From the NCBI GenBank assembly GCA_035251935.1, contig DATFDR010000011.1, positions 21,103 to 85,102 on the forward strand: a stretch of DNA of 64,000 nt, in the 5' to 3' direction. Within the stretch, counting starts at the first letter, position 1; each line of letters starts with the position of its first letter. The notes beneath the pieces were generated by a model, which searched no databases, was not told where the DNA came from, and saw only the letters and a list, made by a program, of their open reading frames with translations. The translations under genes and the position numbers were made by a program. This document shows, piece by piece, positions 1 through 64,000 of this stretch. The DNA is from Rhizomicrobium sp. (lineage in GTDB: Bacteria; Pseudomonadota; Alphaproteobacteria; Micropepsales; Micropepsaceae).

Positions 1-320
1 AAGCGGGCATCGCGCGGGGCCAACTGATCCTGGACCCGGGCATGGGCCAATTTTTGGGTAGCGATCCGGAAAATTCCTGGATCATCCTGCGCCGTCTGCC
101 AGAGCTCAAAGCTCGCTATGGCTTGCCGCTGCTGGTTTCGGTCTCCCGCAAGGGCTTTTTGCGCAAGCTGGTAGGCCGCCCGCCCGTGGAGGCGGGGGCA
201 GCCAGCCTGGTCGCCGAACTCCAGGCCGCCAGCCATGGCGCCGATTATATCCGCACCCATGCGCCAGCCCCTTTGCGGGATGGTCTTAAGGTCCTGAAAA
301 ATCTGGGAAAGTGTTGTTAA
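1..320 (+). CDS. folP: Dihydropteroate synthase, C-terminal fragment (gene starts upstream of the window)
   Basis: The ORF is open to the 5-prime edge (frame from nt 3). The translation ..[31 protein letters not shown].. matches the DHPS C-terminus. folP-glmM synteny is typical. Confidence 0.8.
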
Positions 321-373
321 CCTCCCGCAATCTCTTTGTGGTAAAACTCATCCATCATCAGGATTGCCCGCCC

Positions 374-1720
374 ATGACCCGCAAATATTTCGGCACTGAC
401 GGCATTCGAGGCCGCACCAACACCGCCAAGCTGACGCCGGAAGTGGCGCTGAAGGCAGGCATGGCGGCCGGGCGCATTTTCACCCGCGGCGATCATCGCC
501 ACCGGGTGGTGATCGGCAAGGATACCCGCCTGTCGGGCTATATGATCGAAAGCGCGCTGGTCTCCGGCTTCACCGCCGTGGGCATGGACGTGTTCCAGTT
601 CGGCCCGTTGCCCACACCCGCGGTGGCCATGCTGACCCGCTCCCTGCGCGCCGATCTGGGGGTGATGATCACCGCCTCGCACAATCCTTTTGAAGACAAT
701 GGCATCAAATTCTTCGGGCCCGACGGACAGAAATTGTCCGACGAGGTCGAAATGGAAATCGAGGCGCTGATGGCGGCGGGTCTGGAGCAGGGGCTTGCCC
801 CCAGCGCCAAAATCGGCCGCGCCAAGCGCATCGACGACAGCCAGGCGCGCTATATCGAATTCGCCAAGCGCACCTTCCCGCGCAACCTGCGTCTGGAAGG
901 CCTGCGCATCGTGATCGATTGCGCCAATGGCGCCGCCTACAAAGTGGCGCCGGAAGTGTTGTGGGAGCTGGGCGCCGACATCGTCACCCTGGGCGTGTCG
1001 CCGGACGGCACCAACATCAATTTCGAATGCGGCTCGACCGCGCCCCAAGCCATGTGCGCGCGGGTGCGCGAGGTGCGCGCCGATTTCGGCATCGCGCTGG
1101 ATGGCGACGCCGACCGGGTGGTGATGGCCGACGAAAAGGGTCAGATCATCGACGGCGATCAGATCCTGGCGCTGATCGCCAAGAGCTGGTCGAAAAACGA
1201 ACAGCTTAAGGGCGGCGGCGTGGTGGGCACGGTGATGTCCAATGCCGGCTTGGACCGCTATCTCAAGACTTTGGGGCTATCGTTGGCGCGCTCGCCGGTG
1301 GGCGACCGTTATGTGCTGGAGGAGATGGCCAAAGGCGGCTTCAATGTCGGCGGCGAACAGTCCGGCCATATCATTCTGTCGGATTTTTCCACCACCGGCG
1401 ACGGGCTGATCGCAGCGTTGCAGGTGCTGGCGGTGTTGGCGCAGGAAGGAAAGCCCGCCTCCCAGGCGGCGCATCTCTATGAACCTTTGCCGCAGATCCT
1501 GGAAAATGTGCGCTTCAAAAAAGGCTCGCCGCTGGACGATGTGAAGGTCAAGTCCAGCATCGAATCCGCCCATGCCACGCTGGGCGCTACGGGCCGTGTG
1601 TTGGTGCGCAAGTCGGGCACCGAACCCTTGATCCGCGTGATGGCGGAAGGCGAGGATGAAAAACTGGTGCGCGCCGTGGTGCGCCAGATTGCTTCGGCCA
1701 TTGAAGAGGTCGCGGCCTAG
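374..1720 (+). CDS. glmM: Phosphoglucosamine mutase
   Basis: [13 protein letters not shown] start motif and the active-site stretch ITASHNP. The ATG at 374 was chosen inside track ORF 311..1720. Confidence 0.95.
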
Positions 1721-2499
1721 TGACGCCCCGTATTCTGGTTATCGCCGGGTCCGACTCTTCCGGTGGGGCTGGACTCCAGGCCGATCTCAAGACCGCGCAG
1801 GCTTTCGGCGTTTATGCTCAGACCGCGGTTACCGCCGTCACGGTTCAAGACACGACCGGTGTAAAGTCTGTCCATCTCCTGCCGCCGCAAATCGTGGCGG
1901 CGCAGATTTCCGCAGCCCTTCAGGATATCGGCGCCGACGCCGTCAAGATCGGCATGCTGGGCAATGGCGCCATCGCGCGCGCCGTGGCCGATGCGCTGGA
2001 AGGGATCGACATTCCCCTGGTGCTGGATACGGTTCTGCTCTCCTCCAGCGGCGCGGCCTTGTTGGACGAGGAAGGCATCGGGATTCTCAAGAAGCGGCTG
2101 ATGCCGCGCGCCGCCCTGGTGACGCCGAATTTCCCGGAAGCCGAGGTCTTGACCGGTATCTACCCCAAAAGCGAACACCGGCTGCGCAATGCCGCGATGG
2201 TGCTTAAGATGCTGCGCACCGAGCATGTGTTGTTCAAGGGTGGGCATGGCGAAGGAGAGATCCTGTGCGATGTGCTGTGGAGCGGCGGAGAGTTCATTCC
2301 TTTTGAAGCGCCGCGTCAGGATACGCCACATACCCACGGCACCGGCTGCACCTTGGCCACGGCGATTGCCTGCGGGCTGGCGCAGAAGATGCCGCTGAAG
2401 GACGCGGTCGCCCGGGCGCATGCCTATGTGCAGGAAGCGATCCGGACCGCGCCGGGGCTGGGTTCGGGCTTAGGACCGCTAAATCACACGCCCGGATAG
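1720..2499 (+). CDS. thiD: Hydroxymethylpyrimidine / phosphomethylpyrimidine kinase
   Basis: ILVIAGSDSSGGAGLQADLKT.. N-terminus and a C-terminal THGTGCTLA motif. The GTG start overlaps the glmM stop by 1 nt. Confidence 0.9.
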   Translation: MTPRILVIAGSDSSGGAGLQADLKTAQAFGVYAQTAVTAVTVQDTTGVKSVHLLPPQIVAAQISAALQDIGADAVKIGMLGNGAIARAVADALEGIDIPLVLDTVLLSSSGAALLDEEGIGILKKRLMPRAALVTPNFPEAEVLTGIYPKSEHRLRNAAMVLKMLRTEHVLFKGGHGEGEILCDVLWSGGEFIPFEAPRQDTPHTHGTGCTLATAIACGLAQKMPLKDAVARAHAYVQEAIRTAPGLGSGLGPLNHTPG

Positions 2500-2529
2500 A
2501 GCCGCATGTCGGCGAGTCCGCTCACCAAT

Positions 2530-2724
2530 CCCTCTCCCCTTGAGGGAGAGGGCGCAAAATCTCGCACTTAGCGAAGCACATGCGGAGCTAAGTGCTTAGA
2601 TTTTGCGGGTGAGGGGTGCGTTCATGCACCCACTCACCCCTCACCTGAAAAATCAATGGGTTGAGCGTCGCTATCGCTCCGCTAACCCAATGATTTTTCT
2701 TCCTCTCCCTCAAGGGGAGAGGAA
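2530..2724. repeat. Array of five back-to-back perfect or near-perfect hairpins (REP-like)
   Basis: Arms read directly: ccctctccc/gggagaggg (2530-2552), cgcaaaatct..gcacttagc/gctaagtgc..agattttgcg (2553-2607), ggtgaggggtg/cacccctcacc (2608-2645), gaaaaatca.tgggtt.agcg/cgctaacccaatgatttttc (2647-2699), ttcctctccc/ggggagaggaa (2700-2724). Confidence 0.85.
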
Positions 2725-2820
2725 GAAAACGATGCGGGTTTCGCCATCAGGACGCGCGCTGCCCAGAATGACCAGTGGCAGCGGTGTCCGAGCGTACTCA
2801 GGTTTTCCTCCCCCTGCGCT

Positions 2821-2919
2821 TCGCTCGTGCTCGGCGCGTTCGTCGCTTTCGCAGATCCACCGTACCTGCTCACCGTCGCCACTACGCTGTCGCTAGGCGA
2901 CCGCGGGCCGCTTCTCACC
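2821..2919. repeat. Dispersed repeat, reverse-complement copy of the element at 29560-29635
   Basis: The reverse complement of 2821-2919 (ggtgagaagcggcccgc..gtagtggcgacggtgagcaggtacggtggatctgcgaaagcgacgaacg) aligns by eye with 29560-29635 (ggtgaggagcggtccgc..gtagcgtggcggatgagcaggtccagtggacctgcgagagcgacgaacg). Confidence 0.75.
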
Positions 2920-4204
2920 GATCCACAAAAGGATCCTGCACCATGATGGTGTCGTCACGGTCGGGGCTGGTGGAGAGCAACACCACCGGCGCGCCGATCA
3001 ATTCTTCCACCCTGCGGACATATTTGATGGCATTGGCGGGAAGCTGGGCCCAGCTTCTGGCGCCGGCGGTGGTCTCGCTCCAGCCTTGCAGCGTCTCATA
3101 GACGGGCGTCAGCCGCGCCTGCTGATTGGCGTCGGCGGGCAGGTAATCCAGCGTCTCGCCATCCAGCCGATAGCCGACACACACTTTAATCTGCTCGAAC
3201 CCGTCCAGCACATCCAGCTTGGTCAGGGCGATGCCGTCCACGCCGCCGGTGACGCAGGTCTGGCGCACCAGAACGGCGTCGAACCAGCCGCAGCGGCGTT
3301 TTCTGCCCGTGACGGTGCCGAACTCGTGGCCGCGCTCGCCCAGCCTTTCGCCGGTAGCGTCCTTGAGTTCGGTGGGGAAGGGCCCTTCACCGACGCGGGT
3401 GGTGTAGCTTTTGACAATGCCCAGCACGGTGCCGATGGCGCGCGGGGAAACGCCCGCGCCCGCCGCCGCCTGGCCCGCTACGGTGTTGGACGAGGTGACA
3501 AAGGGATAGGTGCCGTGATCGATGTCCAGCAGCACGGCCTGTGCGCCTTCGAACAATACCCGCTTGCCCGCCTTGCGCGCGGCATCCAGCGCGCGCCAGG
3601 ACGAACCCAGGAAGGGCGCGATCTTGGGCGCGATCTCATTCAAGGATTTCAGCAGCGCGCCCGCGTCCACTTCCGCCGCGCCAAAACCTTTGCGCAACAC
3701 ATTGTGGTGCGCCAAAAGCCGATCGATCTTGCCGGACAGCGAGGCGGGGTCTTTCAGGTCAATGGCGCGAAGGGCGCGGCGGCCGACCTTGTCTTCATAA
3801 GCCGGACCGATGCCGCGCTTGGTGGTGCCCAGTTTCTGGGAGGCAGCTTCCTCGCGCAGCGCGTCCAATTCGCGGTGCAGTGGCAGAACCAGCACCGCAT
3901 TCTCCGCCAGCACCAGAATATCCGGCGTGACCGTCAAGCCGGCGGCGCCGACGCGTGCGATTTCCTCCAGCAGCGACCAAGGATCCACCACCACGCCATT
4001 GCCGATGATGGAGCGCTTGCCCTGGACCACGCCCGAAGGCAGCAGCGACAGCTTGTAGGTTTTGTCGCCCACCACGATGGTGTGACCGGCATTGTTGCCG
4101 CCCTGGAACCGCACCACCATGTCGGCGCGGTTGGACAGCCAGTCGATGATCTTGCCTTTGCCTTCGTCGCCCCATTGGGCGCCGATCACCGTGACGTTGG
4201 ACAT
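2915..4204 (-). CDS. purA: Adenylosuccinate synthetase
   Basis: [33 protein letters not shown], the classic PurA N-terminus; 429 aa. Confidence 0.95.
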
Positions 4205-4347
4205 ATGGTATTTCCGTACCCTGAGTATGCCGCGTGAGACATTGCGCGCAAGCGCGCGTCCTTGCTCGTGGACCTCGCACGGACCGGTAGCCGCTTATAG
4301 CAGGCGCGGGGCGCGGCGTAAGGGGCAGAATGCCGCGTGGGCGCAAA

Positions 4348-5058
4348 TCAATAGAAGACGCGGTAGGCTACCGTGATGATTTCGCCGGAATCTCGATCTA
4401 TCAACAGGGCGTCGGGACCTACCCGAACCCAAATGGCGCCATAAGGCGGGGGTGGCAGGTCATAGACCGAGAAATCCTCAAGCCAATAGTCCCGCACCCA
4501 AAAGGCCGTGGGCAGGAATTCACCAAACGTCCAGCGATGCTCGTACCAGCCCGCGGGGCGGCGGTAATAGGGCGCGCGGAAGCGGCGCTGCGCATAATAG
4601 CTGCGGTGAAAATCGCGGAAGCCGCTGAAGTCGCGGCGCGGCCCGCCATAGGGCGTGCGATAAGAGGTGCGGCCATCCCGATTCCAGTCCCGTCTGTCGC
4701 TGGCGCGTCTTTCCCAGTCGCGTCTGTCATGGGGCCGCCAATTGCCGTCCCGTCCGCGGTCCCGTTGCCATCCCTCCCGGCGCTGCTCACCGCCGCCGCG
4801 GTCCGCCCTGCGATTGTCGCCTTGGGAATTGCCGCTTTGAGACTGGGGTGCGTTGCCGCGCAGAACCTCCCGCTCGCCGCGAGCGCGCTCCATGCGGTTG
4901 TTCTGTTGGGGCTCAGCCTGACGGCGCAATTCGGCTTGCGCTCGGTCCTGCACTTCGGGCGCCACGCTGGCCTTGCCGACTCGATTGGAAGGCGGCTGGG
5001 CCGTGACAGGCCCAAGAGCCAAAAGGACTATACCCGTGGCAATCAAAAATCGGCGCAT
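4348..5058 (-). CDS. Secreted RcnB-like / Arg-Asp-Trp-rich periplasmic protein
   Basis: Signal-peptide-like start MRRFLIATGIVLLALGPVTAQ (ATG at 5058). Low-complexity DRRDWERR/DRRDWNRD repeats. The C-terminal ..WVRVGPDALLIDRDSGEIITVAYRVFY resembles RcnB-family tails. Confidence 0.6.
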   Translation of the reverse strand: MRRFLIATGIVLLALGPVTAQPPSNRVGKASVAPEVQDRAQAELRRQAEPQQNNRMERARGEREVLRGNAPQSQSGNSQGDNRRADRGGGEQRREGWQRDRGRDGNWRPHDRRDWERRASDRRDWNRDGRTSYRTPYGGPRRDFSGFRDFHRSYYAQRRFRAPYYRRPAGWYEHRWTFGEFLPTAFWVRDYWLEDFSVYDLPPPPYGAIWVRVGPDALLIDRDSGEIITVAYRVFY

Positions 5059-5143
5059 CAAACGACCTAAGCAAACTACCCAATAGTAACCAGCGTCAAC
5101 CGATTGGGTTCCCATTGGTTCCGCATGGTCTTATGGTCGGCGA

Positions 5144-5614
5144 ATGAGCGATTTTTCCATCCGCGCCGCCACGCAGGAAGATGCCGCCATTGTCGTGTCG
5201 CTGCTCAAGGACTTGGCGGCTTATGAAAAATTGCTGGAAAATTTTGTCTTGGACGAAGACCGGGTTCGCCGCGATATGCTGGGAGATGCCTGCTATTGCG
5301 CGGTAGGATTTTTGGGTGAGGCGCCTTGCGGTATCGCCACCTGGTTTTGGACCTATAAAAGCTTTGGCGCCCGGCGCGGTCTGTTTGTGGAAGACCTGTA
5401 TGTGAGGCCAAAATTTCGCAGCCAGGGCCTGGGCCGCAGACTGCTGGCCCATCTGGCGGAAAAAGCGCGCGCGCAGAACGGTTTTCTGGAATGGCAGGTG
5501 CTGGATTGGAACGCGCCGTCCATCGCCTTCTACAAAAGCCTGGGCGCGGCGCCGGTTGAAGATTGGTTGACCTACCGTTTGGAGGGCGAAGGCCTTAAAA
5601 GCCTGTGCCCATGA
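5144..5614 (+). CDS. GNAT-family N-acetyltransferase
   Basis: 156 aa with ..LFVEDLYVRPKFRSQGLGRRLL.. (acetyl-CoA binding Q/RxxGxG/A motif). Confidence 0.8.
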   Translation: MSDFSIRAATQEDAAIVVSLLKDLAAYEKLLENFVLDEDRVRRDMLGDACYCAVGFLGEAPCGIATWFWTYKSFGARRGLFVEDLYVRPKFRSQGLGRRLLAHLAEKARAQNGFLEWQVLDWNAPSIAFYKSLGAAPVEDWLTYRLEGEGLKSLCP

Positions 5615-6084
5615 GCGAGATCGTTTTGGTGGTGGCCATCGCGCGCAACGGCGTCATCGGCAAGAACGGCGCGATCCCCTGGCATATTTCCGACGATTTG
5701 AAGCGCTTCAAGGCGCTGACCATGGGTTATACGATTGTGATGGGCCGCAGGACCTGGGATTCGCTGCCCAAAAAGCCGCTGCCTGGCCGGATCAATGTGG
5801 TGCTGACCCGGCAAAAGGACTGGCAGGCTGAAGGCGCGGTTACTGCGTCATCGCTGGACCAGGCGGCGGCTGGCACTTCCGGTACTGTCATGGTGATCGG
5901 CGGCGCGGAAATTTATCAACGCGCCTTGCCGTTAGCGTCGCGGATCGAATTGACCGAGGTGCACAAGGATTTCGAGGGCGATGCGCGGTTCGAGCTGGAT
6001 CGCACCGGCTGGCGCGAAACTGCGCGCGAGGACCGCGTCACGCTGGATGGCCTGCGCTATAGTTATGTGACGCTTACGCGATAA
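5611..6084 (+). CDS. folA: Dihydrofolate reductase
   Basis: IVLVVAIARNGVIGKNGAIPWHISDDLKRFKALTMGYTIVMGRRTWDSLP. The ATG at 5611 forms an ATGA overlap with the GNAT stop. Confidence 0.9.
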   Translation: MSEIVLVVAIARNGVIGKNGAIPWHISDDLKRFKALTMGYTIVMGRRTWDSLPKKPLPGRINVVLTRQKDWQAEGAVTASSLDQAAAGTSGTVMVIGGAEIYQRALPLASRIELTEVHKDFEGDARFELDRTGWRETAREDRVTLDGLRYSYVTLTR

Positions 6085-6087
6085 CGA

Positions 6088-7209
6088 TCATTCCATAATG
6101 ATCTGAGGCGCGGGCTTTGAGGCGGTTTCCAGCGCCGCCGCGACTTTTTTTGCCAAATCCAGAAAGGCTTTGGCTTCGGGTCCATCGGGGGCCGACACGC
6201 TGACCGGATTGCCGGAGTCGGAGGTTTCGCGGATGCGCGGCACCAGGGGAATTTCGCCCAGGAAGGGCGCGCCCAATTTTTCTGCGGTCTCCCGCGCTCC
6301 GCCGTGACCGAAAATCGCGTGCCTCGCTCCGCAATCGGGGCAGGTGAACATGGACATATTCTCCACCACGCCCAGGATCGGCACCTGAGTCTTCTTGAAC
6401 ATGGCGATGCCTTTCTTGGCATCGATCAGGGCGATGTCCTGCGGGGTGGAGACGATGACCGCGCCCTTGAGCGGCACGCGTTGCGCGATGGTGAGCTGCG
6501 CGTCACCCGTACCCGGCGGCATGTCCAGCACCAGCACATCCAGTGGCGCCCCAGGGGTTGCCCAAGCGACGTCGTTGAGCATCTGTGTCAGCGCGCTTTG
6601 CACCATGGGACCGCGCCAGATCATGGCTTCGTCTTCCTTGACCAGGAAACCGATGCTCATGGTCTTGAGGCCGTGCCGCGCGATGGGCAGCAGAGTCTTG
6701 CCGGTGCTTTCCGGTTTTTCCGTGATGCCCAGCAGGCGCGGCAGGGATGGGCCGTAAATATCGGCGTCCAGCAGGCCCACCTTTAGGCCCAGTCTGGACA
6801 GCGACAGCGCCAGATTGACCGCGACAGTGGATTTGCCCACCCCACCCTTGCCGCTGGCCACCGCGATAATGTTTTTGACGCCTGGAATGCCGGCGGGAGG
6901 AGGCGGAGCTTGACGGGCGACCGCAGGCTTGGGGGCATGTTCATGACGGTGCGCCGGGTGATCGTCATGAGCGGTCAAAACGGCGGTGACGGATTTGACG
7001 CCCTTCACCCCCAGCACCATGGCCTCGCAAATCTTGCGCAAGGGTTCGGATTGCGGGCCGCGGCCGGGGGGAACCTCCAGCACAAAGCCGACATGGCCAT
7101 CCTTGACCACCAGACCTTGGATCATATCCTGCTGTACCACGGTGCGGCCGCTGACCGGGTCCGTCACCTGATCCAGGGCTTGCAAAATCTCTTCGCGGGC
7201 GACGCTCAT
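6088..7209 (-). CDS. apbC: Fe-S cluster carrier ATPase (Mrp/ApbC/NBP35 family)
   Basis: N-terminal MIP18-like domain plus the deviant Walker A IAVASGKGGVGKST, and a CPDCG motif near the C-terminus. Confidence 0.9.
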   Translation of the reverse strand: MSVAREEILQALDQVTDPVSGRTVVQQDMIQGLVVKDGHVGFVLEVPPGRGPQSEPLRKICEAMVLGVKGVKSVTAVLTAHDDHPAHRHEHAPKPAVARQAPPPPAGIPGVKNIIAVASGKGGVGKSTVAVNLALSLSRLGLKVGLLDADIYGPSLPRLLGITEKPESTGKTLLPIARHGLKTMSIGFLVKEDEAMIWRGPMVQSALTQMLNDVAWATPGAPLDVLVLDMPPGTGDAQLTIAQRVPLKGAVIVSTPQDIALIDAKKGIAMFKKTQVPILGVVENMSMFTCPDCGARHAIFGHGGARETAEKLGAPFLGEIPLVPRIRETSDSGNPVSVSAPDGPEAKAFLDLAKKVAAALETASKPAPQIIME

Positions 7210-7361
7210 GGGCCGGGGTATAGCCCCCGCCCTGGCAGAATCCTAGTCGCCGGCCGGTGTGCGAAAAAACCATGCCGAAATCGGGTTTTTGCCTATTTGT
7301 TCCCTTTTTCCCTGCCTAAACTGGCGACCGATTCCTCCTCCTGACCGTTCCGGGAACGACC

Positions 7362-8780
7362 ATGCGTGTTCTGCTTGTCCTTTTGGCGTTTGTCATCGCC
7401 ACGCCCGCTTGGGCGCGGCCTGCGCCTGATTCCTTCGCCGATCTGGCGAACAAGCTGCTGCCCACGGTGGTCAATATCTCCACCAGCCAGACTTTGAAGG
7501 CGCCGCCGCAAAACGCCATGCCGCAGCTGCCGCCGGGATCGCCGCTGGAGGATCTGTTCAAAAACTTCCTGGGACCCAAATCCAACACCCCGCGTCATGT
7601 CACCTCGCTGGGCTCGGGCTTTATCATCGATCCGGCCGGATACATCGTCACCAACAATCATGTCATCGAGGACAGCGAACAGATCACCGTGGCGCTGCAG
7701 GACGGCACGCAGTTGCCGGCCCGAGTGGTGGGCCGTGACGTCAAGACCGACATTGCCTTGCTGAAAGTCGCGCCGCGCAAGCCTTTGCCCGCCACGCATT
7801 TCGGCGACAGCGATAAGGCGCGGGTTGGCGATTGGGTGATCGCCATTGGCGATCCCTTCGGCATCGGCTCCACCGTCACCGCCGGCATCGTCTCGGCGCG
7901 CAATCGCAATATCAATGCCGGGCCTTATGACGATTTCATCCAGACCGATGCGCCGATCAATCGCGGCAATTCCGGCGGGCCGCTGTTCGACATGGACGGC
8001 AATGTGGTGGGTATCAATTCGGCGATCTTTTCGCCGTCCGGCGGCAGCGTCGGTATCGGTTTTGCCATTCCCGCCAATCTGGCGCGCGAGGTGGTGGGGC
8101 AATTGCGCCAGTTCGGTGTGGCGCGGCGCGGCTGGATCGGGGTGCGCATCCAACAAGTGACGCCGGAGATCGCCGAAGGTCTGGGCCTGCCCACCTCTCA
8201 AGGCGCGCTGGTGGCCGATGTCACCAAGGGCGGGCCTGCGGCGCGCGCCGGACTCGTCAATGGCGATTTGATCACCGCCTTTGACGGCAAGGCGGTGAAT
8301 GACGACCGCGCCTTGCCGCGTATCGTGGCCGACACGCCCATCGGCAAGACCGTGAGCTTGGATCTGCTGCGCAAGGGCAAAAAGCAAAGCAGGAAGATCA
8401 CGGTCCAGAAGCTGGCCGACGACGCCAGGATGGACAAGCCGGCCAAGCCGCTGCCTCCGCCCAAGCCTGGCAAGAAGCAATCGCCCTTGGCGCAGCTGGG
8501 CCTTAGCTTGGGCGCGCTGGATGCGCCCACGCGCAGCAAATTCAAGATCGGTAACGCTGTGCAAGGCGTGGCGGTGACGGTTGTCGAGCCCGGCAGCCCC
8601 AGTGCGGAAAAAAATCTGCGCGCGGGCGATGTGATCGTGGAAGTGGGCGGGGTGGCGGTGAAGACGCCCGAGGATGTCGTCAAGCGCGTGGACGCCGATG
8701 CCAAAGCCGGCAAGAAGGTTGCGCTGATGCTGGTCAATCGGGGCGGCGATCTTCAGTATCTAGGGCTCAGATTGAACTAA
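7362..8780 (+). CDS. degP: Periplasmic serine endoprotease, DegP/HtrA family (two PDZ domains)
   Basis: Signal peptide MRVLLVLLAFVIATPAWA, GSGFIID..IVTNNHV, GNSGGPL catalytic serine motif, long C-terminal PDZ region. Confidence 0.9.
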   Translation: MRVLLVLLAFVIATPAWARPAPDSFADLANKLLPTVVNISTSQTLKAPPQNAMPQLPPGSPLEDLFKNFLGPKSNTPRHVTSLGSGFIIDPAGYIVTNNHVIEDSEQITVALQDGTQLPARVVGRDVKTDIALLKVAPRKPLPATHFGDSDKARVGDWVIAIGDPFGIGSTVTAGIVSARNRNINAGPYDDFIQTDAPINRGNSGGPLFDMDGNVVGINSAIFSPSGGSVGIGFAIPANLAREVVGQLRQFGVARRGWIGVRIQQVTPEIAEGLGLPTSQGALVADVTKGGPAARAGLVNGDLITAFDGKAVNDDRALPRIVADTPIGKTVSLDLLRKGKKQSRKITVQKLADDARMDKPAKPLPPPKPGKKQSPLAQLGLSLGALDAPTRSKFKIGNAVQGVAVTVVEPGSPSAEKNLRAGDVIVEVGGVAVKTPEDVVKRVDADAKAGKKVALMLVNRGGDLQYLGLRLN

Positions 8781-8845
8781 CTCCTCTGCCTTCGCTGGCA
8801 CGCGTGCCGGAACGCTTTCGCGCATTTCACGCCTGTCCAACCCCT

Positions 8846-8982
8846 CTGTCATTCCCGGCCGAGCATCGCGCAAGCGATGCGAGGGGAAGGGAACCCAGGT
8901 GGACAGACCGGGCGTGATCCATCCACCTGGGTCCCCTTCCCTCACGACGCATCGTTGATGCGTCGTTCGCCGGGGATGACAG
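8846..8982. repeat. Nested palindromic REP-like element
   Basis: Outer arms ctgtcattcccggc / gccggggatgacag. Inner hairpins gcatcgc-gcaa-gcgatgc, ggggaagggaacccaggtgga / tccacctgggtccccttccc, and acgacgcatc-gttg-atgcgtcgt. Confidence 0.8.
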
Positions 8983-8989
8983 GTAGAGT

Positions 8990-9841
8990 TCAATCGGTCC
9001 GCACGATTTCACTGTCGTCATAACCCTGCAGGTACAGCAGCGCCGTCAGGTCGTTGTGGTTGATGGCCGCGCCCGCTGCCTCGGCCACAATCGGCTTGGC
9101 GTGATAGGCCACGCCAAGTCCGGCGCGCCCGATCATGGCCAGATCGTTGGCGCCGTCGCCCACCGCCAGGGTTTGCGCGAAGGTGATCTTCAGCCTTGCG
9201 GCGGCGTCTTCCAAGGCTTGCAATTTGGCCTCGCGGCCCAGGATGGGCATGGCAACCTCGCCGGTCAGCCGTGCGCCGTCGTCCAGCAGAATGTTGCCGC
9301 GTTCGGCATCAAAGCCGGCATCTTGCGCCACCCGGCGGGTGAAATAGCCGAAGCCGCCACTCACCAACATGGTATGGGCGCCGTTGGCACGCATGGTGGC
9401 CAGCAGCGACTTGGCACCGGGATTGAGCCGCACCCGTTCGGCATAGGTGCGTTCCAGCGCATCGAGCGACAGCCCCTTGAGCATGCCGACGCGTTCCTGC
9501 AGCGCCGCCTCGAATTCCAATTCTCCCCGCATGGCACGTTCGGTGATGGCGGCGATCTGCGGCTTCAGCCCGGCCATGTCGGCCAGTTCGTCCAGGCATT
9601 CGACATTGATGATGGTGGAATCCATATCGGCCAGCAGCAGTTTTTTGCGGCGTCTGTCCGTGGCGATCAGATTGATATCCAACGCCAGGCCGCTGGCCAG
9701 CGCGCGCGCTTGCGTCAGGACATCGCCGCAAACCGGCAGGTCGAAGGCATGGCCAGGGGAAAGGATTTTCGCAGCGCCCGTGGCTAATCCAGCGAACAAA
9801 GCCGGCTGCGCGCTCTTGCCGATGACATTCAGAACAAACAT
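8990..9841 (-). CDS. serB: Phosphoserine phosphatase (HAD family)
   Basis: LLLADMDSTIINVECLDELA.. (DxDST), ..LVSGGF.., ..AVGDGANDLAMI... The ATG at 9841 was chosen; the longer track ORF to 10111 would run antisense through miaA. Confidence 0.85.
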   Translation of the reverse strand: MFVLNVIGKSAQPALFAGLATGAAKILSPGHAFDLPVCGDVLTQARALASGLALDINLIATDRRRKKLLLADMDSTIINVECLDELADMAGLKPQIAAITERAMRGELEFEAALQERVGMLKGLSLDALERTYAERVRLNPGAKSLLATMRANGAHTMLVSGGFGYFTRRVAQDAGFDAERGNILLDDGARLTGEVAMPILGREAKLQALEDAAARLKITFAQTLAVGDGANDLAMIGRAGLGVAYHAKPIVAEAAGAAINHNDLTALLYLQGYDDSEIVRTD

Positions 9842-9850
9842 TCTGCCCGC

Positions 9851-10762
9851 ATGGAATTTGACGCCGTCCTTATTGCAGGGCCCACCGCGAGCGGCAAGTC
9901 GGCTGCGGCGCTGGCTTTGGCGCAGGACATTGGCGGCGTGGTGATCAATGCCGATTCCATGCAGGTCTACCGCGAAGCGCCCATTCTCACTGCCCAGCCC
10001 AGCGCGCAGGACAAGGCGCGTGCGCCGCATCTGCTGTATGGCCATGTCGGGGCTAGGGCAGCGTATTCTGTTGGAAGCTGGCGCGCGGACGCCATCAAAG
10101 CATTGGCCCAAGCAAGAGCGATGAATCGTATCCCGATCTTTGCCGGCGGCACCGGGCTTTATTTCATGGCCCTAACCGACGGCTTGGCCGATGTGCCGCC
10201 GACGCCGCCGGAAATCCGCGACGCGGCGCGGGCGCTGCTGGATGATATCGGCGTGGAAGCCCTGCACGCCAAGCTCACCGATCGCGATCCTTTGACGGCG
10301 TCGCGTCTGCGCTCCTCCGATCCGCAGCGCGTGTTGCGCGCTTTTGAAGTGTTCGAAGCCACGGGACGGCCTTTGGCCGAATGGCAGAGCGCGCCTGCCG
10401 AACCGGTGCTGAAGGACAAAAGGATCGCCGCTTTCGTCCTGGATCCGCCCCGGCCCGCGCTGCGGGCGCGGATCGCCGAGCGTTTCGAGGCGATGTTGGA
10501 CGAGGGCGGGTTGGCGGAAGCGCGGAGCCTGGAAGGCTTGGACCCGGCCTTGCCGGCCGCAAAACTGCTGGGGTTGCGCCCGCTCCAAGCCCTGGCAACA
10601 GGGACCTTAACCCGGGCCGAAGCCCTGGATGCCGCTGTCACCGGAACGCGGCAATTTGCCAAACGCCAGATGACGTGGTTCCGCCACCGGATGCCACATT
10701 ATATCTGGTTTGACCCATTTGTTAGCAATTTAATTACACAATTCAGGCATATTTCTGCATGA
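9851..10762 (+). CDS. miaA: tRNA dimethylallyltransferase
   Basis: AVLIAGPTASGKSAAALALA (P-loop), ..INADSMQVYREAPILTAQP... Confidence 0.9.
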   Translation: MEFDAVLIAGPTASGKSAAALALAQDIGGVVINADSMQVYREAPILTAQPSAQDKARAPHLLYGHVGARAAYSVGSWRADAIKALAQARAMNRIPIFAGGTGLYFMALTDGLADVPPTPPEIRDAARALLDDIGVEALHAKLTDRDPLTASRLRSSDPQRVLRAFEVFEATGRPLAEWQSAPAEPVLKDKRIAAFVLDPPRPALRARIAERFEAMLDEGGLAEARSLEGLDPALPAAKLLGLRPLQALATGTLTRAEALDAAVTGTRQFAKRQMTWFRHRMPHYIWFDPFVSNLITQFRHISA

Positions 10763-10805
10763 AATTGCTTGACGCCGCATCGCAGCATCTTTAGGTTCCC
10801 GCGCC

Positions 10806-10910
10806 ATGAACTGGACGCTCGTAGGAGTTGGGCCGCTATTGCCGCGAAGCTGATCCTTTGCGGACATAGCGGTCATGCGGACAAGGGGCGGAAACGCCCC
10901 TTTATCTTTG
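10806..10910 (+). promoter_or_regulatory. Candidate ilvIH leader peptide plus intrinsic-terminator-type attenuator
   Basis: A 15-codon ORF MNWTLVGVGPLLPRS (10806-10853) uses rare CTC/GTA/GTT/CTA/TTG codons. It is followed by the hairpin aaggggcg-gaaa-cgcccctt and tatctttgg (10883-10910), 38 nt before the ilvI ATG. Confidence 0.35.
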
Positions 10911-10947
10911 GTGCAATTGCGAGCATTGGGTTTTCGAAGGACGGACG

Positions 10948-12750
10948 ATGGATAAGGACGACACATTGACGATGGGAGGGGCGGGCTCAACTGCCGCCGC
11001 CGAAACCATGACTGGCGCCCAGATGGTCATTCGCGCCCTCAAGGATCAGGGCGTCACCCATATCTTCGGCTATCCCGGCGGCGCGGTGCTGCCGATCTAT
11101 GACGCGCTGTTCAAAGTCGAAGGCATCACCCATGTGCTGGTGCGCCACGAACAGGGCGCGACCCATGCCGCCGAAGGTTATGCCCGCTCCACCGGCAAGC
11201 CTGGCGTGGTGCTGGTGACGTCCGGTCCCGGCGCCACCAATGCGGTGACCGGCCTGACCGATGCCTTGATGGATTCCATTCCCCTGGTCGTGCTGACGGG
11301 CCAGGTGCCCACCCATCTGATCGGTACCGACGCCTTCCAGGAATGCGACACGGTCGGCATCACGCGGCCCTGCACCAAGCACAATTGGCTGGTGAAGGAC
11401 GTGAACGAACTCAGCCGCGTGCTGCACGAAGCCTTTGAGATCGCCACCACCGGCCGCCCGGGTCCGGTGGTGGTGGATATTCCCAAGGACATCCAGTTCC
11501 AGAACGGCGCTTATCATGGTCCGCAATCGATCCATCACCGCACCTATCGGCCCAAGACCGATCCCGACCTGTCAGCCATCGTGAAGGCGGTGGAAATGAT
11601 GGCGGCGGCGAAAAAGCCCGTCTTCTACACCGGCGGCGGTATCGTCAATTCCGGGCCGGAAGCTTCAAAGCTGCTGCGCGAGCTGGTGGATTTGACCGGC
11701 TTTCCCATTACTTCGACCCTGATGGGGTTGGGGGCCTTCCCGGCCTCGCGCCCCGAATGGATGGGCCTGGTGGGCATGCACGGCACCTGGGAAGCCAATC
11801 ACGCCATGCATGATTGCGACCTAATGATCTGTCTGGGGGCGCGGTTCGACGACCGCGTGACCGGCAAGGTGAGCGCCTTCTCGCCCAAGTCCAAGAAGAT
11901 CCATCTGGATATCGACGCCTCGCAGATCAACAAGATCGTGCGCGTCGATCTGGGGATCGTGGCCGATGCGGCCAAGGCGCTACGCGAGATGATCCGCTTC
12001 TGGAAAACCCAAAAGCACAAGGTCCAGACCGACGCGTTGAAGGACTGGTGGAAGCAGATCGAGCAATGGCGCGCCAAGAAATCGCTGTCCTACAAGAATT
12101 CGGACACGATCATCAAACCGCAATATGCCATTGACCGGCTGTATGAACTGACCAAGCATCGCAAGGATGTCTATGTCACCACCGAAGTCGGTCAGCACCA
12201 GATGTGGGCGGCGCAGCGCTTCCATTTCCAGGAGCCCCACCATTGGATGACCAGTGGCGGGCTGGGTACCATGGGCTATGGCCTGCCGGCCGCCATCGGC
12301 GTGCAGATGGCCCATCCGGATGCGTTGGTGATCGATATCGCGGGCGAGGCGTCGGTGCAGATGACCATGCAGGAAATGTCCACCGCGATGCAGTACGACC
12401 TGCCGATCAAGATTTTCATTCTGAACAACGAATATATGGGCATGGTGCGCCAGTGGCAGGAAATCCTGCATGGCGGGCGCTATTCGCATTCCTATTCCGA
12501 GGCGCTGCCGGATTTCGTCAAGATGGCGGAAGCCTTTGGCTGTGTCGGCCTGCGCGCGACGAAACCGTCGGAACTGGATGGCAAGATCCAGGAAATGATC
12601 GCGGTCAAGAAGCCGGTGCTGTTCGACTGCCGCGTCGATCCGGCGGAAAATTGCTACCCCATGATCCCGTCCGGCGGGGCCCATAACGAAATGCTGTTGT
12701 CGCCCGATGACGGCGGCGAGATCAGCGACGCCGGAAAGATGTTGGTGTGA
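10948..12750 (+). CDS. ilvI: Acetolactate synthase, large (catalytic) subunit
   Basis: 600 aa: ..MTGAQMVIRALKDQGVTHIFGYPGGAVLPIYDAL.., a ThDP motif region GGLGTMGYGLPAAIG, and ..NNEYMGMVRQWQ... Confidence 0.9.
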   Translation: MDKDDTLTMGGAGSTAAAETMTGAQMVIRALKDQGVTHIFGYPGGAVLPIYDALFKVEGITHVLVRHEQGATHAAEGYARSTGKPGVVLVTSGPGATNAVTGLTDALMDSIPLVVLTGQVPTHLIGTDAFQECDTVGITRPCTKHNWLVKDVNELSRVLHEAFEIATTGRPGPVVVDIPKDIQFQNGAYHGPQSIHHRTYRPKTDPDLSAIVKAVEMMAAAKKPVFYTGGGIVNSGPEASKLLRELVDLTGFPITSTLMGLGAFPASRPEWMGLVGMHGTWEANHAMHDCDLMICLGARFDDRVTGKVSAFSPKSKKIHLDIDASQINKIVRVDLGIVADAAKALREMIRFWKTQKHKVQTDALKDWWKQIEQWRAKKSLSYKNSDTIIKPQYAIDRLYELTKHRKDVYVTTEVGQHQMWAAQRFHFQEPHHWMTSGGLGTMGYGLPAAIGVQMAHPDALVIDIAGEASVQMTMQEMSTAMQYDLPIKIFILNNEYMGMVRQWQEILHGGRYSHSYSEALPDFVKMAEAFGCVGLRATKPSELDGKIQEMIAVKKPVLFDCRVDPAENCYPMIPSGGAHNEMLLSPDDGGEISDAGKMLV

Positions 12751-13289
12751 TGGCGGACCCCAAAGCAAAACCGGCGAACGATATCGAGCGCCACACTTTG
12801 ACGGTGCTGGTGGACAATGAGGCCGGCGTGTTGGCGCGCGTGGTCGGGCTGTTTTCCGGGCGCGGCTACAATATCGAAAGCCTGACGGTGGCCGAGGTCG
12901 ATCCCATGGCCCGCACCAGTCGCATCACCATCGTCACCAGCGGCACTTTGCAGGTGATCGAACAGATCGAGGCGCAGTTGCGCCGCCTGGTACCCACCCA
13001 CAGGGTCACCAACTGGACAGATGCCAGGAATGGGGCCAAGGCGGGTATCGAGCGCGAAATGGCGCTGATCAAGGTGGCGGGCACCGGTGACAAGCGCGTG
13101 GAAGCTTTGCGCATGGCCGATGCCTTCCGGGCCCGCCCCGTCGACACCACCCATTCCAGCTTTGTCTTCGAAATCACCGGGGCCCCCGCCAAGATCGACT
13201 CATTCGTGGACCTGATGCGGCCTTTGGGGCTGGTGGATGTCTCCCGCACCGGGGTCGCTGCGATCAGCCGCGGCCCGGAAGCCATGTGA
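12747..13289 (+). CDS. ilvH: Acetolactate synthase, small (regulatory, ACT-domain) subunit
   Basis: HTLTVLVDNEAGVLARVVGLFSGRGYNIESLTV..; its start overlaps the ilvI stop. Confidence 0.9.
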   Translation: MMADPKAKPANDIERHTLTVLVDNEAGVLARVVGLFSGRGYNIESLTVAEVDPMARTSRITIVTSGTLQVIEQIEAQLRRLVPTHRVTNWTDARNGAKAGIEREMALIKVAGTGDKRVEALRMADAFRARPVDTTHSSFVFEITGAPAKIDSFVDLMRPLGLVDVSRTGVAAISRGPEAM

Positions 13290-13300
13290 AAGACTGAGCG

Positions 13301-15116
<1,816 letters not shown>

Positions 15117-15218
15117 CGCGCTGGCCTTTTGACCGCTGGCGGCGTCGCGCGTGCTCACGTACTTTCCTTTCGTACGCTCCGCGCGACGCTCCTGGCCAGC
15201 GGCCAAAATGCGGCGCGC
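15117..15218. repeat. ~100-bp palindromic REP/MITE-like element, copy 1
   Basis: ..gccttttgaccgctggcggcgtcgcgcgtgctcacgtactttcctttcgtacgctccgcgcgacgctcctggccagcggccaaaatgc... Self-complementary arms; near-identical copy at 18182-18278. Confidence 0.85.
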
Positions 15219-15234
15219 GGAAAAGGGGAGCCCC

Positions 15235-15711
15235 ATGACTGAACGCCCACCTATCCCCAATCCGCCCTATACCGGCAGTTGCCTCTGCGGCGCGGTGCGC
15301 TGGACGCTGGAGGCGCGGCCGCTGGCGATCAATGCCTGTCATTGCACCGACTGCAAGAAGATGACCGGCGCAACCAATGTCATCATGCTGATCGCTAGCA
15401 ACGAGACCTTCTCGTTTACCGGCGAAACCCATGCCTATCGCAAGCGCGCGGCTTCCGGGCGCGAGCTGGACATCCAGCGTTGCGCTATCTGCGGGGTGCG
15501 CATGTTCCACCACAATCTGGCATCCAATGCGCTGGTCTTTATCGCCGCCGGTACGTTGGATGATTCCCGTTGGGCGATCCCCACCTCGCATATCTGGGTG
15601 GAAAAGGCGTCTCCCGATGTCGTCATGCGGGAGGACGCCGTCAAAGTGGTGGGCCAGCCCGTCGACCGCCAGATTCTGATCGACGCCTTTGCCAAAGTGT
15701 ATGGCCTATGA
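15235..15711 (+). CDS. GFA-family (glutathione-dependent formaldehyde-activating / CENP-V-like) zinc protein
   Basis: [21 protein letters not shown] Cys pattern; ATG at 15235 after aaaagggga. Confidence 0.8.
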
Positions 15712-16898
15712 CGCTGGGCACGCCGCTCTCGCCCGCCGCGACCCGTGTGATGCTGCTGGGTTCGGGCGAGCTGGGCAAGGAAGTCGTCATCGAACTGCAA
15801 CGGCTTGGTGTCGAGACCATCGCGGTAGACCGCTATGCGGACGCCCCCGCGCATCAGGTGGCGCATCGCTCGCATGTGATCGACATGACCGACGCCAGGG
15901 CATTGCGCGCCCTGGTGGAACAGGAACGCCCGCATGTCCTGGTGCCGGAGATCGAGGCGCTGGCCACCGACGAACTGGTGCGGATCGAAGCGGACGGGCT
16001 TTGCACCGTCATCCCTACCGCGCGCGCCGCCCATATCACCATGAACCGTGAACGCATCCGTGTCTTGGCGGCGGAAGAATTGAAATTGCCGACCTCGCCC
16101 TATGCCTTTGCGACGTCCCTGGCGGAATTGCAGGCAGCAGTGGCAAGGATCGGCTTTCCCTGTTTTGTGAAGCCGGTGATGTCCTCCTCCGGCAAGGGCC
16201 AGTCGCGGCTGAAATCCGCCGACGATGTGGCGCCCGCTTGGCAAAAGGCCCTCAGCGCGGGGCGGGTGCGTGAGGCCCGGGTGATCGTGGAAGGCGAAAT
16301 AAGCTTCGATTTTGAGATCACCCAGCTGACGGTGCGCGCCAGTGACGGCGCGCATTTCTGCGAACCCATCGGCCATGTCCAAAAGGATGGCGATTATGTG
16401 GAAAGCTGGCAGCCGCAAGCCATGAGCGACGCGGCGCGCAAAAAATCCCGCCATATGGCTGCCGCCGTCACCGGCGCATTGGGCGGCTTGGGAATTTTCG
16501 GCGTCGAATTGTTCGTCAAGGGTGATGAGGTCTGGTTTTCGGAAGTCTCGCCGCGGCCGCATGACACCGGCCTGGTCACCTTGGTGTCGCAATTGCAATC
16601 GGAATTTGCTTTGCATGCCCGCGCCATTCTGGGCTTGTCGGTCAATACCGAAATGGCATCGCCGGGCGCCTCGGCGGTGATCTATGGCGGGGTGGAAGCC
16701 GGTGCGCTCTCCTTCGACGGCGTGGAAGAGGCGCTGAAAATTCCCGGCAGCGAACTGCGCCTGTTCGGCAAGCCGCAATCCTTTGTGAAGCGCCGCATGG
16801 GCGTGGCGCTGGCGCGCGCCGCCACCACCGATGAAGCGCGGATGCGCGCCAAGGCCTGCGCGGGCGCGGTGAAACCGGTTGTTTACCTGTCACGGTAA
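15708..16898 (+). CDS. purT: Formate-dependent phosphoribosylglycinamide formyltransferase (GAR transformylase 2)
   Basis: [48 protein letters not shown]..; ATP-grasp fold; ATGA overlap with the upstream stop. Confidence 0.9.
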
Positions 16899-16985
16899 CT
16901 TCACAAAATTTCCCGGTTGGCCGGACCGCGATTAACCACCTGCACACGGCCCGACCGTACCTTTCCGGCAGCACCGGGGGAACTC

Positions 16986-18182
16986 ATGACAATTGCTGGA
17001 GACGATCTGACGGCTGGGACGCTGGCGGTACCCACGCCGGCCTTATGCGAGCGCACCACCTGCGGGGAAGTGTTTGATTGGTTCACCGCCAATCCGGCGG
17101 TGCCGGCGGTGGCAATCTTGGACAGCAGAAGCGAAACGGTGCTGGGCCTGATCAACCGTTTCATGTTTTTCGGCCGCTATGCCAAGCCCTATGTGCCCGA
17201 ACTGTTTGCCCGCAAGTCCGTTCTCAGGCTGGCCAATCGCGCGCCCCTGATGGTGGATTGCGACGTCAGACTGGCGGACTTAGGCACCACCTTGTTGGTG
17301 GAAAATCCCGATGCCTTGATCGAATGTTTTGTGGTGACCAAGCGCGGGCGTTATCTGGGCGTGGGCACCGGCGAAGCCTTGCTGCAAGGCAAGGTCAAGC
17401 TGCTGCAAGCCCGCGAAGCCCAATTGTGCAAGGCCTTGTATGCGGAAACCCGTGCCAACGCCGCCAAGAGCGATTTTTTGGCGCTGATGAGCCATGAACT
17501 GCGCACGCCGCTGAACGCCATCATCGGTTTCTCGGATGTGTTGGGCAACGAAATGCTGGGACCTCTGGGCCATCCGCGCTATCGCGAATATGCCAATGAT
17601 GTGAACGGCGCGGGCAAGCATCTGCTGGCGCTGATCAACGACATTTTGGATCTGTCCAAGGCCGCCGCCGGAAAGTTTGAGCTTGTGGACGAGGAAATCG
17701 CGCCCGCCGACATTGTCGCAGAATGTCTGCGGCTGACACGCGGCAAGGCGCGTGAAGGCGGTTTGCGTCTGACGGCCGAGATGGCGCCGGGCCTGCCCAA
17801 TGTTCTGGTGGACCGGCTGCGCTTCAAGCAGGCGCTGCTCAATCTGTGTTCCAACGCCATCAAATTCACCCCCGGCGGCGGCAAAGTGGATATTTCAGGC
17901 CACCAGAGACAAGACGGCAGTGTCGTGCTGGCGGTGCGCGATACCGGCATCGGCATGGCGCCAGACCAGATTCCCATCGCGCTGGAGCCTTTCCGCCAAG
18001 TGGCGTCGCCCTTTGCCCGCAATGCCGAGGGCACCGGGCTGGGCCTGGCGTTGGTCAAATCGCTGATCGAATGCCATGGCGGCGCGCTGGAAATCGAAAG
18101 CGTGCTGCACAAGGGCACGACCGCGCGCTTGATCTTGCCGGCGGAACGGGCGGTACGGCGGCGGACGGCGCTGTCGGCTTAG
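16986..18182 (+). CDS. Orphan sensor histidine kinase (N-terminal CBS-pair-like sensor, HisKA, HATPase_c)
   Basis: H-box SDFLALMSHELRTPLNAIIGFSDVL, and N/G boxes ..NLCSNAIKFTP.., ..DTGIGM.., ..GTGLGLALV... No response regulator is adjacent. The ATG at 16986 is preferred over the TTG at 16917. Confidence 0.8.
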   Translation: MTIAGDDLTAGTLAVPTPALCERTTCGEVFDWFTANPAVPAVAILDSRSETVLGLINRFMFFGRYAKPYVPELFARKSVLRLANRAPLMVDCDVRLADLGTTLLVENPDALIECFVVTKRGRYLGVGTGEALLQGKVKLLQAREAQLCKALYAETRANAAKSDFLALMSHELRTPLNAIIGFSDVLGNEMLGPLGHPRYREYANDVNGAGKHLLALINDILDLSKAAAGKFELVDEEIAPADIVAECLRLTRGKAREGGLRLTAEMAPGLPNVLVDRLRFKQALLNLCSNAIKFTPGGGKVDISGHQRQDGSVVLAVRDTGIGMAPDQIPIALEPFRQVASPFARNAEGTGLGLALVKSLIECHGGALEIESVLHKGTTARLILPAERAVRRRTALSA

Positions 18183-18278
18183 GCGCTAGCCTTTTGTCCG
18201 CTGGCGGCGTCGCGCGTGCTCACGTACTTTCGTACGCTCCGCGCGACGCTCCTGGCCAGCGGCCAAAATGCTGCGCGC
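18182..18278. repeat. ~100-bp palindromic REP/MITE-like element, copy 2 (same orientation as copy 1)
   Basis: ..gccttttgtccgctggcggcgtcgcgcgtgctcacgtactttcgtacgctccgcgcgacgctcctggccagcggccaaaatgc... Confidence 0.85.
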
Positions 18279-18290
18279 CAAAAAATTAAA

Positions 18291-19583
18291 TCAAGTCGGG
18301 TTTTCTAGACTGAACGACGCCGCGTCGTCGTTGTATGAGAACAGCTCGGCAAAGCGGGCCCACGATACCACCGCCTTCAGCGTTTCTTCGGCTGTATCCT
18401 CGGCCATATGGTCTTCCAATTCGTCCAGGAATCGGGTCTTGGGTGCCGAATGGCTGGCGCGTTCGTCCAACACTTTACGAATATGGGCGGCCAACGGCAC
18501 ATTGCTTATCAGGGCGCGCGAGAAAATCTCCTTGCGCTCATTCAACTCCCCATCGGCGAAACGCTTGCCCATGTGGGTGAGCTTGATGTCGCCGCCCTCC
18601 ACCTCGGCCAGCCGCAGCAGCTGCATGGCTTCCGCCACGGGAAACAGCTCGTCCACCTCCAATTCCTGTTCATAGGCGATGTCCGGCAAGTCGGCCTTGC
18701 CATTATAAGGCGGCGCGGACAAGGCCTCGATCAAACCGGAAATCTGGTTGGGCGAGACATGGGTAAGGGGCATTTCAATGCTGGGTCCGGCGGCGGTCTG
18801 GGCGCGCAGGCGTTCCACCCGCCGGGCGGTCATTTCGACATAGATACGATCGACATAATCCTCAAATTGGGGCGAGGTGCGATCGCGCGGCTGCGGCAGA
18901 TCGATGGCAATGTCGGCGCTGACCTTGGCGGGATTGGAGGAGAACAACAGCACCCGGTCGCACATCAACACCGCTTCCTCGATGTTATGGGTAACCAGAA
19001 TGATGCCTTTGATAGGCAGCTTGCGGTTGCCCCAAAGTTCGATCAGATCGGTACGCAGATTTTCCGCCGTCAGCACGTCCAGCGCGCTGAAAGGCTCGTC
19101 CATCAGAAGAATATTGGGATGCACCACCACGGCGCGGGCAAAACCGACGCGCTGGCGCATGCCGCCCGACAATTCGCGCGGATAGGCGCTCTCATACCCG
19201 TCCAGTCCGATCAGGTCGATGGCGGCCAAGGCGCGGCTGCGGATCTCAGCTTCCGGCAAGCCCAAGGCTTCCAGTCCCAGCTCCACATTCTCCAAGACCG
19301 TCATCCAAGGAAACAGTGCAAAGCCCTGAAACACCATGGCCACGCCCTGGGCCGGGCCCGCGATGGGTGCGCCCATGTAAGTGAGGCTGCCGCCTTGCGG
19401 CCGCGCCAAGCCTGCGATCAGGCGCAGCAAGGTGGATTTGCCCGATCCCGAACGGCCGAGCAAGCCGACAATCTCGCCTTCCTTTAGCGTCAGATTGACA
19501 TCGTCCAGCACCAGCAATTCTTCGCCGCCGCTGCGCGGAAAAGACCGCCTGACATTGTGGACTTCCAGCAGATTGGTGGTCAT
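18291..19583 (-). CDS. ABC transporter ATP-binding protein (nitrate/sulfonate/taurine-type) with an extra C-terminal domain
   Basis: Walker A GRSGSGKSTLL, signature LSGGMRQRV, Walker B ILLMDEPFSALD, plus about 170 additional C-terminal residues. Confidence 0.85.
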   Translation of the reverse strand: MTTNLLEVHNVRRSFPRSGGEELLVLDDVNLTLKEGEIVGLLGRSGSGKSTLLRLIAGLARPQGGSLTYMGAPIAGPAQGVAMVFQGFALFPWMTVLENVELGLEALGLPEAEIRSRALAAIDLIGLDGYESAYPRELSGGMRQRVGFARAVVVHPNILLMDEPFSALDVLTAENLRTDLIELWGNRKLPIKGIILVTHNIEEAVLMCDRVLLFSSNPAKVSADIAIDLPQPRDRTSPQFEDYVDRIYVEMTARRVERLRAQTAAGPSIEMPLTHVSPNQISGLIEALSAPPYNGKADLPDIAYEQELEVDELFPVAEAMQLLRLAEVEGGDIKLTHMGKRFADGELNERKEIFSRALISNVPLAAHIRKVLDERASHSAPKTRFLDELEDHMAEDTAEETLKAVVSWARFAELFSYNDDAASFSLENPT

Positions 19584-19585
19584 TG

Positions 19586-19748
19586 CTAGTGTCCCGATTC
19601 CGAAATTCGTGTGATCTCCATATCAAGCTCCAGGCGAATTTCGGAATCGAAGGACACTAGCAATTTATTGATTCTAGTGTCGTTTGGTTTCGAAGTTCGC
19701 TCAGAGCCCGATATCAATATACTGCGAACTTCGAAACCACGACACTAG
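19586..19748. repeat. Twin-hairpin composite repeat (two ~75-bp hairpin units A and B with CTAGTGTC...GACACTAG termini)
   Basis: A = 19586-19660 (ctagtgtcccgattccgaaattcg...cgaatttcggaatcgaaggacactag). B = 19674-19748 (ctagtgtcgtttggtttcgaagttcgc...gcgaacttcgaaaccacgacactag). An inverted copy lies at 63179-63343. Confidence 0.9.
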
Positions 19749-19750
19749 GC

Positions 19751-21556
19751 TCAGGTCAAACGGTACTTGCGTTCGGCATACCAATAAAGCGGCTGCCAAA
19801 AGAGGCGGTTTATCACCACCACAAAAAAGGCCATGACCGCGATCCCCAGCACGACATGATGGAAATCGCCCCTTTGGGTGGCGTCCGAAATATAGGCGCC
19901 CAGGCCATGGGCCCTCAGCGTGGTATTGCCCCAATTGGCGACCTCCGCCAGCACACTGGCGTTCCAGGCGCCGCCCGAAGCGGTGATCGCGCCGGTCAAA
20001 TAGTGCGGAAACACGGCCGGAAGGGCGATCTTTTTCCACCACAACCAGCCTTTGACGCCGAAATTGTCGCCGGCATCCATCAACTCGCGCGGGATGGTGC
20101 TGGCGCCGCCGATCACATTGAACAGGATGTACCATTGGGTGCCCAAAACCAGCAGCGGCGACAGCCAAATGTCGGGATTGAGCTGCCACAAGACGATCAG
20201 CGATACCGCCAAGGGAAACAGCAGATTGTTGGGAAAAGCCGCCAGGAACTGCGCCACCGGCTGCACGATTCGGGTCAGGCGCGGACGCAAGCCCACATAG
20301 ACGCCGATGGGCGTCCAGATCGCGCTGGCGATGGCGATCAAGACCACAACCCGCAGCATGGTGAGAAAACCCAACCCGATGGCGGTCAAAAGATCGCCCC
20401 AAGTCAGATTGGCGTAGGCAAAGGCATAGATGCGCAAAGCGGCATAAAAGCCCAACGCCGCCAAGATCACATACCAAAGGATGTTCGCCAGCCGGTCGTC
20501 ATGATCGCGCAACGCCGCCCGCATCCCAAAGGAGGGCGGCTGGAAATGATAGCTCCAGCGCATCATGTGGTCGAAGGGCGCGGTCATCCAATCGATCAGC
20601 CGCGAACGGCGCAGCATGGTGAGCATCCAGCTCTGCGGTGGATCCTCCAGCTGCTCTTCGCTGACCCGGAAGCGGTCCGCCCAGGCCACCAGCGGGCGGA
20701 ACAATAGTTGATCATAGATCAGGATCACCACCAGCATGGCGAAGATCGCATAGAAGATCGCGGTGAGGTCCTTTTGGGCGATGGCGACCGCGATATAGGA
20801 GCCGATACCCGGCAGCGCTATGGTGGTCTTGCCCACGCTGATGGCCTCGGAGACGGTGACGAAGAACCAACCGCCCGACATGGAGACCATCATGTTCCAG
20901 ATCAGCGGCGGGGTGGCGAAGGGCGCTTCGATGCGCCAGAAGCGCGCCCAGGCCGACAGGCCGAACATGCGCCCTGCTTCGGTCAGGTCTTCAGGCACGG
21001 TGCGCAGCGACTGATAGAAGCTGAAGGCCATGTTCCAGGCCTGGCTGGTGAAGATGGCAAAGACGCAGGCCAACTCCGCCCCGAACACCCGCCCCGGCGA
21101 CAGGGACAGGAACCAGACCACCGTCACCGACAAAAAGCCCAGGATCGGGACCGACTGGAGGATATCGAGCAAGGGCACCAACAGCAGGCCGGCGCGCGGA
21201 TTCTTGGCCGCCCAGGTGGCATAACTGAGGGTAAAGACCAAGGACACGCCCATAGCCAGCAGCATGCGAAGCCCGGTGCGCAGTGCGTAACCGGGCAATA
21301 GCGCCGGATCCAGGCTGAGACTGTTGCCGCTGACCGTGGATAGCGGTTGAATCAGCAAGCGGCTGGCATCGGCGAAGGCGACGATGAAGCCCAGCACCAA
21401 CGCCGCCGCCAGCAGATCCCAACGGCTGGGCAGCAGGCGGCGTGCTTCGATCGAGACGGGCGGCAGGATCCTCATGTCCGGCGGGGCCTCGAAGAGGTCA
21501 AGGGTGGATTGCGATTGTTCGCCCGCCCGGATAGGCGGGTTCGCGCGCCCTGGCAA
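19751..21556 (-). CDS. ABC transporter permease, duplicated (fused two-domain) NitT/TauT-type
   Basis: 601 aa, highly hydrophobic, with two repeated permease halves. Directly upstream of the ATPase on the same strand. The start codon is uncertain (alternative MRILPP.. at 21475). Confidence 0.8.
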   Translation of the reverse strand: MPGRANPPIRAGEQSQSTLDLFEAPPDMRILPPVSIEARRLLPSRWDLLAAALVLGFIVAFADASRLLIQPLSTVSGNSLSLDPALLPGYALRTGLRMLLAMGVSLVFTLSYATWAAKNPRAGLLLVPLLDILQSVPILGFLSVTVVWFLSLSPGRVFGAELACVFAIFTSQAWNMAFSFYQSLRTVPEDLTEAGRMFGLSAWARFWRIEAPFATPPLIWNMMVSMSGGWFFVTVSEAISVGKTTIALPGIGSYIAVAIAQKDLTAIFYAIFAMLVVILIYDQLLFRPLVAWADRFRVSEEQLEDPPQSWMLTMLRRSRLIDWMTAPFDHMMRWSYHFQPPSFGMRAALRDHDDRLANILWYVILAALGFYAALRIYAFAYANLTWGDLLTAIGLGFLTMLRVVVLIAIASAIWTPIGVYVGLRPRLTRIVQPVAQFLAAFPNNLLFPLAVSLIVLWQLNPDIWLSPLLVLGTQWYILFNVIGGASTIPRELMDAGDNFGVKGWLWWKKIALPAVFPHYLTGAITASGGAWNASVLAEVANWGNTTLRAHGLGAYISDATQRGDFHHVVLGIAVMAFFVVVINRLFWQPLYWYAERKYRLT

Positions 21557-21859
21557 CCCACTTTGCCGGTCACAAAGATGGGCACAAAGGGACTGCGGCC
21601 GGACGGACTTGCTGCCAAAATCCGCAAGCGGCGAAAACCATTTTTCAGATGCTTCCAGCCCCGGAACGGCAACACTTTGTTTACACTGTTAATTCAGGGT
21701 TGTGCCAAAGCGGAAGTTTTTTCAGCCATACCCCTGTCGCTATTGCGCCACAGGGCAAAATCGGCGTAAAACCGGGGCCAATGCTGAAAAAAAACGGTGA
21801 TTTATCCGTTGGTTACAGCGTTAAGGCACCGCATCTACGGGCGGAACGGCGATAGGTCA

Positions 21860-22020
21860 ATGACGGAAGGCGTGCATATCGAAATCGAATGGGGCGGATT
21901 TTCCGCGGCCGGTTTCGCGCGCGCCAACATTCAACCCCGTCCTTCCCTCGGTTCTTCGCGCGCACTTCTTCTTCTTAGCCGCCCCTAGGCGCTGACGATG
22001 CGCGAATGGTTCGCGCGTCG
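21860..22020 (+). promoter_or_regulatory. Candidate leucine leader peptide with a 4x CTT run, plus an attenuator hairpin, upstream of leuA
   Basis: The ORF ending ..SRALLLLSRP-stop (stop at 21986-21988) has four consecutive identical CTT codons at 21965-21976. An 11-bp stem at 21996-22020 is followed by ggtgttta. The leuA ATG is at 22090. Confidence 0.4.
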
Positions 22021-22089
22021 GGTGTTTAGGGGATCAACGCAACGGGAGAATGGAAGTCGCAGCATGCGACGAACAGAAGGATATTTGTC

Positions 22090-24801
<2,712 letters not shown>

Positions 24802-24831
24802 GATATGCGGGAATAGGGGCCGCGTCGCATA

Positions 24832-25899
24832 ATGGCCAACGCCTGGAAGATCGCTCGCAAAAGCAATATCCAGCTGCCGCTGGTCATCGTTATTGCGCTG
24901 GCGGTCGTCTTGGTGCTGTTGGGCAGGGCGCAAGGTACGCTGTTCGATAGGGCTCGCACCCATGCCACCGATCTGATGGCGCCGGTTCTGGAAACGGTGC
25001 GGACGCCGGTGGCGGGCTTCGACCGCTGGATCGGCTCTATTGGCGAAATCTTCTCGGTCTATCAGCAGAATTTGAAACTGAAGGAAGAGAATGCGCGCCT
25101 CAAGCAATGGCGCAATGTCGCCATCGTGCTGCAGGGGCGGGTGTCGCGCTATCAAACCTTGCTGCATGCGGTGCCCGATCCACAGATGAACCGCGTTTTG
25201 TCGCGCGTCATCGGGCGGGCCAGCCGTCCCTTCCTGCAGACCATGGTTCTGGATGCCGGGCGCGACAACCGTGTCTCTCCGGGCCAGGCGGTGATGGATG
25301 CTCGCGGCATGATCGGGCGCGTCTATATCACTGGCCGCCGCACCAGTTGGGTGATCCTGCTGACCGACTTGAACAGCCGCATTCCCGTCACTATCACCTC
25401 ATCTTCGGGCAAGACGGGCCATGTGCAGGCCATCATGACCGGCGATAACACCGCCATGCCGGCCCTGGCGATGGTGTCGCGCACCGTGACGCTGCAGGCC
25501 GGCGATCAAGTGACCAGCTCCGGCGATGGCGGCTTGCTGCCCGCCGGCCTTCCCATCGGCACGGTGATGGCGGATGGCGGAGGCAAATGGCGGGTGGCGT
25601 TGCTGGCCGATGCCGCCGCCAGCCAGGACGTGGAAATTCTGAATTTCTCTCGGTTGCCGGAAGCCTTGCCCACCACCGCGGAATTGCCGGCGGAGGCCGC
25701 CGGGCTCAAACCGCATGTGCCGCCGTCTCCCGCGCCGCAGCCTAGTCCACTGGCTGCGCCACATGCCGCGCAACAGGCTGCCCCCGTTTCCGCCGCGCCT
25801 GCCGCAGCGGCGCAAACGCCCAAACCGGTGATCCTGGCGTCGCCGCAGCGTGGCACAGCGGCCGTGGGCGCCGCGCCCGAACAAGATGCGGACCGCTAG
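24832..25899 (+). CDS. mreC: Rod-shape-determining protein MreC (with a Pro/Ala-rich C-terminal tail)
   Basis: Position after mreB, N-terminal TM segment, coiled coil ..NLKLKEENARLKQW.., beta-rich core. Confidence 0.85.
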   Translation: MANAWKIARKSNIQLPLVIVIALAVVLVLLGRAQGTLFDRARTHATDLMAPVLETVRTPVAGFDRWIGSIGEIFSVYQQNLKLKEENARLKQWRNVAIVLQGRVSRYQTLLHAVPDPQMNRVLSRVIGRASRPFLQTMVLDAGRDNRVSPGQAVMDARGMIGRVYITGRRTSWVILLTDLNSRIPVTITSSSGKTGHVQAIMTGDNTAMPALAMVSRTVTLQAGDQVTSSGDGGLLPAGLPIGTVMADGGGKWRVALLADAAASQDVEILNFSRLPEALPTTAELPAEAAGLKPHVPPSPAPQPSPLAAPHAAQQAAPVSAAPAAAAQTPKPVILASPQRGTAAVGAAPEQDADR

Positions 25900-25901
25900 C
25901 C

Positions 25902-26450
25902 ATGGCCAAGCTTGAACGCGCCGGTCACATTCCCCGCTTCCGCTTTCTGGTCGCGCTCGTTCCCTTACTCTGTGGATTGCTCTGTGTGTTGATCACGGGC
26001 ATTCCGGTTTCGCTGTTAGGCGGCTTGGTGCCGCCGCCGCTCCTGGCCTTGGTGCCGGTTTATTTCTGGTGCCTGGTGCGGCCCGATTTGATGACGCCCT
26101 CGGTCGCTTTCACCATCGGATTTGCCGAAGATATTTTGTCCGGCGGACCGCCCGGAATCTGGACGTTGGCTTTTGTGCTGGCCTATGCCTTGGTGGCGCG
26201 CCAGCGTGACAGCTTTGCGAGCCTTTCGGGCCTGGCCGCCGTATTGGGCTTTGCCGCGGCGTCCGTCTTTGCCTGCGCGGTGGCTTATGGCACCGTGGCG
26301 GCGTTGAATTTTCTCTCCGGCACCAGCCTGCCCCCCTTGACCCCTTTGATCGGGGAACTGGCGATGACGGTGTTATTCTATGCCCCCACCACCCTGGCGG
26401 TGAGCTGGTTGCACCACAATCTGGTCGGCGCGGCGCGAGGCGATGTCTGA
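25902..26450 (+). CDS. mreD: Rod-shape-determining protein MreD
   Basis: 182-aa polytopic membrane protein between mreC and mrdA. Confidence 0.8.
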   Translation: MAKLERAGHIPRFRFLVALVPLLCGLLCVLITGIPVSLLGGLVPPPLLALVPVYFWCLVRPDLMTPSVAFTIGFAEDILSGGPPGIWTLAFVLAYALVARQRDSFASLSGLAAVLGFAAASVFACAVAYGTVAALNFLSGTSLPPLTPLIGELAMTVLFYAPTTLAVSWLHHNLVGAARGDV

Positions 26451-28381
26451 TGCCGCTGTTCGATAAGAAGGACAAAAGCCGTTACGCCACCTTCACCCGC
26501 CGCTCCGTGGGCATGGGCGCAGGGATGACGGCGGTGTTCGCGGTGCTGGCCGGACGGCTCTATCAACTTCAGATTCGCGATGGCGATCAGTATTTGCTGG
26601 AAGCCGAGGACAATCGCGTTTCCGAACGGCTGATCGTGCCCCCGCGCGGCCGCATCATGGACCGCTATGGCGCGGAATTGGCCAATAGCCGGCGCAATTA
26701 CCGGGTGCTTCTGGTCCGCGAGCAGGCCCCCGATGGCGTGGAAAAGGCGCTGGACGCCATCGGCAAGGTGATTTTGCTGACAGACCAGCAACGAAAGAAA
26801 GTATTGCACGATCTTGCCATCAACAAGAAGTTCGTGCCGGTGCCGGTGGCGGAAAATATCAGCTGGGAGGAATTTTCCCGCGTCAATCTGCACCTGCCTT
26901 ATCTGCCCGGGGTGCAATGCGATGTCGGCGAGGCGCGCGACTATCCCTTCGGAAAAGAACTGGCGCATGTGTTGGGCTATGTCGCTTCGGTGTCGCCAAA
27001 GGATCTGGAGCATGACCAAGATCCATTGATGAATCTGCCGGGCATGCGGATCGGCAAGCGCGGCGTCGAAAAGCAATTTGAAAAAGAAATCCGGGGCAGG
27101 GCGGGCGCCTCCCGCGTCGAGGTTAATGCCTATGGCCGCGTCATCCGCGAGCTGGGCCAGGATCCCGGCAAAGCGGGAGAAGATGTTTATCTCACCTTGG
27201 ACCGTGAGGTGCAGGGGCTGGCGGATAAGGCGCTGGAAGGCCAAAGCGCGGCCTTGGTGGTGATGGATGTCAACAATGGCGATGTCCTTGCGATGTCCTC
27301 GACCCCTGGCTTTGATCCCAATCTGTTCAATGTCGGCCTTACGGGCGCGCAATGGCGCGATCTCACCACCAACGATCACAAGCCCTTGCTCAACAAGTTC
27401 ATGGGCGGCACCTATCCGCCGGGCTCCACCTTCAAGACCGCGGTGGCGCTGGCGGCGATCGAGGCGGGCATCGCAACCCCGGATTATCATGTCAGCTGTT
27501 CCGGCGTGTACAATTTCGGCGGTCATGCCTTCCATTGCTGGCGGCGCCAAGGCCACGGTACGGTGGATGTGGTGGCCGCCATCCAGCGCAGTTGTGACGT
27601 CTTCTTTTATGAAACCTCGCGGCGTCTCGGCATCGACCGAATCGAGGAAGCGGCGCGCAAACTGGGCCTGGGCGCGCCAACGGGAATCGAACTGCCTGGC
27701 GAACGCAGCGGTCTGGTCCCCAGCCGCGCCTGGAAGCAGAAGACCTACAAGTCCGCCTGGCAGCAGGGCGACACGCTGAGCGTGGGAATCGGACAGGGCT
27801 ATATCACCGTCACGCCCCTGCAGCTGTGCCAGCAGGCGGCGCGCATCGCCAGCGGCAAGGCGGTTTCCCCGCGATTGGTGCATTCGGTGGGTGGGCGCGT
27901 GATGCCCAGGGCCGAATTCGCCAAGCTGGATTTTTCCGATTCCGCCCTGGAAATCGTGCGGCTGGGCATGAACAAGACGGTCAATGAGCCGGGCGGCACG
28001 GCCTATCCAGAGCGTATTCCCGTTCCAGGCTTGGAAATGGCGGGCAAGACCGGCACGGCGCAGGTGCGCGTCTATACACGCGAAGAACGCCTGCGCGGCC
28101 TTTCCAAGAATGCCAGCCTGGACTGGAAGCTTCGCGATCACGGCCTGTTCATCGGCTATGGGCCAGTGATCGATCCCAAATATGCCATTGTCTGTGTGGT
28201 GGAGCATGGGTCCGATGGCCATCCCCAGGTGAAGGCGGCGCGCGATGCGATGCGGCTGGCGTTGGAACGCGACTTGCTCAAACTGCCCACCGCCTATCCC
28301 GTCAGCAATTCCGCCAGCGCGGCAGGTCCCGGCAAGCAGGCGGACATCCATGCACCTAGCAGCGCAAAGACGGGGGGCTGA
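26450..28381 (+). CDS. mrdA: Penicillin-binding protein 2 (elongasome transpeptidase)
   Basis: ..RGRIMDRYG.., active site PGSTFK, SCD (SxN-like) and KTGTAQ motifs. Confidence 0.9.
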   Translation: MPLFDKKDKSRYATFTRRSVGMGAGMTAVFAVLAGRLYQLQIRDGDQYLLEAEDNRVSERLIVPPRGRIMDRYGAELANSRRNYRVLLVREQAPDGVEKALDAIGKVILLTDQQRKKVLHDLAINKKFVPVPVAENISWEEFSRVNLHLPYLPGVQCDVGEARDYPFGKELAHVLGYVASVSPKDLEHDQDPLMNLPGMRIGKRGVEKQFEKEIRGRAGASRVEVNAYGRVIRELGQDPGKAGEDVYLTLDREVQGLADKALEGQSAALVVMDVNNGDVLAMSSTPGFDPNLFNVGLTGAQWRDLTTNDHKPLLNKFMGGTYPPGSTFKTAVALAAIEAGIATPDYHVSCSGVYNFGGHAFHCWRRQGHGTVDVVAAIQRSCDVFFYETSRRLGIDRIEEAARKLGLGAPTGIELPGERSGLVPSRAWKQKTYKSAWQQGDTLSVGIGQGYITVTPLQLCQQAARIASGKAVSPRLVHSVGGRVMPRAEFAKLDFSDSALEIVRLGMNKTVNEPGGTAYPERIPVPGLEMAGKTGTAQVRVYTREERLRGLSKNASLDWKLRDHGLFIGYGPVIDPKYAIVCVVEHGSDGHPQVKAARDAMRLALERDLLKLPTAYPVSNSASAAGPGKQADIHAPSSAKTGG

Positions 28382-29535
28382 TGGCGCTTCGCCCTTATGC
28401 CGCCGCCAAACGCACCTTGTCGCTCACCGACAAGCTGATGGAAGTGAATTGGGGCTTGGTGATGATCATCTGCATGATCGCCATCGCCGGCATCGCCATG
28501 CTCTATTCGGTGGCTGGGGCGAATTTCCATCCCTGGGCGCTCAGGCAGATCGCAAATTTCACCTTGGGCCTCTTGGTGATGCTGGCCGCCGCGGTGATTG
28601 ATATCCGGGTGTGGATGAGCCTGGCCTATCCCGCCTATGCGGTCGCGCTGCTGCTGTTGGTGGTGGTGGAATTGGTGGGCCGTGTGGGTCTGGGGGCGCA
28701 GCGCTGGATCTCGCTGGGGCCGGTCGATCTGCAGCCTTCCGAATTGATGAAGATCGCCTTGGTGCTGGCGCTGGCACGTTTTCTCCACGGCAAGAGCGTG
28801 GAGGAAGTGTCCAAGCCGATCCCGCTGGCCATCGGCCTGGCCATGATCGGCATTCCCGCCTTGTTTGTGGTGCTGCAGCCCAATCTGGGCACCACGCTGA
28901 TTATTGTCGCGGACGGCTGTTCGCTGTTGTTCTTGGCGGGACTGTCCTGGTGGTGGATCGGCCCCACTTTTGCCGCGATGGTGGCGGCGGTGCCCTTGGC
29001 GTGGCGCTTTGTGCTGCATGACTATCAAAAGGCGCGGGTGGAGACCTTCCTGGATCCCGGCTCCGATGCCCTGGGCAAGGGTTGGAACATCACCCAGGCC
29101 AAGATCGCCATCGGTTCGGGCGGGGTGGCGGGCAAGGGTTTCACCGAAGGCACCCAGAGCCGGCTGAATTTCCTTCCCGAAAAACAAACCGACTTCATCT
29201 GGACCAGCTTTTGCGAGGAATTTGGTTTTGTCGGCGCGCTGGCGCTGCTGGTGCTGTTCGGCGTGGTGATTTTCTATGGCGTGCAAACGGCGATGAGCGC
29301 CCGCAGCCAGTTCAGCCGGCTGCTGGCGATGGGGGTGATCCTGAACTTTTTCTTCTACATCATGATCAACGGTCTGATGGTGATGGGCCTGATTCCGGTG
29401 GTGGGCATCCCCATGCCGCTGCTCTCTTATGGCGGCTCGGCCATGCTGACGGTGATGCTGGGATTTGGCCTTCTGATGAGCGTGCATATCCACCGCCAGG
29501 TGGAGATTCCCCGCCATTCGGGCGGCATTCTCTAA
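28381..29535 (+). CDS. rodA: SEDS peptidoglycan polymerase RodA
   Basis: ..GAQRWISLGPVDLQPSELMKIALVL.., ..PEKQTDFIWTSFCEEFGF.., PLLSYGGSAML. Confidence 0.9.
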   Translation: MALRPYAAAKRTLSLTDKLMEVNWGLVMIICMIAIAGIAMLYSVAGANFHPWALRQIANFTLGLLVMLAAAVIDIRVWMSLAYPAYAVALLLLVVVELVGRVGLGAQRWISLGPVDLQPSELMKIALVLALARFLHGKSVEEVSKPIPLAIGLAMIGIPALFVVLQPNLGTTLIIVADGCSLLFLAGLSWWWIGPTFAAMVAAVPLAWRFVLHDYQKARVETFLDPGSDALGKGWNITQAKIAIGSGGVAGKGFTEGTQSRLNFLPEKQTDFIWTSFCEEFGFVGALALLVLFGVVIFYGVQTAMSARSQFSRLLAMGVILNFFFYIMINGLMVMGLIPVVGIPMPLLSYGGSAMLTVMLGFGLLMSVHIHRQVEIPRHSGGIL

Positions 29536-29559
29536 TTACCCCCATCCGTCGCAGCTTGG

Positions 29560-29800
29560 GGTGAGGAGCGGTCCGCCGCGTGGTAGCGTGGCGGATGAGC
29601 AGGTCCAGTGGACCTGCGAGAGCGACGAACGGTCCATAGCGCCAGCGTATGGACGCGGCGCGCATCCAGGCGCGCCGCGAGGCCGGGACGGCGACGTCGT
29701 ACCGGCCGCTCGCCCAAGCTCGCGGCGTTCGTCGCTCGAAATGGTCCACAGGACCATTTCGCTTGCTTCGCAAACCGCTCCGCACCCCTCGGTTTTCATT
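29560..29800. repeat. Compound repeat region (same family as 2821-2919) with internal inverted copies and hairpins
   Basis: 29560-29635 matches the reverse complement of 2821-2919. gcaggtccagtggacctgc and the perfect palindrome gaaatggtcc-aca-ggaccatttc (29730-29752) are present, and ..gcgttcgtcgct.. recurs in inverted orientation. Confidence 0.7.
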
Positions 29801-29905
29801 GGGAAATTCGCCCACAGGCGGCTGCGGATCGTTTGTGGACAGGGGGGGTGCCCTCTGCTATGAGGCCGCTCCCCGACCGGATTTTCGGATCTGGGCGGGC
29901 CGCGT

Positions 29906-29981
<76 letters not shown>

Positions 29982-30131
29982 AATTTTCCAACGGGTTGGC
30001 TGGAATACTGGCTCTCAGAATCGTTCTGGGTAGCAAACGGATAGCCGTTGAAGTTGCGCCGGCCTCTTTAAAAGTCTGGGTAGTGACAATGCATTGGCGC
30101 GTACAAGCTTTCGCCCATGCCGTCACACGGC

Positions 30132-31799
30132 TCAGGTACGGCCGCAAACGCCCGGTGGGGTCACAGCGCCGCTGGGCGCTTGGTAGGGGTAGGGTTGAGG
30201 GGCGATCACACGGGCCGCCATGGCGGAGCCGGCGCGGCGAGCCATCATCCAATCGCCAAGCCGGCGCGCCTCGCCTTCGGAAAAGGTGAAGCGGATTTGG
30301 CCACTAGGCTGCAGCAGCCCCACCGCCAAGCCATAGGCGCCGCTGCCGTTTTGGATGGTGCGCGGTGGGCGAACCACGCCGCGTACGGCCGCCTCCCGAT
30401 AGACCAGCCCCGCGCCGTCGAGCCAGTGCCTGTCCCGGTCGGCTGCAGCCGCAGCCGCTTGGTGGCTGGTCTCGTCGCCATAGCGGAATCGGTAGCTTTG
30501 CACGATCGCCCAGTGGCGCCATTCCCGGATCGGCCGGATCACGCTGGCACTCCATTGCAGCCGCGCATCGCCTGCCTGCTCCGTGCGAGACGGCTGATCG
30601 CGCAGGGCGGCATATAAGAGATCGAAGCGGTGGGGCGAGCCGCGCGAGCCGTCGGTCAGGCGGGGAGTCAGGGTGACGCTCACCCGGTCGCAGCCGGCTT
30701 CGGCTCCATGAAAGTTTAGGGTCTGTAGGGCAAACAAGTAGTTGAACGCCACCGTCGGATCGTTGGGAACCGGGCGCTCCCGGGGCGAAAGCCCATCTTC
30801 CTCGACAGGCGTTCCGTTCACGGTCAAGCCAACCTCGACGGCGCGGATTTCCGGCCGCCGCAGAAAATCCGTCCGCAGCTTGAAGTAGCTCCAGCCCACG
30901 CCGTCGGGAACGCGGGCGGCGAGGGTATCGAGGGAGGGAGTCACCCAACGGCGAACGGATGTTTCCTGCGCCCATGCCGGGGAGATGGGGGAGATATCCT
31001 GCCACAAGCTGGCCGACTTGACGCACGGGCGCAGCCAGCCGGTGGAGCGCGACGTGCCCTTGCATGCGCCGCCCTCCACGCAGTCGAAATAGTCGTGCTC
31101 GACTTTTTGGCGTGGCAAGGGTGTCGGCCGGTCAAGACAAATTTGCGCCCTGGGGGTCTGGTCCGCCGTCAGCCGGCTATTGAGTGGCGTGGCGGTGATG
31201 GTGCCCTCCACCCGGCCGCTCGGGTATGGATGATACACATGTTCGAACCACGGGCTGCCATCGGCTTCTGACTGCGGCGCCAAATTCCTGTTTATAACGA
31301 CCGCACCTTCGCGGAGGTTGAGACGAACATTCTCGCTATAGCGCTTGGGATCCAAACTCGCTTGGCGGCGATACGTGAAGTGCAGGTCGACGACACTCGG
31401 CACCCCGGCCGCGGCAGCTATAGGCTGCTGCAGCTGTTGGGCCAAGTTTAAGAGGTCTTGTTCGATCAGCGGCGTGCGGCGCTGCAGGCAATCGCGAATA
31501 TGCGCGTCCATCGTCGGGCGGATCGCCGCCGGTGCGTCGATTGCGCCCCGGATGACGCGCTTGCGATCGTTGAGGCTAAGACTGCCGGTCAGGCTTTTGA
31601 TCAATCCGGCGATGTTCAGCGAGATTGCGCTTTGCCGGCTCTCATCGGTGCTGGCCAGGCATTGCGCATAGGCCAAATCGTTGACCTTGGTCTTGATCTT
31701 GACTGCGAGATCAAGGGACTGCTGGGTGGTGAGGTTTTGCGCCTGCGCCGCGGGGGCCAGCAGCAAGACCAGAAGGGCGCTTGCGCTTGGCCGTTTCAT
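30132..31799 (-). CDS. Secreted hypothetical protein (~555 aa), no recognisable family
   Basis: Signal peptide MKRPSASALLVLLLAPAAQAQ (ATG at 31799, TGATG overlap with the upstream stop). Several Cys pairs. The N-terminal ~100 aa share the motifs A.CLA.TD..R and IR.C with the upstream small protein. Confidence 0.6.
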   Translation of the reverse strand: MKRPSASALLVLLLAPAAQAQNLTTQQSLDLAVKIKTKVNDLAYAQCLASTDESRQSAISLNIAGLIKSLTGSLSLNDRKRVIRGAIDAPAAIRPTMDAHIRDCLQRRTPLIEQDLLNLAQQLQQPIAAAAGVPSVVDLHFTYRRQASLDPKRYSENVRLNLREGAVVINRNLAPQSEADGSPWFEHVYHPYPSGRVEGTITATPLNSRLTADQTPRAQICLDRPTPLPRQKVEHDYFDCVEGGACKGTSRSTGWLRPCVKSASLWQDISPISPAWAQETSVRRWVTPSLDTLAARVPDGVGWSYFKLRTDFLRRPEIRAVEVGLTVNGTPVEEDGLSPRERPVPNDPTVAFNYLFALQTLNFHGAEAGCDRVSVTLTPRLTDGSRGSPHRFDLLYAALRDQPSRTEQAGDARLQWSASVIRPIREWRHWAIVQSYRFRYGDETSHQAAAAAADRDRHWLDGAGLVYREAAVRGVVRPPRTIQNGSGAYGLAVGLLQPSGQIRFTFSEGEARRLGDWMMARRAGSAMAARVIAPQPYPYQAPSGAVTPPGVCGRT

Positions 31800-32158
31800 C
31801 ACGGGCTCCAATGCTCTTTGGCATATTTCTCCATGCAGGCTCGGATTTTGTCGTTCTCGTCGACGACCTGGTTCTGTGGCACCCGCTCGCCCGCGCCGCG
31901 CTTATTGACCGCATGCGAGGCGACTTCGGCAGCGACCCCAACCCCCGAGGCCGGATGTTCGCCACTGGCGCTAACCTTGCCGCCGCGCGTCTGGTCGGTG
32001 TTGGCAAGGCAATAGGCCTCGGCCTGACGGGTGCGCTGTTCCAACACATTCTCGGCGGATGTGCCGCTACCCGAAGGACCGGTTTGCCACCAAACGAAAC
32101 CTGCCACAAGAATCGCCGCGGCGACCAGGCTCGCGAGTATCACCATCCACTTGTTCAC
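31799..32158 (-). CDS. Small membrane-anchored hypothetical protein (119 aa)
   Basis: N-terminal TM WMVILASLVAAAILVAGFVWW, and motifs AYCLANTDQTR and IRACMEKY. 11 nt downstream of the DUF218 gene stop. Confidence 0.5.
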   Translation of the reverse strand: MNKWMVILASLVAAAILVAGFVWWQTGPSGSGTSAENVLEQRTRQAEAYCLANTDQTRGGKVSASGEHPASGVGVAAEVASHAVNKRGAGERVPQNQVVDENDKIRACMEKYAKEHWSP

Positions 32159-32169
32159 GCGCCCCCTCC

Positions 32170-32814
32170 TTAGTGTTCGCCGCGAGGCCCGATCAGCAAC
32201 AGCACCAGGTCATAAGGCAGCGCGATGACTTCCTTGCAATAATACCATAGAAGCTTGCGCCAGGGCAAAAGGCCCAGGTCACTCGGCATGGGCACGACGC
32301 GCACGGGCCAGCCCAAGGCGCGCAGCAAAATCGCGCAACGTGGGATGTGATAGCGGCTGGTGCAGGGGATCACCGCATCGACATCGGCCAGGCCGCGCAG
32401 AAGTGTGTCACAGAGCCGGACCTGATGCAGGGTGTCCCGGCCCTCGCGCTCGAGCAGGATGACAGCGTCGGGAAATCCGTGAGCCAGCAACAGGCGGCGC
32501 ATGACGTCGGCTTCGACATGCCCGCCTGCGGACAGGCCGCCGGAGCAGAGAAAGCGCACCCCGTTCAGGCCGCGCGCCGCGGCGACCGCGCCCTCGACCC
32601 GCCGGCGCAGGGTGCCACTGGGCTCGCCGTCCGGCCTCACGGCGGCGCCGAAGATCACGAAGCAGCTGGTCATCAGCGAAGGCTTTGCAGAGGTCAAGCA
32701 CTGCGTCAACTCGGCGGCTCCGATCGGCAGCCTGCCGACCCGATCGCCGTATCGGTCCATTAAAGCGACATTTGAAGCCGGCTGTTTGGTTCCCACACGC
32801 TCGCCTCCCGCCAT
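32170..32814 (-). CDS. DUF218 / YdcF-ElyC-SanA-like protein
   Basis: ..FVIFGAAVRPDGEPSGTLRRRVEGAV..LCSGG....EADVMRRLLLAHGFP..ILLEREGRDT..TSRYHIPR.. is the typical DUF218 pattern. The start is uncertain (an internal M near MTSCFVIFG is possible). Confidence 0.7.
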   Translation of the reverse strand: MAGGERVGTKQPASNVALMDRYGDRVGRLPIGAAELTQCLTSAKPSLMTSCFVIFGAAVRPDGEPSGTLRRRVEGAVAAARGLNGVRFLCSGGLSAGGHVEADVMRRLLLAHGFPDAVILLEREGRDTLHQVRLCDTLLRGLADVDAVIPCTSRYHIPRCAILLRALGWPVRVVPMPSDLGLLPWRKLLWYYCKEVIALPYDLVLLLIGPRGEH

Positions 32815-33009
32815 GGAACAAACTAAGGAATTGAGTGAGCAGACAATTTGTCAGCCGCCGGCTAATTGCCTGGTTGCTTTTGCTTTACTAGAATTCTTCG
32901 GCAGACCAGTTCGTCCCGAAATGTTGGGTGGCATCTTTCCCAAAACGGGATTTGGGGAATTTGGTTTGCTTTGCTCGATGTGCCGATTGCAGGCTTAAAG
33001 GAACATGTT

Positions 33010-33255
33010 GTGAGCAAAACAGGCACCGTAACCGTAACCTTCCCCAGGCGGCGGAAGGTGTATGTCAATGGAAACTATACGCCGACCTTACCCAAAACGA
33101 GCCCCTGCACCTTCGCGGTGGAGTATGGCGAGAATGTCTTTGAGACCGTCAACGGGGATGATCGAATCGACTTTCGCGGCAGTGTGACAACAAATGACGC
33201 GAATAAGGATTGCGACTTGGCGCTTGCACCCGTCGTCCCCTCGGAGCCCAAGTGA
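33010..33255 (+). CDS. Small hypothetical protein (81 aa, beta-rich), translationally coupled to the patatin gene
   Basis: GTG at 33010, 7 nt after aaagga. VSKTGTVTVTFPRRRKVYVNGNYTPT.. (PEGA-domain-like flavour). Its stop TGA overlaps the patatin ATG (tgATG at 33253-33257). Confidence 0.4.
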   Translation: MSKTGTVTVTFPRRRKVYVNGNYTPTLPKTSPCTFAVEYGENVFETVNGDDRIDFRGSVTTNDANKDCDLALAPVVPSEPK

Positions 33256-34748
33256 TGACGCCCAGCAAAAAGCATCATGCCGGCCGTCCGGGTAAACGGG
33301 CAATTTTATCAACCTGCATCAGCCTGGCTCTGATGTTGAGCGGCTGTGCCTATCCCATACGCAATGTTCCGGCGCAGAAGATCGATAGCAGCGGCTATCG
33401 CTGGTCGAATCTGAAGGGCGGAGTCTTGGACGATACGCTGGTTATCGTGGCGGCATCCGGTGGCGGTACGCGCGCCGCGACTTTGGAACTTTCGGTCTTG
33501 AAAGGCCTGAAGGATATCAAGCTGAAGCGGGGCGGCCGGCTGTCCGATGAGGTCGATATCATCTCCTCCGTATCCGGCGGCAGTGTGACGGCGGCCTATT
33601 TCGCGCTTCATGGCAGCGATCGTATCGATGAGCTTGAAACCAAATTTTTGCGCAAGGATGGCATCGGCGCGCTTTTGGCTTCGGGGCTCAACCCCGTGGG
33701 ATTGGCCAGGATATCCACGCCCGCGGTTGAGCGGATCGATCTTCTGATCGAATATTTCGAGAAGACCCTCTTCATCAACCACGAAAGTTTTGGCAGCCTG
33801 TTGCAAGCGGGCCGGCGGCCCTATCTGATTTTGAATGCAGCCGATATGGTCGAGGGTATCCCGTTTGCCCTGACCCAGACCAATTTTGACCTGCTCTGCA
33901 GCGATCTTTCGGCCCTGCCGCTGGCGGTGGGCGTTGCGGCGTCCGCGGCCTTTCCCGTTGCTTTGTCTGCCGTAACGCTCAAGAACCACTCGCCCTGTCC
34001 CGCCCAGCCACGCAGCTGGCCTCCTCTCTGGGTTCGAGCCGATGCCGCAACGGACTGGTATGACAATCCCGAGCGCGCCATGCGGGGGCGGGCTGGGCTC
34101 GCCTATGCCCAAGGCAAAGGCGGGCCACATTCCAAAGACTATGTCCATCTTCTGGACGGCGGTATCGCCGACAACCTCGGTCTTGGAGAGCCGTTGCGTA
34201 TCCTGACGACGGTCGCGCCATCTCCCGCTTTTCTGGACGATCTGGAAGCAGGCAATATCAAGAAAATCGTCTTTGTCGTGGTCAATGCCCGTGCGTTTGA
34301 AACGTCAACGCTTAACCGGGAACAAGCCACCCCCGGCATCTTGCCAATGCTGCTGAGCACGATATCGAGCGGGATCGACAGGACCGCGGCAGGCAACGCT
34401 GCCAGATTGATGGAAGTGCTCAGCAATCAGCTATCCGCGAAAGCCTCCGAGAGACGCGCCAACTTTCCCGATATGGCGGCAAACCTGGATGAGCTCCAAA
34501 AGCATATCTATTTGCTCAACGTCGATTTTGACGCGATTCGGGAAGAATCTTGCCGGCGCAAGTTCCACAATATTAAGACCAGCTGGACCAATAGCGATCG
34601 GGAAATCGACGGTCTTCTGAAGATTGGGCGGGCCCTGCTGCGGCAAGATCCGCAGTTTCCGAGGATGCTTGCGGACATAGACGCGGAATCAGCGGACAAG
34701 ACGACCGTCGCTGAGGCTTGCGCGATGCTTGATGCACAACGAAATTAG
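33255..34748 (+). CDS. Patatin-like phospholipase, predicted lipoprotein
   Basis: Lipobox ..LALMLSGC.., oxyanion motif ASGGGTRAA, nucleophile elbow ISSVSGGS, catalytic Asp motif LLDGGIADNLG; about 170-aa C-terminal extension. Confidence 0.85.
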   Translation: MTPSKKHHAGRPGKRAILSTCISLALMLSGCAYPIRNVPAQKIDSSGYRWSNLKGGVLDDTLVIVAASGGGTRAATLELSVLKGLKDIKLKRGGRLSDEVDIISSVSGGSVTAAYFALHGSDRIDELETKFLRKDGIGALLASGLNPVGLARISTPAVERIDLLIEYFEKTLFINHESFGSLLQAGRRPYLILNAADMVEGIPFALTQTNFDLLCSDLSALPLAVGVAASAAFPVALSAVTLKNHSPCPAQPRSWPPLWVRADAATDWYDNPERAMRGRAGLAYAQGKGGPHSKDYVHLLDGGIADNLGLGEPLRILTTVAPSPAFLDDLEAGNIKKIVFVVVNARAFETSTLNREQATPGILPMLLSTISSGIDRTAAGNAARLMEVLSNQLSAKASERRANFPDMAANLDELQKHIYLLNVDFDAIREESCRRKFHNIKTSWTNSDREIDGLLKIGRALLRQDPQFPRMLADIDAESADKTTVAEACAMLDAQRN

Positions 34749-34829
34749 CGTCGGTTGTTTTATGTGTCGATATGGGTTTTTGATACTTTAATAGTTCGCA
34801 GTAGTCTGCAATTTTGATGGGGCGGTTCG

Positions 34830-35498
34830 ATGTCGAATATCGCGGGCAAAGCTTATGGCATGAACGTCATCACGCCGATGCATTCGTGGGCGACGTGGTT
34901 CCAGAATCTCATATTCATGTTGTCACGCGCGCTTCCGAAGACGCTGGGCGGGCTGCTCAATCTCAGCCTGATCCATTTTGCGCGCTGGGTCCTGATCCGG
35001 CGGGAGCAATGGCCGGCAGGCGACAAGGGCAAGCCCGCTTTACAGTATGACTACATGCTCTTCTGCAGCAATTTCAACGGAACCTGGGACCAATATATCG
35101 ATGCCTTCGCCGACGGCATCCCGACCGGGCTGGATCTGTTCTGGTACACAAGCCTGAAATATCCAAACTCCATCCCGATTACATCGTTCAAGTCCTACAT
35201 CGTCCATAACCAGTTCCACACGAACTACTATTATAACGCGACGCCGGGCTCGGCGCAGCGCGACATCAAGGCGGCGCTCAACGTGCTGGCGGAGCTCAAG
35301 AAGTTGGCGGCTGTGCGCAGCGCTCCGGGCATGACACCGGCTGCCTTCGCGGCGGAATACCGCAAATTCCTGGTCGCGGTGCAGAGCAGTCTGGGTTCGC
35401 CGGGCTATGCGCCGATCGCCAGCCTGGACACCTGGACCGCCGATGAGAACCGTCTGCCGTTCGTTGTCTGCACGCCCCCAATCGCAGCAAGGAAATGA
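34830..35498 (+). CDS. Hypothetical protein P1 (222 aa) with an IHFARWV motif; possible DyP/ferredoxin-like half-domain
   Basis: ATG at 34830 after an AT-rich gap; 4-nt spacer to the next gene. Motifs SLIHFARWVLI and YDYMLFCSNFNGTWDQYIDAF parallel motifs in P2 and in the C-terminal half of the downstream DyP. Confidence 0.7.
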   Translation: MSNIAGKAYGMNVITPMHSWATWFQNLIFMLSRALPKTLGGLLNLSLIHFARWVLIRREQWPAGDKGKPALQYDYMLFCSNFNGTWDQYIDAFADGIPTGLDLFWYTSLKYPNSIPITSFKSYIVHNQFHTNYYYNATPGSAQRDIKAALNVLAELKKLAAVRSAPGMTPAAFAAEYRKFLVAVQSSLGSPGYAPIASLDTWTADENRLPFVVCTPPIAARK

Positions 35499-35502
35499 CA
35501 TC

Positions 35503-36477
35503 ATGCCGACATTCGACGGTGGCCATTGTTTCCTGACGGCGCTGTTTCCGATCAACAGTGCGAATGTGGTCGACCATAACGGGCAAAAGCACTCCCATGT
35601 CCAGCTCGTGCGCCACGCGCTGGCGGTCCTGCCGACCGCCCATCAATCGCCCGCGACCGACAGGGCGCCCTGCAACAGTCCCTTCGCGCGCTGCACCAAA
35701 ACGCATTTTGCACGCATCGTCGTGCTCGACGATGTAGTCTTCAACGGTCGTATGCCGGAAGATGCGCTCGCCGTTACGATCAAGGGCGAGGACCCGCTGG
35801 TGCCAAAACCGATGGATATGTTGCCTGGCCCATATCTCTTCTTCATTGCTGATATTGATGCACCACAAGGTATGGACACAGAACTCCGCGACTGGCTGCG
35901 CGAGGTATGGACCAAGATGCACAGCGATCTCGATCCGGTCTTCGAGAATTGTTTCCAGTATACGGCCAAGGTCAGGGATGCCGACAGCTTTGCCGACTAT
36001 GTGATGTCGTATCGGCTCGAAACCACCATGCCGTTCAACGACTATTGGCCGCTCGGAATCGCTCTGCCGTTGCCCACTCTATCGCTTGGCTTGCTCGGTG
36101 TTACAGCGGCGGTTGTCGCGGCGGCTGTTGGTTATGGGCTCTGGTGGTTGCTCGGCCTAGCGCAACTGACTGTTGAGACGGGCATTTGGCGCTGGTTGGA
36201 GATTCTGTTGGTGGTGTTGGCAGGGCTCGGCGCGGGTATCTACATCGCCTACCGCAGGGTGATCAAGGCCGGTCTCAAGCCCTTCCCCATGGCGCCGAAT
36301 TCCGATCTGCCTTCGATCCTCAAGGGGCTCTATCTGCAGCGCCGGCTCATTCCCAAAGTCGCCGAGCTACAAGGCAAGTCGCAGCAGGAACTGTTCGACG
36401 AGATGGGTGCGTTCTTGAACGCGATGCAGGTCGACAATATGCAGGCGCCCACCCAGGCGCCTGGAACGATCCGATAG
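35503..36477 (+). CDS. Hypothetical membrane-anchored protein P2 (324 aa) with a THFARIVVLDD motif and two C-terminal TM helices
   Basis: ATG at 35503 after aaggaaa. PYLFFIADIDAPQGMDTELRDWLREVW. TM stretch LGLLGVTAAVVAAAVGYGLWWLLGL and WLEILLVVLAGLGAGIYIAY. Confidence 0.7.
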   Translation: MPTFDGGHCFLTALFPINSANVVDHNGQKHSHVQLVRHALAVLPTAHQSPATDRAPCNSPFARCTKTHFARIVVLDDVVFNGRMPEDALAVTIKGEDPLVPKPMDMLPGPYLFFIADIDAPQGMDTELRDWLREVWTKMHSDLDPVFENCFQYTAKVRDADSFADYVMSYRLETTMPFNDYWPLGIALPLPTLSLGLLGVTAAVVAAAVGYGLWWLLGLAQLTVETGIWRWLEILLVVLAGLGAGIYIAYRRVIKAGLKPFPMAPNSDLPSILKGLYLQRRLIPKVAELQGKSQQELFDEMGAFLNAMQVDNMQAPTQAPGTIR

Positions 36478-36491
36478 GCAAGGCCAAGACG

Positions 36492-38084
36492 ATGGACAGA
36501 GAACTCGACCTTGCCGATATCCAGGGCAATATCCTGCAGGAATTCGTCAGCGGCTATCCCGCGGCGCGATTTCTTCTGCTGCGTGTCACGGACGCCCGCA
36601 AGGGGCGCCAATTCGTGCTGGAATACCGTTCCAAGGTCACAACGGCTCTGCGTTGGGCTTCCAGCAAGGCCTTTGCACAGAAAATCCAGACCACCAAGCC
36701 GGACATCGCCATCAATATCGGTTTTACATTCAGCGGGTTTCTGGCGCTGGAACTGCCGACGCGAACATTGGCGCGCTTGCCGCCGGAATTCATCGACGGC
36801 ATGAGGAAGCGCGCCGCCATATTGGGCGACGACAAGATCGCCAGTGACAAAGACGGCGATGCCGTCCAGCATTGGGATCCGGTGTGGCGGACGGGTCAGG
36901 CGCACATCATCATCGGTCTCAATAGCGGTATTGATGGCGCGGGCAATCCGCTGCCCGGACTGGATCGAGAAACGGAGTATCTTGAAGAACGCTGCGCCGA
37001 ATACGGGCTCCAGATCTTAAGGGGACACGGCAAGAACAATGCCGCCTGGCAGGATGCTTGTGCGCTTCTGGCGCCGGACGGCAACGTCCAGATGGAAAAA
37101 AACAAGGCGACCTATAAGCCCGTGCCGCGCGAACATTTCGGCTTTATTGACGGCATCAGCAACCCGGTATTTGACGGTCAGTTCGGCGATCCGCATGCCG
37201 ACCAAATGATGTCGATCGGCAACGGCAAGCTGCTTCCCACTGTCGCCGGCCGGTCCGATCTGGACCGCTGGGCGCCGCTTGCCACCGGCGAGTTCCTTCT
37301 GGGCTATCCCGATGAGGCACAGGAGGTAGCAGACATGGCGGCGCCGAATGAGATCATGCGTAATGGCACCTTCATGGTCTTTCGCAAGCTTCATGAGAAC
37401 ATTAAGAGCTTCAAGGATTATTTCGACCGTGCGGCGCAGGTTTACGCCAGGGCCAACAATGTGCCGGTCGCGGACGCCTGCATGATTCTGAAAGCCAAGA
37501 TGGCTGGACGCTGGGAGGACGGCGTACCGGTTGCGGTCGCGTCAACGATAGCCGAATGGAAGGCATTCAATGCGAAGAATGCCGGTAACTCAGGGCCGGA
37601 CTGGGCCTATACGAATTTCACCTATGGCGACGATCCGCATGGCGCGAAATGCCCGGTCGCGGCGCATATGCGGCGCACCAACACACGCGACAGCCTTACG
37701 GGAACATCGTCCGCGCTCAACAATCGCCGGCGCATTCTTCGTCGCGGACAGCCTTATGGCAAGACCGTGGAAGACGATGATGGCGACCACGGCATCATCT
37801 TCATGGTCATGTGCGCGAGTATCGAGCGTCAATTCGAATTCGTACAGCAGCAATGGATCAATTACGGGCTCGATTCCAATGCCGGCAGCGATACGTGTCC
37901 GATCGTTGGCAATCGCAGGGGCGATTCAAAGTTCATCGTTCCCGTCGATCCGAAAAGCCAGGACACGCCGTTCATCGCCGCCGGTATCCCGCAGTTTGTG
38001 GAGATGCGAGGCGGCGATTATTTCTTTCTGCCGAGCATGACCGCCCTGCGCATGATCGGCATGGGAACCATAGATCCGACGTGA
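36492..38084 (+). CDS. Dyp-type (dye-decolourising) haem peroxidase, long form (~530 aa), no signal peptide
   Basis: MDRELDLADIQGNIL.. start, GxxDG motif HFGFIDGISNP, proximal-His region AAHMRRTNTRD, distal-Arg region RRILRRGQPYG, ..GIIFMVMCASIERQFEFVQQQW... Confidence 0.85.
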   Translation: MDRELDLADIQGNILQEFVSGYPAARFLLLRVTDARKGRQFVLEYRSKVTTALRWASSKAFAQKIQTTKPDIAINIGFTFSGFLALELPTRTLARLPPEFIDGMRKRAAILGDDKIASDKDGDAVQHWDPVWRTGQAHIIIGLNSGIDGAGNPLPGLDRETEYLEERCAEYGLQILRGHGKNNAAWQDACALLAPDGNVQMEKNKATYKPVPREHFGFIDGISNPVFDGQFGDPHADQMMSIGNGKLLPTVAGRSDLDRWAPLATGEFLLGYPDEAQEVADMAAPNEIMRNGTFMVFRKLHENIKSFKDYFDRAAQVYARANNVPVADACMILKAKMAGRWEDGVPVAVASTIAEWKAFNAKNAGNSGPDWAYTNFTYGDDPHGAKCPVAAHMRRTNTRDSLTGTSSALNNRRRILRRGQPYGKTVEDDDGDHGIIFMVMCASIERQFEFVQQQWINYGLDSNAGSDTCPIVGNRRGDSKFIVPVDPKSQDTPFIAAGIPQFVEMRGGDYFFLPSMTALRMIGMGTIDPT

Positions 38085-38091
38085 GGCTGCT

Positions 38092-39456
38092 ATGTCCGCG
38101 ATCATTTCTCTGTTCATAGCGATCTGGGCGCGGTTTCTGATCGTCCTTTCGGGGCTTTGGGCGCCGGTCAGGATCGTCTGGATCGGCGTCCGCAGTCTGT
38201 TCGGCTCGGGTGGCACGGTCGCGACGCGGCTGCGCGCCAATCTCGGCAGTCCCGAAGGTCAGCGTCTGATATTCAGTTTCCTGCGCGCCTTCATTCCCAA
38301 CCTGGCGCTTCCGGTCACATTCATCACCGCCTATGAGAATAGCGGCACGGTTCTGGTCACCCGTTTTGACGACGTCAAGGATGTTTTATCGCGCGACGGT
38401 GAATTCGAGGTCGTGTATGGCCCGCGCATGGAGAAAATAACCGGCGGCTCGAACTTCTTCCTTGGCATGCAGAACACACCAACCTACACGCGCGATACAT
38501 CGAACATGCGCCTTGCGATGCGGCGCGAAGACGTAGCCGGCCTCCTCAAGCCCTATGCCGATACGCGCGCGGCGGAGTTGGTGAAAGCCAGAACGAACAG
38601 GATCGATGTGCCGCAGGACCTTACCCTGCGCGTGCCATCCGGCATTGTGGGCAATTATTTTGGTGTGCCCGGTCCGTCGGAGCAGGAATTGATCGACTGG
38701 ACGACGCTGATGTTCTGGTATCTGTTCATCGATCTCAAAGCGGATCCGTCGCTGGACGCCAAAGCGATGGATGCCGCCGCGAAATGCCGTTCTTATCTCG
38801 ACGGCGCGATCGCCGCCCGAAAATCCAGCCCCACCGCGGCCGACGACGTACTCAACCGATGCCTGAACCTGCAGCGCGCCAATGCGCCGGGCATGGACGA
38901 TCTGGGGATCCGGAACAATCTGATCGGGTTGATGATTGGCTGTGTGCCGACGCTCTCGAAGGCCGCGGTGCAGGCGTTGGACCAGCTTTTGGATCGGCCC
39001 CGGGCGCTTGCCGGCGCGCAAGCCGCGGCCCGCGCCGGTGACGATGTCCTGGTTGCACAATATTGCCTTGAGGCCTTGCGTTTCAATCCGGTCAATCCGC
39101 TGATCTATCGCCGCGCCGCTATGGATACGCAGGTTGCGGCCCATCGCTTTCGCCGGGTGGCGGTCAAAAGGGGCGATATGGTCATGGCCGTGAATCTGTC
39201 TGCGATGTTCGACCCGCTGAAGATCGATTCACCGACGTGTTTTCGCCCGGGCCGGCCGCGTGACAATTACATCCTGTGGGGTGACGGGCTTCATACCTGC
39301 TTTGGCGCGCACATCAACCAGGCCGTGATTCCGGCGATGCTGAAACCGTTGCTCGTCAAGCAGGGGCTTCGCCGTGCCGCCGGCGCCGCAGGCCAAATCG
39401 ATTCGGGAGACACGCCGTTCCCGGTCCACATGCATGTCGAATTCGATAAAGGCTGA
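38092..39456 (+). CDS. Cytochrome P450, N-terminally membrane-anchored, atypical I-helix
   Basis: ExxR (EALRFNP) and Cys-ligand loop WGDGLHTCFGAHIN. N-terminal TM AIISLFIAIWARFLIVLSGLW. The I-helix region reads MIGCVPTLS rather than AGxD/ET. 7 nt after the DyP stop. Confidence 0.85.
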   Translation: MSAIISLFIAIWARFLIVLSGLWAPVRIVWIGVRSLFGSGGTVATRLRANLGSPEGQRLIFSFLRAFIPNLALPVTFITAYENSGTVLVTRFDDVKDVLSRDGEFEVVYGPRMEKITGGSNFFLGMQNTPTYTRDTSNMRLAMRREDVAGLLKPYADTRAAELVKARTNRIDVPQDLTLRVPSGIVGNYFGVPGPSEQELIDWTTLMFWYLFIDLKADPSLDAKAMDAAAKCRSYLDGAIAARKSSPTAADDVLNRCLNLQRANAPGMDDLGIRNNLIGLMIGCVPTLSKAAVQALDQLLDRPRALAGAQAAARAGDDVLVAQYCLEALRFNPVNPLIYRRAAMDTQVAAHRFRRVAVKRGDMVMAVNLSAMFDPLKIDSPTCFRPGRPRDNYILWGDGLHTCFGAHINQAVIPAMLKPLLVKQGLRRAAGAAGQIDSGDTPFPVHMHVEFDKG

Positions 39457-39490
39457 GCCTGCAGCGGCGCTGCAAGTACCGATGCGTACG

Positions 39491-40603
39491 TCAACGCCAG
39501 CCTTCAAGAAAGCCGGCGTCGTACCAGTCCCAGAGAATATAAAAGACGAACATGGGCTTGCGCTCAGAGCTGTTGTTAAGCGGGAGGCGCACGCCCGCGC
39601 TGGCCAATATGTGCTGGCGTTTTGAAAGACTGACTTGCACTTGCGGGACAATGTCCCAATCCACCTGCGCTCCCGGCGCGAACTCATGCCAGGTCAGAAG
39701 TTCAATCTGCGGCGACCAAGACCGTCCCCACCCGTCTTCCTCCGCAAATGTCCTGCCCAACGACAAACGGGCATGGGCCTCCTTGGACAATCCCTTACCG
39801 GCAGGAAACTCGCCGAAAATGTCGCCTTGCAGGAAAAAATCGGCCGGCAGCGATTGGGCGAACAGGAGATGGGGTTCAAAATTGAAGGTGCCTTTGCCCA
39901 ACCCTCGCGCCGCGCTGCCCGTCGGCAGCACCACTTCGCCCAATATGCTGAAGATGGTCCCGCCGTCCACATCGGCCAGCAGATTCTGTTTCCAGGCCAC
40001 GCCGATATCGCCGATGCCGGTTTTGACGCCCGCGCCGCTATCGATGCTGGAGAAGGGCAGGCTCACCTCCAACTGTCCACGCGCTCCAAACCGCTTCTCG
40101 TAAATCGAGGTAGAGGTAATCGCCTGTGCGCCGCTGGTGTTGAAGGTGGTGCGGTTTAGCACCTCATCCTCGGGAAAGGCTTTTTCCGTGAACAATGCCA
40201 GCGGCAAGTTGAATTCGCCGCGGGGCCAGCCTGATTTTTGGCAGAAGGTGCGCAAATGCGCGAGGATTGCAGTGATTTCATCGTCGTTCAGCGCCTGATC
40301 GAAAGCCGGCATGGTGCGGGAAAAAGCGCGGCGCGGCCCGCCCTTGTGGACAATGGAAGACCAGTCCCCATCGGCTTCGCGGTTGGCGAAGCTGCAGTCT
40401 TGAAAGTCCGGCATTTCGTTTGGAAAACCCACCTCCGAAATTTTGCGGTCGCCGCGCCCGTCCGCGCCATGACAGGCGGCGCAATTTTCCTTGAACAGGG
40501 CGCGGCCATCCGGCAGCGATTGCGACGCAGGCGCAGCCAGGCTGGGCAAGCTGCAAACGCTTATCAGAAACAAAATCGAAAATACTTTCGACGGTCCGAA
40601 CAA
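39491..40603 (-). CDS. Secreted mono-haem cytochrome c fused to a ~250-aa haem-free, putative beta-barrel domain
   Basis: Signal-like N-terminus. One CAACH site with a downstream RTMPAF (Met ligand). The remainder is G/S/T/F-rich with an alternating pattern, reminiscent of MetA/phenol-degradation-type outer-membrane channels. TTG start. Confidence 0.65.
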   Translation of the reverse strand: MFGPSKVFSILFLISVCSLPSLAAPASQSLPDGRALFKENCAACHGADGRGDRKISEVGFPNEMPDFQDCSFANREADGDWSSIVHKGGPRRAFSRTMPAFDQALNDDEITAILAHLRTFCQKSGWPRGEFNLPLALFTEKAFPEDEVLNRTTFNTSGAQAITSTSIYEKRFGARGQLEVSLPFSSIDSGAGVKTGIGDIGVAWKQNLLADVDGGTIFSILGEVVLPTGSAARGLGKGTFNFEPHLLFAQSLPADFFLQGDIFGEFPAGKGLSKEAHARLSLGRTFAEEDGWGRSWSPQIELLTWHEFAPGAQVDWDIVPQVQVSLSKRQHILASAGVRLPLNNSSERKPMFVFYILWDWYDAGFLEGWR

Positions 40604-40702
40604 TCGCGTCTCCCGCGCTCGCGCGAATTAGAACTTATGTGTCCGTTGACGCAAGATCGCGCCTATTGCTAACTCACATTGCCGTTCGGATTTTTCCTGC
40701 AC

Positions 40703-42406
40703 ATGAAAGTGATCCGCAAACACGCAAAGCTTTTCCTGCTGTGCGGATCGTTGGTGATGCTGCTTGCCGTGGGCCTTGCGACTCATGCCGTCCTTGCGCG
40801 GGAACCAGGCGATCAATTCACGCTCCCGATCACGCATCTCCTCTTCACGACGTCCACCCACTGCATCGCCTGCCACAGCCAAATGCGCGCGCCGAACGGA
40901 GAGGACATTTCCATCGGCTATGAATGGCGTGCCTCGATCATGGCGAACTCGGCGCGTGATCCTTATTGGCAAGCCTCGATCCGCCGCGAAACCATGGATC
41001 ATCCCGCCGCCGCTGCCGCCATCGAGGACAAATGCGCCACATGCCATATGCCGATGCAGCGGTTTCAGGCCCGCGCCGAGGGCCTGCGCGGCCAAGTGCT
41101 AAAATATCTCGCTGGCGTCAGCGACGGCTCGGCGATGGAGGAACCCGAAGGCGAATTGGAAGATGCCAAGGATGTCAAAGCGGCCTTGGCGGCTGACGGT
41201 GTTGGGTGCACCCTCTGCCATCAGATTCAGCCCGGTAATCTGGGCAAGGCTTCCAGTCTGGATGGCGGCTTTCTCATCGACACGGTAAAAAAACTGGAAG
41301 AGCGTGAAGTGTTCGGCCCCTATGACACTCCTGACAAAGGCCGCCAGCGTATCATGCATTCTTCGAGCTCTTTCTTGCCGGCGCGGGGCGATCACATCAA
41401 GGCATCGGAACTCTGTGCCACCTGCCACACCCTGCTCACAGAGGCGCTGGACGAGGAGGGCAAGCCTGCGGGCACTTTGCCGGAGCAGATGCCGTTCCAG
41501 GAATGGCAGCACAGCGCCTATTCCAAAACGGACTCCTGCCAGTCCTGCCACATGACCCGGGCGCCCGACCAGTCGCCCATCACGTCCGTGCATGCCCAGC
41601 CGCGTGACGGGGTGATGCGCCACACCTTCGTCGGCGGGAATGCCTTCATGCTACGCATTCTGAAGGATTATGCCCGCGAACTCGGCGTCATCGCCACGCC
41701 AGAAGAGCTGGAAGCTTCGGCGCAGCACTCAGAAAAATTTCTCTCGCAGCAGACTGCGTCCGTATCCGTCAGCAATGCCCGTCTCACCAGCGGCAGACTT
41801 GCCTTTGACGTCCGGGTGACAAACAAGGCGGGTCACAAATTGCCAACGGGCTATCCCGCCCGCCGTGTTTGGTTGCATGTCGTGGTGCGCGATACCCAGG
41901 GCAGGGTCGTCTTCGAATCCGGGGCGCTCAAGCGAGACGGCTCCATCGTCGGCAACGACAATGACGAAGACGCCTCAAAATTCGAACCGCATCACGACCG
42001 GATCACCGATCCCGGCCAGGTACAAATTTATGAATCCATCATGGGCGACAGCAAGGGGCGGGTGACCACCGGTTTGGTCTCTGGCAACCACTATCTCAAA
42101 GACAATCGCCTCTTGCCGCGTGGCTTCGACAAGAACACCGCCGATCCGCAAATCGCTGTGATAGGCGCGGCCCGCCAGGACCCCGGCTTTGTCGGCGGCC
42201 AGGATACGGTGACATACAGCGTGGCTGTTGCCGGCGGCCCCCATAGCGTGACCGCCGAACTGCTCTATGAATCCATCAGCTATCGCTGGGCGGAAAATCT
42301 GCGCCCCTATCAGGCGCGGGAGCCTCAGCGCTTCGTGAGATATTTCCAGGAACAGTCCCACCTGGCGGGCAAAACGCTGGCGCGGGCCAGCGATGTCATA
42401 AAATGA
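40703..42406 (+). CDS. Secreted pentahaem c-type cytochrome
   Basis: Signal/TM KLFLLCGSLVMLLAVGLATHAVLA. Five CxxCH sites read in the translation (CIACH, CATCH, CTLCH, CATCH, CQSCH). ..KAGHKLPTGYP.. motif, as in large multihaem families. Confidence 0.8.
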   Translation: MKVIRKHAKLFLLCGSLVMLLAVGLATHAVLAREPGDQFTLPITHLLFTTSTHCIACHSQMRAPNGEDISIGYEWRASIMANSARDPYWQASIRRETMDHPAAAAAIEDKCATCHMPMQRFQARAEGLRGQVLKYLAGVSDGSAMEEPEGELEDAKDVKAALAADGVGCTLCHQIQPGNLGKASSLDGGFLIDTVKKLEEREVFGPYDTPDKGRQRIMHSSSSFLPARGDHIKASELCATCHTLLTEALDEEGKPAGTLPEQMPFQEWQHSAYSKTDSCQSCHMTRAPDQSPITSVHAQPRDGVMRHTFVGGNAFMLRILKDYARELGVIATPEELEASAQHSEKFLSQQTASVSVSNARLTSGRLAFDVRVTNKAGHKLPTGYPARRVWLHVVVRDTQGRVVFESGALKRDGSIVGNDNDEDASKFEPHHDRITDPGQVQIYESIMGDSKGRVTTGLVSGNHYLKDNRLLPRGFDKNTADPQIAVIGAARQDPGFVGGQDTVTYSVAVAGGPHSVTAELLYESISYRWAENLRPYQAREPQRFVRYFQEQSHLAGKTLARASDVIK

Positions 42407-42498
42407 AAAATGGGGCGCAAATGGCCCCAATGCAGGCATCGGGTTACGGCATCGTTGTGAAAATCCTGCACTGGCTGATATTGAGTCTTAGCCCAAAA

Positions 42499-42538
42499 GC
42501 GCAATCCGGAAAATCGGAATCGATTTTCCGGATTGCGC
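42499..42538. terminator. Perfect 18-bp-stem hairpin between convergent genes (bidirectional terminator candidate)
   Basis: gcgcaatccggaaaatcg - gaat - cgattttccggattgcgc. Confidence 0.6.
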
Positions 42539-42551
42539 GCTAGCGGATTGT

Positions 42552-43943
42552 TTATTGGCCTTTGAACGACATCAGCAGGGCAGGAATGAGGGTGTAGCCA
42601 GTGGGGCAACCGGCATCGATTGCCACCTGCGTCGAGCCGGTCAATTGGCCGTTCGCGTCCGTGGCGATGCAGACTTCAAACTGACCGCCCGTCTGCGTGA
42701 TGCTGTAGTCATTGTCGCTTCCACCAAGATACAATTGCTTTCCGTCCGGCAATACAGGGCCCGGGGCAAACCCCTCGATCTTTTCCGGGACCCAGTGATT
42801 GGCTCCGTTGATCGCCGTCAGCATATCGAGAAATAGGGTCTTTGAGACCGGCGTGATCACGGAGGCGTCCGGCAGGGTGCTCCCGTTGGTTCCGGCCAAA
42901 CTTATGCCGGAAACGTCGGTGGCACCCGTGATGTCGATCTTGTAGATGCGCTTGTGCAAAGGCTTGGGGCTTATGCCCGAAGGTTCATCGACTCCGCGGC
43001 TGCGATTGTCGCGTTCAATAATCAGGAACTCGGTATTGCTGAGAGCGTAGATGCCGCTGGCGCCGATACTGCGGCCCTGATTGGTTGCGGTAAAGGGGGC
43101 TGCGCTGGGGTCCCGGGCATTGATTTGCGCAATTGTGTCGAGCTGATAGACGAACTGCCGTTCGCTCAAGCCGGTCGCGATATCATATTCAACGATACGG
43201 ACATTGGTGCTGCGGCGGCCGTCGTTGGAGGTGCCCTCATTCACCAGGGGGTCCTGCATAATCGCGTACAGCTTGGTCCGCGACTTGTTGATCGCCAGGC
43301 CTTCATAACCTCGATTGTCCTGCCGTCCCGTCACAATGGTGGGGCGGCCATCGACATAATTGATGTCTGTGTCCGCTTCACGGGGAACAAGATTGGCCGG
43401 TGGCGCAAAGGCGCGGATGAATTGGCCGCTTGAAGTGAACTCATAAAGGCTGGGGCCATACTCATCCGCCACAAACATATGTCCACCCTGGCCAACGACA
43501 AGGCCTTCCGGATCGAAGCTGCTGCCCAGCTTGGAATTGTCGCCGTTCAGCAGGCTGGGATTGAGCCCGTTGAACGGTTCGCTTCCGTAGCGGAAGGGAA
43601 TGGTTTTGACGATTCGATAATCGCTTATGGAACCATCGGCATTGTGGGTGACGGTAAACTTCTGAACCCGCGTCTCATAGGACAACAACCCACCGCCCGG
43701 TCCGCGGTCCGAGAGCGCATACCAATCACCCGTCTTGGTGTCATAAAAGATGTCCGAGAAAAAGCCGTTGCGGTTGATGCCAGCGCCCCCCGTTTCCTTT
43801 TTCTTGATCTTGGTGAGGTCGGTGCTCTCGCCGGGAAGTTCCAGAATGGTTTTCAACTGCGGTTCGGCGACCGCGGCGGAAGCCCCGGCAAAAATGGTGG
43901 CTGTCAATGCTATGACGGAAGTGGAAATGAGATAGCGGCGCAT
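42552..43943 (-). CDS. Secreted esterase-like-activity-of-phytase family protein (beta-propeller)
   Basis: MRRYLISTSVIALTATIFAGASAAVA signal; ..GFFSDIFYDTKTGDWYALSDRGPGGG... ATG at 43943 preceded by AGGAGG. Confidence 0.75.
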   Translation of the reverse strand: MRRYLISTSVIALTATIFAGASAAVAEPQLKTILELPGESTDLTKIKKKETGGAGINRNGFFSDIFYDTKTGDWYALSDRGPGGGLLSYETRVQKFTVTHNADGSISDYRIVKTIPFRYGSEPFNGLNPSLLNGDNSKLGSSFDPEGLVVGQGGHMFVADEYGPSLYEFTSSGQFIRAFAPPANLVPREADTDINYVDGRPTIVTGRQDNRGYEGLAINKSRTKLYAIMQDPLVNEGTSNDGRRSTNVRIVEYDIATGLSERQFVYQLDTIAQINARDPSAAPFTATNQGRSIGASGIYALSNTEFLIIERDNRSRGVDEPSGISPKPLHKRIYKIDITGATDVSGISLAGTNGSTLPDASVITPVSKTLFLDMLTAINGANHWVPEKIEGFAPGPVLPDGKQLYLGGSDNDYSITQTGGQFEVCIATDANGQLTGSTQVAIDAGCPTGYTLIPALLMSFKGQ

Positions 43944-44075
43944 ATGCCCTCCTGGCCTGTTGAATCGCGCCATACAGTGGGCTTATGCACGTTGCGGAAA
44001 GTCGTCAATTTTGTAACAGTTTTGTATGCCATGGGATAAGCGCACATGTTCTGGTGCGAACCGGCGTTGGAGGCT

Positions 44076-45461
44076 TCAATCCTCTTGGATTTGGCTGGTT
44101 TGCCGTGTGTCGGGCATGGCCAAAACCACCAGAAAGCCAACCGCCATGATCACCGAGGAATAGATGTAAAAGCCGCTTTCTATTCCCGCCGACTTGAACC
44201 ACAGCGCGACATACTCCGCCGTGCCGCCAAAGGTGGCGTTGGCCAGGGCGTAAGGCAACGCCACGCCCAGGGTGCGGATGTGGGAGGGATAAAGCTCAGC
44301 CTTCACGACGGCATTGATTGCGGTATAGCCAGCCTGCACCAGCATGGCGCCAAGCAGGATGAAGAAGACGCCAACAGCAGACCCGCCTTGGGCGACCGTA
44401 TTCATGACCGGCCAGGTGATCAGCGCGCCGCCGCCAAAGGCCATGATCAGCAGCGGTTTGCGTCCCACCTTGTCGGAAATCCAACCGATCAGCGGCTGCG
44501 CCAGCATGAAGCAAACCAGGGTGGCGGCGCTCAATTCGGTGGCCTGGTCGCGGGTGAAACCCGCAGTGTTGGTCAGGAATTTCTGCATGTAGGTGGTGTA
44601 GATATAGAAGGTGAGCGAGCCACCCGCTGTCAGGCCCAGCACCGTGAGGGTCTCACGGGGATATCGCCGCAGCAGCATGCGGGTGCTGCCCAATTCCACG
44701 CCTGAGGCTTTGGCCTGGACGAAGGATTGCGATTCCTCCATCCGTCCGCGCAGGTAAAAGGCGGCCACGGCCAGGATAGCGCCGATCACAAACGGCACGC
44801 GCCAGCCCCACGCACCCATGGCCTCCGCGCCGATGGCGTGTTGCAGCAGGATCAACACTAGCAAAGCCGTCAATTGCCCGCCGATCAGGGTGACATAGTT
44901 GAAGCTGGACCAGAAGCCGCGATGGGTCTTGCCCGCCACCTCGCTCATATAGGTGGCGCTGACGCCATACTCGCCGCCCAGCGACAGTCCCTGCAGGATG
45001 CGGGCAAGCAGCAGGATCGCGGGGGCCGCCACGCCGATCTGGGCCGCGCCCGGGGTGAAGGCGATCACCAGAGAGCCCAGACACATCAAAGCAACCGACG
45101 CGACCATTGCGCGCTTGCGGCCGAAGCGGTCGGAATAGCGGCCCATGATCCAGGCGCCGACGGGACGGGCAAAGAATCCGACCGCGAAAATTCCCGCGGT
45201 TTGCAGCAATTGCGCCGTCTGATCGCCTTTGGGGAAAAACACCGGCGCAAAATAAAGCGCGGCGGCGGAATAGGCATACCAGTCATACCATTCCACCAGA
45301 TTGCCGATGGAGCCGGCAAATATGGCGCGCAGCCGCGCCGCCGACGTCACTTTGGTGGTCACCCGCAATCCCCACGCGCTGTTTCTTATAGGGAAGATAT
45401 GGACCAGGGCCTGGCGCGGGTCCAGTGATGGGCGATTGGCAAAGGCCGTCGAGGACGCCAT
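44076..45461 (-). CDS. MFS metabolite:H+ symporter (KgtP/ProP-like)
   Basis: ..GSIGNLVEWYDWYAYSAAALYFAPVFFPKGDQTAQLL.., ..GRYSDRFGRKR.., 12-TM character. The start codon is uncertain. Confidence 0.85.
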   Translation of the reverse strand: MASSTAFANRPSLDPRQALVHIFPIRNSAWGLRVTTKVTSAARLRAIFAGSIGNLVEWYDWYAYSAAALYFAPVFFPKGDQTAQLLQTAGIFAVGFFARPVGAWIMGRYSDRFGRKRAMVASVALMCLGSLVIAFTPGAAQIGVAAPAILLLARILQGLSLGGEYGVSATYMSEVAGKTHRGFWSSFNYVTLIGGQLTALLVLILLQHAIGAEAMGAWGWRVPFVIGAILAVAAFYLRGRMEESQSFVQAKASGVELGSTRMLLRRYPRETLTVLGLTAGGSLTFYIYTTYMQKFLTNTAGFTRDQATELSAATLVCFMLAQPLIGWISDKVGRKPLLIMAFGGGALITWPVMNTVAQGGSAVGVFFILLGAMLVQAGYTAINAVVKAELYPSHIRTLGVALPYALANATFGGTAEYVALWFKSAGIESGFYIYSSVIMAVGFLVVLAMPDTRQTSQIQED

Positions 45462-45494
45462 CGCAAAGGTCCCGGCTTTTTCCGGTCCGGGCCT

Positions 45495-45511
45495 GGGAAT
45501 TCTTCCCGAAA
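45495..45511. promoter_or_regulatory. 17-bp motif GGGAATTCTTCCCGAAA in the MFS / histidine-kinase divergent promoter region
   Basis: Near-identical to aGGAATTTTTCCCGAAA at 47561-47577 upstream of pqqA; contains the inverted half-sites GGGAA/TTCCC. Confidence 0.4.
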
Positions 45512-45574
45512 GCCCCTTTTTCTGGGCCCTGGACCGTCAAGGCTGTATAGTGGACTGTCTTACCGCAGGTCCTT

Positions 45575-46885
45575 ATGTCGCTTCAGTTCCGCGTTCTGGG
45601 CTCGATCGCTGTGTTGCTTGTGCTGGCGCTATTCTGCGGCGGCGCCCTTTTGGTGCTGCATGCCCGCTCCGTGGCGGAGCTTGAGGTCCATACCGCCTTC
45701 CGGGGCGCGGAGCGGTCGATCCGCGATACGCTGCAGGGCAATGTCGAACATACCGTGACATTGCGCCAGGTCGTGGCCAGCTTCGAGGGACAGCGCCATG
45801 TGCGCGCCGCGCTGGTCAATGAAAAGGGCAAGGTGATCGTGCAATCGCAGATAGCCCCTCTGAAAAACCCCGCCCCGGCCTGGTTCGAGCGGCTGATGAC
45901 GCCGCTGCCGTTGATGTCCCGGATTCCCCTCAACCTGCCGGGCTATCCTTGTGTGGTGGTCCTGACCAGCGATCCGTTGAGCGAGATCGCGGAGGTTTGG
46001 AACAATGCCCGCAATGCCTTCCTGACAATGCTGGTGTTTTGCGGCGCCACCATGGCGGTGGTGTCACTGGCTTTTGCCTATGCATTCGGGTTTTTGCGCC
46101 GGTTCCAGGCTGGACTGCTGGAGGTGGCGCAGGGCCGCTATAGCGCGCGGCTTGATACCAAGGGGGCTCCCGAGCTTGCGGCCTTGGCGCATGGCTTCAA
46201 CCATATGGCGGAGCGGCTGGAGGCTTTCTCGGACAGCAATCAGCGCCTGGAGCGGCAGATCCAGAGCATCCAGGAAGAAGAGCGCGCCGGTATTGCCCGC
46301 GACCTGCATGACGAAGTGGGGACTTATCTGTTCGCCATCCAGGTGGACGCCAACACAGCCGCCAAATCCGCCGATCCGCAGACACGCGAGCTAGGCGTCA
46401 TGATCCGTGACGCCGTGCTGCATGCCCAGCAGCATGTGCGGGATATTCTGCGGCAGCTGCGGCCGGCCAATGATTTGGAGTTCGGACTTGAAGCCGCGAT
46501 TGCGGATTTGATTCTTTTTTGGTCGCGCCGCTATCCCGCCATCCGCTTTGAGCGCGCCATCGCGCCCGGCCTGACCCTCGATCGGCGCAGCGAAGAGGCA
46601 CTGTATCGCATTGTGCAGGAAAGCTTAAGCAATGCGGTGCGTCATGGCGCTCCGCAAACGATCCGTATCGCTATTGCGGATGAGGCGGGTGGCGTGGCGG
46701 TATGCGTCGAGGACGATGGCGGCGGTCTCAAGCAATCGGGCGGGGGCCTGGGCAATATGGGTCTTGCGGGCATGGAGGACCGGGTGCGCGCCCTCAAGGG
46801 CCGGTTCACCATGGAAAATCTGCCGGGCCGCGGCGTGAGGGTGCATGCGCATTTGCCCAAATTGCGGGAGCTGGAAGACGCATGA
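45575..46885 (+). CDS. Sensor histidine kinase, NarX/DesK type (HAMP + HisKA_3 + HATPase_c)
   Basis: Two TM segments, and ..EEERAGIARDLHDEVGTYLFAIQ.. (HisKA_3 H-box). Confidence 0.85.
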   Translation: MSLQFRVLGSIAVLLVLALFCGGALLVLHARSVAELEVHTAFRGAERSIRDTLQGNVEHTVTLRQVVASFEGQRHVRAALVNEKGKVIVQSQIAPLKNPAPAWFERLMTPLPLMSRIPLNLPGYPCVVVLTSDPLSEIAEVWNNARNAFLTMLVFCGATMAVVSLAFAYAFGFLRRFQAGLLEVAQGRYSARLDTKGAPELAALAHGFNHMAERLEAFSDSNQRLERQIQSIQEEERAGIARDLHDEVGTYLFAIQVDANTAAKSADPQTRELGVMIRDAVLHAQQHVRDILRQLRPANDLEFGLEAAIADLILFWSRRYPAIRFERAIAPGLTLDRRSEEALYRIVQESLSNAVRHGAPQTIRIAIADEAGGVAVCVEDDGGGLKQSGGGLGNMGLAGMEDRVRALKGRFTMENLPGRGVRVHAHLPKLRELEDA

Positions 46886-47511
46886 AGCGGGTGCTGGTGG
46901 TTGACGATCATGCCATCGTGCGGTCGGGCATTCGCCGCCTGCTGGCGGCGATTCCCGATCTGGAATTGGACGAAACCGCCAATGGCGAGGACGCATTGGA
47001 ACGGGTGGGCGCCGGCCCGTTCGATCTGATTATTCTCGACCTCAACCTTCCGGGCCTGGGCGGCCTGGAGCTGCTGCGCCGTCTCCTGAAGGTCCGGCAG
47101 AAGGTGGCGGTGCTGGTGTTCTCGCTGCACACCGAGGCCATCTACGCCAACCGCGCCATGGAAGCGGGCGCGCGCGGTTTTGTCAGCAAAAACGCGACAC
47201 CCGAGGAATTGCTGGCGGCGGTGCAAAGTGTTCTGGCGGGCGGCACGGCCATTGAGCGCGATATTGCCAGTGAAATTGCCGCCCAGGATATCGGAGAAAA
47301 TGCCTATTTGCGGCCTTTGACCCAACGGGACCTGGAGATTTTGCGTCTGCTGGCGGCCGGCAACAGCCTCACCCAGATTGGGGATACGCTGGGCATCGCC
47401 TATAAAACCGTCGCCAATACGCTAAGCCGCATCAAGGAAAAACTCGGCGTCAGCCATACCGCGGACCTGATCCGCATCGCCATTGGCCGGGGGCTTGCCG
47501 ACTTGCGCTGA
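46882..47511 (+). CDS. Response regulator, NarL/FixJ (LuxR-type HTH) family
   Basis: MKRVLVVDDHAIVRSG.., ..DLIILDLNLPG.., C-terminal ..LTQRDLEILRLLAAGNSLTQIGDTLGIAYKTVAN... ATGA overlap with the kinase stop. Confidence 0.9.
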   Translation: MKRVLVVDDHAIVRSGIRRLLAAIPDLELDETANGEDALERVGAGPFDLIILDLNLPGLGGLELLRRLLKVRQKVAVLVFSLHTEAIYANRAMEAGARGFVSKNATPEELLAAVQSVLAGGTAIERDIASEIAAQDIGENAYLRPLTQRDLEILRLLAAGNSLTQIGDTLGIAYKTVANTLSRIKEKLGVSHTADLIRIAIGRGLADLR

Positions 47512-47518
47512 TGCGGGC

Positions 47519-47535
47519 GGGAATTTTTCCCGGCC
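47519..47535. promoter_or_regulatory. GGGAATTTTTCCCGGCC motif copy (also forms part of a terminator-like palindrome after the regulator gene)
   Basis: gcgggcgggaatttttcccggccgc followed by cgattttg. Confidence 0.3.
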
Positions 47536-47560
47536 GCCGATTTTGCGAGGCATCAGGCGC

Positions 47561-47577
47561 AGGAATTTTTCCCGAAA
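47561..47577. promoter_or_regulatory. AGGAATTTTTCCCGAAA motif copy ~80 nt upstream of pqqA
   Basis: Read directly; 42 bp from the copy at 47519. Confidence 0.4.
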
Positions 47578-47658
47578 TGACGTTCGCATGCATCGCGCTC
47601 TTGCGAGATCATGGTGCGCCTGTAAGCTTTCCGGTGTTGTTAGCACCTAGGAGGCAAC

Positions 47659-47736
47659 ATGTCCTGGACCACTCCGCGCGTGATCGAGATCGCCGTTGGC
47701 ATGGAAATCAACTGCTATGCCTGCGCCGATATCTAA
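47659..47736 (+). CDS. pqqA: PQQ precursor peptide
   Basis: Absent from the ORF track (25 aa). RBS aggagg, then MSWTTPRVIEIAVGMEINCYACADI with the conserved E-x-x-x-Y (EINCY). Directly upstream of pqqB. Confidence 0.85.
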   Translation: MSWTTPRVIEIAVGMEINCYACADI

Positions 47737-47751
47737 CGCGCAATGAAGTTG

Positions 47752-47789
47752 ACAGGCCGCCGGTAGCATGCCGGCGGCCTGTTCCTTTT
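47752..47789 (+). terminator. Hairpin plus T-tract between pqqA and pqqB (partial terminator)
   Basis: acaggccgccgg - tagcatg - ccggcggcctgt, then tccttttg. Confidence 0.6.
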
Positions 47790-47799
47790 GGGGTGCGAT

Positions 47800-48714
47800 G
47801 TGAAGATTCTCATTCTCGGTGCCGCCGCCGGCGGCGGTTTTCCGCAATGGAACGGCAACGACGCCGTTGCGCGGCGGGCCTGGTCGGGAAAGCTGCGCCA
47901 TCGCACACAGTCTTCCATTGCCGTGAGCGTGGACGGCAGGCGTTGGGTTTTGCTGAATGCTTCGCCCGATCTGCGCCAGCAAATCCGCGACAATCCGCAG
48001 CTTCACCCCGCTGCCGGCGCGCCGCTGCGCGCCAGTCCCATCGCGGCCGTGGTCCTGACCAATGCCGATGTGGATCATGTCGCGGGTTTGCTGAACCTGC
48101 GCGAGAGTCAGCCATTGGCTCTCTACGCTCACGCACGCGTGCTAGGCGTGTTGGCGCGCAACAGCGTGTTCGATGTGCTGAGCGGCGAATTCGTGGAGCG
48201 GCGCGACTTGCCGCTGGACCGTGATATCGCCCTTGACGACAAGTCCGGCGCGCCGCTGGGCGTGACCATCAAGGCTTTCGCGGTACCCGGAAAGATCGCT
48301 CTGTGGCTGGAAGACAAAGCCGCGCCGGACTTCGGAACGGCGGAAGGCGACACGCTGGGGCTGGAGATTTCGGACGGCCAGGACAAGTCCTTTTTTTACA
48401 TTCCTGCCTGCGCCGCGATAACGCAGGACCTGGCGGAACGCCTGCGCGGCGCGGCGCTGGTGTTGTTTGACGGGACGCTGTGGCGCGACAATGAAATGAT
48501 TGCGGCGGGTGTGGGCCGCAAAAGCGGCCAGCGCATGGGCCATATCAGTTGCGACGCGGCCATTGCCGCCTTCGCCCCGCTTGAGATCCAGCAGAAGTTT
48601 TTCATCCACATCAACAACACCAACCCGCTTTTTGCGGACGATGCGCCCGAGCGGGAGGTGGCGGCCGCGGCGGGTTGGCGCATTGCCGATGACGGCATGG
48701 AGATTTTCCTATGA
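47800..48714 (+). CDS. pqqB: PQQ biosynthesis protein B (metallo-beta-lactamase fold)
   Basis: (V)KILILGAAAGGGFPQWNGN..; GTG at 47800 preferred over the track TTG at 47788. Confidence 0.9.
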   Translation: MKILILGAAAGGGFPQWNGNDAVARRAWSGKLRHRTQSSIAVSVDGRRWVLLNASPDLRQQIRDNPQLHPAAGAPLRASPIAAVVLTNADVDHVAGLLNLRESQPLALYAHARVLGVLARNSVFDVLSGEFVERRDLPLDRDIALDDKSGAPLGVTIKAFAVPGKIALWLEDKAAPDFGTAEGDTLGLEISDGQDKSFFYIPACAAITQDLAERLRGAALVLFDGTLWRDNEMIAAGVGRKSGQRMGHISCDAAIAAFAPLEIQQKFFIHINNTNPLFADDAPEREVAAAAGWRIADDGMEIFL

Positions 48715-49463
48715 GCGCACCCGCCGCGGATAGGCCTTGGTCCCGGGACGAATTCGAAGAACGGCTGCGCGCCATTGGCGCGGCGCGTTATCACGACAAG
48801 CATCCCTTTCACGTCAAACTGCATCAAGGCGTCTTGGACCAAGGTCAGATGCAGGCCTGGGTGCTGAACCGCTTCTACTATCAAAAGTCCATTCCGCTGA
48901 AGGATGCCAGCCTGATCGGGCGGACCGACGATATCGCGCTGCGTCGGGAATGGATCGGCCGCATTGCCGACCATGACGGCGCCTCCCCGGGGGAGGGCGG
49001 CATCGAACGCTGGCTGATGCTGGCCGAAGGCGTGGGGCTGGACCGCGACTATGTCGCAAGCTGCGCCGGCGTGCTCCCCGCAACGCGGTTTGCCTGCGAG
49101 GCCTATATCCGTTTTGTGCGTGAGAAGACGTTGCTGGAAGCGGTGGCCTCATCGCTGACCGAGATGTTCGCGCCCGGACTGCACAAAACGCGGATCGCGG
49201 CGTTGTTGGAGCATTATCCCTTCGCCAATGACCGGACGTTGGCCTATTTCCGCACCCGGCTGGTGCAAGCGCCGCAGGACGTCGCCTATGGCCTGGCCTA
49301 TGTCCTGGAGCGTGCCGACAGCCGCGAGAAACAGGAGCAGTGCCTGGCGGCGCTCTGCTTCAAGACGGATGTTCTGTGGGCGCAGCTGGACGCGCTCAAC
49401 CATGCCTATGTCACGCCGGGGCTTATTCCGCCTGGCGCATTCTTGCCCAAGGACCGCCGATGA
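48711..49463 (+). CDS. pqqC: Pyrroloquinoline-quinone synthase
   Basis: ..RYHDKHPFHVKLHQGVLDQGQMQAWVLNRFYYQKSIP... Confidence 0.95.
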   Translation: MSAPAADRPWSRDEFEERLRAIGAARYHDKHPFHVKLHQGVLDQGQMQAWVLNRFYYQKSIPLKDASLIGRTDDIALRREWIGRIADHDGASPGEGGIERWLMLAEGVGLDRDYVASCAGVLPATRFACEAYIRFVREKTLLEAVASSLTEMFAPGLHKTRIAALLEHYPFANDRTLAYFRTRLVQAPQDVAYGLAYVLERADSREKQEQCLAALCFKTDVLWAQLDALNHAYVTPGLIPPGAFLPKDRR

Positions 49464-49747
49464 CCCGCCTTTTGGTCGAACGGTTCTCGGTGCCGCGCCT
49501 GTCGGCGCATATGCGCCTGCGCTATGACAAGACGCGCGCTCAATGGACGATTCAGGCGCCGGAGCGCGCCTTTGTGCTGGATGAAATCTCCTATGCCATC
49601 ATAGCGCGCTGCGATGGCGCCGCGACCCTTGATGCGGTGATTGCCGATCTTGCCGCCGCCTTTCCCGATGCGCCCCCCGGCGCGATCGCGAAGGACGTAA
49701 CGTCCCTGGTGCAGGATCTTGCCGACAAGGGCGTCATGACCGCATGA
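49460..49747 (+). CDS. pqqD: PQQ biosynthesis peptide chaperone
   Basis: ~95 aa; ATGA overlap with pqqC; ..YDKTRAQWTIQAPERAFVLDEISYAIIARCDG... Confidence 0.85.
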   Translation: MTRLLVERFSVPRLSAHMRLRYDKTRAQWTIQAPERAFVLDEISYAIIARCDGAATLDAVIADLAAAFPDAPPGAIAKDVTSLVQDLADKGVMTA

Positions 49748-50844
49748 CAGCGCCAAATCCCCCGATGGCGTTGCTGGCGGAACTGACGCACCGATGCCCG
49801 TTGCAATGCCCCTATTGTTCCAACCCATTGGCGCTGGAGCGGGCGGCGGGAGAAATGCGGACGGCGGATTGGTTGCGCGCCATTGCCGAAGCCGCAGAGA
49901 TCGGTTGCATGCAGGTGCATTTTTCCGGCGGCGAGCCCACCCTGCGCCGCGACCTTGAAGAGCTGGTCGCAGGTGCGACGGCCGCGGGGCTTTATACCAA
50001 TCTGATTACATCCGGCGTCGGGCTGGACGCGGCGCGGCTCGAGGCGCTGATTGCCGCGGGGCTGGAGCATGTCCAGCTGAGTTTTCAAGATTCCGGAGCT
50101 GAACTTGGCGAGCGGATCGGCGGCTATAAAGGCGCGCAGGAAAAAAAGCTCGCGGCCGCCACCATGGTCAGAGCAGCGGGCTTGCCGTTGACAGCCAATT
50201 TTGTGGTGCATCGCCAGAACGCGGATCACCTCGAAGACATGCTCGATATGGCAGTGGCCATAGGGGCGCATCGGGTCGAGATCGCCAATGTGCAATATTA
50301 TGGCTGGGCGCTGAAGAACCGCGCCGCTCTGATGCCCAGCCGCAGTCAGCTTACGGCCATGACCGAAGCGGTCATGACGGCGCGCGATCGGCTGAAGGGT
50401 GTCATCGTTATCGACTATGTGGTCCCCGATTATTATGCCCGCCGTCCGAAATCCTGCATGGGCGGTTGGGGACGGCGCTTTCTCAATATTTCGCCGACCG
50501 GAAAGGTTTTGCCCTGTCACGCGGCGGAAAGCATTGCCGGCATGACGTTCGACAATGTGCGTCAACGCGGCTTGGCAGATATCTGGCGCAACTCCGAGGC
50601 CTTTAAACGGTTTCGCGGCCTGGACTGGATGCCCGAGCCGTGCCGCTCTTGCGACCGCAAGGAAATCGATTGGGGCGGCTGCCGTTGCCAGGCTTTTGCC
50701 ATCACGGGTGACGCGGCCAACACCGATCCGGCTTGCGGCCTGTCGCGTGATCACGACCTTCTGGTCCAGCTCGCCGAGCGGGAATCCGGCGCCAGCGACC
50801 CGGCGTTCGTCTATCGCCGTTATCGCGGAGCACCCGGCCGGTGA
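49744..50844 (+). CDS. pqqE: PQQ biosynthesis radical-SAM enzyme
   Basis: LLAELTHRCPLQCPYCSNP (CxxxCxxC) and a SPASM-type C-terminal Cys cluster. Confidence 0.95.
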   Translation: MTAPNPPMALLAELTHRCPLQCPYCSNPLALERAAGEMRTADWLRAIAEAAEIGCMQVHFSGGEPTLRRDLEELVAGATAAGLYTNLITSGVGLDAARLEALIAAGLEHVQLSFQDSGAELGERIGGYKGAQEKKLAAATMVRAAGLPLTANFVVHRQNADHLEDMLDMAVAIGAHRVEIANVQYYGWALKNRAALMPSRSQLTAMTEAVMTARDRLKGVIVIDYVVPDYYARRPKSCMGGWGRRFLNISPTGKVLPCHAAESIAGMTFDNVRQRGLADIWRNSEAFKRFRGLDWMPEPCRSCDRKEIDWGGCRCQAFAITGDAANTDPACGLSRDHDLLVQLAERESGASDPAFVYRRYRGAPGR

Positions 50845-50904
50845 CGCCGGCAATTGGGCCGGCATGGTGGGTGCGCGGCTGACCGCGAAGGCGCGTCGCC
50901 GGCT

Positions 50905-53190
50905 TTATTTGTCTTGCGTGGATGATGCGGAGGCCTGCGCTACCGCGAGCGCGGTCATGTTCACGATGCCGCGCGCGGTGACCGACGGCACCATCACATG
51001 CACCGGCTTGGAGACGCCCAACAAGAGCGGCCCCACCAGCAGGCCCTCGGTGGCCGCCGACAAAAGTGTCAACGCGATGTTGGCGGCATCCAAGGTGGGC
51101 ATCACCAAGAGATTGGCTGAGCCGGTCAGGGTGCTGTTGGACACGATGCGGGAGCGCAGGCTTTCGCTGAGCGCCGCGTCGGCATGCATTTCCCCGTCGA
51201 TCTCGAAATCGCAGCTTGCGGCGCGCAGCAATTCCAGCGCCTTGCGCATCTTTATGGCGCTGGGGGAGTGGGACGTGCCGAAGCTGGAATGGGACAAGAG
51301 CGCCGCTTTGGGCGCCAGACCGAAGCGACGCACCGTCTTGGCCGCCAACTGAGTCATTTCCGCGATCTGTTCGGCGCTTGGATCGACATTGACATGGGTG
51401 TCGCAGAAGAACAGCGCGCCATTGGGCAGGATCAAGGCCGCCAGAGAATAGAGACGGCTGACGCCGGGCTGGCGCGGAATGATGGGCAGGATGTTGCTGA
51501 GCTGGCGGGTCCAGTCGCCCAAGCCGCCGCAGAGCGCGGCATCCGCTTCGCCGGCTTCCAGCAGCATGGCGGCGGCGATGCCATGACGGGTGGCCAGCCA
51601 GCGCGCCGCCGAGTCCGGCTGCACCCCGCGCCGTTCCACCAACCGCTGATAGCGCTCGGTCAAAGGCGCGAAAAATTCGCGATCCTGTTGCGGGTCCAGG
51701 ATACGCACTTGCTGGGTGAAATCCAGTCTGAGACCCAACCGCTTGGTCTTTTCCAGAATGATCTGGCGGCGGCCGATCAAGGTGGGTTGGGCCAGGCCTT
51801 CGTCCACCACGTTCTGAACCGCGCGCAGAATGCGGTCTTCTTCCCCCTCGGCATAGACCACGCGCCGCGGATTCTGGCGCGCCACGTCGAACACCGGGCG
51901 CATCAATTGGCCCGAGCGATAGACGAATTTCTCCAACTCGTTTTCATAGGCGTGGAAATCGGCGATCGGCCGCCGTGCTACCCCCGAGTCCATCGCGGCA
52001 CGCGCCACGGCGGGGGCGATATGCAGGATCAAGCGCGGATCGAATGGTTTTGGGATGATGCTTTCGGGACCAAAACCGCTCAGCGAGCCGCCATAGGCAT
52101 TGGCGACCACGTCACTGGCCTCGGCGCGGGCCAGCGCCGCGATCGCCTCGACGGCGGCGACTTTCATCGGCTCGTTGATGGTGGTGGCATCCACATCCAG
52201 CGCGCCTCGGAACACAAAGGGAAAGCACAGGACATTGTTGACTTGGTTGACATAGTCAGACCGGCCGGTGGCGATGATGGCGTCGGGCCGCGCCGCCTTG
52301 GCCACCTCCGGCAGAATTTCCGGATCGGGATTGGCCAGCGCCAGGATCAGGGGCCTGGCAGCCATCTGCGGCAGCCATTCCGGTTTGAGCACGTTGGGCG
52401 CGGACAGGCCCAGAAAAACGTCGGCACCGACCAGGACGTCGCCCAACGTGCGCGCATCCGTCTTGCGGGCGTAGCGCGCCATGTTGGGCGGCATCGAATC
52501 GCCGCGATCCTTGTGCACCACGCCCTTAATGTCGGTGAGGGTGATATTGTCCACCGGCAGGCCCATCGCCACCAGCAAGTCCACACAGGCCAAGGCTGCT
52601 GCGCCGGCGCCGCTGGTGACCAGCTTCACATCGGACAGTGTCTTGCCCTGCAGCACCAAGCCGTTGCGGATGGCCGCGGCGCAGACGATGGCGGTGCCAT
52701 GCTGATCGTCATGAAAGACCGGAATCTTCATGCGCTCGCGCAGCTTCTTCTCGATGACGAAGCACTCAGGCGCCTTGATGTCTTCCAGATTGATGCCGCC
52801 GAAGGTCGGCTCCAGCGAGGCCACGATGTCCACGAAACGGTCTATGTCGGTTTCGTCCACTTCCAGGTCGAACACGTCGATGCCGGCGAATTTTTTGAAC
52901 AGGACGGCCTTGCCCTCCATCACCGGCTTGGAGGCCAGCGCGCCGATATTGCCCAACCCCAGCACCGCGGTGCCATTGGTGATGACCGCCACCAGATTGC
53001 CGCGGGCGGTATACTCGCGGGCTTTGCCCGGATCGGCCGCGATGGCCTCGCAAGGGGCGGCGACGCCCGGGGAATAGGCCAGCGCCAGGTCGCGCTGATT
53101 CGCCATCCGTTTGGTCGCCTCCACCGACAATTTGCCGGGGCGTGGCGAGCGGTGGTAAGCCAGCGCGCTTTTGCGGAAATCCTCGTCCAT
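50905..53190 (-). CDS. maeB: NADP-dependent malic enzyme (malic enzyme fused to a phosphotransacetylase-like domain)
   Basis: 761 aa; ..[16 protein letters not shown].., ..[40 protein letters not shown]... Confidence 0.9.
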
Positions 53191-53350
53191 TACCGACCCT
53201 GTCTCATGGGGACGGTAATTGGCAGGTCCGGGCGGCTAAAATCAAGCGTCCGGCAAACGGCCGGAGCCGGCGTTCCAGAAACACTCCCGCCAAGGCATAC
53301 TGCGGGGCATATTCTGGCGCATACAGGCTTTAAGACCTTAGGGAGATGTC

Positions 53351-54352
53351 ATGCAGTTGGGGATTGTTGGGCTGGGTCGCATGGGGGCCAATATCGGCCG
53401 CCGGTTGATGCGGGCCGGTCACGGCATTGTGGGCTTTGACGCCAGCGCGGATGCGGTGAAGGCCTTGGAAGGGGCCGTTGGCGCCGCCTCGCTGGAAGAG
53501 CTGGTGCAAAAATTGGACGCGCCGCGCACCGTCTGGGTGATGCTGCCGGCAGGCCGGGTCACGGAAGAGACCGTCGTGGCGCTGGGCGGCCTGCTGTCCC
53601 AGGGCGATTGCATCATTGACGGCGGCAACGCCTTTTTCAAAGACGATATCCGCCGCGCCCAGACCTTGGCCGAACGCGGCATCGCCTATCTCGATGTCGG
53701 CACGTCAGGCGGCGTGTGGGGCTTGGAACGCGGCTATTGCATGATGATCGGCGGCGACAAGAAAGCCGTGGATCGCCTGGACCCGATTTTCAAATCCCTG
53801 GCGCCTGGCATGGGCGCTATTGCCAAGACGCCCAATCGCGAAACGTGCGACCCGCGCGTGACAGAAGGTTACATGCATGTGGGTCCCGCAGGCTCCGGGC
53901 ATTTCGTCAAGATGGTGCATAACGGCATTGAGTATGGATTGATGCAGGCCTTTGCCGAAGGCTTTGACATCATGCGGGGGCGAAACAGCGACAAGCTTCC
54001 GGACGACGAGCGTTTCGACATCAATGTCGCCGATGTCGCGGAAGTGTGGCGGCGCGGCAGCGTGGTGGCGTCCTGGCTGCTGGATCTGACCGCCATCGCG
54101 CTGGTCAAATCGGAAACGCTGGAGGAATTCAGCGGCAAGGTGGACGATAGCGGGGAGGGACGCTGGACCATTCAGGCGGCAGTGGACGAGGCGGTGGCCG
54201 CGCCGGTGATCACGGCGGCGCTCTATGCCCGCTTCCGCTCGCGCATCGACAATAGCTTCGGGGAAAAGCTGCTCTCCGCCATGCGCAAGGAGTTCGGCGG
54301 CCACATCGAAAGCGTCGTTCCCTCGCACAAGGCAAAGGATGAGGACAAATGA
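53351..54352 (+). CDS. gnd: 6-phosphogluconate dehydrogenase, decarboxylating (short, ~330-aa type)
   Basis: [19 protein letters not shown].., ..GGNAFFKDD.., ..[16 protein letters not shown]... Confidence 0.85.
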
Positions 54353-55857
54353 GCATGCAGTCTCACAAATCCCCGCCGCCGCCCTGCGCCATTGTGATCT
54401 TCGGCGCCAATGGCGACCTGACCAAGCGGCTGATCGTCCCGGCGCTGTACAATCTGGCGCGCACCCGGCTGCTGCCGGGCGGCCTGGCCCTGGTGGGCGT
54501 GGACCATAACAAGAAGACCAGCGAGGAATGGACGCAGCAGCTCAAGGATTTTCTGGCCCAGGTCTTGGCCAAGAACAATGAGGCGATAGACGAAACGCTG
54601 TGGCAGCAGGTCGCCCGCAGCATGACCTTCCTCAGCGGCGACTTCGAGGCGCCCGATACCTATCAGCGCCTGAAGGATCTCTTGGCGAAGCTGGACAAGC
54701 AGCATTCCCTGTCCGGCAATGTGCTGTTCTACATGGCGGTGGCCGACCGCTTTTTTGCCACCATCGCCGCCAAGCTGGGCGAAGCCCAGTTGGTCAAGCC
54801 CGACGATAAAGGCTTTCGCCGCCTGATCGTGGAAAAGCCGTTCGGTCACGACCTGGCTTCGGCACGCGCCCTCAATGCCTGTCTGCTGAAATGGCTGAGG
54901 GAAGAGCAGATCTACCGCATCGATCACTTCCTGGGCAAGGAAACGGTGCAGAACATCATGGCGCTGCGCTTCGCCAATGGCTTGTTCGAGCCGATCTGGA
55001 ATCGCGACCGCATCGACCATGTCCAGATCACGGTGGCGGAATCGATCGGGGTGGAGACGCGCGGCAAGTTTTATGAGGCCACCGGCGCGTTGCGCGATAT
55101 GATTCCCAACCATCTCTTCCAACTGGTGGCGATGACGGCGATGGAGCCGCCGGTTTCGTTCGATGCCGAGGATATTCGCGCCAAAAAGGCGGAAATGTTC
55201 AAGGCGATCCACCCGCTCACCTTGGGCGATGTGGTGCGCGGCCAGTATGACAGCGGCATTGTCGGCGATGAAAAAGCCAAGGCCTATCGTGCGGAAAGCA
55301 ACGTCTCGCCGGATTCCACTGTGGAAACCTATGCCGCGATGCGGCTGATGATCGACAATTGGCGCTGGGCGGGGGTGCCCTTTTATCTGCGCACCGGCAA
55401 GCGGCTGACCAAGCGCTATACCGAAATCGCCATCCGCTTCAAGAGCGCTCCCTTGGCGCTGTTTCGCGAAACCCCGGTGGACGAGCTGGATGCCGACTGG
55501 TTGATCCTGCGCATCCAGCCCGAGGAAGGCATCCGCCTGCGTTTCAACGCCAAACGTCCGGGTCCCGCCATGGCGCTGGAAAGCGTGGCGATGGAGTTCA
55601 AGTACAAGGACTATTTCAAGCAGGCGCCCGCCGTCGGTTATGAGACGTTGATCTATGATTGCCTGATCGGTGACGCGACCTTGTTTCAGCGCGCCGATCA
55701 GGTGGAAGCGGCTTGGGCCCTGGTCGAACCGGTGCTGACCGGCTGGGCCAGCACCACGCCCCGCCATTTCCCCAACTATGCCGCCGGCAGCGAAGGTCCC
55801 AGCGCCGCCAACGACCTCTTGGCGCGCGACGGCAGGTCCTGGCGGGGTATTAAGTGA
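54349..55857 (+). CDS. zwf: Glucose-6-phosphate 1-dehydrogenase
   Basis: [29 protein letters not shown], ..EKPFGHDL... Confidence 0.9.
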
Positions 55858-56579
55858 CAGGTATCGCCGGCACGCTGGAAGTCGTGAAGGACGCCGGCGC
55901 CTTGGCGGCGCGGGCGGCTGAGATCGTTGCAGGGCGGCTGCGCGTCGCCCAGTATCCGTTCCGCCTGGTGCTGCCCGGAGGGTCTACGCCGCGCGCCACC
56001 TATCAGCTGCTGGCCCGCCAAGCGCTGGACTGGGACTGCGCCGAACTTTTCTTCAGCGACGAACGTTTCGTGCCGCCCGACCACAAAGATTCCAATTATC
56101 GGATGGTGCGCGAGACGCTGCTGGCCTCTAGCTTTGTCAATCCGCGCAAAGTGCTGGCCATTCCCACCGACGGCACCCCGCAGAGCGCCGCGGATCGCTA
56201 TGATGAGACCCTGCGCCAGCAATATGGCGCCGGCACCTTGGAGCTGGGGGTGCCGTTGTTTCATCTGACTTTGCTGGGCCTGGGCGATGACGGTCATACC
56301 GCGTCGCTGTTGCCGGGTCAGGCGGTTTTGGAGGAGCGCGAGCGTTGGGCAGCCGCGGTGCCACAGGGCCGCTCCGAGCCCCGCATCACCCTGACCTATC
56401 CTGCGCTGGAATCCAGCGAATTGATCTTGTTTCTGGTCAGCGGCGCGGGCAAGCGCGATGCCCTGGCCCAGGCGCGCGGTGGGACCGGGCCCGCGGGCGG
56501 GATCAAACCGCAAGGCGAGGTGTTGTGGTTGGTGGACAGGGAAGCGGCGGGGGAGGAAGACCAAGGTTACGGGTTCTGA
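55854..56579 (+). CDS. pgl: 6-phosphogluconolactonase
   Basis: ..LVLPGGSTPRATYQLL.., ..FFSDERFVPPDHKDSNY.., LLGLGDDGHTASL. GTG start overlapping the zwf stop. Confidence 0.85.
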   Translation: MTGIAGTLEVVKDAGALAARAAEIVAGRLRVAQYPFRLVLPGGSTPRATYQLLARQALDWDCAELFFSDERFVPPDHKDSNYRMVRETLLASSFVNPRKVLAIPTDGTPQSAADRYDETLRQQYGAGTLELGVPLFHLTLLGLGDDGHTASLLPGQAVLEERERWAAAVPQGRSEPRITLTYPALESSELILFLVSGAGKRDALAQARGGTGPAGGIKPQGEVLWLVDREAAGEEDQGYGF

Positions 56580-58372
56580 TGGCGCGTATTGAGGACTATG
56601 CCATGATCGGCGATTGCCGCACGGCGGCGATCGTGTGCCGCGACGGCTCCATCGACTGGTTTTGCGTGCCGCGTTTTGATTCCGCGGCCTGTTTTGCCGC
56701 CCTGTTGGGCACCAAAGACAATGGCCGCTGGCTGATCGCCCCGGCGGCGAAGAAATTCACCACCAACCGGCGCTATCGTGGCGATAGCCTGATCCTGGAG
56801 ACGTTTTTCACCACCGCGACCGGCAAGGCCAAGGTGATCGACTTCATGGCCCCCCATACGCCGGATTGCTGCATCGTGCGCATCGTGGAATGTCTGGAAG
56901 GGCGCGTGGATATGCGCACCGAATTGGCCATCCGCTTCGACTATGGCGTGACCATTCCTTGGGTATCGCGGCGCGACAGCCGCACCATGACGGCGGTGGC
57001 GGGCCCGCATCTGCTCACTTTCCGCACGCCCGCCCAGGTGCGGGGGGAAAATATGCATTCGGTGGCGGAATTCCGGCTCAGGAAGGGTGAGACCATGCCC
57101 TTTGTGCTGGCCTATGGCGAATCCTTCCGTCCCGTGCCGCTTTCCATCGATGCGGTCATCGCGCTGGATGAAACCGAACGCTATTGGCGGCGCTGGTCGG
57201 GGGTTTGCAAGGTGAAGGGCAAATGGCGCACCGTCATCATGCGTTCGCTTCTGACCTTGAAGGGTCTGTCTTATGCGCCGACCGGCGGCATTGTGGCGGC
57301 GGCGACCACCTCGCTGCCGGAAAAAATCGGGGGTACCCGCAATTGGGACTATCGCTATTGCTGGCTCCGGGATGCCACCTTCACGCTCCTGGCCTTTCTG
57401 AATGCGGGCTATACCGAAGAGGCCACCGTCTGGCAGCATTGGCTGATGCGGGTGATCGCCGGGGCGCCGCAACAACTTCAGACCATGTACAATGTGATGG
57501 GCGAGAAGCGGCTGGACGAGCTGGAGTTGCCGCATTTGCCGGGCTATGAAAATTCCCGGCCCGTGCGGATCGGCAATGCCGCCCATATCCAATTGCAGCT
57601 CGATATCTATGGCGAACTGGCGGATGTGATGGCCCAGGCGCAGGCCGGCGGCCTGCCGCCCAGTCCCCGTGGGACCGAATTGCGCCATGTTTTCATGGCG
57701 CATCTGGAGAAGAATTGGCGCCGGCCCGATGAGGGAATTTGGGAAACTCGCGGCCGGTCGCAGCATTTCGTTCATTCCAAAGTGATGACATGGGTGGCGT
57801 TCGACCGCGCCTCCAAGGCGCCCGATTCCACGGCGCGGCAGAAAGCCCATTGGAAAAGAATGGCGCGCAAGATCCATGCCGATATCTGCAAGCAAGGTTT
57901 GGACAAAAAACGCAGCTGTTTCGTGCAGGCCTATGGTTCGCAGCGATTGGATGCCAGTTTGCTGCTTTTGCCGCTGGTGGGGTTCCTTCCGCCAACCGAC
58001 CGGCGGATCAAAAAGACGGTGCGCGAGATCGAAAAACGGCTGATCCACAAAGGCCTGGTGCAACGCTACGAGAATGACAGCGGTGTGGACGGTCTGCCGC
58101 CCGGCGAAGGGGCCTTTCTGGCTTGCAGTTTCTGGCTGGCCGACAACTATATCCTGATGGGACGCCGCGCCCAGGCTCTGCGGTTGTTCAACCGGCTGCG
58201 CCGTCTGGCCAATGACGTGGGCCTCTATGCCGAGGAGTATGACGCTGCGGAAAGGCGCATGGTGGGCAATTTTCCACAAGCCTTTTCGCATGTCGCCTTG
58301 ATCAACACGGCGCTGGCCCTGATGACGAAAGACAAGATTAAAAGAAAGGCTTCCAACCTTGGCCACGCTTAA
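56579..58372 (+). CDS. Glycoside hydrolase family 15 (glucoamylase/trehalase-like), copy 1
   Basis: MARIEDYAMIGDCRTAAIVCRDGSIDWFCVPRFDSAACF.., ..NWDYRYCWLRDATF.., ..GNFPQAFSHVALI... ATG at 56579 overlaps the pgl stop. Confidence 0.85.
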   Translation: MARIEDYAMIGDCRTAAIVCRDGSIDWFCVPRFDSAACFAALLGTKDNGRWLIAPAAKKFTTNRRYRGDSLILETFFTTATGKAKVIDFMAPHTPDCCIVRIVECLEGRVDMRTELAIRFDYGVTIPWVSRRDSRTMTAVAGPHLLTFRTPAQVRGENMHSVAEFRLRKGETMPFVLAYGESFRPVPLSIDAVIALDETERYWRRWSGVCKVKGKWRTVIMRSLLTLKGLSYAPTGGIVAAATTSLPEKIGGTRNWDYRYCWLRDATFTLLAFLNAGYTEEATVWQHWLMRVIAGAPQQLQTMYNVMGEKRLDELELPHLPGYENSRPVRIGNAAHIQLQLDIYGELADVMAQAQAGGLPPSPRGTELRHVFMAHLEKNWRRPDEGIWETRGRSQHFVHSKVMTWVAFDRASKAPDSTARQKAHWKRMARKIHADICKQGLDKKRSCFVQAYGSQRLDASLLLLPLVGFLPPTDRRIKKTVREIEKRLIHKGLVQRYENDSGVDGLPPGEGAFLACSFWLADNYILMGRRAQALRLFNRLRRLANDVGLYAEEYDAAERRMVGNFPQAFSHVALINTALALMTKDKIKRKASNLGHA

Positions 58373-59069
58373 GCGCATTCTCTGCATTGATGTTGGCGGC
58401 ACCGGCGTGAAGGCGGCGGTGATTTCGCCGCGCGGAAAATATCTGGTGGAACGGGTACGAATTAAGACGCCCGAGCAGCGCAAGCCCGCGCAAATGGTCA
58501 AAGTTTTGACCGGACTGGCGACGACTTTGGGCGCCTTCGATCATGTCACGATCGGTTTTCCCGGCGTGATCAAGAACGGCAAGGTGATCAGCACACCGTC
58601 TTTCGGCACGCAGGATTGGAAAAATTTTCCCCTGGCCGCGGTGCTGCGCAAGACGCTGGGCGTGCCGGTCAAGGTGCTCAACGACGCCGATGTGCAGGGG
58701 TTGGCGGCGATCCGTGGCAAGGGGCTGGAACTGGTCTGCACCCTGGGCACCGGTTTTGGCACGGCCTGGTTTCGCGACGGCGAATTGATGCCGCACATGG
58801 ACCTGGCGCATTTGGTGATGCATAGCAAGGATGATTTCGATGTTTACTTGGGCGACAAAACCCGCCGCAAGATCGGCGATCGCCACTGGAACAGGCGAAT
58901 TAAGAAATTGGTCGGCGTGCTGGAGACGGTGTTTGCCTATGACCGTCTTTATCTGGGCGGCGGCAATTCGCGCTGCGTTAACATCAAGCTGCCCGCCAAT
59001 GTGACATTGGTTTCCAATGATGCAGGCATGGAAGGCGGGGCTTTCGCCTGGTCCCGCTTCAAAAGCTAG
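58359..59069 (+). CDS. ROK-family (polyphosphate-)glucokinase-like protein
   Basis: ..ILCIDVGGTGVKAAVISPRG.., ..VLNDADVQGLA.., ..LGTGFGTA... TTG start, so start confidence is lower. Confidence 0.7.
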   Translation: MATLKRILCIDVGGTGVKAAVISPRGKYLVERVRIKTPEQRKPAQMVKVLTGLATTLGAFDHVTIGFPGVIKNGKVISTPSFGTQDWKNFPLAAVLRKTLGVPVKVLNDADVQGLAAIRGKGLELVCTLGTGFGTAWFRDGELMPHMDLAHLVMHSKDDFDVYLGDKTRRKIGDRHWNRRIKKLVGVLETVFAYDRLYLGGGNSRCVNIKLPANVTLVSNDAGMEGGAFAWSRFKS

Positions 59070-59182
59070 GAAGCATTTTCGGGAACTCCTTGCACGGCTT
59101 GGGCGTTTCGACCCCATTGATCGAAGCCCATTTTATTTTGCCTTTGTGAAATACGGGCGCTGAAAGCTGTTGGGAAACCTGG

Positions 59183-59911
59183 ATGATGCCGCCGGTCAGT
59201 GGAAGCACGGCCCTTTTTTTGGACATTGATGGAACTCTTCTGGACCTGGCGCGGACGCCGGACCGGGTTAAGGTGCCGCACGATCTGTCGCGCGCCTTGG
59301 AGCGTCTGACCGATCGACTGTCCGGCGCGCTGGCTTTTGTCAGCGGCCGCTCGCTGGAGGGAATCGACAAACTCTTTTCGCCTTTTCGGCCTGCCGCCAT
59401 TGGCGCGCATGGTGGAGAAATTCGCAGCATCGATGGGGCGGTGTCGCGCAGCCAGCCCTTGTCCGAAAAGGTGGTGGAGGTATTTTCCGGCCTGGCGCAG
59501 AACATTCCCGGTCTGCTCTTGGAAGACAAACGCTGCGCCTTGGCGTTGCACTACCGTCTGGCGCCGGAAGCGCGGCCGGTTCTCAACGCGGCGATGGAAA
59601 AGCACGCCAAGCTTTTTGAAAGCGAAAAGGTGCACATCCTGCACGGCAAGTCGGTGATCGAAGCGCGTCCCTTGGGCATCGACAAAGGCACGGCCGTTGC
59701 GGCGCTGGCCAAGCAGAAGCCGTTTGCCGGGCGCGCCATCCTGTTCGGCGGCGACGACACCACCGATCTGGATGTGTTTCGCATACTGCCGCAGTTAGGC
59801 GGGCGCGGGTTTTCCGTTGGCCAGCATTTTCCCGGCGCCGAGCATATCTTTGAGTCGCCGCGGGCGGTGCGGCAATGGTTGACAAGACTCGCCGAGGCGG
59901 AGCTGCGATGA
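59183..59911 (+). CDS. otsB: Trehalose-6-phosphate phosphatase
   Basis: ALFLDIDGTLLDLA (HAD motif I), ..GKSVIEARP..IDKG.., ..GGDDTTDLDVF... Confidence 0.85.
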   Translation: MMPPVSGSTALFLDIDGTLLDLARTPDRVKVPHDLSRALERLTDRLSGALAFVSGRSLEGIDKLFSPFRPAAIGAHGGEIRSIDGAVSRSQPLSEKVVEVFSGLAQNIPGLLLEDKRCALALHYRLAPEARPVLNAAMEKHAKLFESEKVHILHGKSVIEARPLGIDKGTAVAALAKQKPFAGRAILFGGDDTTDLDVFRILPQLGGRGFSVGQHFPGAEHIFESPRAVRQWLTRLAEAELR

Positions 59912-61695
59912 CCGGACCGGTTGATCTCGCCGTCATCGGCAATGGCCGCATCGCCGCCCTGATCGACAGCACGGGGCGGTTGGTGTGGTGGTGCTTTCCC
60001 CGCTTCGACAGCGACCCCGTCTTCAGCCGCCTGATCGCGGGTGACGAGGAAAAAGGTTTCTCGGACGTGGCGCTGGATCGTCAGGTCAAGGCCGAATCTC
60101 AGTATGAGCGCAACACCGCCACCGTCATCACGGTGCTGACCTCTGACGATGGCGCCCAGGTCAAGATCACCGATTTCGCTCCGCGCCTGGGCAATTTCGA
60201 CCGCTTGCTGCGTCCGCCGCAACTGATGCGGATCATCGAACCGGTGGCGGGCTTACCGCGCATCGCCATCCGGGTGCGTCCCACCCAGTTTTACGGCACT
60301 CCGATGAAGCGCAAGGTGGCGGGCTCCAGCCATGTGACCTATGGCGAGCCGCCCCTGATCCGGCTGACCACCGATGCATCCTTGTCCTATATCCAGCATG
60401 AGACGCCTTTCGCCCTGACGCGGCCGCTGCATCTGGTGTTCGGACCGGATGAGCCTTTCATGGGCGACATCGCCTCCACGGTGCGCGATTTTTATGAACG
60501 CACCCGCGATCATTGGCGCGAATGGGTGCGCCGCCTGTCGATCGCCTATGAATGGCAGGAAGCCAGCATACGCGCCGCCATCACCCTCAAACTGACGACC
60601 TTCGAGGAGACCGGCGGCATTGTCGCGGCCCTCACCACCTCGCTGCCGGAGGCGCCGCATTCCGGGCGCACCTGGGACTATCGCTATTGCTGGCTCCGGG
60701 ATGCCTATTTTGTGGTGAAGGCGCTCAATGCCATCGGCGCCACCCGCTCGATGGAGCAGTATATCGCCTATATCCTCTCCATCGCGGGCAATGTGGAAAC
60801 TTTGGCGCCGTGTTACGGCATCGTGCCTTCCGAAGACCTCACCGAATGGATCGCGCCGGACCTCAAGGGCTTTGAAGGCCATGGCCCAGTGCGCATCGGC
60901 AATGCTGCGGTGGAACAGGTGCAGCACGATGCCTATGGTAGCGTCATTCTGGCGGCGACGCCGATGTTCTTCGACAGGCGTCTGCCTTATCCCGGCGACG
61001 AAAGCCTGTTTCGCTTGTTGGAGAAGCTGGCTCGGCAATGCGCCCATCTGGCGCTGGAGCCCGATGCGGGCATCTGGGAATTCCGCGGCCGCAAGCGCAT
61101 CCATACCCATTCGGGCGCCATGTGCTGGGCGGGCCTGAGCCGCACCGCGGCGATCGCGGCGCGCCTGGGCCTTCAGGATCGCGCCCGTCATTGGCAGGAT
61201 CTGGCGGATTCGATCGGCGGCGAACTTCTGCAGCGGGTATGGAATCCCAAGCGCAATGCGTTTGCCGCCGCCGAAGGCGTGGATGACATGGATGCCAGCG
61301 TGCTGCTGCTGCCGGAACTGGGGCTGATTGACGCCCGCGACCCGCGCTTTGCTTCCACCGTCGCTGCGATCGAGCAAGACCTGGTGCGCGGCCGCCATGT
61401 GATGCGTTATGCGGCCGAAGACGATTTCGGCCTGCCGGAAACCGAATTTCTGGTTTGCCGCTTCTGGCTGATTGATGCGCTGGCGGCGCTCGGCCGCCGC
61501 GAGGAAGCGCGCGAGCGGTATCAGGACGCACTGGCGCTGCGCAACGCCTATGGACTGTTGGCGGAAGATATCCACCCGCAAACCGGCGCCCTATGGGGCA
61601 ATTTTCCCCAGACTTATTCTATGGCGGGGGTCATCCTCAGCGCGATGCGGCTGAGCCAGAGCTGGGAGGACCGCTATTGGCACGCCTCTTCATAA
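59908..61695 (+). CDS. Glycoside hydrolase family 15 (glucoamylase/trehalase-like), copy 2
   Basis: MTGPVDLAVIGNGRIAALIDSTGRLVWWCFPRFDSDPVF.., ..TWDYRYCWLRDAYF.., ..GNFPQTYSMAGVI... ATGA overlap with otsB. Confidence 0.85.
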   Translation: MTGPVDLAVIGNGRIAALIDSTGRLVWWCFPRFDSDPVFSRLIAGDEEKGFSDVALDRQVKAESQYERNTATVITVLTSDDGAQVKITDFAPRLGNFDRLLRPPQLMRIIEPVAGLPRIAIRVRPTQFYGTPMKRKVAGSSHVTYGEPPLIRLTTDASLSYIQHETPFALTRPLHLVFGPDEPFMGDIASTVRDFYERTRDHWREWVRRLSIAYEWQEASIRAAITLKLTTFEETGGIVAALTTSLPEAPHSGRTWDYRYCWLRDAYFVVKALNAIGATRSMEQYIAYILSIAGNVETLAPCYGIVPSEDLTEWIAPDLKGFEGHGPVRIGNAAVEQVQHDAYGSVILAATPMFFDRRLPYPGDESLFRLLEKLARQCAHLALEPDAGIWEFRGRKRIHTHSGAMCWAGLSRTAAIAARLGLQDRARHWQDLADSIGGELLQRVWNPKRNAFAAAEGVDDMDASVLLLPELGLIDARDPRFASTVAAIEQDLVRGRHVMRYAAEDDFGLPETEFLVCRFWLIDALAALGRREEARERYQDALALRNAYGLLAEDIHPQTGALWGNFPQTYSMAGVILSAMRLSQSWEDRYWHASS

Positions 61696-63131
61696 TTTCC
61701 AACCGTGTCGCCATTCCCGGCGCGGCCAGTCAGCCCGGCGGCCTGGAAGTGGTGCTCAAAGCCACCTTGCGCAAGCATCCTTGCGTGTGGCTGGGATGGA
61801 GCGGGGACGTGCAAGCAAAGCCGCGCACCAGGACCGTTGTGCATGGCCGCAACAGCTACATCGTCACCGATCTCAAGCCCGAGGATTTCGATGAATATTA
61901 CAACGGCTTCGCCAATCGGGTGTTGTGGCCCATTTTTCACTACCGCCTGGATCTGGCGGAGTTTTCCCGCCGCGATCTGTCCGGCTATCTGCGCGTCAAT
62001 GAACATTTTGGCGACGAATTGGCCAAGGTGCTCAAGCCCGACGATATCGTCTGGGTGCATGACTATCATTTGATTCCTCTGGCCAAGGCGCTTCGGGCGC
62101 GCGGGCTGAACAACCGTATCGGCTTCTTCCTGCATATTCCGCTGCCGCCGCCGGAAATCCTCACGGCCATGCCCAATCATGAAACCTTGATCCCCTCCTT
62201 GGGCGGGTACGATTTGGTGGGATTTCAGACCGATGGTGACGCCGCCAATTTCGCGCGCTATCTGGCCAAGGAGTTGGGCACGCCCTCTCATATGTCCCTG
62301 CGGCTGGGAAGCGGCGGCCGCGTTATGCGCATCGGCACCTTTGCGGTGGGAATTGAGACCCGCGAATTCACGCGTTTGGCGCGGCGCGCGGTCAAGACCA
62401 AGTTTGTAGAGGAGGTGGTTCGTTCCGTTCCCGGAGCCTTGATGATCGGGGTGGACCGGCTGGATTATTCCAAAGGCATTACCTTGCGCTTGGAGGCCTA
62501 TGAGCGCTTCTTGGCGGCCTATCCGCAATGGCACGGCAAGATCACCTATCTGCAAATCACGCCCAAGAGCCGCAGCGCCATCAAGGAATATTCCGAAATG
62601 GAAGCGGCGGTGAACAGCGCCGCGGGGCGCATCAATGGCGCCTACAGCCAGGCAAGCTGGTCTCCGGTGCGATATGTCAATCGGCCTTACAACCGCACCG
62701 CCTTGGCCGGACTGTTTGCGGCTGCGCGGGTGGGGCTGGTGACGCCCATGCGCGATGGCATGAATCTGGTGGCCAAGGAATATATCGCCGCCCAAGACCC
62801 CGAGGACCCAGGCGTGTTGATCTTGTCGCGCTTTGCTGGGGCGGCGGATGAATGCCGCGCCGCTTTGCTGGTCAATCCCTATGATCCGGATGCGGTGGGG
62901 GCCGCGATCGCCCTGGCCGTGGCGATGCCCAAGGAAGAACGCAAAAAGCGGCACGCCGCGCTGTATGCCGCCTTGTTGCGAAACGATATCGGCAAATGGG
63001 GCGACCGATTCTTGAAAGCTCTGGTGCAGCAGGACAAGAAAAATCCCTCCGCGGAAGCGCTCGATTTCACCGATGTCACGCTCAGCCTGCCTAAGCTTCC
63101 ACCCGGGTCGACGCCGACGACCCGGCAATAA
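61677..63131 (+). CDS. otsA: Alpha,alpha-trehalose-phosphate synthase
   Basis: (L)[11 protein letters not shown].., ..[12 protein letters not shown].., ..[12 protein letters not shown].., ..DRLDYSKG.., ..[15 protein letters not shown]... The TTG at 61677 is preferred because the track ATG at 61593 would add a non-homologous 28 aa and a 100-nt overlap. Confidence 0.85.
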
Positions 63132-63178
63132 TTTCTTATTGTGGCATGGACATGGTCGCTTTGCTTTGCGAATTTGCG

Positions 63179-63343
63179 CTCGTGTCGTGGTTTCGAAGTT
63201 CGCCATATCATCGATATGGGCCTCTGAGGCGAACTTCGAAACCAAACGACACGAGATTCGATAAGTTGCTAGTGTCCTTCGATTCTGAAATTCGCCTGGA
63301 GGGCGATATAGAGATCATGCGAATTTCAGAATCGGGACACTAG
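63179..63343. repeat. Twin-hairpin composite repeat, inverted copy (B-prime then A-prime) of 19586-19748
   Basis: 63179-63255 is close to the reverse complement of unit B, and 63269-63343 is close to the reverse complement of unit A (ctagtgtccttcgattctgaaattcg...cgaatttcagaatcgggacactag). Confidence 0.9.
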
Positions 63344-63352
63344 GGAGAGACG

Positions 63353-64000
63353 ATGCCGGAATTTGCAATCGCCGATGATGGCATCACGTTGGCCTATGAG
63401 CAGCAGGGCGAAGGCCCCGCCATCGTGTTGGTTCATGGTTTCGGCTCCAGCCGGATGCAGAACTGGAAGTCCACCGGCTGGTATGGCGGATTGACCGCGG
63501 CGGGTTTTTCCATCGTCGCCATGGATTGCCGCGGCCATGGCGATAGCGGCAAGCCGCACAATGAAAAACTCTATGGCCATGACCGCATGGCGCAAGACAT
63601 CGTCGCTGTCATGGATGCTTGTGCCCTACCGCAGGCCAGGATCTTGGGCTATTCCATGGGCGGATTTATCGGTTTGCGCTTGCTGGCGGCGCATCCCGAG
63701 CGGGTGGTGAAATTGGCGATCGCAGGGGTGGGCGAAACCTATCTCCAGGACCGTATCACCGCACCCCAGGCGCGTGCCTCGTTGGCGGATGCGCTGTTGA
63801 CCGCCGATAAAGACAACATTACCGATCCCCGCGCGAAGATGTTTCGTGCCTTCGCCGACCAGCCCGGCAAGGACCGGTTCGCCTTGGCGGCCTGTATGCG
63901 GGCGATGTCGCCGCATCTTCCCTTGGAAACCCTGGCGCAACTGCGGCGGCCGATTCTGGTGGTGAATGGCGGTGAAGACGGAACCGCCGGCAGGCCCGAA
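63353..64000 (+). CDS. Alpha/beta-fold hydrolase (partial; runs off the 3-prime edge)
   Basis: Absent from the ORF track because no stop lies within the window. RBS gggagaga, then MPEFAIADDGITLAYEQQGEGPAIVLVHGFGSS.., nucleophile elbow GYSMGG. Confidence 0.75.
   Translation, partial: MPEFAIADDGITLAYEQQGEGPAIVLVHGFGSSRMQNWKSTGWYGGLTAAGFSIVAMDCRGHGDSGKPHNEKLYGHDRMAQDIVAVMDACALPQARILGYSMGGFIGLRLLAAHPERVVKLAIAGVGETYLQDRITAPQARASLADALLTADKDNITDPRAKMFRAFADQPGKDRFALAACMRAMSPHLPLETLAQLRRPILVVNGGEDGTAGRPE

Follow-up and report, generated by a model that had tools for sequence, protein, structure and literature searches.

Gene organization of the locus

The window analysed here, meaning the whole stretch of 64,000 nucleotides taken from a Rhizomicrobium sp. 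contig, carries six co-directional genes (mini-ORF, patatin lipoprotein, P1, P2, DyP and P450), all of which lie on the + strand where the first-pass annotation of this DNA had placed them. The features are:

33010-33255, + strand: mini-ORF, 81 aa, GTG start
33255-34748, + strand: patatin, 497 aa, patatin-like phospholipase, predicted lipoprotein
34749-34829, + strand: spacer between patatin and P1, 81 nt, 42% GC against about 60% nearby
34830-35498, + strand: P1, 222 aa
35503-36477, + strand: P2, 324 aa, two predicted transmembrane (TM) segments
36498-38084, + strand: DyP, 528 aa, predicted DyP-type haem peroxidase, class C/D (V)
38092-39456, + strand: P450, 454 aa, divergent cytochrome P450, predicted N-terminal TM segment

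The gaps between P1 and P2, P2 and DyP, and DyP and P450 are 4, 20 and 7 nt, and P1 to P450 therefore form a tight operon-like block; 81 nt separate patatin from P1. The proposal that P1, P2, DyP and P450 belong together as one unit is supported by these gaps, by strong co-conservation and by natural fusions joining parts of the block. The 81-nt spacer is likely to hold the promoter and the ribosome-binding region of P1, and transcriptional read-through from patatin into P1 may occur; a scan of the spacer found neither a terminator-like site nor a consensus promoter site. In the 78 further loci that were read, the P1 start likewise follows non-coding sequence, which in most cases is rich in G immediately 5' of it.

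The description of the block as sitting in an accessory region next to a tRNA did not hold up. A tRNA-Lys gene is present at 29906-29981 of the window and GC falls to 0.57-0.60 across 32-44 kb, but a search for a second copy of the tRNA-Lys 3' end found none, and no integrase was among those ORFs that were read from the tRNA to the cluster. The neighbouring cytochrome genes, which had been credited with adding redox capacity, are unlinked to the cassette, and their synteny recurs only in one near-identical MAG.

The mini-ORF and the patatin gene

The mini-ORF and the patatin gene are a translationally coupled pair, separate from the cassette, in which the stop codon of the first overlaps the ATG of the second (TGATG). 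The mini-ORF product is small and PEGA-like and has no signal peptide. Homologues occupy the equivalent place upstream of patatin in three other cassette loci (L008, L010 and L059), the copies of L059 and L010 matching Pfam PEGA above its cut-off, and matches are found in about 45 of 80 metagenome patatin loci. The patatin matches Pfam PF01734 (2e-12, 48.1 bits against a cut-off of 27.7) and carries the features of patatin-like phospholipases, namely an oxyanion GGGxR/K motif (GGGTR), a GxSxG-type nucleophile motif (SVSGGS) and the Asp of DG[GA] (LLDGG), the three being invariant in alignment A7; in the nucleophile motif SVSGG, Ser replaces the first Gly of GxSxG. The LSGC lipobox predicts an exported lipoprotein. 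The description of the pair as a putative envelope lipoprotein phospholipase with a coupled mini-ORF agrees with the PF01734 match, the lipobox and the TGATG overlap.

Conservation and spread of the cassette

P1, P2 and DyP occur in this order in all of the 80 related genome loci with enough sequence, and wherever the sequence suffices no case of loss of P2 or DyP was found. The P450 is present in 56 of the 69 loci with enough sequence and absent from 13. These four are the only gene families common to the 80 loci. In a Pfam census, the 137 upstream neighbour ORFs fell into 112 families and the 119 downstream ones into 106, none with more than five members. Its breadth shows in 489 genome loci and in 1,601 representative clusters of P1, and the cassette occurs in Alpha-, Beta- and Gammaproteobacteria, Geobacteraceae, Acidobacteriota and cyanobacterial-looking contigs. 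Granulicella carries P1-P2-DyP, one Acidobacteria-like contig holds P1-P2-DyP-P450, and the gene order is unchanged in the contigs resembling cyanobacteria; in four loci (L171-L174) the P450 gene is placed before P1. A second haem enzyme is dispensable, since the P450 is missing from 13 of 69 loci and the catalase-related mini-haemoprotein (mini-catalase) described below from most. Together, these comparisons support P1-P2-DyP, usually with P450, as the conserved unit and as a real functional unit. The four-gene cassette is widespread and has not been described before.

Linkage of patatin to the cassette

Taken literally, the earlier proposal joins all six genes into one pathway, in which the envelope patatin frees fatty acids, DyP with P1 and P2 oxygenates them, and the P450 rearranges the products to signalling oxylipins. 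The gene-neighbourhood check does not retain patatin in such a pathway. Its subfamily occurs in 5 of 74 informative cassette loci, two of these five being near-identical to the window, and is missing from the other 69, while none of 80 patatin-centred metagenome loci contains the cassette; 24 of these extend for 4 kb or more downstream and 20 for 4 kb or more upstream. Further points against one pathway are that the mini-ORF is the constant partner of patatin, that patatin is predicted to be exported as a lipoprotein whereas signal peptides are absent from the cassette proteins, that no dioxygenase was identified among the cluster genes or the families listed for the neighbours, and that the P450 is not of CYP74 type. 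In its favour are the common direction of the genes and the short distance from patatin to P1 with no predicted terminator, and the fact that the window's patatin subfamily also adjoins the cassette in L008, L010 and L059, in differing arrangements. Unrelated patatin families adjoin it in L164/L165 (1481 aa, in the order OsmC-patatin-P1-P2-DyP, with a patatin-P1 gap of 10 nt) and in L171 (311 aa), so that three distinct patatin families are represented next to the cassette, each in a lineage of its own. Patatin is also among the most frequent families of the neighbour censuses (3 upstream, 3 downstream), and the mini-catalase is related to allene oxide synthase (AOS). On balance we consider a single six-gene pathway improbable; patatin accompanies the cassette facultatively and does not belong to its core.

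GST-like genes are likewise found among the cassette neighbours. The patatin, OsmC and GST associations are few and partly phylogenetically dependent.

In the explanation that we prefer, the interval consists of two independent modules, the mini-ORF/patatin pair and the cassette, which happen to adjoin in this lineage; taken as a whole, with the model of cassette function set out below, we would put it at about an even chance.

The P1/P2 family

P1 is predicted to be soluble, with an alpha+beta (ferredoxin-like) domain and, after it, a pair of helices at the C terminus. P2 is predicted to share this domain but to carry, ahead of its C-terminal helices, an inserted membrane hairpin of two helices (about residues 184-251). 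Profile comparison relates the two proteins to each other (hhalign, 94.7%, E 5.7e-8), and a 210-aa P2 form of Granulicella without TM segments matches both P1 (7e-15) and P2 (9e-13); on these alignments the two are paralogues, and the family to which they belong had no name before. Because the Acidobacteria P2 has no membrane hairpin, membrane attachment is not universal. Neither protein has a match in Pfam, NCBIfam or the PDB. P1 has more than 2,500 homologues, with 65-96% identity among those listed, and the named ones are all 'hypothetical'; identity between Alpha- and Gammaproteobacteria is 65-70%, with many invariant polar and aromatic residues. The AlphaFold2 model of P1 has a pLDDT of 80, and a natural P1-P2 fusion, of a kind about 560 aa long, is modelled with a pTM of 0.84. 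Natural P1-P2-DyP fusions of 937 and 964 aa also exist. The absence of annotation in the three databases would fit a coincidental arrangement in which P1 and P2 are spurious or non-functional ORFs, but thousands of conserved homologues, a fixed order across phyla, the fusions and confident fold predictions effectively refute this, and we give it practically no credence.

P1 and P2 had been described as DyP-half-like, a description that we abandon. They are related to each other and show no detectable homology to DyP, either in sequence (BLASTP not significant; hhalign probabilities 0.3% and 0.1%; profile search of the PDB empty) or in structure (Foldseek returned no DyP). The P1 core is beta-alpha-beta-beta-alpha-beta, an order of elements compatible with the dimeric alpha+beta-barrel class, in which its best Foldseek matches lie at E of at least 0.2; the fold matches the PDB so weakly (best E 0.2) that no chemistry can be read from it.

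The DyP peroxidase

DyP matches the Pfam models DyP_N (36.8 bits, cut-off 27.5) and Dyp_perox_C (30.5, cut-off 20) and the model TIGR01413 (102.7 bits, cut-off 100.5), and its PDB matches are class C/D enzymes, the best being D. radiodurans DrDyP (8RE3, 5e-40). In DyPs, the Asp of the GxxDG motif and an Arg are distal residues and a His is the proximal residue. The window protein has these in GFIDG (D218), LRRGQPYG (R415/R416) and AHMRRTNTRD (H390), and D218, H390 and R415/R416 are conserved in 57-58 of 58 aligned cassette DyPs. By these matches and motifs it is a predicted class C/D (V) haem peroxidase, probably cytoplasmic, with no signal peptide.

A catalase-related mini-haemoprotein

Four representative proteins (P0344, P0359, P0370 and P0373) unite P1/P2-like domains with a catalase-related mini-haemoprotein. 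Its gene lies 42 nt upstream of P1 in L175/L176, and homologues are found near the cassette in L030 and L075. The mini-haemoprotein profile matches 3E4W (4.9e-15) and the coral allene oxide synthase 1U5U (9.8e-6). The M. avium catalase-related peroxidase reportedly acts on hydroperoxides. 3E4W is named as that peroxidase (PMC13613382), and the coral lipoxygenase/allene oxide synthase enzymes also act on hydroperoxides (PMC5617202).

The comparison with hydroperoxide-converting haem enzymes, part of the oxylipin-type logic suggested for the locus, gains unexpected support from the AOS-related mini-haemoprotein that in some lineages lies beside P1-P2-DyP or is fused to P1/P2-like domains. The lipase of that logic is not co-conserved. 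No fatty-acid dioxygenase (lipoxygenase, or haem/animal-haem-peroxidase type) is present among the window cluster genes, and none is among the top 25 Pfam families of each neighbour list (256 neighbour ORFs). Most host lineages make few polyunsaturated lipids. As far as the sequences allow, a lipid or hydroperoxide reading is plausible.

Fusion with both DyP and the mini-catalase, haem enzymes that are not related to each other, would also fit a generic haem-enzyme partner, and P1 and P2 could be only accessory factors (a tether, a haem-loading chaperone or an activity switch) for a general peroxide-detoxifying DyP, with the P450 as a loose passenger. The membrane hairpin in P2, the Fur and katG genes near the Granulicella locus and the 13 of 69 loci without P450 agree with this, as does the report that DrDyP is inactive at neutral pH (PMC10820274). 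However, the conservation of P1 between Alpha- and Gammaproteobacteria, with its invariant residues, would be expected of an active or ligand-binding site rather than of a tether, the linkage of the P450 survives changed gene order, and TM-less forms exist. We judge a purely accessory role to be decidedly improbable.

The P450

The window P450 has no Pfam match at E<=0.01, but it aligns with PDB P450s at E-values down to 5e-12; close homologues have precomputed PF00067 matches, and distant cassette P450s match this model at 6e-10. The Cys loop WGDGLHTCFG (FxxGxxxCxG type) and the ExxR motif (EALR) are kept in the 55 orthologues compared, and at least 53 of 56 aligned sequences retain the Cys, H401, E327 and R330. 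The I-helix departs from the canonical O2-activating acid-alcohol pair, (A/G)Gx(D/E)T: it reads IGCVPT, with a G-x-[VIL]-P-T consensus in the 55 orthologues and a hydrophobic residue at the acid position. Redox-partner genes did not appear in the neighbour censuses. Its earlier description as an atypical P450 is supported, the acid being missing in 55 of 55 orthologues. The I-helix acid can, however, also be missing from monooxygenase P450s of the ordinary kind, and in bacteria the genes of redox partners often lie elsewhere in the genome. With predicted TM segments in P2 and in the P450, two of the four cassette proteins would be membrane-anchored, as had been stated.

Membership of the CYP74 clan, which is marked by a non-canonical Cys loop with an insertion, was rejected: the Cys loop of the window P450 is canonical in length and sequence, and its best 60 PDB matches are ordinary bacterial P450s, none of them named allene oxide synthase.

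A model of cassette function

From the gene content, co-conservation, paralogy, fusions, catalytic motifs and membrane segments described above we infer a P1/P2-DyP complex, its membrane topology, its substrate class and its chemistry. P1 and P2 would form a heterodimer that is the obligate partner of a cytoplasmic class C/D DyP. In line with such a partnership, the authors who describe DrDyP suggest that partner proteins may control that enzyme (PMC10820274). In Proteobacteria, the P2 hairpin would hold this complex at the inner face of the cytoplasmic membrane, next to the P450 with its N-terminal anchor. As its most likely function, the assembly would use peroxide to convert a hydrophobic hydroperoxide, probably derived from lipid, or a related substrate in the membrane, with the P450 using the peroxide itself instead of O2 and a redox partner. 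The hydroperoxide part of the model draws on the mini-haemoprotein fusions and neighbours, the acid-less P450, and the OsmC, patatin and GST-like genes near some of the cassettes. The mini-haemoprotein may replace or accompany the P450 in that role in some lineages, and phospholipases, OsmC and GST-like genes would be optional helpers recruited in some lineages.

The substrate could instead be a non-acyl hydrophobic compound (a carotenoid, quinone, hopanoid or tetrapyrrole), oxidatively cleaved or modified by DyP and hydroxylated by the P450, with the lipase and OsmC incidental. TcmI cyclase and PeHNL, a Dabb-type hydroxynitrile lyase, rank best among the P1 fold matches, and small dimeric alpha+beta-barrel proteins often bind polyketide-like or aromatic ligands. 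Many hosts belong to pigmented or phototrophic groups (Roseomonas-like Acetobacteraceae, Methylobacterium, Sphingomonas, Chromatiaceae and Granulicella, to which cyanobacteria-like contigs may be added). DyPs have been reported to be active on beta-carotene and many aromatic compounds (PMC10820274). Yet the neighbours show no enriched pigment or tetrapyrrole biosynthesis family, the cassette also occurs in non-pigmented Mesorhizobium, Burkholderia and Geobacteraceae, and the recurrent fusions to a mini-catalase of the hydroperoxide-enzyme type would be left unexplained. We regard a non-acyl substrate as unlikely, though worth keeping in mind.

A more specific and speculative suggestion, to which we give rather little weight, is that P1 and P2 represent a new family of subunits that handle oxygen or peroxide. 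They could, for instance, be an oxygenase, either haem-assisted or independent of cofactors, which makes an organic (lipid) hydroperoxide or presents it to a haem enzyme that is fused to it or encoded next to it (DyP, mini-catalase or the acid-less P450). If so, the physiological role of class C/D bacterial DyPs would be defined. In any case, the cassette offers a starting point for studying the function of bacterial DyP enzymes.

Comparison with known systems

In the EfeUOB iron-uptake system and in encapsulin-packaged cargo, as in the cassette, the DyP gene shares an operon with genes for proteins that determine where or in what setting the DyP is found. Those DyPs are of class A (Tat-exported) or class B and are accompanied by a permease and a cupredoxin or by a capsid shell, whereas the cassette combines a predicted cytoplasmic class C/D DyP with two paralogous alpha+beta proteins, and the window DyP scores 2.5e-4 and 20 bits against the EfeB model, whose cut-off is 428. 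The nearest solved relative of the window DyP (5e-40), and of one distant cassette DyP, is the class C enzyme DrDyP (8RE2/8RE3), in a match of moderate identity that spans the C-terminal half only. For P1, the dimeric alpha+beta-barrel proteins (TcmI cyclase 1TUW, PeHNL, ABM-like) are the best fold matches, with TM-scores up to 0.56 on the target at a non-significant E of at least 0.2. Paired domains are typical of that class, as in P1 and P2, but these have extra helices and a C-terminal helical pair and share no sequence signal with it.

The fungal Ppo/linoleate diol synthases and the plant LOX-AOS(CYP74)-AOC route (PMC8124189, PMC11719350) likewise combine a haem peroxidase-type enzyme with a P450 that has no usual O2-activation residues, and the cassette resembles them in that no redox-partner gene was seen near its P450 and a lipase is optionally present upstream. 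It differs from them in that its DyP is unrelated to the animal-haem-peroxidase/dioxygenase domain, its P450 has a Cys loop of canonical length and is not CYP74-like, no dioxygenase was identified, and its proteins are separate, not fused. Another parallel is given by the coral fusions of lipoxygenase with catalase-related AOS (1U5U, 3DY5; PMC5617202) and by 3E4W. In the P1/P2 fusions, too, one polypeptide unites a small haemoprotein related to catalase with a partner domain, and the mini-catalase matches these proteins by profile. The window itself has DyP and P450 in place of a mini-catalase, and the partner that is a lipoxygenase in the corals is a P1/P2-type alpha+beta domain in the cassette relatives. 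Should P1 and P2 prove to be an oxygenase of the kind suggested above, bacteria would have a counterpart of the LOX-AOS fusion proteins that does without a lipoxygenase.

Results

Gene content of the interval

The first-pass annotation had placed six co-directional genes at window positions 33010-39456 and described two of the last four products as membrane-anchored. Reading of the ORFs together with family matches bears out the arrangement:

33010-33255, + strand: mini-ORF, 81 aa, GTG start; its TGA stop overlaps the patatin ATG (TGATG)
33255-34748, + strand: patatin, above the Pfam Patatin cut-off; LSGC lipobox; GGGTR, SVSGG and DGG motifs
Between 34748 and 34830: patatin-P1 spacer, 81 nt, 42% GC
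34830-35498, + strand: P1, without match in Pfam, NCBIfam or PDB sequences and without membrane segment
35503-36477, + strand: P2, without match in Pfam, NCBIfam or PDB sequences; two membrane segments by hydropathy
36498-38084, + strand: DyP (class C/D haem peroxidase), passing the Pfam and TIGR01413 thresholds; no membrane segment by hydropathy
38092-39456, + strand: P450, with PDB P450 alignments; N-terminal membrane anchor by hydropathy

P1, P2, DyP and P450 are separated by 4, 20 and 7 nt, in that order, and the two membrane-anchored products are P2, with its two segments, and the P450, with its N-terminal anchor. No promoter or terminator site was found in a scan of the 81-nt patatin-P1 gap, and no universal operator or promoter motif was seen upstream of P1 when 79 loci were read by eye. 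The window contains neither OsmC nor the mini-catalase (a catalase-related mini-haemoprotein, see below), nor any paralogue of a cluster gene, and none of the proteins of the cassette (P1-P2-DyP, usually with P450) gave a PADLOC defence-system match. No Rfam family was found in the region, the sole match being a sub-threshold snoRNA inside the P2 coding region (snoU82P, window 36256-36324, 23 bits versus a gathering score of 42), which is almost certainly due to chance.

In the surrounding sequence, the 3' end of tRNA-Lys has no second copy within the window, and therefore no att-like repeat. A gene for a 559-aa protein with a signal-peptide-like N-terminus (window 30132-31811, - strand) lies between tRNA-Lys and the cluster; this protein has no Pfam or NCBIfam match and is kept only in one other contig (L002). 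GC content falls to 0.554 at window 12001-14000, and the AT skew is unusually high (0.205) at window 20001-22000.

Conservation of the cassette

Relatives of P1 were found at 489 loci in one-genome-per-species contigs, and the best 80 of these were compared with the window by tblastn and all-against-all ORF clustering. P1, P2, DyP and P450 were the only families to recur in the 80 best loci, every other cluster being present in 11 loci at most. P2 and DyP were found in every one of the 80 with room for them, and the P450 in 56 of the 69 with enough sequence, the other 13 having unrelated genes after DyP. The neighbourhood-conservation check proposed in the first-pass annotation thus finds P1-P2-DyP-P450 co-conserved as a unit, whose core is an obligate P1-P2-DyP triad with a frequent second haem enzyme. 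In two lineages the P450 stands ahead of P1, so that its link to the cassette survives a change of gene order. P1 homologues number more than 2,500, with 65-96% identity among those listed, whose names, where given, are all "hypothetical".

The hosts are Alpha-, Beta- and Gammaproteobacteria, one Geobacteraceae MAG and two MAGs labelled Mycobacteriaceae. P1-P2-DyP is also found on the Granulicella tundricola plasmid pACIX901, the sole carrier of P1 in the plasmid collection; there, a TonB-dependent receptor gene directly follows DyP, and a Fur-family regulator gene and katG follow the triad at a distance of about 4 kb (15379-18112 of locus L081). P1-P2-DyP-P450 occurs in an Acidobacteria-like contig and, followed by a GGDEF/EAL gene, in cyanobacterial-looking contigs, both loci having this gene directly 3' of P450 (L170, 12914-14744; L178, 5675-7456).

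Neighbour censuses, made by a Pfam scan of the two nearest ORFs (137 upstream and 119 downstream ORFs), gave 112 families upstream and 106 downstream, none with more than 5 members. The neighbouring cytochrome genes had been thought to add haem and redox capacity to the system:

39491-40603, - strand: cytochrome c domain fused to a Phenol_MetA_deg-like outer-membrane barrel
40679-42406, + strand: 575-aa multihaem cytochrome with a weak ExtKL/NapC-like match, divergent from the gene at 39491-40603

Outside the window, these genes, a DUF218 gene and the 559-aa gene keep their synteny only in Rhizomicrobium MAGs that are near-identical to it (L002, L004). The cytochrome genes were rejected as part of the cassette, since their synteny with the cluster is confined to L004.

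The patatin and its mini-ORF

ORFs of the same position and pattern precede patatin homologues in three other loci (L008, L010 and L059); the copies of L059 and L010 match Pfam PEGA above cut-off and the window copy aligns with both, which indicates that the mini-ORF is real. A metagenome scan with the single patatin protein as query gave nothing, and a scan of metagenome contigs with a patatin alignment as query gave 80 loci at 32-59% identity, about 45 of which have the mini-ORF directly upstream. Mini-ORF and patatin (33010-34748) form a conserved pair that is, to judge from the overlapping stop and start, translationally coupled. The patatin of the window is predicted from its LSGC lipobox to be an exported lipoprotein, and both the PEGA-like mini-ORF product and the cassette proteins lack signal peptides. 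The mini-ORF protein could be a chaperone or an inhibitor of the phospholipase before export.

The patatin had been read as a core member of the cluster, and this part of the claim fails. Its subfamily adjoins the cassette in 5 of 74 informative loci (7 of 80 counting truncated near-identical contigs). The window clade and L010 have it upstream, in the orientation of the cassette; in L008 and L059 it lies downstream and is transcribed convergently. Conversely, P1, P2, DyP and P450 were found in none of the 80 patatin-centred loci, among them 24 with 4 kb or more of downstream sequence and 20 with as much upstream. Other patatins do adjoin the cassette: a distant lineage has OsmC, a 1481-aa patatin-domain protein and P1-P2-DyP, with a patatin-P1 gap of 10 nt, and another has a 311-aa patatin and a TIR/TPR gene, then P450-P1-P2-DyP (L171). 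The latter two genes (L171, 458-3239), whose TIR-TPR protein has PADLOC TIR-type matches at 8e-9, may be an unrelated defence pair adjoining the cassette. Both neighbour censuses count three patatin members, which places this family among the commonest in each; the third patatin-domain ORF of the downstream Pfam count was not located with home-made profiles or motifs. By a rough estimate, a family that accounts for about 0.1% of genes would recur much less often by chance. Since the events are recurrent but few, and some are phylogenetically linked, we regard patatin as a recurrent optional neighbour and not as a component. The interval consists of two modules. A literal six-gene oxylipin pathway would agree with the co-directional order in the window, and has against it the rarity of the patatin beside the cassette.

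P1 and P2 as a paralogous pair

Pairwise BLASTP among P1, P2 and DyP gave nothing significant, and a first hhalign comparison of P1 with P2, using shallow alignments, was weak. With diverse alignments the two matched at 94.7% probability (E 5.7e-8, 202 columns), the membrane hairpin of P2 being an insertion relative to P1. Furthermore, a 210-aa protein without membrane segment, the product of the second Granulicella gene, matches P1 at 7e-15 and P2 at 9e-13. This bridging protein and the profile-profile match show P1 and P2 to be paralogues. AlphaFold2 models of a natural P1-P2 fusion (pTM 0.84) and of the window P1 (pLDDT 80) predict that each half consists of a beta-alpha-beta-beta-alpha-beta core and, C-terminal to it, a pair of long helices. 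Foldseek gave no PDB match at E<=0.001 for either model; the best weak matches for P1 are TcmI cyclase, a Dabb-type hydroxynitrile lyase and similar small dimeric alpha+beta-barrel proteins. A bolder reading, in which P1/P2 would be an oxygenase-type subunit of a new kind, seems to us unlikely.

P1 and P2 had been likened to halves of a DyP. Against the cassette-DyP alignment, hhalign gave only 0.3% and 0.1% for them, a profile search of PDB sequences was empty, and the THFAR / EHFGF resemblance is not significant; the reading was rejected, as neither hhalign, the PDB profile search nor Foldseek supports it.

Natural fusions link these domains to haem enzymes. P1-P2 fusions of roughly 560 aa form about 18 protein clusters, and two representative proteins (937 and 964 aa) are P1-P2-DyP fusions. 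In four others (P0344, P0359, P0370 and P0373; 587-643 aa) P1/P2-like domains are joined to a domain of about 300 aa, which is also encoded as a separate mini-catalase gene 42 nt upstream of P1-P2-DyP in a lineage without P450 (L175/L176):

5921-6958 of L175: mini-catalase gene, adjoining P1-P2-DyP

The nearest PDB entries to the mini-catalase profile were 3E4W/3E4Y (4.9e-15), ahead of true catalases (about 1e-12) and of the allene oxide synthase domain of coral, 1U5U (9.8e-6); 3E4W is the catalase-related peroxidase of M. avium subsp. paratuberculosis (PMC13613382). From both kinds of fusion it follows that P1/P2-type domains partner two unrelated peroxide-using haem folds. Methylobacterium sp. 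Leaf456 (L030) has a mini-catalase homologue close to the cassette, and Aestuariicoccus (L075) has one downstream of it; the latter gene (15751-16677) has an in-frame stop and may be a pseudogene or contain a sequencing error. Two mini-catalase fusions stand alone, with no DyP nearby (L163, L179). A 719-aa metagenome protein (P0280) carries a P1-like domain fused C-terminally to an nSTAND1 NTPase, which suggests that this domain also has uses away from DyP, as sensor or effector module.

The haem enzymes

Of 58 aligned cassette DyPs, 57-58 keep the Asp of GxxDG, the motif of the proximal His and the two Arg of RRG. Among solved structures, the DyP of the window is closest to DrDyP of Deinococcus radiodurans, a class C enzyme (PMC10820274). 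The P450 is divergent: it has no Pfam match at E<=0.01, but many solved bacterial P450s can be aligned to it, the best at 5e-12. Its Cys-ligand loop (WGxGxHxCFG) and ExxR are retained, and in the 55 orthologues compared the I-helix reads G-x-[VIL]-P-T, so that the acid of the acid-alcohol pair is missing. A CYP74-like assignment was rejected, as the Cys loop has the canonical form and ordinary bacterial P450s give the best PDB matches. Neither a ferredoxin nor a reductase gene was among the Pfam families listed in the censuses (137 + 119 ORFs). The P450 is atypical, as had been claimed; a P450 gene without a neighbouring redox-partner gene is common in bacteria and proves little.

Discussion

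Natural fusions, intact catalytic motifs and, in the proteobacterial form, membrane segments are the observed properties of the cassette. We propose that P1 and P2 would pair as a heterodimer and bind DyP on the inner side of the membrane, that the system would convert a hydrophobic, probably lipid-derived peroxide, and that the acid-less P450 or the mini-catalase, its alternative partner, may act on this peroxide itself. This proposal is suggested by the kinship of the mini-catalase to allene oxide synthase and catalase-related peroxidase, by the missing acid of the P450 and by the OsmC, GST and patatin neighbours. It is also suggested by DrDyP, which is reported to be inactive at neutral pH and for which control by partner proteins has been put forward (PMC10820274). 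Against it, no fatty-acid dioxygenase was found in the window cluster or among the listed neighbour Pfam families, forms without membrane segments exist, and the second haem enzyme is dispensable. The cassette might instead act on pigments, quinones or tetrapyrroles, or the role of P1/P2 might be purely accessory.

DyP, P450 and patatin are known families and P1/P2 is a new one, so that the cassette is an arrangement of known families around a new family. No description of this DyP/P450/patatin gene set was found by full-text literature searches, and no name for P1 or P2 in any source checked. The physiological substrates and roles of bacterial DyPs are still unknown (PMC10820274), and the cassette offers candidate partners. 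The P1/P2 family, without Pfam, NCBIfam or PDB entry, spans at least several hundred species and at least three phyla and is naturally fused to two unrelated peroxide-using haem enzymes. Culturable hosts (Methylobacterium, Mesorhizobium, Sphingomonas trueperi, Agrobacterium vitis and Granulicella tundricola) make these hypotheses testable. The original proposal is corrected in that the phospholipase is an optional neighbour of the core; if the hydroperoxide reading is true, the cassette would represent a new way in which bacteria handle lipid peroxides or form oxylipins. Among known systems, its nearest analogies include the haem-enzyme pairs of oxylipin pathways and the DyPs with dedicated partners, such as EfeUOB and encapsulin.
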